Source: Stylophora pistillata (taxonomy: Eukaryota). Taken from it: a DNA stretch of 64,000 nt. The notes under the pieces were generated by a model. The model saw only the letters and a list, made by a program, of their open reading frames with translations, was not told where the DNA came from and ran no database searches. A program made the translations under genes and the position numbers. Positions 1-64,000 of the stretch are shown here, piece by piece (positions within the stretch are counted from its first letter, which is position 1; every line of letters starts with the position of its first letter). The stretch covers positions 260,744 through 324,743 of the forward strand of contig NW_019217889.1 in the NCBI RefSeq assembly GCF_002571385.2, read 5' to 3'.

Positions 1-317
1 TTAGATATAAGTTAGACACGAAACACCCACAAGATCAATTACGCCGTTTAGTGCACCAGTGACTAAAACCAAAACTTTCGACGTCGTTTTAGCGAAGCAA
101 GGTCCTAGGAGTGGACAAAGCATTCAACTGCATGGATTTATTTGGATAAGAAAATAAGGCCACTGAATAACATCTAGACTGAGGTACTCCGAGTAAAACG
201 ACTCTCAAATTAATTTCTAGTTGTATTTATGTAAACTCTGTTTGAACGTGGCTTTAGGTGTGTTTCTAATCTTATCCTCTTTTTTCGTTTGGGTGAACTC
301 AAAACAAGTGTGCTTAC

Positions 318-3300
318 TTTGCTGCCCCGCCAGATCGATTGATTTTATGTTTGATACCATTACACACGATCTGATTCTCCTCGCCCGTAGCCTGACATTT
401 ACCAATTCTAAACAGAAGTCGAGCGTCAAACGCTCTTTTGAGCAACTCGCAAAGTTTTCGTCCTTCATGATTACTTGGAAGGTATGCCGTGAAAAACCTC
501 TCGTGGTAAGGATGTCCTGGAGTAGGATGTTCCCATCCTGTAAAGTTAGAAACAAATGAAAATTATCAAAGAATATCAGACAAAATTGCATAGTATAAAT
601 GCCAATAAGTATTGTACATTGAAACACCTTACGAAACTTCTCCCTACCCTTCTCTACAACGGAAGTTCCAACAACCTAAACATCTGTTTTGAGAAAAAAT
701 GTCGGAAAAAACACGAGTGCACGCGAGAGCCCCGAAAGGTATCATCGATAGTTCTCAGGTCACGGTTCCTTGAACTCAGGATTTCAGAGAAACCTGAGAA
801 AACGTCACTGTATCAGAGGTAGTACTGCGGGTTTGATGAACTTATTTATTCATTTGACTTATAAAAATGTATTTATTAACGGATACCCGGATTACCTTTC
901 GATACTGTCACGCACACTTAGTTATTTTTCTGACAACCTTCTCGAAACAGGTGTATACAATCCGTTCATCCAACGTATAGGTCGTTCTGATTGATAGATC
1001 TCGTAATAAGACATGAATGATCGTCACTTAAATCGCAGAAACGTAATGATTCCACTCTAAACTTGAGTGGAAGAGATTTGATTCAAACCCACCTTGGGTT
1101 CCCGAGGGAAAGTTATAGGTAACGGCAATACTGTAATAGTCTGGATATCCAGGAAGAGGCTGTTTCTCTGTCCTCCAAGCCATGCTTCCTATTGGTTGGC
1201 TTCTTTCACAGATACACCATTGATTACTACAGATAGAACCATCAGTCGTGTTATCGATACAAGACTGGCAAAAGGTATGTCCACAATTCCGGGGTTCGAC
1301 CAGTTCTTGGTATGAGTTGCGACATATTGAACAGCGGAGTGTTGTTTGGCTTCCTTGCGACTGATCTGAAATTTTAAGGAAATTTTTAGCCCAGAAACAT
1401 AACTGTATCGACCACAAGCAAAAAAATTTTTATTCTGAAGAAATTGTGAAGAATTAAAGGGAAGACCTCAAAACTAAAGCATGAGAACAGCTGATATTTC
1501 ACATCATTGAGACATAAAGTAGGTCTAAGAGTATTGTTGACTATCGTATTATAATGGACATTGCAATGATCAACGAACATACAATCTCTATTATTTGTAC
1601 TATGGCAGCCACAATTCAACATATGATACTGATTCAAGTGACGATAAAAAAATCCTCATTTTGTAACTCTACCTTCGTCCTTCTCCACTGTGGATGCCTC
1701 ACTTGCGGATACCATTAGCTCCTTCTCTTCAGGCCCTTGACTTGTACCCGTGGCTAATAATGGCACATCATTTGGTGCTTCAGCTCTGTTTGATGCGGAT
1801 ACATTCGGAGTATTTGGTGCAGTTTCGAGCGCCATTTGCTTTTCCCTTTCTTTCTTCTCTGTCTTTGGGGCACTCGAATTTGAATGCACAGGATCACTTG
1901 CTGAGGACTCACGTTTACTGCCTTCCTTGGACTTGTCTGGCGGCTTGTTTTCGTCTTCTTTTGTTTTCTCTTTATTCGCATCAGGCTGATTCACATTGTT
2001 AACATCAGAAGCATCTGTGAATTGCTCGTTGTTTTCCGCCTCGAGTTGCTTTGCAAGATTAAGGTTATCCTTCGTCGCAGAGAGACCAGGGGGATGCTTG
2101 ATTTCACTTGTTGCTTTAAAGCTCATCGCCCTCCCAAATGAGGTACCATTTGTGTCACCTCCTTTCCGAAAAAAGCTAGGTGCAAGGATTCCTCTAGCAG
2201 GTACTGAATTTCCAGAACTCTTTGTTGTTTTGTCGGATCGTTCGCCAGTATCCTGACCTTCATCCTTGTGCTTAGTTTCATTCTTACTGCCTCCAACATT
2301 TTGGGCTTCAAGGCTGTCTGCCAAACTCATCTCGTCTGCCTTTAAGTTGCTTTCCTTAGAATTTTGCTGGTGCTGCTCTTCCACCCGTTGATGGGAGTCA
2401 TTTTCGTCCTGTTTTCTCATTGGTTCAGCAGGGCTATCCTGTGTACTCTTACACTTTTCAGTAAGTAACTCATCATCAATCCTTGGATCACCACCTCCTC
2501 GGTTAGTAGAAAATGGGCTATTTCCTTCTTCTTTAGATGGACGTCTCTGAATTTCCATTTGATTTTGCAACTTTTGTTCCGAGTAGTAACGGTTAACAAA
2601 TTCTCTTCGGAAGACCTCAGTGGTTTCTGCATCGATGATAACGACACGTATGTCACGGAGAGTACTACATTCTGCATCTATACTTGTGCTGAACTCTTCA
2701 ATCGCTCGAAAAATTGCGCCAGCACAGGCTTCTTTTGGCATACCGCAATTACCTGAGCTAATGGCTGGAAAAGCTATAGAAGAGAGTCGAAGTTGCACAG
2801 CAAGTCGGAGGCATGTTATGCATGTCAGTCGAAGAACAGTTATAGCAGCGCTTTTGTCGGGATAAGCTGACCAGTCTGGCCCAATTGTGTGGATTACATA
2901 ATGACAAGACAGATGCCCACTTAGGGTGTAAACAGCTTCACCAGGTTGCAGAGGGAATTTACGATGAGACATGATACACCGAGATTCATCTACTATTTGA
3001 CTCCCTCCTTTTATCACAATTGCACCGCCCACACCTTGAGAATGTTGAAGCCATGGGTTAGCTGGGTTGACAATGGCATGGACTTTTTCATCAGTTATGT
3101 CTCCCTGGTATAAGGATACCATTACGTTATTTGTCAACATCTGCTGTAGGATCTTAGGCAATGGCGGTTCATGATGGTGAGGCGAATGACTGATATTCCT
3201 TTGACCATTCCTAAGGTTGCCGCCGCTGAGTTTTGACAGTCCAAGTATATTTTTTAGAGCCTTTACTGAGCTCTTAAGATGAATATCCTCGCTATAGATG

Positions 3301-6300
3301 ATTAACTGACCTTCTGCTTTCTCAATCACAACGGGATGTTTGCTTTCCACGAATGCAATCGCCTCCTTGATTTTCCCGTCATCGTGGATGTCTCTTACAT
3401 CAATCACCTGTCGCTTCATGGTATGGTAGATGGTTTGGTACAAATCAATGAAAGCATCGCATCCTTCTTGATAGTGTGTTTCTTCGGCTAGAGATGTAGG
3501 TTTGATATCTACTCCAGGTTCATTTTCAGGCCAAATTATCTTTAGGTGGTACTCCCTTTCTATTTGTTCAAGCTTTTCCTTGTGTACTCTTATGAAAAAT
3601 TTCATGAATTTTGGTTCAACTTCAAAGGTGCGCTCTTCTACAATTTCCTGAGGGTCTTTTTTAACTTGCTTGAGATTTTTTGCAGAATTTTGTAGAGTTT
3701 TTATGGCATCTTTTCCTTGCACCATTCTTTCTTCCTTAAACAGCAAATGTGGACGCTGAAGAAAATATTTTTGCAAATACCTATGAGCAATTTCTAGTTG
3801 ATTGATCGTCCCAGAGAGAACAAATCCATCAAGACCCTTCACTTGCCATGATACACCAACTTCATCCTTCACCATTTTGAGCAGATTTTCTGACTTCTGA
3901 GGTGATATGGTATCGAAGCTCACAAAGGCAGTAACATGCGAGAAAACCTGTGCAGGTCAGAAATAAAAGGGGTAAGTTTCTAAAGAAACTGTGGCGCTGC
4001 GTCGGTATGTGGTATAACAAACGCTTTGTCAGAGCGACTGACGAATACCTAACTCTCGAAAAGTAAGCTTTAAAAAATCTTTGCGGTGGCCAATTTACAC
4101 TATCATGTCAGAAATAGGTTTGTCCAAATGATATAGAAAAATAACAAATGCAATAATAAAAGGGTAAACTGCGTCTAGTAGGCATTGTTCATTGTTACCA
4201 GGTAGAGCACCTAGCTCCCCTCGCTCAAGGTAGGTTTTGTAGTCACGACGCCTCACCTTCGGTTACAATTCACGCCTTTTTGTATATTGTTTTCTGTTTT
4301 CAGTTGTTCCGTGTATATTTGTTGTTTTATCAGGTTCGCCAGTCATTTTTGTCACGTCACTTTTCATATTTTTGTGTTCATTTTTTATGCATTGTTTCTA
4401 TTGTTTGGCATAGCTTCTTCTACCGTAGTTTTCTTGTCGCCGTTGTCATTATGTTTTAGTCGTCGTAGTCGCCACATAATCTTTTTAGTTTCGTTATTTT
4501 GTCCGTCATTTTGCCTGTTTTATTTATATTTCGTTTTGCTTTCCTGTTCTGTATATTTAACTTGTTTATGCACATTGGCCTTTAGCGAATCGCTAGTAAA
4601 GGTGCGAATTGCTCGGATTTGTGGATTTCGACTACAGGCTTGTCCTAAGGAAAAATTAGAGGCTGACAACAGTCTGAAGAATCATTTTGCTTTTGTTCTC
4701 TAGTTTGGAAACGTTTCAAGCTAAACAATAGGAGGGAAGAGGGCAAAGGCTATAGTGGCAAAAACTAAGTCCTAAGTAATGGACATTAATTAACTAGCTC
4801 AAGTAAAAATATTTTCGATTACTATCTTACTTGATCTTTAATCTTAATGCACGCTAAAAAGATTCATCATGCGACAATATACAATGAATAACTATACGTT
4901 TCCCCCCAAAAAACTAGGTAAATCACTCACTATGGTGTATATATATAGTGGAACCCCATTAACTCAAACTCCCAAGGGAAACAAAAAATGGTTCAACTCA
5001 ATGGTTCTAATGTATAACCAAACTATTTACCAACTAAAAGCATGTTTCCATTATTTTAATCTTTAAATTTTAGATGTAGCAAGTGCTTGGATTGACTTGG
5101 GGACTCTGTCTCTCTAAGATTACAGGGTAGAATGTTCCAGAGGGTTGCACCACTGTGACAAAAACTATTTTTGGACATACTGTAGATAGTTTGCAGGAAG
5201 GAACAATTAGTTTGTTTACAGACCCTTAGGGAAAGCACAATCACACTTAAATATTTCCATCTGAGTTGCTGAAACAAATTTTTTTGATATCAGTATCTAA
5301 ACTAGAAGACGTTAAAGTCGTGGAGCACGGTTCTGGAGATTCTGTACAGTTTTAGCAAGGCACTGATAGAGTTTTGCTACATTTACCCCAGACTAGATTT
5401 AGCCCAGACTGGAAATGAGATCGAGCAAGGACATTGTATTTGCGGAAAACTGTAAATTAAGGGACAAAAGACTTTTAGATCTTTAAATCAATTATATTTA
5501 GTGGTATACCTCTTGATTGCGGTATGGTCTAAGATCCACCTTTTTACCTCCAAACATGTGAGGGTGCTTCAATACCCCATCAGCAACTAATAAAGAAGAC
5601 AAAAATGAAGATCACATTTTAATGTATTTAATTCAATTTTTAGAACAAGAGACAGTAAAATATATATCCCAAGATACACCTTCTGTCTCCTGCTAGTTTT
5701 AACATGACTCAATATGCTAATAATAGTCTTATTTCCTCATAATGGATACATTGTCACAGTCATAAAGTTAATATATCAAGAGAAACCTATGAAATAATGT
5801 ATTTGAAATATTTGTATAAGTTTTGATCAATTGCCAGGGAAACCACAGAGGGGTGATATCTTTGATAGATGTTTCTTTTTTCTTCGGTGCAAGTTAGATA
5901 AAGCTTTTTCATGACAAATGTTCTCTTATTGTAAAATGTAAATTGTCCCGGCTTGTCTTCTGCTTTGTTGTGAAGCTGTACTAGGTCTGAACTGAAAGGA
6001 TCTTAATCCGAAATATTTACGGTATGGGCTAGGAGAGCCAAGCAAGATTGTTTACTGAATAATTTTTGTTTATTGCCAACATCAATCGAAGAGTGTCAAG
6101 CTCAGACAAAGTTTGTTTTGATATTTTGTACAACAACGCACTTACTCCTGCACGAGGACACTGATTTTGCACAGTTTTACATATGACAAGCAGACTTCAC
6201 GTTTTGCTTGCTTGCTGCCTCGCTTAGTTTGTCTAGCAAGCAATAGCATTGTAGATAATTCACGTGTATCAACTGAGTTGATAATGTAAATTGGCCGCCG

Positions 6301-8239
6301 TAACCGGAGTATGAAGGTAGATCCTGGACAAAATGTTCGTTTCGTCGTTTCGTTATGGCGTTTCGTCGTTTCGTTATGTCGAGTCGTTGTTTTTCGAGTT
6401 CGACTCGTCGAACTTCTAGTTCGTTTCGTCGTATTGTCAGTTCGATTCGTCGGCTGGCCTCTTCGACTCGTCGTTTTACGAGTCCGACTCATCATCCACC
6501 ACATCTGTTCGTCGTTTTGTCGTTTCGTCATTTCGTCATGGCGTTTCGTCGTTTCGTTATGTCGTTTCGTCGTTTCGAANNNNNNNNNNNCGAAACGACG
6601 AAACGACATAACGAAACGACGAAACGACATAACGAAACGACGAAACGCCATGACGAAATGACGAAACGACAAAACGACGAACCGATGTGGTCGATGACGA
6701 GTCGGACTCGTAAAACGACGAGTCGAAGAGGCCAGCCGACGAATCGAACTGACAATACGACGAAACGAACTGAAAGTTCGACGAGTCGAACTCGGAAAAC
6801 AACGACTCGACACAAAGAAACGACGAAACGCCATAACGAAACGACGAATCGAACATTTTGTCCAGGATCTACCTTCATACCGGAGCCTTTCTAAGCTGAC
6901 GTTTCGAGCGTTAGCCTTCGTCATTCGCTCTGATGAAGGGCTAACGCTCGAAACGTCAGCTCAGATTAACTCTTTAGAAGACTAATTTACTCAACTCAGT
7001 TAATGAAACCAAATTATCTTCTTCTACTACCCCACCGACGCAGCACCACAGTTTCTTAAGAGACTTATCCCCTAAAATTATAACATCGCAGCGCTCCTAT
7101 CAACTCTTGAGCGACGCATTTGTTATATTAGCAAGCTATTTCCGTGACACTGACAGGTTTAATTAAATACCGAACTTCTCAGGAACCGAACCCCGAAACA
7201 CCTGGAATAAAATGCATGAATAGGGTCGGCGCCTGAGACAATCAACAACTGTTGCTTCAATAAAGAACGGCGTATCCGTTTTCTCGCCTGGCGTGCCCTG
7301 AAAGTATAGCTCGACTGTGGAGCGGATCGAAATGGCATTTATTCGGGCGCCGAAATTTGCAAGTGCCGAACCACAATGTGTATATCATAATAACATTTTT
7401 GCTAAAGGTTTCCTCAAAACGTAGTGGGGACGGTTAGAAACGGTCGGCGTCTGAGTCAATAGACGTTTTTTGCACTAGTTCGCTCACTCCGTGTTAGAAT
7501 TTAAAGTTCGGCTGCCGAGTAATTCGAAGTCTGAGTTTTAACAAACCAAAATTCTTCGTGAGTTCATCGATTGCGATCTCTTTTTCGCTCCAGATGTCTC
7601 CCATGACCTCAAAATGTCATTAATTTTATTTTTAAACAGTGTACACTAGCTCCCAACTCATTCGAAAGCCTCCGCATTTACTTTTCAAAACGTACGTTTC
7701 GCTGTGGGTTAACACAGCCTCAGGTTCCAGATGCCAACGGATCTGTTTCTTTATTCTTTCGAATTGAAGCGGATGCCACAACAACAATACGTAAAGCTGT
7801 ACAAGAGTTTAGATAAAAAAAGTCTCTGAAAAGATTTTTCCTTGGTCAATCTCACGTAAAATCTCCTCAAGTCAAGTTTGAAAGGTTCGTAGTAAACAAG
7901 GAGCGAACAAGATGAAGCCGGAAGTTGTTTGACTGATCTCTTGTAGATTTCACTTTTCCGCTGACTGAGACACATAAGAGACCAAATATATGAGCACATT
8001 TTAAATTTTACCTTACCTTCAGGGCTTTCAAAGACAATGACTGCTTTTCCATCCTTTGTCATCCAAATATCATCGACTTCTCCCCCGCCGTTTTTACTTT
8101 TCTGGAAATGTATGTGAATTTCATCTTTTGTAATTTGTCTCGGTATGTTCGATATCACCACAGCTCTAGCAAACTTTTCGACACTCAAACGTCCTAGCTG
8201 TGATTCTATTGACTCTGGATGGTCATTCATCTCTGCCAT
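318..8239 (-). CDS. Gene A: DTX3L-like E3 ligase with internal macrodomain (RRM-KH-like-Macro-charged linker-RING-DTC); last exon lies left of the window
   Basis: Exons: 8239-8017 (Kozak accaccATGG; RRM-like HFQKSKNGGGEV), 5586-5510 (VADGVLKHPHMFGGKKVDLRPYRNQE), 3947-1673 (KH-like region; macro QGDITDEKVHAIVNPAN...AFPAISSG), 1365-1093 (RING CSIC..CGHTFCQSC; start of DTC LPGYPDY..YNFPSGTQG), 537-318 ([23 protein letters not shown]). All junctions are GT-AG with matching phases 1,0,1,1,2. Confidence 0.88.
6310..6879. mobile_element. Palindromic non-autonomous TIR element (TATGAAGG...CCTTCATA) built of GTTTCGTC-type subrepeats, with a 6-bp flanking duplication CCGGAG
   Basis: The two arms are near-perfect reverse complements around the N gap at 6580-6590. 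CCGGAG occurs at 6304-6309 and 6880-6885. Confidence 0.75.
6893..6961. repeat. Short hairpin repeat containing a hammerhead-like core (Penelope-type terminal repeat family)
   Basis: agctgacgtttcgagcgttagcc...ggctaacgctcgaaacgtcagct is an inverted repeat. CTGATGA is at 6930-6936 and GAAACGTC at 6950-6957. A degenerate relative lies near 3990-4070. Confidence 0.55.
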
Positions 8240-8701
8240 GGTGGTAAAGGCAATAAATGCGAGCACTATACTGCTCCCGTAGCTAAATTTCGCAACACAG
8301 AGTTCGGTGTTGTTCGTATCTCGTGGAAATAGAAAGAGTGGGACTAGCACCGAAATCACCAAGCCGAGGCATGAAGCCCACGGGGCAGGAAGCACTGCCG
8401 AAGTGTTTTGGGGCAAACCAAAGTTCTTGTTGAAACAGGCTGATTGTGGACTTTTTCGCTCTTGTCTGATCTGTGAAGTATTATTATTTTATTGCACCTC
8501 TCATCTAAAACCAGGTTGCTTAGGGTCGAAACGATTTCAAGGTACTTTATTTAGATGATTGAAAGGATTTTTCCGGGAATTCAGTCTGGAGATTCCCGGA
8601 ATATCTACTTCCGCTTACTAATTAGGTTTCAGTTTGAGAGCGAGCCCTCAAATATTTTGATGTGTTGTGCTGCGTGGAAGACAATTTGGTAGGCTTTGAG
8701 G
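8240..8701. promoter_or_regulatory. Bidirectional promoter between genes A and B with two GAS (STAT) sites and IRF/ISRE-like motifs
   Basis: ATGs at 8239(-) and 8702(+). TTCCGGGAA at 8571-8579 and TTCCCGGAA at 8593-8601. GAAATAGAAA at 8326-8335. GGTTTCAGTTT at 8625-8635. ETS-like ACTTCCG near 8607-8613. Confidence 0.7.
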
Positions 8702-22263
<13,562 letters not shown>

Positions 22264-22474
22264 ATTTATAATTAAGGTGTTTTATTTCGTTCGTTATATT
22301 TCCATTTTTCCTTCTTTTGCATGAATTTTTTTCTAGTCCAACCGTTTTGTTTTAGAAATATTTGAAGTCCTGGGTACGATACTTGGAATCACATGATGGC
22401 GAGTCAACTTCCTCTTTTTAAAATCGTTTAGGTGCTGTCGCTCTCTTTATTATGCTTTTCATGATCAGGAAGTT

Positions 22475-23681
22475 ATAACGCAAGCTAAGGTTTTTTCGAT
22501 AACGTGAAAAAGGAAATTGAATGCCCAGTATGCTAGGAGCAATTTAGCGTAAACAAGCAACCAAAGATTCTGGAATGTCTTCATACCTTTTGCAAATCTT
22601 GCCGTACAGTAACGGAATGTCTCAACACTGATATCGATAATCTTCCGTCGAACCTGTTTTACAAACAAATAGTGGAAATTGTGGAGGCATACGCAGGTCA
22701 AGAAGAGTCATCATGTTGCGGGAAATGCGAAGAACAGAAATCGCTGAGGTTTTATTTCTCCACTGAATTGCAACTGTTTACTGTGCGAAGAATGCGCTGC
22801 AGTGCACAAGAAGTGGAAGGATTTCAGAGGCCATCAGCTCAAGGAAATGGGAAAACGTCACTCTCGTAATGTAGAGGACTACTCTCGAAGAGCAAACGTC
22901 TGCAAAGAGCACGAGGACAAAATTAGATTTTACTGCGAAGCATGTCGAATTTGCATTTGTCGTGACTGCGCCATACTGGATCACGACGACCACAAGAAAA
23001 TTTCGATAGAGAAAGGACTAGAAAGTAAGGCAACTGAAATCAAGAATAAGATATGAGAGGTTCAGGAAAACGGATCTGTCTTGAGAAACAAAAAGGAATC
23101 TCTGGAGAAACGTAGAATGTACGAATGGTTGCACAACAATAGATAACATTCAGCAGTTTGGATTTTGGCGAGGAAATTCTCTCTCGTAGGAATCTACCAG
23201 AAATAATAAATGTCGAAGAAATGTTGGAGAACAGGCTATAGGAACTATCCGTGCCTTTTGAGCCTTCACTGAATTTCCCTGAAGTTGTGTACAATTCAAA
23301 TGATTTCAGTTGCTTGAGAGACGGACCTGGAAAGCTGATAAGGACATTTACAGAACCTACGGCATCTGTTGCAGAAGGTCAAAGTTTGACTGAGGCTATC
23401 CAAGGAGAAGAGAGCACATTTACTGTGATTACTGAAAAGATATCAAGGGCCAAATTGTTTATGGCGAAATCGATCATGTCAATGATGCGATGATTTCCGT
23501 CAATGCAAGAGGGACTTTGATAGCCAGCGTCACAGACTCAAAGAATGGCCGATATCAAGTAGAGTACACAAGTGAGACGACAGGTGACTTTAAAATATCT
23601 GTTACAGTACAAGGTGAAGCCATCAAGGACAGTCCGTTTACTTTAAGGGTGAGAAAGACAGAACCAGAGACATTTTATCAG
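22475..23681 (+). pseudogene. TRIM (RING/B-box/coiled-coil/filamin) pseudogene, paralog of the exon at 28411
   Basis: The start codon is ATA instead of ATG. Deletions in the RING and coiled coil, frameshifts and stops split it into ORFs 22672, 22802, 23251 and 23490. It keeps the same TTTTATCAG|GTATC donor. Confidence 0.9.
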
Positions 23682-24169
23682 GTATCATTTTTTATGTTCT
23701 GTAAACTTTCAGGCTGTTGTAATTGAAAGAACGGAGTCTACTTGAATATGATAATTTGATAAAACCCAAATTATCATATTTTGGTTTGAGTTAATGTTGT
23801 TAAACCCAAACCAAAGTAAGCACAACGGCCCGACACAGTAAAGGAACAGCGCGTGGAACTAATCAGTTCTTGAAGTAAAAAACAAGCAAATTATCCCAGG
23901 AGCAGGAAACGTGACAGACCAAATTACTTAGCACAACTTTTCTAAACCAATCATAGAGAGAGAATAAGAAACACTGATACAATTCTGAGTTACCATCGAT
24001 ACATAAGTGAAAATGGTATGATTATTAACATTTTAAATCAAATTAATATTTAGACTCAAACTAAAGTTGCATTTGGTGCTTCAAACAATTCTGAGGATTG
24101 ATTTGTTTCTATATGAAACACACAATATATGTCCAAACTAGCAGAGGGAAAAAAATCCATATTTCATAC

Positions 24170-24499
24170 CATTTTTGTTTTGGAAAAGACAAAAACCCGT
24201 TTCATTTATTTGTTGGCATTTGCTTCCCGGGATCCCTAGGAATAGTCGCTTTTCATTGCTTCCTTTCAACTCATCCATTTTTTTCTTTCGCATAGCATAT
24301 GTCCTGTAGAGAGATGGATTTTGAACTCTTGCAATTCTCAAGATCATAATTTTGCTGTGACATGTTTTTTGAGCATGATTCTGAACTTCTTGGTATTCCT
24401 TTGCATTGTTCACAGGATCTAGCTCAACAAGATGAACGGTAAGTTCTCCACCCCATCGGTTTTTCGGCTGAGGGATCCAGTTGCTTGGCAAAATAACAT
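24170..24499 (-). pseudogene. Exon encoding the N-terminal part of a PARP (ART) catalytic domain, PARP14/PARP12-like; catalytic His position changed (LFLGI instead of LFHGT)
   Basis: Translation D-VILPSNWIPQ...EYQEV...IARVQNPSLYRTY...NEKRLFLGI...INETGF. Phase-1 acceptor tttag|AT and donor G|GTATG. No downstream PARP exon was found. Confidence 0.8.
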
Positions 24500-25070
24500 C
24501 TAAACAGGAATTATTAAAACATTGTTTAGACTTTTCATATTGTAACCAAATTGTGGTATACACGCTCGAGGTTTGGAGTACGTTTCATTGATATAAAAAC
24601 TTTCATTCATTGCAGAGGTAGTGAACCACAACAAGCTAAAATTAATATGTCAGTTGGTCCTCTTTGCCATGACGAGACTACGAGGAGCCCATATAATCTG
24701 TTTGTGTAGCCGATTGTTATTTTAGAGTGAATGTACCAGATTTACTGTTTGCCTCACCAACAGTGATATATTGCTGATTATGTATATATAGCCTGCGTCG
24801 CAGACAGTCTAAAGCTTTACTTAAACTGCATGTCAAAAAAACAAATGGATTTCTCACTTAAATCAAAGCTTTACTTAAACTGCATGTCAAAAAAACAAAT
24901 AGATTTCTCCCTTAAATGAGAAATAAAAATCATTCATCTGTATTTTTAGCAGGTCCCTACACAAGGCCATGCGCGTGTAACGCAAGGAACTGCTGCTAGG
25001 GTTTAAACCCTTGGAGTTGACTTGGCAAATTCTCTAAAGTGTATTGGGCCAACTGAAATTATATTCTTAC

Positions 25071-25965
25071 CATGAAATTTGCTGAAAACTGGCTTCGGTT
25101 TTGGGGCTACAACCAACTGAAAGGGACTTCCATTTATTGTATCGTCCCTTTATTTTGATTGATATCTTGAAGTCTCCAACAGCTCTTGGCGTGTAAGATA
25201 CACAATAACGGCCATCTTTTAAGTCCTTTACAAGAGCTGGAATATTTTTGGTTCCCTGTTGTACGGATGTGATCTCCACCGTGACGTTGTCAATTTCACT
25301 GTAGGTTGTTTTGCCGCCTGAATCCTTCGTTGTGACCGTAAAGTAGCTTACCTCTCCTTGAATACTTTCAGTTAGTCCTTGTCCTGTTCCAACAGAAAAG
25401 TAAGGCTCTGTAAAGGTTACATGTAGCACACCAAGACGGAAATCTGGAGGCAGCGTATTTATCTAATACTTGAACTCTGGATATCTTAGTAGTGGCGTAG
25501 AATTCTGAAACCTTTGCGCAACAGTTCCATGAAGCTGATGTTTTACGTCTAACATTTTCCTTACGTCATTTGTTTGTAAAACTTCTCTACCATGTCTTGT
25601 GCTCTTGTACATTAGTCGGAGCTTTTCGACGAGCTTCGACAACTCATATTTTATGGCCTCGTCGTAAAGCGACTTTTCTTTTGCCAACTTTTCTGTCATC
25701 ATTTCTTCCTGTTGACGAAGAACATTTTTAATACCTTCCGTCACGCTATGAACTTCTGCCGCCACTTTATCGATGCTATTATTGTATTTCGCTTTTCTTT
25801 CACTTAAAGACTCAAAATGGTTCCTCAGAAGCAAAGAATTCTCCTAAATATCTCTCAAGCTACTTTGGATAATCCCTCTCTGCTTCTTTGCTCCATCTTC
25901 AAGCGACATGATGTTGTGATCTATCGGATCTCGATGTTCCGTAATGGCGAATGCAGATCCAACAG
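25071..25965 (-). pseudogene. TRIM remnant (partial B-box, coiled coil, filamin), paralog of the exon at 54185
   Basis: Motifs EHRDPIDHNIMSLEDGAK and GQGLTESIQGEVSYFTVTTKD..KDGRYCVSY. In-frame stop at 25463 and a +1 frameshift near 25148. It ends AAATTTCATG|GTAAG like the 54-kb TRIM. Confidence 0.85.
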
Positions 25966-26257
25966 CGACCCAACAGCGACTGCAGGAAATAAAAAGTTAC
26001 TCTGGAAGGCACAAATTTGAATCCCATTTATAGCTTCCATACTATAATTTATTGAATTGCAGCTCATCTGCGAGGATCAAAGCTTTACTTAAACTGCATG
26101 TCAAAAAAACAAAAGTATGTTGACATGTGAGAACTTTTGGTTGATTGGTCTCAGTAAATTGTTCCTGGCAGAGGGAGCACTCCAATTCTTTCTTGATAGC
26201 ATCATAAAGAATGTTCTCACAGAACAGGCCGTATTGCTCTTTAATTCAAATAATCAA

Positions 26258-26592
26258 CTGCTCCCAGTTGGCTTGTTAGCTCAATTGGTAGACCGCTGCA
26301 CTAGTATCGCAGAGGTCAGTGGTTCGAGTCCCGTACAGGCCTGATTTTTTCAGGTCTGATTTTCGCTATTGCTTAAATAGCGCTATCTACTGCGAGGATC
26401 GTGCATCATACGTATCTAATACCGCAGTTCAAAATATATGAACTTCATATATTTCATTGTATCTGATTTATCACTTTCACGGGTTTATTACGAATCGACT
26501 TAACGGCCTGCTCCCAGTTGGCTTGTTAGCTCAATTGGTAGAGCGCTGCACTAGTATCGCAGAGGTCAGTGGTTCGAGTCCCGTACAGGCCT
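26258..26592 (+). mobile_element. tRNA-derived SINE-like tandem repeat with two tRNA-Thr(AGT)-like heads 250 bp apart (26270-26342, 26520-26592)
   Basis: Acceptor stem GGCTTGT/ACAGGCC, A and B boxes, anticodon loop CT-AGT-AT, and a mispaired T-stem. The family is multicopy in this window. Confidence 0.75.
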
Positions 26593-27029
26593 NNNNNNNN
26601 NNNNNNNNNNNNNNNNNNNNNNNNNNNNNNNNNNNNNNNNNNNNNNNNNNNNNNNNNNNNNNNNNNNNNNNNNNNNNNNNNNNNNNNNNNNNNNNNNNNN
26701 NNNNNNNNNNNNNNNNNNNNNNNNNNNNNNNNNNNNNNNNNNNNNNNNNNNNNNNNNNNNNNNNNNNNNNNNNNNNNNNNNNNNNNNNNNNNNNNNNNNN
26801 NNNNNNNNNNNNNNNNNNNNNNNNNNNNNNNNNNNNNNNNNNNNNNNNNNNNNNNNNNNNNNNNNNNNNNNNNNNNNNNNNNNNNNNNNNNNNNNNNNNN
26901 NNNNNNNNNNNNNNNNNNNNNNNNNNNNNNNNNNNNNNNNNNNNNNNNNNNNNNNNNNNNNNNNNNNNNNNNNNNNNNNNNNNNNNNNNNNNNNNNNNNN
27001 NNNNNNNNNNNNNNNNNNNNNNNNNNNNN

Positions 27030-27524
27030 TTCCATTTTCCATTCACTCGATTCACAATTCCTCCCACAGATCTTTCACTAGCGATACTTTTATCTCCAGA
27101 TCGATCGGCTTTCCAATTTCGAATTTGGCTGCTTGAAACGTTCGCGGCCCGTTCGCCGATCGCACAGTATGTTGGGTGACAAAAATAAGCCCGGCGAGGA
27201 TAGCCAGCGGCCTGCAGTCCAAAAACAATAAATTAGTAAACACATTTCCATTCGATGTTGATTGGTCGATCAAAACAATGCGGTCTTGACAAAACCTCTC
27301 GAGGGGACCAGGGGAGCTAACGGGTTTGTTTTTGGACTGCAGGCCGCTGGCTACCCTCGCCGGGCTTATTTTTGTTACCCAACATACTGTGCGATCGGCG
27401 AACGGGCCGCGAACGTTTCAAGCAGCCAAATTCGAAATTGGAAAGCCGATCGATCTGGAGATAAAAGTATCGCTAGTGAAAGATCTGTGGGAGGAATTGT
27501 GAATCGAGTGAATGGAAAATGGAA
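27030..27524. repeat. Long inverted repeat (arms about 27030-27228 and 27326-27524, spacer about 97 bp)
   Basis: The roughly 200-bp arms are reverse complements with only about 2 mismatches seen. The left arm abuts the gap. Confidence 0.9.
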
Positions 27525-28410
27525 CTGCAACATCTCTGCTTTGATTTTCTGGAGGAATCGAGACTGGTGGTAATTTTTTGGCGGAATTATTCGCTTCGGG
27601 CGACGGACGCTTCTAAAATAGGTTTCCGGCCTTGTCTTTCTTTTAGCAGTTGAACACCAACATAGCGCTAACTCGCCGAAAACGCTTCAAAATGGCCTGA
27701 GACGCTCGGAATCAACAAAGAAAACAACAAGGCAATAAGGTAAGCCCATTTTATTTCAAAACAAGACATTTTTTTCTCTCTTTTAAGGCAAACCGATAAC
27801 ATCCCATACAAACCTTTATAAAAATAAAACGTTACGCAACACGGTAAGAATCACGTCCGCTTTTCTAGGAGTGAGCTTGGGCTGCCTGTGCGTATCCAAG
27901 TGAATTAGTGTAAAACCAAAAGCAGCCCAAGCGTAAAAATTATAACAATAAAGTTAAAAAGAATAATAAAAGCGAGGAATAACACGAGTGAAGTCTCCTT
28001 ACCTTTTTTCCGTAGCCGCTTTGTTGCTAGCAGTCGTTTTAACGCTGTTTTGGCGACTTTCTTTGTAACGCGTGTAGTGCTACCGGCCAACTGAATAATT
28101 TTTCTATTTTCAGTTGACTGGTAACACCGCACGCGTTACAAACAAAGTGGCCAAAACAGCGTTAAAAGGACCGTAAAGGACAAAGTAGCCACGGGAAAAA
28201 AGTAAGGATACTTCATACCATATATTTCTCGCTTTTATTGTCCTTTGAAATGTTTTCTTAATTTTTTTTATATAATTTTTCCTTTTATAAAGTTGACTTT
28301 AGACCCCAAGATCACACACAGTCAGTACCCTTGGGCCGCCTGCGATAAAACGAAACTGTAAATCTAGATCTATTACAAAGCGAATTTCTCCCGCTGCCTC
28401 ATTAGAAGCT

Positions 28411-29817
28411 ATGGCGCAAAGTAAAAGCTTCTTCGATGATGTGAAAAAGGAAGTAGAATGCCCAGTGTGTCAGGAACAGTTTGGCGAAAACAAGGAACCG
28501 AAAATACTCAAATGTTTTCATACGTTCTGTAAATCATGTCTGGAAGGTTGGCTTCGACAACAACGCAAGGAAGCTTTGAGTTGCCCGACTTGCCGAACAA
28601 AAACTGAGTGCCCTAACAATGATATCGACAGTCTTCCGTCGAACCTGTTTTACAAACAAATGGTGGAAATTGTGGAGGCATACACTGGTCAAGAAGAATC
28701 ATCATGTTGCGGGAAATGCGACGAACAAAAATCGCTGAAGTTTTACTGCTCTAATTGCAACTGTTTACTGTGCGAAGAATGCGCTGCATTACACAAGAAA
28801 TGGAAAGACTTCAGAGGCCATCAACTTAAGGAAATCGGAAAACTTCAGTCTCGTGATGTAGATGACTACTCTCGGAAAGCAAACGTTTGCAAGGAACACG
28901 ACGACGAATTTAGATTTTTCTGTTTAGCATGTCGAATTTGCATTTGTCGTGATTGCGCCATATTGGATCACGACGACCACAAGAAAATTTCACTCGAGAA
29001 AGGACTAGAAAATAAGACAACTGAAATTAAGAATAGGATACAAGAGGTTCAGTCGAACGGATCTCACTTGAGAAACAAAAAGGAATCGTTGGAGAAACGT
29101 AGATCCAAAGTAATCGACAGCTTTGAGCGAGCAACGAACAGTGTACGCGTAATTGCAGAACAATGGATCACATTCATTCGTAAGCATGAAACAGACATCA
29201 CAGAAAAGTTAATGAAGCAGAAAGAGGCATTTAAAGCTGAATTTTCAAACCAGATGTCGAGCTTGGATGATAGACTGGTGGACATCGACAGCAGCCTGCA
29301 ATTTGGCGAGGAAATTCTTTCTCGTAAGAATCTACCAGAAATATTAAACGTCGAAGAAATGTTGGAGAACAGACTGCAGGAACTATCCGTGCCTTTTGAA
29401 CCTACACTGGATTTCCCTGAAGTTATGTACAGTTCAAATGATTTCAGTTGCTTGAAAGACGGACCTGGAAAGCTGATAAGGACAGTTTCGGAACCTATGG
29501 TATCTGTTGTGGAAGGTCAAGGTTTGACTGAGGCCATCCAAGGAGAAGAGAGCACATTTACTGTGATTACAAAAGATATCGAGGGCCAAATAGTTTATAG
29601 CGAAATCGATCAGGTCAATGTTGAAATAACTTCTATCAATAAAAAAGGGACTTTGATAGCCAGCGTGACAGACTCAAAGAATGGCCGATATCAGGTAAAG
29701 TACAGAAGTGAGACAACAGGTGACTTCAAAATATCCGTTACTGTCCGTGGTGAAGCCATCAAGGACAGTCCGTTCACTTTAAGAGTGAGAAAGAGAGAAC
29801 CACAGGCATTTTATCAG
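28411..29817 (+). CDS. Intact TRIM exon (TRIM2/3/45/71-like RBCC plus filamin), 469 codons
   Basis: [21 protein letters not shown]; B-box1 CGKC..CSNC..CEEC..H..H; B-box2 CKEH..CLAC..CRDC..H..H; filamin [17 protein letters not shown]...DSPF; donor CAG|GTATCG. Confidence 0.93.
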
Positions 29818-32800
29818 GTATCGTTTTTCATGTTCCTTAAACTTCCAAGCAGTTTCAATTGAAAGAACGTAATCTACATGAATATGAGCTTGATATATTT
29901 GTTGAAAAGTCACCACCGCTGATGTAATTCTCGCTGGATCCCTGAACTTCCCCATGATTTCTTCACTGAATTCACTTTACGCTTTAAAGTTGTATTTCAT
30001 TAGAAACTGGCTACACTAAGAAAATCGATTCACTTTCGCGGATAAACCTTCAAAACAACTATGATTGACTCTTTTAGTGGAACAGGTATTGGACAGATGA
30101 GGGTGACGATAATTCTGATAATGATGATCCGTTGGAACACAAACTGGGTAAGTGCAGCATTTATGCATCTCTTTGTATCTGCAAATGCGTGTTAGATAAA
30201 CACAAGCTTGAGACTTCAAAGACTGAGCAGCAGGACGAACTTAATATTACTTTGAGCCAACGTTCACATACAGGCTTCCCTAAAATTGTTTTAAGTAGAT
30301 CACAGTGTGTTAACGCACTCAGGGGAGCTAGCTATTGCTACTAACGTAAGTAGAGTACATAAAATCTTAATTTCCACATTTACTTCACGGGATGTTTAAA
30401 GGTGAAAGTACAGGTTGACAGCTTAGTAAGTATCACCTTTATAAGAACTTGTTCGCAACAAAGTTAAGGAGGAGACTGACATCGAGTTCCACGATACAAG
30501 TGAAGGGTTTTTACTTTCAGGGAGTTTCCAACAAGTAAAACAGAGTCGAGATCTGTTCAGCCACTACTTAAGAAATGTGGTTCAGAATTTAGATTTGAGA
30601 CCGTAAATTTCCGATGAGTCAGAGAAGAAAAGGAGATCAGCGAAGCATCCAGAGAAATTTTCAAGTCCTACATCAAATGAGACTGGTCACTTGGAAAATG
30701 AGAAGGAAGCAGGCGCTGTAAAAGGCTCAGGTAACGAAAATAACTTTGAAGAGGAAGAATCTTCAAATTTGGAACCTCAACAGTACGAAACGACGAAGAG
30801 GTTTTTCCCTTTGTTCGTCAGAGCCCATGGCGAAGACTTACAGAGAATCGAAAAGGATTTTAGAGTAAAAGTGCATAGAGAAGCCGTTGATAACAAAGTC
30901 ATCGTGGCACCAACCGGACGCTGCACTGTTAAAGAATTTGATGAGGGATGCGATGCTTTCATTACTCTTTATCAAGATGTTCATAAGCGCATGAAGCTCG
31001 AACAATTTATTCCGAGAGACGAGGAAACACCAACACGTGTGAGGCAACGTATCAGGGACATAGGCAAGACACACCCCGTCTTGGTTGAAAAATGCGAGGA
31101 CCGCAAACACTGGAAAGTCTACGGCGAAGATTGTTTGGTGGATAAATTTCTCAGCGATCTCCTCACCGAGCGTCTGATTATAATCATACTGCACCGGAGC
31201 CTGAGGGTTGGAACGGGGATTGGACAGGTGAGGGTGACGACGATTCTGATGGTGGTGATTCGTTGGAACACAAACTTGGTAAGTGCAGAATTGATGCGTC
31301 TTGTTAAAAGACAAAATTGGCATTTAGCAAGAATTTTTATGAAGTGTGTTTTTAAACTTATTTAAGTGTTAAGAACATAAAAGGAAATACTATAAGCCAT
31401 TCAGTACAGAAATTATAACTAAGCAAAGTTGATCCTTTCCATTCGTTTTGGCGGTCATAACTTTCAGGTAGAATTTCTGTCAACTTTTTCTCATTGTGGT
31501 CGTTAATTTAGACTTGAAAGCAGATGTTCAGTTTCTACGGTAATTACAACTTGTGATAGAATATTTTGGTTATCTCGCAGTAAGCTATATTTCAATTATT
31601 TTGATCTGTTTGATAAAGAAGAGAGTAAATCGCTCTGGTAAAAGTTAGACTCGTAGAGGAATTCCAGGAAATTTCTACTTGTTATACTTTCTACTATTTT
31701 CAGGCTCGTTTTTAGATTAAATTCTATGTCAAATTCACGATCAAGGAAATATTTCTTAAATTTTAATTTGACACCTCTTTCTTTAAGGTGACCGTAAGGG
31801 GGCGGTACTTGTGTACACTCCTTCTTCCTCGAATCCTCTGTTTATTCTGTTGTTATGTAACAAAGTTCAAGGACTGTTTTCGTTTTAGTTATCTTTTTAA
31901 GTGCAATTCTAATCCACGCAACGGTTTCTTTATATTTTTTTTTAATATTGCCAATCTTGTTTTTGTTTTACCGGAACTAATTAAAACTGGAAATGTAAGA
32001 AATTTAAGGTAGAAAACGATTTTGTAACTGCGTAAACAACTCGAAAGTACATACTTAGTATACAGGGACTGTTTAACGTAACTTAGCATGATTCGCTAGT
32101 TAAGATAAAAACAATGATGATGCATGAAGATTGACAGCTTAATAAGTATCACCTTTATAAGCTGGTGAACAACATTTTCACTCAGAGCTGAGCTAGTCCC
32201 GATAGTAGTAAGTTGTATTAAGAGATCAAAGCAAGGAATAAAGAAGTATCAACTGTACAGGAGTGTTAGAAAAGCTTCTAGCAATCTCTTATATCTGCGA
32301 AATGCGTGTTTGATAGATGTACATTCGTTGTTAATCAACGTTGTCCGTATAATTTCCTGACAAGAAGAAAATACCTAGGAATTATTTAGCTGTACTCTCT
32401 TTAGTTGACCATGAATATGATTCTCATTTATCCTTAAATGTCTTGAAAAACTAAAGTCACTTTTTACACAGGCCTATAAGACTTAAAGGCTGAAGAACAA
32501 GACGAACGTGGAATTATTTTGAGCTAACATCCACATGCACGTTTCCCTGAAAACTGCTTACTGTAGATGGTCTATAAATGCATTGTGCTGATTTTTACCT
32601 CCAACTTAGTTAAGTATAATACAAAATCCTTATTTCCACAATTCAGGGCTCAAAGTTAGCGACCAGCTGGTCGCACATGCAACTAGATTTTTAATTGTGC
32701 GCCTAAAAATTCATGTGTGAACGCACTTGCGCGCCTATAAATCCCAGAAATTAGTGCGACTGAGCTTATCACCACTCAACTCTGTTTTCTCACCTGATCA

Positions 32801-35800
32801 TTCTAAAATGACTCCGACTGGTTGGACACGAAACGGAATATTAAATTAATAAGTTCAATCGTAGGTATGACATAATCAGGCTGCAAACAATAAAGTTATC
32901 ATTTTCCTTGCACCAGTGTGTGTTTTACTCGTCTTTTTCTGCCGTGGGTTCTCCGAACTCGGTGCTCCATATTCCTATTCCATCCCAGCCCTGTTCGGTT
33001 TTGCGAATACTCCGCTGACGCATGCGAGTCAAGGCTACCTTTAAAGCACGTGCTTCTCGGCAATCAAGTTCACCGGTCGATGTGAAAGGTCAAGCCAGAG
33101 GCAAGAATGTCTAAACAACCTGGTTTAAAAGAATTTTTTTCTTCACGGTGAGAACAATTTAAATAAAACGATGAATAATAAATTGTTTTATTGTATTGTA
33201 TCGTACGTCTTAGTTAAGTCAATGGCAATCAATGTTATTCTCTTACGAAACGCTCATTTGCATAACTATAGTTTGTTATTCAACAGCCGGCCGGCGCCTT
33301 CTTCTTCAGCTTCGAACTCGAAAGCTTCATCAGTGTCCAGCTCCATTGATAGAGCCATGTTTATTGCAGGGATTGTTATTTGAACCGTAGCGATCAGAGA
33401 CCAAGGCGTCCCAACTTTGCTTACAGAAGGTGGCCAGATGAACTAATTTCAGTTGCTGACTCGTGGGACTCACCGGATTTCGAATGATCGAGTTAATGTT
33501 GTATTAATCACTTTGTTCTACGTCCAAGTCTGTTTCAGCTTTAAACTAAAAGTATATTCATTGGAAATCAAATGAAAGTTGTGAGCAGTAAACTGACAGT
33601 GTATATTTTCTTAGTTATTCACGTTCATTTCAAAGGAAATGAATACGGAATTTTTCTGTTACCTTGAATGTACCGGGACCATGAAGTGCAATACTTCTTG
33701 AGATCGAGAAGGTTAATTAAAAAAAAAAACGTAACAGTATTATTGTTATCTCCAATGTAGAGTAATAGCCTGGAGGTAGGAACAAACACAGATTCATTTA
33801 AAATAAAAGACAACATACCGTTAAATTATTACTTATACAACGTCTGAAGCTTTCTTTTTTTTTTGGGTTTCACCACTATTTTAGGCTGAGTTCCTAAAAT
33901 TTTTCGCTGTTCACCTAGAATTTTAGCAGTGCGTCTAAAAATTTACACCTGGTAGTGCAAGTGCTTCCAAAACCAAAATTAAACTTTGAGCCCTCCTCAT
34001 TTGTTTCACGGGATGTTTAAATATGGAAAGTACATGGGAAAAACTGGATAGTATAAACATCGAAGTAATATAACTAATAAGATACGGCCTTTATATTTAT
34101 AATCAGCTCGTTTTATTGTACAGGTTCAGTGAAGCTTTCTGTTGTGAAGGGTGACATCACGGATCAACAAGTTGATGCGATAGTGAATGCAGCCAATGCC
34201 AGACTGGATCATGGTGCAGGAGTCGCTGGTGCAATTATCAAGAAAGGGGGCCATGGTATACAGAAAGAGTCGGATCACTACATCCATCAACACGGCCGCC
34301 TGAAGGATGGAGAGGTAGCCACCACTGGGGCTGGTAAGTTGCCATGTAAAAGAATCATCCATGCAGTTGGTCCCATTTGGCGGAAAGCAGAACAAGAAAA
34401 ATGTAAAAATGCTTTGAGAATGGCTTGTCTTGAAAGTCTTGCAGCTGCAAGCGGAAAAAAGTATAAGTCAATTGCCTTTCCAGCGATCAGCTCAGGAATC
34501 TATGGCATGCCGAAAGATGTCTGTGCAAAAGTTATGTTTGATGCCGTGAAAGAATACCTTACGAAAAGAGATCCATCGACGTTGACTTTGATCGATATAA
34601 GATTTGTGAATATCGATGATGCAACAGTGAAAGTTTTTAAGAGAGAATTCATGGAGTTCTTCCAAATCCAAAAAGATAACCTTCTGGCAGGTGGTCCGAA
34701 GACATCCAACCCATCGAGACCAAAAAGGGATAAAAAGAAAGAAACAAGTGGAATGAATGATGTGAATGATCCGCTATCGCCGGATATCACCTCATTAGAT
34801 ATTTTCTTCCGCGATGTATTGAAAAGAAAAAGACGTGATGGCGAAAGGGGGCCCTCAGCATCGTCAGAAGGTAATTTCATTTTTCATGACGGCGAAAATT
34901 ATCGTAAATTATGACTGTTAACCCTTTCTATCAATTAGTTGTATGCAGCTAATAAACAAAATATTTTAGGTGTGCAACTGGATGACTGAACAAAAAAATA
35001 TTGAAGCTGTTCGTCTAAATTTGGAAAAAATACCTTTCATGTAAATTTACTCTTTGGAGTAATAAAAGCGTTCCGGGTACAGAGACTTGAATTGGTTATC
35101 AATCCCTTTTTATCTCCTTTGTTGCTTATGTCGTAATAATTTCCTAGAAGGAATTATGATCATGAATTTAGGTATATCTGATTCACATTACTTATATCAT
35201 GGATTTGCTTCTGTAGGAGCTCGTAAGGATGACCAATGCGCCATTTGTCTCGATACCGTGAAAAATGCTCGATCTTTAAAGTGTAAGCACGTCTTCTGCA
35301 CTAGTTGTGTGGAAACTGTTTTAGAGTACGACAACAGGTGTCCAATTTGTAAGGAACCTCAAGGTGCTGTTCAAGGAAATCAGCCCAATGGAGAAATGCA
35401 GGTTCAGAAACTTCGTCAGAGTCTGCCAGGCTATAAAGGTAATAAAGTTACAGAATACCTATAAATAACTTATAACTCAAAATACTAAGTATCGGAATAA
35501 CTATTGATGCAATAGGGATATTTTGTGACGTATTTTAACTTTAAATAGTTTAAGATCCCCTCGTTGTAACTGCGCTCCTGGTCGAACGCAACCAGGAGCC
35601 CATTACCCTGACTCAACCATACCAAATAAAAAATCAATCGATTTGATAATCAATCCTTCGCACCTTCGCAATCTCTTTTATTGCAGCTCAGCTGAGATTT
35701 ATCAATCGACAGTGGTTAAGTTGCGCCTTGTGGACCCGCAACAAATTTTGACAGCTGTGATGGCGAGTATCGTTGTTGATTAGAGTACAGACCACGCTAA

Positions 35801-36773
35801 CCACGGTCGATTATTTTTTTTACACGATATTGACGTCAAATAAAACGATTCTTTCAATGCGTGACACGATGCGTAACAAATTGACATGAGCAGGGTTGTC
35901 TGTACTCTTATCGACAACGGCAAATTGGCCAATCAGATTGCGTCATTTCCGCTAACTGTGGTCAAAGATTTTCTTAACTTGTAAGAATATAAATTAATGC
36001 TTTGATTAATTTACAAAAACTTCACCTGCTCCTGAGGTTTTATACTAGCTTTCTCTATAAATTTGACTTTATCATCCACAATTAGGGCTATAAAATTATT
36101 CTGAATCGCATTATGGTAAAGCAAACGCTGGCAGTAATTTTCTGGGTATAATTTACATGCAGGCTTCGGTACAATCCTCATCACCTATTACTTTCCACCC
36201 GGAACACAAGGCCCAGAGCATCCAAACCCTGGCCAAAGCTACTTTGGAACCAGTCGCTCTGCGTACCTACCCGATAACCAAGAGGGGAGGGAGGTGTTAG
36301 CCCTTTTGAAGAGAGCCTTTGATGCTCGGTTGGTTTTCACTGTGGGTACAACAATAACATCTGGGTTGTCAAATCAGATTACGTGGAACACTATTCACCA
36401 CAAGACCAATACTCATGGAGGTCCTCAAGGGTGAGTGAGTGTTAAGTAGTATTATCTAGAGACCAAGAAGATATTCTTGACCTTCCGAAACTGATACTTC
36501 AGAATCGAAGGTGCTGTAAAGATTTGAATTTCCAAGCTTAACTTTTGTGATTGCGACACAGATTATTTCAAACATCCTCTAGCGGTATGTTTACCGTTGT
36601 TGCAGCGTTTTTGTCATGTGGTTTAACGGCTTTAATACGAAGCCGGATAACAGCGAAATGCAAACTACAAATATTATCGCTATGGCTGTAATTATCATTA
36701 CAGGTACGGTTATCCCGACCCAGACTATCTTCGACGAGTCAAAGAAGACTTGGCAGCCAAAGGAATCCGCTAA
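28411..36773 (+). CDS. Gene C: predicted TRIM-Macro-Deltex chimera (RING-Bbox1-Bbox2-coiled coil-filamin-Macro-RING-DTC), 927 aa
   Basis: Exons 28411-29817, 30078-30147, 34124-34870, 35217-35438, 36163-36430 and 36704-36773 total 2784 nt and are open throughout. Phases are 0,1,1,1,2 and all junctions are GT-AG. Confidence 0.65.
30457..31278 (+). pseudogene. Decayed KH-like exon (paralog of gene B exon 3) inside the gene C intron
   Basis: The 5' end and acceptor are missing. In-frame TAA at 30604-30606. The frame shifts before the LEHKL G|GT donor at 31278. Confidence 0.85.
32644..33995. mobile_element. Non-autonomous DNA transposon, hAT-like termini CAGGGCTCAAAGTT...AACTTTGAGCCCT
   Basis: TIRs are visible. 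The paralogous empty site (tttccacatttacttcacgggatgtttaaa) is present near 30371-30400. Confidence 0.6.
34124..36773 (+). CDS. Intact Macro, RING and DTC exons of gene C
   Basis: Macro [23 protein letters not shown]; [21 protein letters not shown]; [22 protein letters not shown]; [22 protein letters not shown]. Confidence 0.92.
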
Positions 36774-37714
36774 TCTACTGGATCGCTGACTCCCGTCAGG
36801 AGTTGAAATTCGTAACAATCATGAGACACAACTTTTCGTAGTTTCTTTATTAAGCCGGAGGGTTCTCTCTTCGTCTTCTCAAATTTGAACTATTCAATAG
36901 GTACATTGTAGGGATAGCTAAGGTGTACACAATGGCAAAAAAGATCCTTTATTCATACGTAGGTAGTCTGTTAAGACTAAGGCGCACGAGCACCTCCAGA
37001 ACTGACTGGCAGAGACCGTATTGCTAGAATAAACTTGGCGTGCGATAAAAACCGGGTTTAGTTTAATGTAGTTTGAGTGTAGTGTGTCGTAAATTTTGAT
37101 GGCTTTCTCTTTTTAGATTTCTGGTAAAGTTTCTTAGCTTGTGGAGGGAATAGCTTGTTTGTACTCCCAGTTTACTGTTTAGGGATTATGTAAGCAGCAA
37201 CCGAAAAAAATCGCTAAAACAATAATAAAGAAGGCAACCTTTTTAAAGAGCCCCTGAGACGAAAATGGACCATTTTATTTTGGCCTAACTTGTTTACACA
37301 ATGTTGAATTGGGTCAAGTTAAGACCCTTTTTGCCATTAAAAACTCAAAACAAACCTTCGATGACCAATTTTTACCGCTTCAAAGTCGTCCAAAAATCGT
37401 CCGCCATTGCTGNNNNNNNNNNNNNNNNNNNNNNNNNNNNNNNNNNNNNNNNNNNNNNNNNNNNNNNNNNNNNNNNNNNNNNNNNNNNNNNNNNNNNNNN
37501 NNNNNNNNNNNNNNNNNNNNNNNNNNNNNNNNNNNNNNNNNNNNNNNNNNNNNNNNNNNNNNNNNNNNNNNNNNNNNNNNNNNNNNNNNNNNNNNNNNNN
37601 NNNNNNNNNNNNNNNNNNNNNNNNNNNNNNNNNNNNNNNNNNNNNNNNNNNNNNNNNNNNNNNNNNNNNNNNNNNNNNNNNNNNNNNNNNNNNNNNNNNN
37701 NNNNNNNNNNNNNN

Positions 37715-44416
<6,702 letters not shown>

Positions 44417-56920: not shown

Positions 56921-58485
56921 CAATTAACGTCGCACTGTACCAGTTGATAATTTCGATTTTAACTCAACAATTTTGGTTGTTAGGAACCCGTTGTGCATGA
57001 GATAAGTGCATAGCTGGGTGTGTGCGGCTTCTTCTTTCATATTGCTTATCGTTGGCGAGACGGTAATAGGCCTGTTATTGTTTGCGTCGCAACACCACTT
57101 TCGCAAAGAGGAGAAAAAGTGCGAATTACAGGAAAACAAACAAGTGAATAAAAACAAACAATTGAAAACAAACAATTGAATAATCTAGTAAGACTGTTGC
57201 TAGTCAAGGAGGCTGTGTTTTTCATAGGCGCGCAATCATGTCAGCTAGGTTATGAGTTTTTTTATTTGAGTATACACGAAATGCCTCTAAGAGTTAAGTA
57301 TTTGCGTTAGCTTAGGCCCAGTAGTTTAAAAGAAGTCATGCAGAATGTGATTGTCTTTTTGTCGAACACCGTGGGTTTCTCTTCAGGAAGTGGGATTAGT
57401 TTTTACATGTATGATGTTATGTCAATAACAGTCACATTGGCCTTGGGATGTAACCTGATATCGCTAACAACTCTGTAAAAACGTCTCATGCATGTAACCG
57501 AGAAATTTATCGCATGGACTGAAGAAAACAGAAAAGGCGCATGCAGAGTAAGTTTAAAGGTAGCGGTGCTTTCAATAGAACTCATGCGAAATAGCATTTT
57601 GTACGGTTAGTCCATTTTAGGGTTGTCCATTTGGATAGTCCGTTGGGGCAGTCCATGGACTGGGGGCCAGCTTTTTGTCCCTCACCCGCTTTTTTCCCTT
57701 AGTTATGACTACCTTCTGGTATATAACTTTGGCAGAGAACAAACACACTTAATGCTTTGTGTTGTTTATGAACTCTTGTGTAACATGTCTAATGCGCGCA
57801 CCGAAACTTATGTGCGTCAACACTTTTTCCTGCTTTAAGCTAAGGCGCACTAAATGCAAGAGCTGAACAAAGGAACGTCTCGATTTTGAAACCAAATACA
57901 TTTCGGCATCCGTCAGTTATGGGGTCGTAATGACATCCACAAAAATTGCAATCTGATTACTATTTTTTTTATTTGGAACTGATATAGACGCAGAGAGAGG
58001 GTTGAGCCAACCCCATACCTTTAAAAACAGTACCTTTACTGGCAGACCCCTATATCAAAGAAAATCTTTCAGATCAGAGGAAAAGAGAAGAGCTGCACTG
58101 GGTGAGGTGAGTCCACTTTCATAGAAAGTGCATGTTCCATGTGGTAGAGGTGTCCCTCAATGAAGGCAATAGGCACAAAAGTTCCTTGGGCATTTTCTTC
58201 TCTTGGATGAAAGTTGTTATCCCTGGAATAGACAAGCCGGCTGTAGGCGGTTCAGAAGAGGGGACCAACTTTGATTTGAAAATGGACACTGAGGATCATG
58301 GTTTCCTTGTAAGCCCATACCTCAGTATGCTCACCTTACAGTCTCATGTATCGATTCAACTCAATCGGAATCATACCCCCAAAATACGTTAGCACTGCGT
58401 AGCTGTAATAAAATGTGACATGGTTAGATGCTATTCTTGTTTAAAGATTTAATGAATGTAACCGGGGGAAATTACAATTCATCGA

Positions 58486-59270
58486 CCCAACGTTGCGACA
58501 CTCCTATTTAGTGCATTCATCAGGGGTGATCTGATCGTTGCAACAAGAGGCCCTTTAATATGCTCACTAATTAGCTGCCCTTCTTTTCTGACGAGGTGTA
58601 AGTAGGCGTCAGGCAGTAAGCCGCCATCATCACGATTTAAAGCAGCGTGGGCGCGGTTGATATGTTAAGCTTCCAAACAAGGGCGCTGATGCTAGCGGTG
58701 GTTAGTGGTGATGATTTTAGAATTATCCCACCAAATTGTATGGTTAGTTACTCATGTTTGCTCCGATAAAGCTGAATTTTCTTTTTTGCAAAAGAAGACA
58801 GGTTTTTGATGCTCTTTTAAACGTGTACCAAACTGTTCGTCTGTATTGGTCTGTCCGATATACTCGTGATTGCAGTCATTGCATGGAATAGAATAATTAG
58901 CTTCGGTTCGTTGTTCTTTCGTAACAGGATCCTTAGGTGCGCGAAAATATTTCCCAAGGTCTGAAAAGTTTTTCGAGCAACTTTAACATTGTGGCTATTC
59001 AAAATTCCCCTGATGGGCTCAGTAACACCCCGGATGTAAGGTATAACAGCAAAACCAGTCGCTGATTCCTTCTCGTCAGGAGTGTTACCAGTTGTTACTG
59101 GTTTCTAACAGTTACGGGGAATTGTTTTGGTATAGCCACCTGCCTTTAGGACTTCGGAAACATATTTTTCTCCTCAACCTTGGAATCAAGTGAAGACGGT
59201 AGACAGTCAGCCTCACTCACCCCTCCTGAGTAAGGTTTTGACTACGGAATTTTGATGGTAAATAGGGTGG
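58486..59270 (-). mobile_element. Penelope-like retroelement 3' remnant (GIY-YIG endonuclease)
   Basis: The minus strand reads EYIGQT...RLKEHQ and LEA*HINRAHAALNRDDGGLLPDAYLHL, followed by a degenerate CTGATGA hammerhead-like motif. Confidence 0.75.
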
Positions 59271-59676
59271 TGAGAGTCTAAAGCGAGATATTTGTCGGTG
59301 TGGGTCGTTTTACAATAAACACTAGTCTAAGTTCCCTTGTTCCCCTCTACGCACATTTAAATCAAGAAAGGGCAAGTGTCTATCCTTTTTACGCTCAAGG
59401 GTGAATTGGATAGACGGTTCCACTGAATTCAAATGCGATAGGAGGCGTTCTGGATACGCTGAAATGGCATCATCACCTTATCGTTTCCAGAACAAGGGTG
59501 TAACCTGTAAAGTGGCTAAAGCCCTTTGTTCTACATCTTCTATTACCATATTGGCGATGACAGCAGAGACGGGCGAACCAAAGAAAATATATTTATATTC
59601 AATGATTGCTATGGCTCATAAGGTTAGAAGTGCCCACCTCCTTAAAAATCATCCAGAACTTTTCACGTTTTGACAG

Positions 59677-62600
59677 TTTCAAAATCAAGACACTCATCAA
59701 AACAACAGGAGACAGCGAGACGACGCTTCAAGAGAACCTCCCTCTCCTCAAGAGCCTACCTCTGTGACATCAGCCCAGTATGGATCACCCATTCCCGAGC
59801 AATGCACAATCGAAGTAACCGGTTTGCCAGAAGATGCATCTGAGGATTTGGTGACAATCTACTTCGAAAACACCAGACGTTCTAAGGGGGGTCCTGTGTC
59901 TTCCGTAGTCATGACACCCGAACTTCGGAAGTGCCTGGTCACCTTTGAATCTCCTGATGGTAAGAATGAATGATGATAAATCATTACATTATTATATGTT
60001 TTGGTTTATTCTTAAAACGTTTTGGTAACGGTTTAAACCTTTTTTAGATGCAGAGCGGACGATAAGTTATTCATCTCATGTTTTGAGCGGAGCAAGTATA
60101 CAAGTCTCACTGTTTGAAGAGGAGGAGGAAAGTGCCGTCGATTCCGGTGAAAACGGAGAAGACGAAGAGGAGGAAGACGGCATCACCATTATTGTCAGCG
60201 GCATCATGCCCTCCACCTCAGAGGATGCAGTGATCTTCTACTTTGAGAATTCTAGACGATCAGGAGGAGGCGATGTCTCCGAGATCCATTTCAACGAAAA
60301 AGGGGAAGCGATCATAACTTTTTCTGAGGTTAAAGGTAAACGACACTTTCTTTGAAAAGTCTCCAATTTGACAGATTTATTGATAAGTTCAGGTCTTTCT
60401 TGAGAAAAGGAAGTCAAGTTCAAATGATGCATATGATAAAATGTCAAGTAAACGTTCTTAAGCGTAATCGCTGTCTCTGAATATTTTGATTACATTAATA
60501 TTTTTAACTTTGATATTTATTACAGACCTGCAGCGCCTTCTCGAGGAGTCACACAAAATTTACGGCCAAATGATAACAGTGGTAAGACAGCCTCCTTCGA
60601 AAAAAGTGCCGCTTGATCCATTAAGAGTTCATGTTCAAGGAATCAGCGAAACGACCACCATAGATTGTTTGACCTGTTATCTGGAAAAGTTTGTTGATGT
60701 TGAGGTTGAAAATGTGTATCTTGGTGCAAAGAATAATGCCCTGGCAGTTTTTGAAAGTGAACCAGGTAATTTTATGACTACAAAGGTTTAGTTTATAGTA
60801 CTTGAATTAGATGACATTTTCATGGCTATCTTGTTTTTGAAGTCGATTCATATGCAAAAAAAAGTGGTTAGTAGTATGAGTATAAAAGAAAAATAAAAGA
60901 AGCAACATGAATGAACAATCAGTTACAACTCGAAATTTAGAGTGTAATAATGACTTTAGAGTGTTGTTACGGCTTAGTCAATCATTTTCAAACATCCTTA
61001 ACCCTTTTTTCGAAACGTTGTCATACTTGTATAATTATACTTGTACTTAGGACGATACTTTTCTTCGCCACTTGCACCAAGTCCTTGTTCTGGTCAATAC
61101 ATCTATCTAAAGTTGCACGTTACATAAGGAAACACCGATCTTCACATTTTGTGTGTTGTGTTAACCAAAATCTTTACACCGCTAATTACACGAGTGGCAA
61201 TATCACTGTTCTGCACGGATTATCTATTTCAGACTTTGAATCACTCTTGCATAAAGTTAACAAAGATAAAAAAGGCTTGGAGGGAAAGAAACCGCGCCTG
61301 GAAAGAGTAGCAGTCTGTTCATGTATTCTGGTCACGGGACTGAAGAAAGAGTCAACCGATCACACCATTGAGCTTTATTTTGACAATGAAAAACGAAGTG
61401 GTGGGAAGGATGTCTACAGAGTGGAAAGGATTAGGAAAGACCAGGCCTTAGTCTATTTCGAGGATCATACAAGTAAGAAATATGTATTGGTGTATTAAAA
61501 AGTCTCTCTGTTTTCTTTTTTCTGCGTGTTGTTTTCCTATTGCTATCACATTTTAACATTGGGGTTTTGCTACGAACTTTTCAGTTTATCTAAAACATTG
61601 TGTTTAAGGAAAACTCAAAGCCACTGTTTAGTAGATTCCTTCGGGATACTCTCATGTGATAGCTGATTTATCACTTGGAGAGGGAGGGGAGAGGTGGGAT
61701 TGGAGAATTTCAGTGATTTCAAAATGAGATGTATCTGAACCCCCCCCCACCAACCCCATTGAGCTCTGCAGTATTCTCATAATCCTCCAAAGGTAAGCTA
61801 TGATTTTCATGATCCCACTTCCATGGTATTGACGTGCAGATACCAATCTTAAACTGACCTAACCCCCGAGACTCCCCCTCTCAGCTTTTTTTTAAATGAG
61901 GCAAGAGGATTTTATCTGGGTAACTGTTCACTCCTGTAGCTGTTCATTTCTCTTGGAGGTATATTTGTTGTGAATCTGGTGAAAATCAGCCAGTAGATAT
62001 GGGAGATATTAAATAACAAGTTGGTTATGGTTTAAAGGTTTGACATAATGTAATATGAATTGGTAATACCTTGATTTCGAGTGCAATTTGGTGTTGATGA
62101 GCATGAGTATATTTTTCAAAGAAAACAAAATAAGGAATGCTAAGAACTAACCATAGCAAGGGTGTGAGGTTGGAAAGAAAGCGTACTTTTGGTAAACTGC
62201 TCTCTACAAGACTGATTACCCTACTGAATAGGATGTTGTATAGTGCAGGCTTTGTTTTTTGTATGGCACCACTTTGTCTGTTTGTTTGTCTGTTGATTGA
62301 CAATACTCAAATAATACTGAAGAGTGTCTTTCACTCAGGAGTTCATGATGTCATTGCAAGAAGCCAGAGACAGGCCAACGCCCTTGACGGCGCTATCTTG
62401 GAAGTGACGCCGTACTACCCTTTCCTGGGAAACGGAGATGACGTTCAATCTAGAAGTTGATACCATGAATACATTAATCCCGGTTTATCCCAAGGTAAAC
62501 TGCTACTTGAGGAGCGCAGAGTGGCTGAATTCCTACATGGCTCGATAGTCACGATTTCACCCTCGGGAAGGGACCCTTCATCAGAAGAACGAACTGAGAA

Positions 62601-62763
62601 GTTCAAGAGTTTCCTGCCTATCCCTAGGAAGTGTGATGTTTCTGTTCCTCCCGAAATATTTGTCGAGATCTCAAAGCCCTGGCAAGAACTAACTTTCGAG
62701 AAAGAAAAAGCAAATGGTCAGGTATCGTATGACCATAGAAGGTTGGGCTTCAAAACATTTTAG
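59677..62763 (+). pseudogene. PARP14/PARP10-like N-terminal multi-RRM gene, apparently truncated or pseudogenised
   Basis: Exons 59677-59959, 60048-60335, 60526-60765, 61233-61472 and 62339 onward, with repeated YF(E/D)NxxRSxGG RRM motifs and consistent phase-1 junctions. In-frame TGA at 62458-62460, then disrupted frames. A possible first exon is 59464-59622. Confidence 0.7.
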
Positions 62764-64000
62764 AACACTTAGAACACAAAGCGCAAAAGCTGCAATACTT
62801 GAATCTTAAAGTTGAGGACAACTCAGAACTGGTAAGCCAGGTTTGCAGCTTAACTGGTCAGAACAAGGTAGTTAAAAGCCAAAATTATTTTGTTGGAGAT
62901 TTCTGGAAAGAAAAGAACATTCTCCCAAAAGCAGGATTTGTCCTCAAGAGCTCAGAGCTTCAACCCTTTGCATGGCTCTGTTTGCTTTCCGTCAGTTGTT
63001 TTTCCTCTTTCTTTACACGAGAACTTTTTTGGCAGCCGAAGTCGTGAAGCTATTTTGATAAAATTGAGGCACGAGTTAAGACTGTGACGACCCAAAAATG
63101 TCATAATTTGAGGAGGATATTTTACGTCGATCAATTTGAAGTTTCAACGACCTCCTACCCCTCCCCTCCCCCGACAACCGCCTGGTATCCCGTGGGCAAC
63201 CTTTCGGACATTTGAACTTTGAAGATTGGCTCTTTAAAATTCCCCTCCCCCTTTCTGGGCCAAAATTGCGTTCAATGCCCCACCCAATATTGGATGATTC
63301 TTTAGCTTCTGTTGGGTTTTTTGCTTTTAAGTCTACGAAGTGAAAGTAGTATTTAAGGCCAGTTGCTTAAGAATGCATACTCCTCAACCTTCAAACACCT
63401 CCATCTAAAAACGTGTATTATCCTTTAAAAACTTGACTCTTCAGGTTCAAATGCCCCACCACACTCAAGAAACGTTGAAATTCCCTCCCCCGATCAAATG
63501 ACCGTGGGTTGCCCAGGAGCGTGAAGAAGCTTGGAATTGCGCAGTGCATTAATTTGATTTCTTTATTCTGAAGATCGGCTGTCGAAAAAACCGTACGAAA
63601 GATGATCGGACCGAGCGTAACTCAATATTGTGACGAGACAGTTTGAACTTACGTGGAAAAGAATGAACTAGATAGAGCCCTCCCGCCGAATAGACACTAC
63701 TTTCCTAAGATTACTCATAAACTTTTTTTAACCAGTTCAAGCAACTGCTTTAAGTGTCAATCGTGGGAGACAAAAGCCATCAGTCATTCTTTAGTGAGTT
63801 AAGTTAGAAAATACACGCTATTATCCTTTTCTTAAACGAAATAAAAATCCAGTTCGACACTTTGGCACCTTGTTTTAAGATTCATCAGTTATTATCATTT
63901 TCACTCTCGCCACGATTTCCTTGGCCACCTGCTTCGAAATTTTCTGAAATTAGAGAAGGAAAAAACAGTCATGATGGACAGGGCAGACATGCCTATGGTC

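What the first reader, a model, noticed from the sequence alone, without database searches (positions are those of the whole stretch)
8240..8701. Interferon-style bidirectional promoter: inverted GAS pair plus IRF motifs between head-to-head Deltex genes
Seen: the ATGs are only 462 bp apart. TTCCGGGAA (8571-8579) and its exact reverse complement TTCCCGGAA (8593-8601) lie 13 bp apart. A GAAANNGAAA motif is at 8326-8335 and an ISRE-like GGTTTCAGTTT at 8625-8635. Known: TTCC(C/G)GGAA is the optimal STAT site, tandem GAS sites bind STAT tetramers, and mammalian DTX3L and PARP9 are head-to-head under an IFN-inducible bidirectional promoter. Inference: the same regulatory logic operates in an animal lineage with STAT and IRF but no known interferon, by deep conservation or by convergence.
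Basis: partly seen in the sequence, partly recalled or inferred. Interest (0 to 1): 0.85.

Follow-up and report, generated by a model that had tools for sequence, protein, structure and literature searches.

The report
Coral Deltex genes' STAT-type shared promoter
Two back-to-back antiviral-type ubiquitin-ligase genes of the coral Stylophora pistillata share a 462-bp control region. Its pair of STAT-type sites, with ETS-, NF-kB- and IRF-like neighbours, is kept across several coral lineages, so an interferon-style gene switch can now be tested in an animal with no known interferon.

Summary
All four motifs sit at the stated coordinates. The two TTCC[C/G]GGAA sites are the only ones in 64 kb. 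Both flanking genes are Deltex-3-like ligases (RRM-KH-Macro-RING-DTC: LOC111327799 on the minus strand, LOC111327745 on the plus strand), and RNA reads show divergent transcription.

The head-to-head pair and a 66-bp module (8570-8635) recur in at least six other coral-derived contig lineages. The module reads GAS, 13 nt, GAS overlapping an NF-kB-like GGRRATTCCC, 6 nt, the invariant CTACTTCCGCTT (ETS-like), then TTTCAGTTT. All 12 GAS half-site positions are invariant while the centres drift, and the gap is 13 nt (14 in one group). Paralogous head-to-head pairs in the same genome reuse the same parts in a different order, with an intact IRF-E.

The genome encodes STAT, NF-kB and five IRFs. In Nematostella, published data rank STAT and ETS motifs top in poly(I:C)-induced promoters, and two DTX3L-like genes rise about 26-fold.

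Not supported: GAAATAGAAA (8326-8335) is not conserved, and the head-to-head layout is not inherited from the vertebrate PARP9-DTX3L layout. STAT binding, inducibility and the start sites remain untested. This is a well-supported new example of a known kind of regulatory logic.

The parts
8240..8701 (.). 462-bp intergenic region between the two start codons; shared divergent promoter and 5'UTR region
8018..8239 (-). Coding exon 1 of LOC111327799 (P0001, 1052 aa; RRM/NID-KH-Macro-RING-DTC). Its donor at 8018 splices to 5586.
320..5587 (-). Downstream exons of the minus gene: 5587..5504, 3950..1674 (KH-like + Macro), 1375..1091 (RING), 595..320 (DTC)
8702..8912 (+). Coding exon 1 of LOC111327745 (P0056, 842 aa; RRM/NID-Macro-RING-DTC). 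Its donor at 8912 splices to 15053.
15053..19312 (+). Downstream exons of the plus gene: exon 2 starts at 15053; KH-like 15735-16277; Macro 16960-17604; RING 18194-18394; DTC 19043-19312
8571..8579 (.). GAS1, TTCCGGGAA (TTCN3GAA). The half-sites are invariant in 10 orthologous sequences; the 3-nt centre varies (CGG, TGG, CGA, CCG, CCA).
8580..8592 (.). 13-nt spacer between the GAS sites. Its length is kept at 13 in six sequences (14 in one group). The 5' half varies and the 3' half is purine-rich.
8593..8601 (.). GAS2, TTCCCGGAA. It is TTCCC[G/A]GAA in all orthologues and TTCC[C/T][G/A]GAA in most paralogous promoters.
8588..8597 (-). NF-kB-like site GGAGATTCCC (reverse strand GGGAATCTCC, fitting GGGRNWYYCC), overlapping GAS2. 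It is GGGAATTCCC or GGGGATTCCC in other lineages.
8605..8616 (-). CTACTTCCGCTT, the longest invariant run of the intergenic region. The reverse strand holds an ETS-type core, GCGGAAGT. In paralogues it abuts an IRF-E directly (GAAANNGAAAGCGGAAG).
8617..8626 (.). ACTAATTAGG, a 10-nt stretch (TAATTA core) that separates the CTTCCGCTT element from the IRF-like repeat in this lineage. The other lineages have 8-9 unrelated nt here.
8627..8635 (-). TTTCAGTTT (reverse strand AAACTGAAA), an IRF-type half element. It is conserved as TTTCAGTTT(C) or TTTCATTTC.
8336..8370 (.). Second conserved block (GAGxGxGACTxG...TCAC..A...GAGGC), also seen in paralogous pairs. It lies between the 5' ends of the RNA contigs (8309 and 8363) and is a candidate core promoter or start region of the minus gene.
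8326..8335 (+). GAAATAGAAA, present but not conserved as an IRF motif (GAATTAGGAA, GAAATGGGGA, AAAAATAGGC elsewhere)

Best explanation
The 462-bp region is a shared divergent promoter of two paralogous macrodomain-containing DTX3L-like E3 ligase genes of Stylophora pistillata. Its main regulatory part is a compact composite module at 8570-8635, about 85 bp upstream of the plus gene's ATG. The module holds two STAT-type GAS sites on the same face of the helix (22 bp centre to centre). The second GAS overlaps an NF-kB-type site. An ETS-type GCGGAAGT element and an IRF-type repeat follow. I infer that the coral's STAT binds the two GAS sites, possibly cooperatively. I further infer that ETS, NF-kB and IRF factors act with it to switch both genes on during an antiviral or nucleic-acid-sensing response, without any interferon. 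Shown here: the motifs, their selective conservation, divergent transcription, and the presence of the factor genes. Inferred: which proteins bind, that the response is inducible, and that both genes depend on the module.
For: (1) The motifs are at the stated places and are rare.
(2) The head-to-head gene pair and the module are kept in Tara Pacific contigs (L002, L003), three ENA coral assemblies (L025, L026, L042) and JGI/ENA metagenome contigs (L096, L141, L105, L107, L132, L126), each flanked by both first exons.
(3) In the four-lineage alignment the module is the best-conserved stretch: 53% invariant columns against 25% elsewhere, Fisher p = 7.6e-6.
(4) All 12 half-site positions of the two GAS sites are invariant, while 4 of 6 central positions vary. 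That is the TTCN3GAA signature of STAT recognition.
(5) The gap is fixed at 13 nt in six sequences. A distant paralogue (L010) also has GAS-13-GAS. Other paralogous pairs have the two GAS sites 32 bp apart start to start, one helical turn more.
(6) Three further head-to-head pairs in the same genome carry the same parts in another order, with a perfect IRF-E (GAAASYGAAASY). This is motif turnover with content retained.
(7) The genome has a STAT gene (collinear STAT_alpha, STAT_bind, STAT_linker and SH2 exons), one NF-kB RHD gene and five IRF domains.
(8) Stranded RNA reads cover both first exons on opposite strands, with splice junctions.
(9) In Nematostella the most enriched promoter motifs of the top poly(I:C)-induced genes are Stat5b (TTCCCAGAA), ELF5/ELK3 and STAT1, with NFKB1 and IRF1 also enriched. 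Two neighbouring DTX3L-like genes rise by log2FC 4.8 and 4.7, and STAT, ELF1-like and IRF genes are themselves induced.
(10) In S. pistillata a DTX3L-annotated gene is reported among the differentially expressed viral-defence genes, with CGAS and JAK3.
Against: There is no binding, accessibility or induction data for this locus. Start sites are unresolved: two RNA-derived contigs (8363-8840 and 8451-8875) run through the module, so in some transcripts it lies in the 5'UTR, not upstream. The raw-read evidence is only 11 reads. The NF-kB-like flank of GAS2 and the ETS-like 12-mer are as well or better conserved than the GAS sites, so other factors may carry the function. In Nematostella, STAT or single-IRF knock-down did not measurably reduce induction by 2'3'-cGAMP, whereas NF-kB knock-down affected a subset of genes. 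A STAT N-terminal (tetramerisation) domain and a JAK were not found by exon-wise searches, although that result is inconclusive. The 13-nt gap is close to, but not at, the 11-12-nt optimum of mammalian STAT5 tetramers. One lineage has a 14-nt gap. The species of the comparison contigs are not named.
Confidence: 0.6

Rival explanations
1. The module is real and immune-responsive but is driven by NF-kB, ETS and IRF factors. The TTCN3GAA pattern is then a by-product of the GGAA/TTCC cores used by NF-kB (GGRRATTCCC) and ETS factors, and STAT plays no part.
For: GGRRATTCC(C) overlaps GAS2 in nearly all orthologues and paralogues and is a perfect GGGAATTCCC in several. The ETS-like 12-mer is the most conserved element. 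In Nematostella, NF-kB knock-down affected cGAMP-induced genes while STAT knock-down did not. NFKB1 and ETS motifs are enriched in poly(I:C)-induced promoters.
Against: GAS1 keeps TTC...GAA in all ten sequences although its NF-kB-likeness is lost (GAGAATTTTG in L025, CGGAAATTCA in L026). The right half-site GAA of GAS2 lies outside the NF-kB core and is invariant. L026 loses the GGAA core of GAS2 (CCCAGAA) yet keeps TTCN3GAA. L141 weakens the NF-kB site (GAGAATTCCC) and keeps both GAS sites. STAT motifs rank above NF-kB in the Nematostella enrichment.
Confidence: 0.2
2. It is an ordinary constitutive bidirectional promoter organised by an ETS (GABP-like) site. The GAS-like palindromes are conserved for basal promoter function or nucleosome positioning, and there is no inducible immune logic.
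For: ETS sites are typical of TATA-less and bidirectional promoters (general knowledge). Both genes are expressed in ordinary RNA libraries without a known challenge. No induction data exist for this locus.
Against: The combination of GAS x2, NF-kB-like, IRF-E and ETS matches the motif set enriched in cnidarian poly(I:C)-induced promoters. The homologous genes are among the strongly induced ones. Paralogous promoters keep an intact IRF-E and GAS. Neighbouring TRIM-like genes carry ISRE or GAS-like elements about 50 bp upstream of their ATGs.
Confidence: 0.12
3. The inverted repeat TTCCGGGAAT...ATTCCCGGAA acts as a hairpin in the 5'UTR RNA (or as a DNA cruciform), not as protein-binding half-sites.
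For: A 10-bp perfect inverted repeat with an 11-nt loop folds at about -17 kcal/mol in S. pistillata and the Pocillopora-like contig. RNA contigs cover the module.
Against: No compensatory changes are seen. The variable positions break pairing: 1 pair in L025 and 3 in L026, with only one wobble in L002. The L105 group has an asymmetric 14-nt gap. Paralogues place the two GAS sites 32 bp apart around an IRF-E. Any two GAS sites are complementary at 6 of 9 positions by construction.
Confidence: 0.04
4. The motif matches are chance in a region that is conserved only because divergence is low.
For: A single TTCN3GAA is common (34 in the window). The genome-wide excess of GAS-13-GAS over the control is small (168 against 124).
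Against: Conservation holds in lineages whose large exon is only 40-48% identical in protein. The module is twice as conserved as the rest of the intergenic DNA, and substitutions avoid the half-sites.
Confidence: 0.04

Closest known systems
Human PARP9 (BAL1)-DTX3L (BBAP) IFN-gamma-responsive bidirectional promoter (Juszczynski et al. 2006, as described in bioRxiv 10.64898/2026.04.23.720386)
   Same: Two head-to-head genes of the macrodomain / Deltex-3-like system share a short intergenic region with STAT and IRF sites. 5'UTRs are close or shared. The family link is real: the RING-DTC region matches vertebrate DTX3L at E 1e-29 to 1e-36.
   Different: Here both partners are DTX3L-like paralogues that each still carry a macrodomain, and there is no PARP9. 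No interferon is known in the lineage. The vertebrate head-to-head locus arose only after the lungfish split, so the layout is not inherited. An ETS-like element and an overlapping NF-kB-like site are prominent. The original paper could not be read here.
Promoters of poly(I:C)-induced genes in Nematostella vectensis (Lewandowska et al. 2021, PMC8476169)
   Same: The same motif vocabulary (STAT5/STAT1-type GAS, ETS, NF-kB, IRF) is enriched. DTX3L-like and PARP14-like genes are among the induced genes. STAT, ELF1-like and IRF genes are induced.
   Different: That work is a statistical enrichment using vertebrate matrices and defines no module. Here a single module with fixed order and spacing is traced across coral lineages and paralogues. 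No induction data exist for the coral locus.
Tandem GAS sites bound by STAT tetramers in mammals (PMC4990345)
   Same: Two TTCN3GAA sites in tandem with a conserved gap of about one helical turn plus, and a second arrangement one turn longer in paralogues.
   Different: The gap is 13 (or 14) nt against the 11-12-nt main peak for STAT5. Tetramerisation of a cnidarian STAT is unknown. The N-terminal domain was not detected exon-wise.
GAS plus ISRE/IRF-E composite promoters of vertebrate interferon-stimulated genes (general knowledge)
   Same: The paralogous coral promoters have GAS - GAAASYGAAASY - GAS composites. TRIM-like neighbours have ISRE/GAS composites near their ATGs.
   Different: In the window's own locus the IRF-E is interrupted by 10 nt. 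The upstream signal and the kinase are unknown.

Membership tests
GAS element (STAT dimer site) | Palindrome TTCN3GAA; optimal form TTCC[C/G]GGAA | tested here: met
   8571-8579 and 8593-8601
GAS element (STAT dimer site) | Selective constraint on the half-sites and not on the 3-nt centre | tested here: met
   12 of 12 half-site columns are invariant and 4 of 6 centre columns vary across lineages
GAS element (STAT dimer site) | A STAT protein encoded by the organism | tested here: met
   Collinear STAT_alpha, STAT_bind, STAT_linker (38.9 bits) and SH2 (29.5 bits) exons at G000:C116, about 129.7-135.7 kb
GAS element (STAT dimer site) | Physical binding by activated STAT and stimulus-dependent activity | not testable with these tools
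   Needs EMSA, DAP-seq or ChIP, plus a reporter
Tandem GAS (STAT tetramer site) | Two GAS sites with a gap compatible with N-domain-mediated tetramers (mammalian STAT5: 11-12 nt; minor peaks at 6-7 and 16-17) | tested here: inconclusive
   The gap is 13 nt (14 in one group) and is conserved; paralogues have 23 nt
Tandem GAS (STAT tetramer site) | STAT with an N-terminal interaction domain | tested here: inconclusive
   PF02865 gave no hit at the STAT locus. The search is exon by exon and is weak for short exons.
ISRE / IRF-E | Tandem GAAA repeats, GAAANNGAAA(C/G)(T/C) | tested here: not met
   In the window only one half (AAACTGAAA, 8627-8635) is conserved, and a 10-nt insert separates it from the GCGGAAG unit. 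GAAATAGAAA at 8326-8335 is not conserved. Intact IRF-E elements occur in paralogous promoters B, C, D and in L042.
Bidirectional promoter | Head-to-head genes less than 1 kb apart, transcribed divergently | tested here: met
   462 bp between the ATGs. Stranded reads lie on opposite strands. RNA 5' ends reach at least 8309 (minus gene) and at most 8363.
Bidirectional promoter | Shared regulatory element needed by both genes; co-regulation | not testable with these tools
   Only indirect support: two neighbouring DTX3L-like genes of Nematostella are co-induced
DTX3L-type Deltex E3 ligases | RING followed by a Deltex C-terminal domain, with N-terminal RRM and KH-like domains | tested here: met
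   DTC scores 138.7 and 80 bits. RING, RRM_PARP14_3/NID and a weak KH_DTX3L hit are present. Vertebrate DTX3L is hit at E 1e-29 to 1e-36. The extra macrodomain matches the ancestral architecture described.
Interferon-stimulated gene promoter | Induction by interferon through JAK-STAT | not testable with these tools
   No interferon is known in cnidarians. A JAK FERM_F2 search gave nothing and is inconclusive. The locus 'works like' such a promoter but is not a member in the strict sense.

The most novel reading that the evidence does not exclude
The tandem GAS module is a cooperative (tetramer-type) STAT enhancer. It has sat on DTX3L-type genes, with ETS, NF-kB and IRF sites, since before the stony-coral lineages compared here diverged. 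It drives an interferon-independent, ISG-like co-induction. Under this reading the cis-regulatory grammar of interferon-stimulated genes, including STAT cooperativity on the ADP-ribose/ubiquitin antiviral axis, predates interferons, and vertebrate interferon was later plugged into an existing circuit.
Probability: 0.3. Interest if true: 0.8.

Novelty: new member of a known kind. Interest (0 to 1): 0.55.

Why it matters
Cnidarians mount a vertebrate-like antiviral gene programme without a known interferon, and which transcription factors run it is open. Knock-downs of STAT and of single IRFs in Nematostella were inconclusive. So far the promoter evidence is a statistical enrichment of vertebrate motif matrices.

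This locus offers a concrete, short, phylogenetically footprinted module with defined sites, order and spacing, placed between two genes that can serve as a built-in dual read-out. That makes STAT versus NF-kB versus ETS/IRF dependence directly testable by EMSA or DAP-seq and by reporters with point mutations.

It also gives an independent, parallel case of a bidirectional promoter on the macrodomain / Deltex-3-like axis. This bears on why these genes are repeatedly co-regulated. For coral biology it flags a cluster of DTX3L-like, TRIM-like and PARP14-like genes as a probable antiviral island.

Tried and rejected
1. Hairpin reading of the inverted repeat: no compensatory changes and broken pairs in two lineages. 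Rejected.

2. E2F, NFAT or a simple ETS dimer at the GAS sites: the needed cores (CGC; GGAAA; GGAA) are lost in at least one lineage while TTCN3GAA stays. Rejected by inspection.

3. GAAATAGAAA (8326-8335) as an IRF site: not conserved.

4. Genome-wide 'regulon' searches gave little.
   - GAS-N5-10-CTTCCGCTT gives 13 hits against 3 for the control, but only 3 hits are DTX3L-type pairs. The others lie near unrelated ORFs or ORFs without a domain match (ABC transporter, ion channel, an aerolysin/ETX-MTX2-like ORF).
   - CTTTCNNTTTCNNNGAA gives 336 against 231.
   - GAS-13-GAS gives 168 against 124.
   These excesses are too weak to define a regulon.

5. Exon-wise Pfam searches for STAT_bind at default thresholds, STAT_int and JAK FERM_F2 returned nothing significant. 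STAT was recovered only through collinear weak exon hits plus exon-by-exon Pfam scans.

6. NCBI loci of P0001 and P0010 are not on record.

7. L043 and L044 have no head-to-head partner within 10 kb.

9. The Juszczynski 2006 paper is not held.

10. Earlier scan notes: none for this place or these words.

11. The metagenome pattern scan returned mostly chance matches in bacterial contigs. Loci labelled as human-gut metagenomes were skipped and not analysed.

12. ARAGORN finds no tRNA in the tRNA-like stretch of pair D.

N runs in the window were left as they are.

Full report
**What the window is.** The window is Stylophora pistillata (stony coral), G000:C106:260744-324743, in a 398-Mb assembly. 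The stated region lies between two start codons, minus-strand ATG at 8239 and plus-strand ATG at 8702, which are 462 bp apart.

**Checking the observation.** TTCC[C/G]GGAA occurs only twice in the 64 kb, both times here. Dinucleotide shuffles give a mean of 0.40 matches, and 4 of 100 shuffles reach two. The tandem pattern TTCN3GAA-N13-TTCN3GAA occurs once, against 0 of 100 shuffles. Genome-wide it occurs 168 times, against 124 for the reversed control. The pattern is therefore rare but not unique, and rarity alone is not the argument.

**The genes.**
- The minus gene is LOC111327799 (P0001, 1052 aa). Its exons are 8239..8018, 5587..5504, 3950..1674, 1375..1091 and 595..320.
- The plus gene is LOC111327745 (P0056, 842 aa). 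Its first exon is 8702-8912 and its second starts at 15053.
- Both have a PARP14-type RRM / NID first exon, a Macro domain, a RING and a Deltex C-terminal domain.
- Their RING-DTC part matches vertebrate DTX3L at E 1e-29 to 1e-36.
- A 2026 preprint describes a macrodomain as the ancestral state of DTX3L, lost when PARP9 appeared.

'Head-to-head Deltex genes' is therefore correct. More exactly, they are two macrodomain-bearing DTX3L-like paralogues.

**Transcription.** Stranded raw RNA reads (X24) cover exon 1 of each gene on opposite strands. The reads and RNA contigs give the donor sites 8018 and 8912, whose continuations map to 5586 and 15053. Introns have no coverage, so genomic contamination is unlikely. 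Contigs from two other RNA-type runs end at 8309 (minus gene). Others span 8363-8840 and 8451-8875, that is, through the motif cluster. The few raw reads (11 in all) show nothing upstream of about 8650. Start sites are therefore unresolved. Either the plus gene starts just downstream of the module with a minor upstream start, or the two 5'UTRs nearly abut around 8310-8362.

The same head-to-head pair of first exons, with an intergenic region of about 380-470 bp, is found in several sets of contigs:
- two Tara Pacific contigs, with the large exon about 70% identical in protein (L002, L003);
- three ENA assemblies at 40-48% identity (L025, L026, L042);
- six JGI/ENA metagenome contigs found by a pattern scan, each flanked by at least one of the two first exons, and by both where the contig extends far enough.

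In the four-lineage alignment (A2) the stretch 8570-8635 has 53% invariant columns, against 25% in the rest (Fisher p = 7.6e-6). The longest invariant run is CTACTTCCGCTT at 8605-8616. The module reads as follows:
1. GAS1, TTCN3GAA.
2. A 13-nt gap.
3. GAS2, TTCCC[G/A]GAA.
4. 6 nt.
5. CTTCCGCTT.
6. 8-10 nt.
7. TTTCAGTTT(C).

GAS1 appears as TTCCGGGAA, TTCTGGGAA, TTCCGAGAA, TTCCCGGAA or TTCCCAGAA. Every half-site base is invariant, and every central base varies. GAS2 varies only at its sixth base. The gap is 13 nt in six sequences and 14 in the L105 group. GAAATAGAAA at 8326-8335 is not conserved. A second conserved block at 8336-8370 lies where the minus-gene RNA ends.

**Paralogues.** The genome holds at least three more head-to-head pairs of RRM-first-exon genes: C106 at about 211 kb, C745 at about 84 kb and C153 at about 83 kb. 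Their intergenic regions carry GAS - 2-9 nt - CTTCCGCTTTCNNTTTC - GAS. The middle part is, on the other strand, a perfect IRF-E (GAAASYGAAASY) followed by GCGGAAG, and in pairs C and D the two GAS sites start 32 bp apart. Pair B keeps the same order with degenerate GAS-like sites. L042 has the same form as C and D. A more distant paralogue (L010) again has GAS-13-GAS. So the same parts recur with changed order, and 22 against 32 bp differ by one helical turn. In the window's lineage the IRF-E is split by about 10 nt (ACTAATTAGG).

**Which factors.** The pattern of substitutions fits STAT-type recognition.

An NF-kB-like GGRRATTCC(C) overlaps GAS2 in nearly all copies and is GGGAATTCCC in several, so NF-kB is a serious co-candidate. 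However, GAS1 keeps TTC...GAA where its NF-kB-likeness is lost. The GAA of GAS2 outside the NF-kB core is invariant, and L141 weakens the NF-kB site while keeping both GAS sites.

The invariant 12-mer contains an ETS core (GCGGAAGT).

A hairpin between the two GAS arms is not supported, because there is no compensatory change and pairs are broken in two lineages.

A STAT N-domain and a JAK were not detected, which is inconclusive for short exons.

**Literature.**
- In Nematostella the top 10% of poly(I:C)-induced genes have Stat5b (TTCCCAGAA) as the most enriched promoter motif, followed by ELF5, Stat5a::Stat5b, STAT1 and ELK3. Across all poly(I:C)-induced genes, NFKB1 and IRF1 motifs are also enriched. 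STAT, ELF1-like and IRF genes are themselves induced.
- Two neighbouring DTX3L-like genes (NVE22268 and NVE22270) rise by log2FC 4.8 and 4.7, and PARP14-like genes rise too.
- Knock-down of the single STAT or of single IRFs did not measurably change the 2'3'-cGAMP response, whereas NF-kB mattered for a subset of genes.
- In S. pistillata, DTX3L, CGAS and JAK3 are named among the differentially expressed viral-defence genes.
- Human DTX3L and PARP9 share an IFN-gamma-responsive bidirectional promoter with STAT and IRF sites, but that head-to-head locus arose only after the lungfish split.
- Mammalian STAT5 tetramers prefer gaps of 11-12 nt.

**Verdict.** This is very probably a functional, conserved cis-regulatory module of a divergent promoter. 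It has the motif content of cnidarian antiviral promoters, and its footprint is best explained by STAT-type sites working beside ETS, NF-kB and IRF sites. The layout parallels the mammalian PARP9-DTX3L promoter by convergence and is not inherited. Binding, inducibility and start sites are untested. Because STAT/ETS/NF-kB/IRF motif enrichment and DTX3L induction are already published for a sea anemone, I class it as a new member of a known kind, with above-average value as a ready-made test object.

Noticed in passing
window 15558-22602 and 37715-44754: A 7-kb duplicate at 99.7% identity, holding the KH-Macro-RING-DTC exons of the plus gene. The second copy begins right after the N run at 37413-37714. 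It is either a recent segmental duplication or an assembly mis-join. A third, diverged Macro-RING-DTC set lies at about 30.4-36.4 kb.
   Followed up: partly
window 54116-54133 and 28346-28357: Two single-exon TRIM-like genes (RING-B-box-filamin; ORFs 54176-55459 and 28411-29862) have interferon-style elements about 45-65 bp upstream of their ATGs. One is CTTTCGGTTTTCCGAGAA (an ISRE-like repeat overlapping a GAS) and the other is TAAAACGAAACT (ISRE-like). A TRIM-like gene next to a DTX3L-like gene in contig L043 has CTTCCGCTTTTCCAAGAA about 55-70 bp upstream of its ATG.
   Followed up: partly
window 59809-61498 (+): Several PARP14-type RRM exons (59809-59958, 60188-60328, 60950-61498) indicate a PARP14-like gene at the right end of the window. 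The region is thus a cluster of DTX3L-like, TRIM-like and PARP14-like genes.
   Followed up: partly
window 6142-6924: In intron 1 of the minus gene, long ORFs on both strands with mirrored low-complexity translations surround the N run at 6580-6590. It looks like an inverted or palindromic repeat, or a transposon remnant.
   Followed up: no
L029 (G000:C108:233177-236200), motif at C108:234677-234700: A GAS-6-CTTCCGCTT match lies just upstream of a 425-aa ORF with an aerolysin/ETX-MTX2 pore-forming domain (E 8.6e-11). A paralogous site is at C108:276977.
   Followed up: partly
L011 about 1975-2050 (G000:C153, paralogous pair D): The intergenic region of pair D holds a tRNA-like stretch (GGCGCAGTGGT...GGTTCGATTCCCGGAC), probably a tRNA-derived SINE. 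ARAGORN calls no tRNA. It shares GATTCCCGGA with the NF-kB/GAS2 part of the module, which may be coincidence.
   Followed up: partly
G000:C116 about 129.7-135.7 kb and C122 about 25.6-28.9 kb: The STAT gene hits occur twice with identical scores on two contigs, probably a haplotig or duplicate assembly of the same locus.
   Followed up: no
window 8017-8309 in run X1: One RNA contig over minus-gene exon 1 differs from the reference at 11 positions and splices to a slightly different exon-2 sequence. It is a divergent allele or another S. pistillata lineage.
   Followed up: no

What the first reader, a model, noticed from the sequence alone, without database searches (positions are those of the whole stretch)
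24170..25965. Fossil TRIM-PARP fusion, head-to-head with the TRIM-Macro-Deltex gene
Seen: the minus-strand TRIM remnant ends ...SKFH G|GTAAG (phase 1 once the +1 frameshift is corrected). The next exon, 571 bp away, is a phase-1 PARP catalytic exon (G|AT VILPSNW...). The fusion points away from gene C. Inference: a TRIM-filamin module was joined to an ART writer domain here and to a macro/Deltex reader-ligase next door, forming a divergent PARP/DTX pair reminiscent of PARP9/DTX3L. The H-to-L change in LFHG would make it inactive, as PARP9 largely is, unless the change postdates decay.
Basis: partly seen in the sequence, partly recalled or inferred. Interest (0 to 1): 0.75.

Follow-up and report, generated by a model that had tools for sequence, protein, structure and literature searches.

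The report
Dead copy of coral TRIM-PARP gene
This stretch is a broken, silent partial copy of a real coral gene that joins a TRIM ubiquitin ligase to a PARP-like domain that has probably lost its enzyme activity; the live gene sits elsewhere in the genome and is expressed.

Summary
On the minus strand, a TRIM remnant (half a RING, coiled coil, filamin) ends in a phase-1 donor. A 571-nt intron (24500-25070) follows, then the first PARP catalytic exon (24170-24499) with LFLG in place of LFHG.

RNA from 4 of 4 runs splices exactly this intron. Those transcripts carry the letters of a 95-97% identical paralog on contig C153, not the window's.

The window copy is a truncated duplicate:
- the start codon reads ACG;
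- 273 nt of RING/B-box are replaced;
- there are two stops and an extra A;
- the second PARP exon is missing.

Homology ends abruptly at both ends, so the fusion did not arise here. The facing of gene C is secondary.

The parent family is real and already in GenBank as "PARP14/15" of Stylophora pistillata. I found no paper describing it.

Every member of this clade carries L, so the change predates decay. The L-bearing domain shows purifying selection (pN/pS 0.39, p=0.002).

In two paralogous loci the gene is divergently paired with a short RING-DTC Deltex gene. A second TRIM-PARP lineage seems to have formed independently.

The parts
26225..26234 (-). Former start-codon context of the TRIM-PARP copy. 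The ATG of the paralogs reads ACG here, and homology to the paralogs ends just upstream.
   Evidence: Three-way nucleotide alignment; coordinates.
26112..26224 (-). First half of the RING finger (ILYDAIKKELECSLCQEQFTETNQPKVLTCQHTF).
   Evidence: Translation. It is 94.5% identical to L021 8870-8979.
25953..26111 (-). Replacement segment. About 160 nt resemble the repeat in the gene's own intron, and they stand where the paralog and the transcripts have 273 nt coding the rest of the RING and the B-box.
   Evidence: blastn; read laying joint '25949->26112 skips 162, 273 letters between'; repeat family D1.
25463..25952 (-). B-box tail and coiled coil, broken by two in-frame TAG stops (25846-25844 and 25465-25463).
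   Evidence: The paralogs and all laid RNA read GAG and TCG at these codons (25846 A>C and 25464 T>G; in X24, 17 of 17 and 18 of 18 reads).
25071..25462 (-). Filamin repeat with one extra A near 25149-25151 (a frameshift). It ends in ...SKFH G|GTAAG, a phase-1 donor.
   Evidence: PF00630, E=1.9e-14; frame change; 'left out 1' at 25149/25151 in the RNA runs.
24500..25070 (-). Intron 1 (571 nt, GT..AG). It holds two tandem copies of a 53-nt repeat and a roughly 100-nt element (24692-24782) with very high RNA depth on both strands.
   Evidence: Joint 24499->25071 in 4 of 4 RNA runs; repeats.
24170..24499 (-). PARP catalytic exon 1 (phase 1 at both ends, open frame). It has LFLG where active PARPs have LFHG.
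   Evidence: An RNA contig piece covers 24170-24499, and the loose end at 24170 reads into exon 2 of the paralog.
23784..24169 (-). Remnant of intron 2. Homology to the paralogs stops at 23784, a few bases before the point where PARP exon 2 begins in them.
   Evidence: blastn against L021 and L023. Exon 2 is present in C153 and C745 and absent from the window.
23752..23783 (.). A 32-nt junction filler, with a short inverted repeat, between the two truncated gene copies.
22469..23751 (+). A second fossil: a partial, frameshifted copy of gene C's TRIM exon (77-88% nucleotide identity, with an internal deletion). It lies tail to tail with the TRIM-PARP copy.
26258..26592 (+). Two tRNA-Thr(AGT) units that replace the gene's 5' flank. 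They are followed by the 437-N gap at 26593-27029.
   Evidence: ARAGORN; Rfam; repeat D2; N runs.

Best explanation
The window holds a non-functional, untranscribed partial duplicate (an unprocessed pseudogene that keeps its introns) of a live coral gene. That gene has three coding exons:
- exon 1: RING, B-box, coiled coil and filamin (RBCC-filamin);
- exons 2 and 3: a PARP14/15-type ADP-ribosyltransferase fold.

A 2.45-kb piece, running from the start codon to intron 2, was copied from a C153-type allele that already carried the filamin frameshift. It landed tail to tail against a partial copy of gene C's TRIM exon. It then picked up more damage: ATG to ACG, a RING/B-box replacement and two stop codons.

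For the parent family I infer a TRIM E3 ligase whose C-terminal PARP fold no longer binds or uses NAD+ in the normal way. Its triad reads L-Y-I instead of H-Y-I/L, and its pocket motif reads DALHPAQSSFS instead of DASYSA.S.YS. The fold would then act as a recognition or partner-binding module, as the inactive PARP folds of PARP13/ZAP and PARP9 are thought to do. The gene is transcribed divergently from a short RING-DTC Deltex gene.

Shown here: the anatomy, the paralogs, the splicing, the age of the L, and purifying selection. Inferred: loss of catalysis, a binding role, and co-regulation with the Deltex neighbour.
For: Layout is conserved in paralogs. C153 (L021) and C745 (L023) keep TRIM exon, intron, PARP exon 1 and PARP exon 2.

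Database proteins have the same junctions:
- P0002, 613 aa, 'PARP14 [S. pistillata]';
- P0246, 638 aa, PFX25338.1;
- P0021, 417 aa, from a Logan contig;

The RNA comes from the paralog, not from the window (4 of 4 runs):
- The 571-nt intron is spliced out.
- The laid RNA shows the C153 letter at 26 of the 34 exonic sites where the window and C153 differ. The other 8 are not among the rows shown.
- In the raw-read run X24 every read shows the C153 letter at 21 of those 26 sites.
- At the other 5 sites, 2-4 reads show the window's letter. At 25661 and 25667, both sites 9 nt or less away are all-C153 (22 of 22 reads), so those reads point to a third haplotype rather than the window copy.
- The transcripts also lack the extra A and both stops, and they contain the 273 nt that the window has lost.

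The copy is truncated at both ends. It is not a haplotig: only 23784-26122 is 95-97% identical to C153, while the neighbours are 79-93% identical and in a different order.

The L is shared by all clade members. Pocket substitutions occur in 2 of 9 exon-2 copies, namely the two TRIM-PARP a genes, and were aligned to PARP15.

Selection:
- PARP exons, C153 against C745: pN/pS 0.39, Fisher p=0.0017.
- TRIM part, C153 against C745: pN/pS 0.28, p=6e-7.
- Window against C153: pN/pS 0.57, p=0.16.

The divergent pair with the short Deltex gene is collinear between C153:138000-146577 and C745:54397-46812.
Against: - Silence rests on four RNA runs. Three are contigs, which drop rare variants, and only about 6% of X24 was read. 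A weak or tissue-specific transcript is not excluded.
only shows that runs from two studies hold 0.58-0.68 of the stretch's words.
- 'Dead on arrival' is not proven against in-place decay of a complete gene. Later deletions could give the same ends.
- Loss of catalysis is inferred from residue identity. The roles of these residues are recalled from the PARP literature. No assay or ligand model was run.
- All four copies in the reference assembly carry some lesion. The C153 reference allele is frameshifted. C745a has an insertion of about 350 bp in exon 1. The PARP exon 1 of C745b has a disrupted 3' end. The family may therefore be decaying as a whole in this species.
Confidence: 0.8

Rival explanations
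1. The window copy is not a separate locus. It would be the second haplotype, or an assembly chimera, of the C153 TRIM-PARP gene.
For: It is 95-97% identical over 2.4 kb, and it shares the same extra A and neighbouring substitutions with the C153 reference. Corals are highly heterozygous (recalled).
Against: The flanks are not collinear. On both sides homology to C153 ends abruptly, while other parts of the window match C153 at 79-93% in a different order. The window copy also has private structural lesions. An independent 2024 study's run holds 0.58 of the stretch's words. That is more than the 0.30-0.32 held by RNA runs, which carry only the paralog.
Confidence: 0.07
2. A complete TRIM-PARP gene once worked at this site, facing gene C across a shared promoter. 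It then decayed in place through deletions at both ends.
For: The orientation is head to head. In two other loci the live gene really is divergently paired with a Deltex gene. Deletions and tRNA-unit insertions could have erased the ends.
Against: - The copy shares the frameshift patch with the C153 reference allele, while C745, P0021, P0238 and the RNA contigs lack it. The source was therefore already broken, or the patch arrived by gene conversion.
- Divergence from C153 (dS 0.03-0.06) is far lower than for the surrounding paralogous DNA at about 85% identity.
- The ancestral partner in the paralogs is a short RING-DTC gene that is absent here.
Confidence: 0.12
3. The PARP exon is an unrelated insertion next to a TRIM pseudogene, and the matching phases are chance.
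For: Two phases match by chance one time in three. The exon alone is below Pfam's cut-off.
Against: The same TRIM-intron-PARP layout occurs in two more loci. The exact 571-nt intron is spliced in 4 of 4 RNA runs. Four database proteins carry the junction SKFH|DVILP.
Confidence: 0.01

Closest known systems
Annotated Stylophora pistillata TRIM-PARP genes. These are P0246 = PFX25338.1 'Poly [ADP-ribose] polymerase 14' on C153, and P0002 'PARP14' and P0004 'PARP15' on C745.
   Same: Same exon structure and junctions. The window copy is 95-97% (C153) and 82-91% (C745) identical in nucleotides. It has the same LFLG.
   Different: The window copy lacks the start codon, most of the RING and B-box, and PARP exon 2. 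It has two stops and no detectable transcripts of its own. RefSeq splits the C153 gene into a 'TRIM56-like' and a 'PARP15-like' model (P0249, P0248). The GenBank models bridge the lesions with odd splices.
Human PARP14/PARP15 catalytic domain (for example PDB 3blj, 3goy)
   Same: It is the best solved relative of the PARP part. P0021 residues 233-417 align to PARP15 at E=1.7e-38. The triad Y is kept, and an I sits where PARP15 has L in the aligned 'pk-L-fvvf' stretch. That this position is the third triad residue is recalled. The phase-1 acceptor sits at the same spot as in this coral's macro-PARP genes.
   Different: The H of LFHG is L here. The S and Y of the DASYS..Y motif are L and F. No macro or WWE domains precede it; an RBCC-filamin module does.
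Filamin-bearing TRIM ligases (TRIM45, TRIM2/3, TRIM71)
   Same: RING, B-box, coiled coil and one filamin repeat, in that order. PDB hits to the filamin domains of TRIM3, TRIM45 and TRIM71. The protein-atlas neighbours are TRIM45-like clusters.
   Different: The C-terminal module is a PARP fold, not NHL repeats or nothing. To my recollection, no TRIM class with a PARP domain has been described.
Vertebrate PARP9-DTX3L divergent gene pair, and the inactive PARP folds of PARP9 and PARP13/ZAP
   Same: A PARP fold without the triad histidine, linked to ubiquitin ligase activity. The live paralogs are head to head with a Deltex-type RING-DTC gene. ZAP's PARP domain is a PDB hit (E=3e-13).
   Different: Here the E3 (the TRIM) and the PARP fold are on one chain. 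There is no macrodomain. The Deltex partner lacks KH-like domains at E<=1e-6. The vertebrate locus arose after the lungfish split according to the preprint passages, so any likeness is convergent. The triads of PARP9 (Q-Y-T) and PARP13 (Y-Y-V) are recalled, not tested.

Membership tests
TRIM / RBCC ligase with filamin repeat | Complete RING finger | tested here: not met
   In the window only the first half remains (26112-26224); the rest lies in the 273 nt that were replaced. In the parent P0246, PF13639 scores 42.3 bits. No Pfam score was obtained for the window's RING piece (one search was an error, and the piece was then dropped).
TRIM / RBCC ligase with filamin repeat | B-box zinc finger | tested here: not met
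   It is lost with the replaced segment in the window. It is present in the parents: PF00643 in P0002, P0246 and P0238.
TRIM / RBCC ligase with filamin repeat | Coiled coil between B-box and C-terminal domain | tested here: inconclusive
   The 126-aa piece aligns to the paralogs' coiled-coil region and is cut by two stops. No coiled-coil predictor was run, and Pfam gave only sub-threshold hits.
TRIM / RBCC ligase with filamin repeat | Filamin/ABP280 repeat | tested here: met
   PF00630, E=1.9e-14, 54.7 bits against a cut-off of 26.9, although frameshifted near its end.
PARP (ARTD) catalytic domain, PARP14/15 group | Complete catalytic fold | tested here: not met
   The window has only exon 1 (profile positions 2-70 of 199; 20.7 bits, below the 26.7 cut-off), and exon 2 is absent. 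Parents are complete: P0021 scores 60.5 bits over positions 2-197 and matches PARP15 at E=1.7e-38.
PARP (ARTD) catalytic domain, PARP14/15 group | Histidine of the H-Y-[E/I/L] triad | tested here: not met
   L aligns with the H of PARP15's LFHG. L is found in 3 of 20 aligned genomic copies, Y in 1 and H in 16. L is also found in P0021, P0238, P0052, P0065 and P0068.
PARP (ARTD) catalytic domain, PARP14/15 group | Triad tyrosine and third residue | tested here: met
   Met in the parents only: the Y of YGNGLYF, and the I of NIFVIF, which aligns with the L of PARP15's 'pk-L-fvvf' stretch. That these are the triad positions is recalled. Both lie in exon 2, which the window lacks.
PARP (ARTD) catalytic domain, PARP14/15 group | NAD+ binding and ADP-ribosyl transfer | not testable with these tools
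   This needs a biochemical assay.
Unprocessed (duplicated) pseudogene | Introns kept, a close intact or expressed parent elsewhere, disabling lesions, and no transcripts of its own | tested here: met
   Introns 1 and 2 are retained. The parent is on C153, with an intact allele in RNA. Lesions are listed. Reads carry the parent's letters.
PARP9-DTX3L type divergent pair | Head-to-head genes sharing a short promoter | tested here: inconclusive
   In the window the orientation is met, but the fossil has lost its ATG and its upstream homology. About 2.2 kb with two tRNA genes and a 437-N gap lie between the two genes. The live paralogs are 2.7-3.4 kb from a short Deltex gene. No promoter test was done.
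PARP9-DTX3L type divergent pair | PARP partner carries macrodomains; common descent with the vertebrate locus | tested here: not met
   P0002, P0021, P0238 and P0246 have no macro domain. The preprint passages place the origin of the vertebrate locus after the lungfish split.

The most novel reading that the evidence does not exclude
Some reef corals keep a conserved, expressed TRIM E3 ligase whose substrate-facing end is a catalytically dead PARP14-type fold (L-Y-I). It is transcribed divergently from a minimal RING-DTC Deltex gene inside a PARP14/DTX3L-like immune gene cluster. This would be a convergent counterpart of the vertebrate PARP9-DTX3L module, but with the E3 and the pseudo-PARP on one chain.

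The cluster makes such chimeras repeatedly by phase-1 exon shuffling. The same RBCC-filamin exon, with its donor after SKF[HQ], is found joined to PARP, to PARP14-type RRMs, to macro and to RING-DTC modules. TRIM-to-PARP joining happened at least twice. The window's fossil is one by-product of this churn.
Probability: 0.35. Interest if true: 0.6.

Novelty: new variant of a known kind. Interest (0 to 1): 0.4.

Why it matters
The object in the window is an ordinary dead gene fragment. What it points to is less ordinary.

It belongs to a TRIM ligase family with a PARP-like C-terminal domain. That family sits in sequence databases under misleading names ('PARP14', 'PARP15', 'TRIM56-like'), and I found no description of it in print. 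The phrase 'TRIM-PARP' returned 0 papers, and searches turned up nothing relevant.

The family shows, inside one gene cluster, how ubiquitin and ADP-ribose signalling modules are re-paired by exon shuffling in an animal without interferon. It also offers a natural pseudo-PARP, under purifying selection, for testing what inactive PARP folds do.

For annotation, the window copy should be flagged as a pseudogene. The C153 gene should be treated as one gene that is polymorphic for a frameshift.

Tried and rejected
- PARP exon as an independent insertion: rejected (see rivals).
- Processed retrocopy: rejected because both introns are retained.
- Haplotig of C153: unlikely.
- Wider search for TRIM-PARP with PARP exon 1. 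There were 259 hits at E<=0.001 among 1.84 billion representatives, and 150 were listed. Most are exon-sized fragments. I Pfam-scanned 10 of the longer ones (316-770 aa), and 0 of 10 had RING, B-box or filamin; all were macro/WWE/KH-PARP. Nine longer hits (1134-2177 aa) were not scanned.
- Search with the PARP part of P0002. It gave 4 proteins among 127 candidates, and only P0002 and P0021 were TRIM-PARP.
- JGI metagenome scan with P0021. 75 pattern matches, none confirmed.
- Protein atlas with P0002. Only TRIM45-like clusters appeared, with scores of 0.81 or below, and no TRIM+PARP cluster. That is a lead only, and a blank proves nothing.
- Earlier-findings search by the words 'TRIM PARP filamin fusion': 0.
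- Rfam on 22000-28500: only the two tRNAs.
- Structure prediction was not run. The sequence match to PARP15 structures was judged sufficient.
- I built no spliced model and searched none. The window and the loci were searched exon by exon, and the joined step was left out.
- Supplementary files of the papers were not consulted. Those of PMC10221186 (its homolog lists) might name these proteins.
Full report
WHAT IS IN THE WINDOW

The window is G000:C106:260744-324743 of a 398-Mb eukaryotic assembly. Named database proteins that lie on contigs of exactly the lengths of C745 (127,073) and C153 (607,975) are from the coral Stylophora pistillata.

On the minus strand between about 26234 and 23784 the reading frames give, in order:
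- the first half of a RING finger;
- about 160 nt that are not coding;
- the end of a B-box and a coiled coil, cut by two TAG stops (25846-25844 and 25465-25463);
- a filamin repeat (PF00630, E=1.9e-14) whose last 26 residues lie in another frame;
- a donor G|GTAAG at 25071|25070;
- 571 nt of intron;
- an open 330-nt exon (24170-24499) that encodes the first third of a PARP catalytic domain, with LFLG where PARPs have LFHG.

IT IS A COPY OF A REAL GENE

A search of the whole genome with the PARP exon gave 25 matches at E<=0.001. Two are close: C153 at 94% and C745 at 86% amino-acid identity.

Both loci keep the whole layout: TRIM exon, intron, PARP exon 1, intron, PARP exon 2. The last ends ...YPEYLITFS-stop.

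Database proteins show the same joints:
- P0002 (613 aa, 'PARP14 [S. pistillata]', C745), with ...SKFH|DVILPSNW... and ...QNKK|APTDMYG...;
- P0246 (638 aa, PFX25338.1, C153);
- P0021 (417 aa, from a 2,323-nt Logan contig), which matches the C153 gene but has an intact frame;
- P0238 (543 aa, Logan), a B-box-to-PARP protein 82% identical to P0021 over 417 residues with no gap.

P0238 comes from a genome other than this assembly. That is an inference, which finds no copy closer than 86% apart from C153. Its taxon is unnamed, and I did not try to trace it.

RNA

I laid three RNA contig sets and one raw-read RNA run, each from a different study, on window 23600-26300. All four show the joint 24499->25071, skipping 571 nt with GT..AG on the minus strand. 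A loose end at 24170 reads into PARP exon 2.

The transcripts are not the window's:
- The window and C153 differ at 34 exonic sites. At 26 of them the laid RNA shows the C153 letter. The other 8 are not among the rows shown.
- In the raw reads (X24) every read has the C153 letter at 21 of those 26 sites.
- At the other five sites, 2-4 reads of 17-30 have the window's letter. At 25661 and 25667 the neighbouring sites 25648 and 25670 are all-C153 (22 of 22), so those reads point to a third haplotype, not the window copy.
- The transcripts read GAG and TCG where the window has its stops.
- They lack the extra A. It is absent from the single contig covering the site in each of the three contig sets, and from 11 of 15 reads in X24.
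- They carry 273 nt where the window has 162.

So the live gene is the C153-type locus. It is polymorphic: the reference allele is frameshifted, and other individuals carry an open allele. The window copy has no detectable transcripts in these runs. The limits are that contigs drop rare variants and that only about 6% of X24 was read.

HOW THE WINDOW COPY AROSE

Only 23784-26122 matches C153 at 95-97%. The rest of the window matches C153 at 79-93% and in a different order, so this is not a haplotig.

Homology ends just upstream of the former start codon, which reads ACG. Two tRNA-Thr units follow, and then a 437-N gap. At the other end it stops at 23784, a few bases before the point where PARP exon 2 begins in the paralogs.

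Next come 32 nt of filler and the 3' end of a plus-strand partial copy of gene C's TRIM exon (22469-23751; 77-88% identical; internal deletion and frameshifts).

The copy shares with the C153 reference allele a small patch, namely the extra A plus neighbouring substitutions. C745, P0021, P0238 and the RNA contigs lack it.

My reading is that a fragment of an already frameshifted allele was duplicated here. It was dead on arrival, and it then gained the two stops, the ATG loss and the RING/B-box replacement. The replacement came from a repeat also present in its own intron.

Its divergence from C153 is small and not distinguishable from neutral (pN/pS 0.57, Fisher p=0.16). In-place decay of a once complete gene is not excluded.

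THE PARENT FAMILY AND THE H-TO-L QUESTION

Across the 20 PARP exon-1 copies of this genome that I aligned, 16 have LFHG. The three TRIM-PARP 'a' copies have LFLG, and one, TRIM-PARP 'b', has LFYG. P0021, P0238 and the genomic ORF fragments P0052, P0065 and P0068 from other assemblies also have LFLG. The change is therefore old and not a product of decay.

In exon 2 the two 'a' genes read DALHPAQSSFS, while the other 7 of 9 copies read [DHE]ASYS....YS. In the alignment to human PARP15 these are the S and the Y of 'DASYSAKDTYS', and the L is opposite the H of LFHG.

From the PARP literature I recall that the histidine, this serine and this tyrosine contact NAD+ (H862, S904 and Y907 in PARP1). 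I also recall that PARP9 (Q-Y-T) and PARP13 (Y-Y-V) lack the histidine and are inactive or nearly so. On that basis I infer a domain that no longer uses NAD+ normally.

The domain is not drifting. Between C153 and C745 the PARP exons give pN/pS 0.39 (Fisher p=0.0017), against 0.28 for the TRIM part. An open, spliced orthologue exists in another genome (P0238).

The most likely function is therefore a TRIM E3 ligase that uses a dead PARP fold as a binding module. This step is inferred.

THE DIVERGENT PAIR

In the window the fossil does face gene C, but this is a secondary juxtaposition.

In C153 and C745 the live 'a' gene lies head to head with a short gene of two recognisable exons, RING and DTC. 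That gene is 3.4 and 2.7 kb away. The whole unit is collinear between C153:138000-146577 and C745:54397-46812, including about 2 kb of intergenic DNA at 77% identity.

It cannot be homologous to PARP9/DTX3L:
- there is no macrodomain;

In the passages of PMC10221186 that I read, all S. pistillata macro-PARP proteins found resembled PARP14. That paper searched for proteins with both macro and PARP domains, so it would not have listed these.

A SECOND TRIM-PARP AND EXON SHUFFLING

C745:56241-59263 (minus strand; P0004, 'PARP15') is another TRIM-PARP. Its TRIM exon is 75% identical to the TRIM exons of TRIM-RRM genes (window 54161-55456; P0005) and only 53% to the 'a' TRIM.

Its PARP exon 1 is sister to that of the neighbouring RRM-macro-PARP gene (support 99/98 on a 111-column tree), not to the 'a' clade. 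Two independent joinings, or heavy gene conversion, are implied.

In the reference, the 3' end of that exon is disrupted, and the annotated model skips the LFYG segment.

The phase-1 acceptor of PARP exon 1 sits at the same position in the macro-PARP genes I inspected (L004, L006, L008, L010 and L014). The RBCC-filamin exon ends in a phase-1 donor after SKF[HQ] in several genes.

RBCC modules related to it are found fused to other partners:
- PARP;
- PARP14-type RRMs (P0005);
- macro (P0033, in which no filamin repeat was detected);
- RING-DTC (P0011, Oculina).

This is a cluster that shuffles symmetric phase-1 exons.

NOVELTY AND VERDICT

The window object is an ordinary pseudogene fragment. 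The family behind it is present in GenBank and RefSeq under names that hide its architecture.

I found nothing in print:
- the search for 'TRIM-PARP' returned 0 papers;
- searches combining TRIM, PARP, coral and filamin, and Stylophora pistillata with PARP14, returned nothing relevant in their listings;
- the one listed paper I opened beyond PMC10221186, PMC6208414, had only a reference-list hit.

Earlier notes of this scan cover gene C and the DTX3L-macro gene, not this. One of them led me to the 2026 preprint.

I rate the TRIM-plus-dead-PARP architecture as a new variant of known kinds, and the interest as moderate.

Noticed in passing
window 12077-12149, 26270-26342, 26520-26592, 50127-50199, 51180-51252: There are five tRNA-Thr(AGT) genes, each inside a repeated unit of roughly 150-230 nt that also occurs on C745. 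RNA depth over 26239-26300 is enormous (up to about 165,000 in contig word depth). The units sit at rearrangement boundaries in this cluster, which raises the question of whether they are true tRNA genes or a tRNA-derived mobile element.
   Followed up: partly
window 15470-22281 and 37838-44434: The two stretches give identical stop-to-stop ORF lists (KH-like, macro, RING and DTC exons of a Deltex gene plus downstream DNA). This is either a very recent segmental duplication or an assembly duplication, beside the 302-N gap at 37413-37714. Likewise 49222-50087 equals 50275-51140 around a single N at 50230.
   Followed up: no
window 54161-55456 and 59674-62457 (+): An open 432-aa RBCC-filamin exon is followed by exons encoding PARP14-type RRM domains. 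This is the window's counterpart of P0005 (TRIM-RRM, 706 aa). Its TRIM exon is 75% identical to that of the second TRIM-PARP lineage.
   Followed up: partly
window 24692-24782: A roughly 100-nt element inside intron 1 has RNA contig depth above 1000 in three runs and reads on both strands in X24. It has an inverted second copy in the C153 intron. It is probably a small transposable element that is expressed elsewhere.
   Followed up: no
L023 3535-3800 (C745:51534-51799): An insertion of about 350 bp, of a repeat that also occurs in the window (56475-56702, minus strand), splits the TRIM exon of the C745 TRIM-PARP gene. The GenBank model P0002 treats part of it as coding (a run of S) and loses the start of the filamin repeat.
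   Followed up: partly
C153:145411-146567 (+) and C745:46822-47933 (-): A short Deltex-type gene with only RING and DTC exons recognisable lies head to head with each live TRIM-PARP a gene. No KH or macro exon was found at E<=1e-6 between it and the TRIM-PARP gene. Whether it is expressed was not checked.
   Followed up: partly
C153 locus, window-equivalent 25135-25153: The expressed C153-type gene is polymorphic for the frameshift patch. In raw-read run X24, 11 of 15 reads lack the extra A and 4 keep it. The broken allele may therefore also be transcribed in some individuals.
   Followed up: no

Follow-up and report, generated by a model that had tools for sequence, protein, structure and literature searches.

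The TRIM ubiquitin-ligase gene at 28411-36773 of a Stylophora pistillata window (the whole 64,000-nt stretch of DNA analyzed) is spliced into the adjoining macro-RING-Deltex gene, by a route that differs from the one proposed in the initial annotation of the locus, and the reference copy is shortened by a stop codon. The family of TRIM/Deltex-macro chimeras is real, with polymorphism or leakiness at this locus. The window lies in a tandem array made up alternately of TRIM45-like genes, with a RING, B-boxes, a helical region and a filamin repeat, and DTX3L-like genes, with a KH-like region, a macrodomain, a RING and a Deltex C-terminal (DTC) domain. Within 28411-36773, a truncated DTX3L-like copy, without RRM exons and without the first part of its KH exon, lies 0.6 kb downstream of a TRIM gene. 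The initial annotation had pointed to the missing RRM exons, and no RRM or other 5' exon of a DTX3L-like gene was found upstream within the window. All the features described below lie on the + strand, and all stranded RNA reads had + strand sense.

The reading that we favor, with somewhat better than even confidence, is that the TRIM gene and the downstream DTX3L-like copy behave as one transcription unit. TRIM transcripts would exit at donor 29817 and enter a bridge exon born from a duplicated KH tail, after which they would either run on unspliced to a stop at 30344 or be spliced in frame to a cryptic acceptor (30521) in the KH exon and continue through the usual KH>macro>RING>DTC junctions. 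On the reference haplotype, this second route would end at the TAA at 30604 (520 aa), and in the RNA-sampled colonies, in which the stop and the frameshift are lacking, it would lead to a protein of 1179 aa, comprising a dimerizing TRIM scaffold followed by a KH-like region, a macrodomain of the PARP9/PARP14 type and a second RING with a DTC domain. If all the junctions are carried by one mRNA and the protein is made, it would act as an ADP-ribose-directed two-RING ligase, probably in innate immunity.

TRIM exon, bridge exon and splice routes

The TRIM exon (28411..29817, 469 codons) ends at the phase-0 donor CAG/GTATCG at 29817, as originally read, 15 codons ahead of the stop of its own ORF. 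In the translation of this ORF (28411-29862), Pfam detected an N-terminal RING (zf-RING_2, 1.3e-11, residues 16-62) with complete C3HC4 zinc ligands, two B-box stretches after the RING (zf-B_box, 2.2e-10) and a filamin/ABP280 repeat (2.2e-16). Residues 181-363, where a coiled-coil region is expected, yielded only weak matches of the helical or leucine-zipper type (E 0.004 and worse). Its translation matches residues 1-469 of RefSeq XP_022787727.1 and XP_022787725.1 with 100% identity, and the exon has a dN/dS of 0.19 relative to its Pocillopora ortholog. The nearest solved structures are the RINGs of TRIM2/3 and the filamin repeats of TRIM3/45/71, and the RING, two B-boxes, helical region and single filamin repeat are those of the TRIM45 and TRIM2/3/71 class, in agreement with the RefSeq name (TRIM45-like). 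However, the coral transcripts differ from this class in passing the filamin repeat into Deltex-type exons, and they have no NHL repeats. Rather than ending after the filamin repeat, both RefSeq isoforms and the RNA leave the TRIM ORF at 29817 and go on. The unspliced continuation of the ORF (29818..29862) runs to its stop (TGA 29860-29862), and reads from RNA run X24 covered 29850-30049 unspliced. It also contains a TTAA (29837-29840) that is a transposon position in other haplotypes; a loose end before 29836 corresponds to the end of a TTAA-flanked repeat that is dispersed in the genome in 11 copies.

The 70-nt bridge exon (30078..30147) lies between the acceptor ttttag and the donor GTAAGT and is open from phase 0 to phase 1, and in these respects the initial annotation was accurate. 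It is a duplicate of the KH exon tail in the ancestral frame: together with 23 nt of intron (30078-30170), it copies the KH tail at 31209-31301 with 86% identity (self-BLAST). The joint 29817>30078, for which RNA junction reads had been suggested as a check, was found in RNA runs X1, X4 and X21 and in both RefSeq isoforms. From the bridge, two continuations were recovered. When the bridge donor is unused, the stretch 30148..30344 is retained and the frame reaches a stop at 30342-30344, giving RefSeq isoform X1 (XP_022787725.1, P0291; 557 aa: TRIM, bridge and retained stretch). RNA contigs also run from the bridge into the KH exon without a break (30076-30454 and 30100-30485); bridge-containing contigs from run X4 were seen in the unspliced form only, and the donor is unspliced in one contig of run X1 too. 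The alternative joint, 30147>30521, was found in a single contig (RNA run X1, depth 10.5) and in the model of RefSeq isoform X2 (XP_022787727.1; 520 aa: TRIM, bridge and KH exon from 30521 to the TAA). Both 29817>30078 and 30147>30521 are frame-preserving.

The initial annotation had joined the bridge straight to the macro exon (30147>34124), skipping a KH exon considered dead, in a six-exon coding sequence of 2784 nt encoding 927 aa and a stop. Checked exon by exon, this chain is indeed open and in phase, and it is the sole way of joining macro-RING-DTC to TRIM in the reference haplotype. Furthermore, a RefSeq 'TRIM45' model from Pocillopora verrucosa (851 aa), with the same donor position, has the KH tail directly on the macro exon, followed by RING and DTC. 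However, the junction 30147>34124 was absent from four RNA runs and from the RefSeq isoforms, the bridge donor leading to 30521 or being unused. The joint 31278>34124 was strong, isoforms X1 and X2 were built and none is of the six-exon type, and the skipped KH exon is transcribed, has an open frame in RNA and is under constraint. We therefore consider the six-exon route improbable.

In principle, the TRIM gene could have come to lie beside the truncated KH-macro-RING-DTC copy through an erroneous join, in a scaffold built from short reads across a repeated array. The window contains N gaps at 26593-27029 and 37413-37714, the segments 15558-22602 and 37715-44754 are 99.7% identical, and the whole S. 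pistillata assembly lacks the 5' part of the KH exon that RNA reveals. However, RNA contigs of other colonies span 29450-29815 plus 30076-30454, as well as 30100-30485, and the same junctions are found in the RefSeq models. The order in a coral contig taken, by sequence similarity, to be from Pocillopora is also identical (TRIM, then a truncated KH piece, KH tail, macro, RING and DTC). An assembly artefact is thus highly improbable.

Alleles of the KH-like exon

The 5'-truncated KH-like exon of the DTX3L-like gene (30446..31278) has an internal acceptor at 30520/30521 and a GTAAGT donor after 31278. Adjoining its start, the 34 nt at 30412..30445 are a copy (94% identity) of an intron piece at 32128-32161. 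An old tandem duplication or rearrangement seems to have left its junction here, and the other form of RNA (R) departs from the window exactly at this boundary. No Pfam KH_DTX3L match was obtained for 30607-31176, and the corresponding paralog exon scored below the cut-off (E 0.022); a related long protein (P0138) matches this family at 3e-9.

The description of this exon as dead holds for the assembled letters, in which its 276 codons are interrupted by a single TAA (30604-30606) and by a single frameshift of 2 nt at about 31179, but not for the RNA. In three runs from three studies, every contig or read covering 30605 has C rather than A (TAA to TCA), and the 2 nt near 31179 are missing from every contig or read covering them. 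The KH exon is, moreover, the main exon joined to the macro exon in RNA, and its dN/dS is 0.20-0.49. With the KH route, the chain amounts to 2784 + 756 = 3540 nt, or 1179 aa and a stop; its phases fit, and it is open with the RNA letters. With the reference letters, the observed chain closes at 520 or 557 aa, and no macro-RING-DTC is attached in that haplotype. These data suggest that open and truncated alleles may coexist at 28411-36773. No single read or contig linked the TRIM exon to the macro exon, the data consisting of short reads and unitig contigs and the junctions lying 4 kb apart.

About 60% or more of the KH-macro RNA carries another 5' end (depth 143 as against 57 for the TRIM-linked path in run X4, and 5 reads as against at most 1 in run X21). 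This end aligns collinearly with the KH exon of gene B and that of Pocillopora, both of which are contiguous, and corresponds to an ordinary full-length KH exon that the assembly lacks. The locus might accordingly represent two separate genes, a TRIM gene making short-tailed proteins only (483, 520 or 557 aa) and an ordinary full-length DTX3L-like gene (RRM, full KH, macro, RING and DTC), collapsed or missing in the assembly, from which alone macro-RING-DTC would be produced; the TRIM-KH junctions would then be read-through noise and the TRIM-linked copy would be becoming a pseudogene. The stop and frameshift of the reference copy, the run X24 reads left unspliced past 29850 and the unused bridge donor in run X4 contigs and one run X1 contig are in keeping with this explanation. 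The Pocillopora TRIM-linked copy also looks decayed, with a split macro exon and a degenerate RING that has lost cysteines. Divergence from the window is 2.9% for the main KH contig, as against 1.1-1.6% for the TRIM-specific parts, so this contig may come mostly from the copy or allele with the other 5' end. However, about 30-40% of the KH depth in runs X1 (16 of about 50) and X4 (57 of 143) belongs to the TRIM-linked path, with neither the stop nor the frameshift in any of its contigs. Both splices are in frame, the donor position is the same in the Pocillopora RefSeq model, and the same domains are hard-wired in fusions from other corals. The only C-type macro-RING-DTC copy in the assembly is also intact, with a dN/dS of about 0.2-0.3. 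Two separate genes are therefore a real possibility, albeit not a probable one, and we retain the single transcription unit as the preferred reading.

Macro, RING and DTC exons

The macro, RING and DTC exons were found to be intact and open in the required phases, as the initial annotation had stated. The macro exon (34124..34870, phase 1 to 1), bounded by the joints 31278>34124 and 34870>35217, matches Pfam Macro over 118 of 118 positions (1.9e-36) and is closest to macrodomain 1 of PARP14 and PARP9 (PDB 3vfq, 2.8e-49; 9qyd, 4e-39). The N-A-A-N and G-I-Y-G loops are kept in the alignment and the glycine-rich loop reads G-A-G-V, although activity is not readable from these residues. The next exon (35217..35438) encodes a second RING, with a complete C3HC4 set in the exon-wise translation, and the first DTC residues; in the ORF at 35087-35464, Pfam places the RING at residues 49-89 (1e-12) and the start of the DTC at residues 96-120. 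The joint 35438>36163 is supported by eight reads from RNA run X21 and by a loose end leading to 36163. The DTC, which continues in the exon at 36163..36430 (Pfam DTC, 4.9e-16), aligns over all 88 residues with solved structures of DTX3L (3pg6, 1.7e-31) and DTX2 (6y22, 2.7e-26) and has the features of the family, including the conserved W-N-x-I-H-H-K-T stretch. The last coding exon (36704..36773), placed by frame and by 95% protein identity to the last exon of the paralogs, encodes the end of the DTC and the stop, and the C-terminus is shared with proteins from Oculina, Desmophyllum and Pocillopora. The continued selection anticipated for these exons is borne out by the dN/dS values, which are 0.2-0.35 for macro, RING and DTC, indicating purifying selection, and 0.17-0.49 for all exons, relative to the paralog and to Pocillopora.

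Known systems and related fusions

In vertebrates, PARP9-DTX3L and PARP14 couple the reading and erasing of ADP-ribose to ADP-ribose ubiquitylation in antiviral signaling. The coral locus resembles the human DTX3L-PARP9 heterodimer in that its DTC exon is closest to DTX3L (3pg6), its macrodomain is closest to macrodomain 1 of PARP14/PARP9, the DTC directly follows the RING, and a KH-like region lies upstream (a weak label here, based on the sub-threshold match of the paralog). However, the coral macrodomain is in the same chain as the RING-DTC, without a PARP catalytic domain, and the locus can splice an RBCC-filamin TRIM module in front. Corals appear to combine macrodomain and Deltex ligase in a single chain, with a TRIM scaffold apparently added in front of it in several lineages. 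Should the fused protein be made, it would be a natural construct for studying how a dimeric TRIM platform positions a DTC-type ligase on ADP-ribosylated targets and whether two RINGs divide labor. As in conjoined or read-through genes of tandem arrays, an upstream near-terminal donor joins downstream exons and there are several isoforms, some with premature stops. However, both joins are in frame here, Pocillopora shares the donor position, and other corals have the same domain fusion in fixed form.

The initial annotation considered the architecture to be undescribed. This holds for the searchable literature, in which no papers on TRIM-macro or TRIM-RING-DTC chimeras were found, but not for the databases, which contain predicted TRIM-macro, TRIM-RING-DTC and TRIM-type-macro-RING-DTC proteins, under names such as TRIM45-like and TRIM71-like, in several corals and an abalone. 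TRIM-type N-terminal domains joined to macro-RING-DTC thus occur among the predicted proteins of other corals. The predictions include Desmophyllum pertusum OS493_005113, an unnamed product of Porites evermanni, Haliotis rufescens LOC124119043, the TRIM45-like proteins of Oculina patagonica and Montipora capricornis, the TRIM45 model of P. verrucosa and a TRIM71-like isoform X2 of S. pistillata; a related fusion also lies on a second S. pistillata contig. Two of the related fusions are single uninterrupted ORFs of 913-918 aa (TRIM-KH-Macro, on two contigs). We tentatively raise the possibility that the TRIM-KH-macro-RING-DTC proteins of stony corals form an ancient and conserved class of E3 ligases with two RINGs, which also has a counterpart in a mollusc and joins a TRIM dimer scaffold to what amounts to PARP9-DTX3L in a single chain, and that open (1179-aa) and truncated (520-aa) alleles segregate at this locus in natural populations, as would be expected of an immune gene under fluctuating selection.

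The predicted chimeras contain some or all of the domains RING, B-box, coiled coil, filamin, KH, Macro, RING and DTC, arranged in the same order, with a C-terminal motif identical to that of the 28411-36773 locus. Most are compact, hard-wired genes or models, with short introns in the genomic case examined (S. pistillata C153). In contrast, the link at 28411-36773 is made via a bridge exon and a cryptic acceptor, competes with intron retention, and meets a stop in the reference allele. The locus illustrates the steps by which such a fusion can arise in a tandem array: an exon tail was duplicated and became a bridge exon, a cryptic acceptor lies within a coding exon, and the near-terminal donor is conserved.

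Exon structure and transcripts of the TRIM–gene C locus

The TRIM exon (28411–29817) is 100% identical to the RefSeq entry "tripartite motif-containing protein 45-like", and lies in an ORF (28411–29862) with domain matches to a RING, two B-boxes and a filamin repeat. It is followed, 0.6 kb downstream, by gene C, with a 5'-truncated KH-like-type exon as in DTX3L-like genes (30446–31278) and macro (34124–34870), RING (35217–35438), DTC (36163–36430) and last (36704–36773) exons. The initial annotation linked the TRIM exon to the macro exon through a 70-nt bridge exon (30078–30147), with the KH exon considered dead and skipped. The phases assigned to these exons were all correct, and an exon-by-exon check gave the same six-exon sum of 2784 nt (927 aa plus stop). 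Searches were likewise made with single exons, and N runs were kept as assembled. The RRM exons are absent, as annotated: neither these nor any other 5' exon of gene C was found in the window. The bridge exon, together with 23 nt of the next intron, is a copy of the KH exon tail (31209–31301; 86% identity), and its reading frame is the ancestral frame of that tail. The RING–DTC intron (~35720–35980) contains a short dispersed repeat (more than 40 genome copies with 75–83% identity, including some inverted pairs).

RNA evidence from four studies, consisting of two contig sets (X1 and X4) and two raw-read runs (X21 and X24), contained the 29817>30078 junction (GT..AG) in X1, X4 and X21. However, the second proposed splice, 30147>34124, was absent from the RNA joints of all four runs. 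The 31278>34124 joint was strong (depth of 55 in X1, 143 in X4 and two reads in X21), and the KH exon is therefore alive in the RNA and is the exon to which macro is mainly joined. The macro–RING and RING–DTC joints were both present, and the stranded X21 reads placed plus-strand RNA over the TRIM, KH, macro and RING exons; X24 coverage was limited to the TRIM end. The bridge exon was joined to an acceptor within the KH exon (30147 to 30520|30521) in one X1 contig with a depth of 10.5, and other RNA contigs (30076–30454 and 30100–30485) continued past it unspliced. The RefSeq isoforms are consistent with this route: XP_022787725.1 (557 aa) comprises the TRIM exon, the bridge exon and a retained stretch ending at a stop at 30344, and XP_022787727.1 (520 aa) comprises the TRIM exon, the bridge exon and the KH exon from 30521 to the TAA of the reference.

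The 30147>30521 join preserves the frame (G|GG), and, with the letters found in the RNA, the 756 nt added to the 2784 nt yield 3540 nt and a computed TRIM-KH-macro-RING-DTC open frame of 1179 aa. The observation underlying the initial annotation is sound and not a chance artefact; a chimera of the TRIM-macro-Deltex kind was correctly proposed, but the second splice of its proposed exon chain is wrong. The observed chain is cut short in the reference allele. On these data, we consider it somewhat probable that a long TRIM-KH-macro-RING-DTC protein is made at this locus. Two separate genes, with the TRIM-to-KH junctions representing read-through noise, are regarded as the less probable explanation.

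In X1 and X4, RNA contigs carried a loose end directly before 29836. This was rejected as an exon, as it matches the end of a dispersed repeat flanked by TTAA, of which the genome has at least 11 copies, all sharing this terminus and continuing with CTTAA; the site at 29836–29840 is TTAA. Other haplotypes thus carry a transposon that the reference lacks, inserted into the first intron at 20 nt from the TRIM donor.

Lesions, constraint and an alternative KH exon form

As assembled, the KH exon contains exactly one stop (TAA, 30604–30606) and one 2-nt frameshift (~31179) in 276 codons. Every covering RNA contig and read had a C at position 30605, converting TAA to TCA, and lacked 2 nt at 31179, restoring the frame; neither lesion was found in any RNA contig, even where the TRIM-linked path was abundant. 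In comparisons with the paralog in gene D (dS ~0.9), dN/dS was 0.20 and 0.36 for the KH exon, 0.25 for macro, 0.21 for RING and 0.19 for DTC; against Pocillopora, the values were 0.19 (TRIM), 0.49 (KH), 0.34 (macro), 0.17 (RING) and 0.20 (DTC). Constraint on the KH exon is equal to that on the remaining exons, so both lesions must have arisen recently or be confined to the reference.

A different sequence preceded position 30444 in one X4 contig (95 nt) and five X21 reads. It was found neither in the window nor in the whole assembly at up to three mismatches. At both the DNA and protein levels, this sequence was collinear with the KH exon in gene B, which is contiguous, and also with that of a coral contig taken as Pocillopora on the basis of similarity; it was accordingly rejected as a spliced leader and as an unseen exon further upstream. 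Owing to this collinearity, it represents the unbroken 5' part of a KH exon, and the full-length copy or allele to which it belongs is absent from the assembly. A search of the assembly for a second C-type copy yielded nothing above 77%. When the macro exon was used as a protein query for transcript-derived fragments that would reveal its preceding exon, all hits were genomic ORFs on Pocillopora-like scaffolds. According to contig depth, the TRIM-linked path accounted for between about one third and 40% of the KH RNA in X1 and X4, and for less in X21. The main KH contig diverged from the window by 2.9%, versus 1.1–1.6% for the TRIM-specific parts, and some of the "open" letters may therefore belong to the other KH copy.

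The tandem array and its Pocillopora counterpart

The window, from Stylophora pistillata, is a tandem array of gene A (~330–8416, minus strand), gene B (RRM, KH, macro, RING and DTC; 8696–19590), TRIM copies, gene C, gene D (37715–41743) and further fragments. Downstream of gene B lies a broken TRIM copy (22188–23751) that shares 76–88% DNA identity with the studied TRIM, has been internally deleted and lacks any long ORF; in Pocillopora, some scaffolds have an intact counterpart. Another TRIM is found at 54176–55459, and a TRIM fossil at ~25145–26209 on the minus strand. On that strand, TRIM-like pieces (a RING fragment, coiled coil and filamin; 36% identity to the studied TRIM) extend over 24138–26209, with, beyond them, an ORF resembling in sequence the start of a PARP catalytic region.

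Two 7-kb stretches, comprising gene B plus flank (15558–22602) and gene D plus flank (37715–44754), are 99.7% identical (17 mismatches and two gaps). Either this segment was duplicated very recently, or the scaffold combines sequence from two haplotypes. The second copy starts in the middle of the KH exon, immediately after an N gap (37413–37714), so the scaffold may be a mosaic in places. The KH exons of the two genes differ by a frame-shifting indel (15844–15900; ORFs 15626–15901 and 15684–16373 versus 37309–38526), so one member of this near-identical pair may be broken, or wrongly assembled. A KH-exon fragment is also present in two near-identical tandem copies (49234–49747 and 50287–50800) flanking a single N at 50230, with 116-aa and 126-aa ORFs identical between the copies and 1053 nt apart.

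On one 118-kb contig, assigned to Pocillopora from its sequence similarity, a standard C-type gene (RRM exon, full KH, macro, RING and DTC) adjoins gene A, and is followed by a TRIM and then by a truncated KH piece, KH tail, macro, RING and DTC. The order of elements after the TRIM is identical to that in the window, but on that contig the macro exon is divided between two ORFs. In P. verrucosa, a RefSeq "TRIM45" model (851 aa) departs from the TRIM ORF at a position matching the S. pistillata donor and continues with a KH tail, followed by a macro of reduced length, a RING in which cysteines have been lost, and DTC. Stylophora and Pocillopora thus have in common that the TRIM donor is linked to Deltex exons. 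The copy downstream of the TRIM is not always preserved intact.

Likely function and related chimeras

The macro exon is nearest to macrodomain 1 of PARP14 and PARP9, a type that binds mono-ADP-ribose and is able to hydrolyse it, and macrodomain 1 of S. pistillata PARP14 is active (PMC10221186). The DTC exon is nearest to DTX3L, and DTC-mediated ubiquitylation of ADP-ribose is covered in the literature (PMC10810221). Judging from its domains, the putative fusion protein would act as a ligase on a TRIM scaffold, with a substrate end reading or trimming ADP-ribose, and its second, Deltex-type RING could ubiquitylate ADP-ribose. No paper describing TRIM-macro-Deltex proteins was found in the literature searched.

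Among the 150 best representatives, macro-RING-DTC proteins without a TRIM were common. Predicted chimeras in other corals were TRIM-RING-DTC in Oculina patagonica (723 aa), TRIM-KH-RING-DTC as well as TRIM-macro in Montipora capricornis, RING-B-box-coiled coil-macro-RING-DTC in Porites evermanni, and coiled coil-filamin-macro-RING-DTC in Desmophyllum pertusum. The abalone Haliotis rufescens has a predicted 1053-aa RING-B-box-Macro-RING-DTC protein (XP_048249660.1), with the domain order of the coral chimeras and 34% identity to the Porites protein. Two environmental contigs encode TRIM-type domains and macro in ORFs of 918 aa (full TRIM with filamin, plus KH) and 913 aa (B-boxes); these fusions cannot be products of model merging, because each is a single uninterrupted ORF. 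Elsewhere in S. pistillata (C153:129546–133343), a compact TRIM-filamin-RING-DTC gene is predicted as an exon series with short introns (RefSeq TRIM71-like isoform X2, 714 aa). Its TRIM exon has a 91% copy immediately past the end of the window, on the contig that holds the window (C106:328433–329603).
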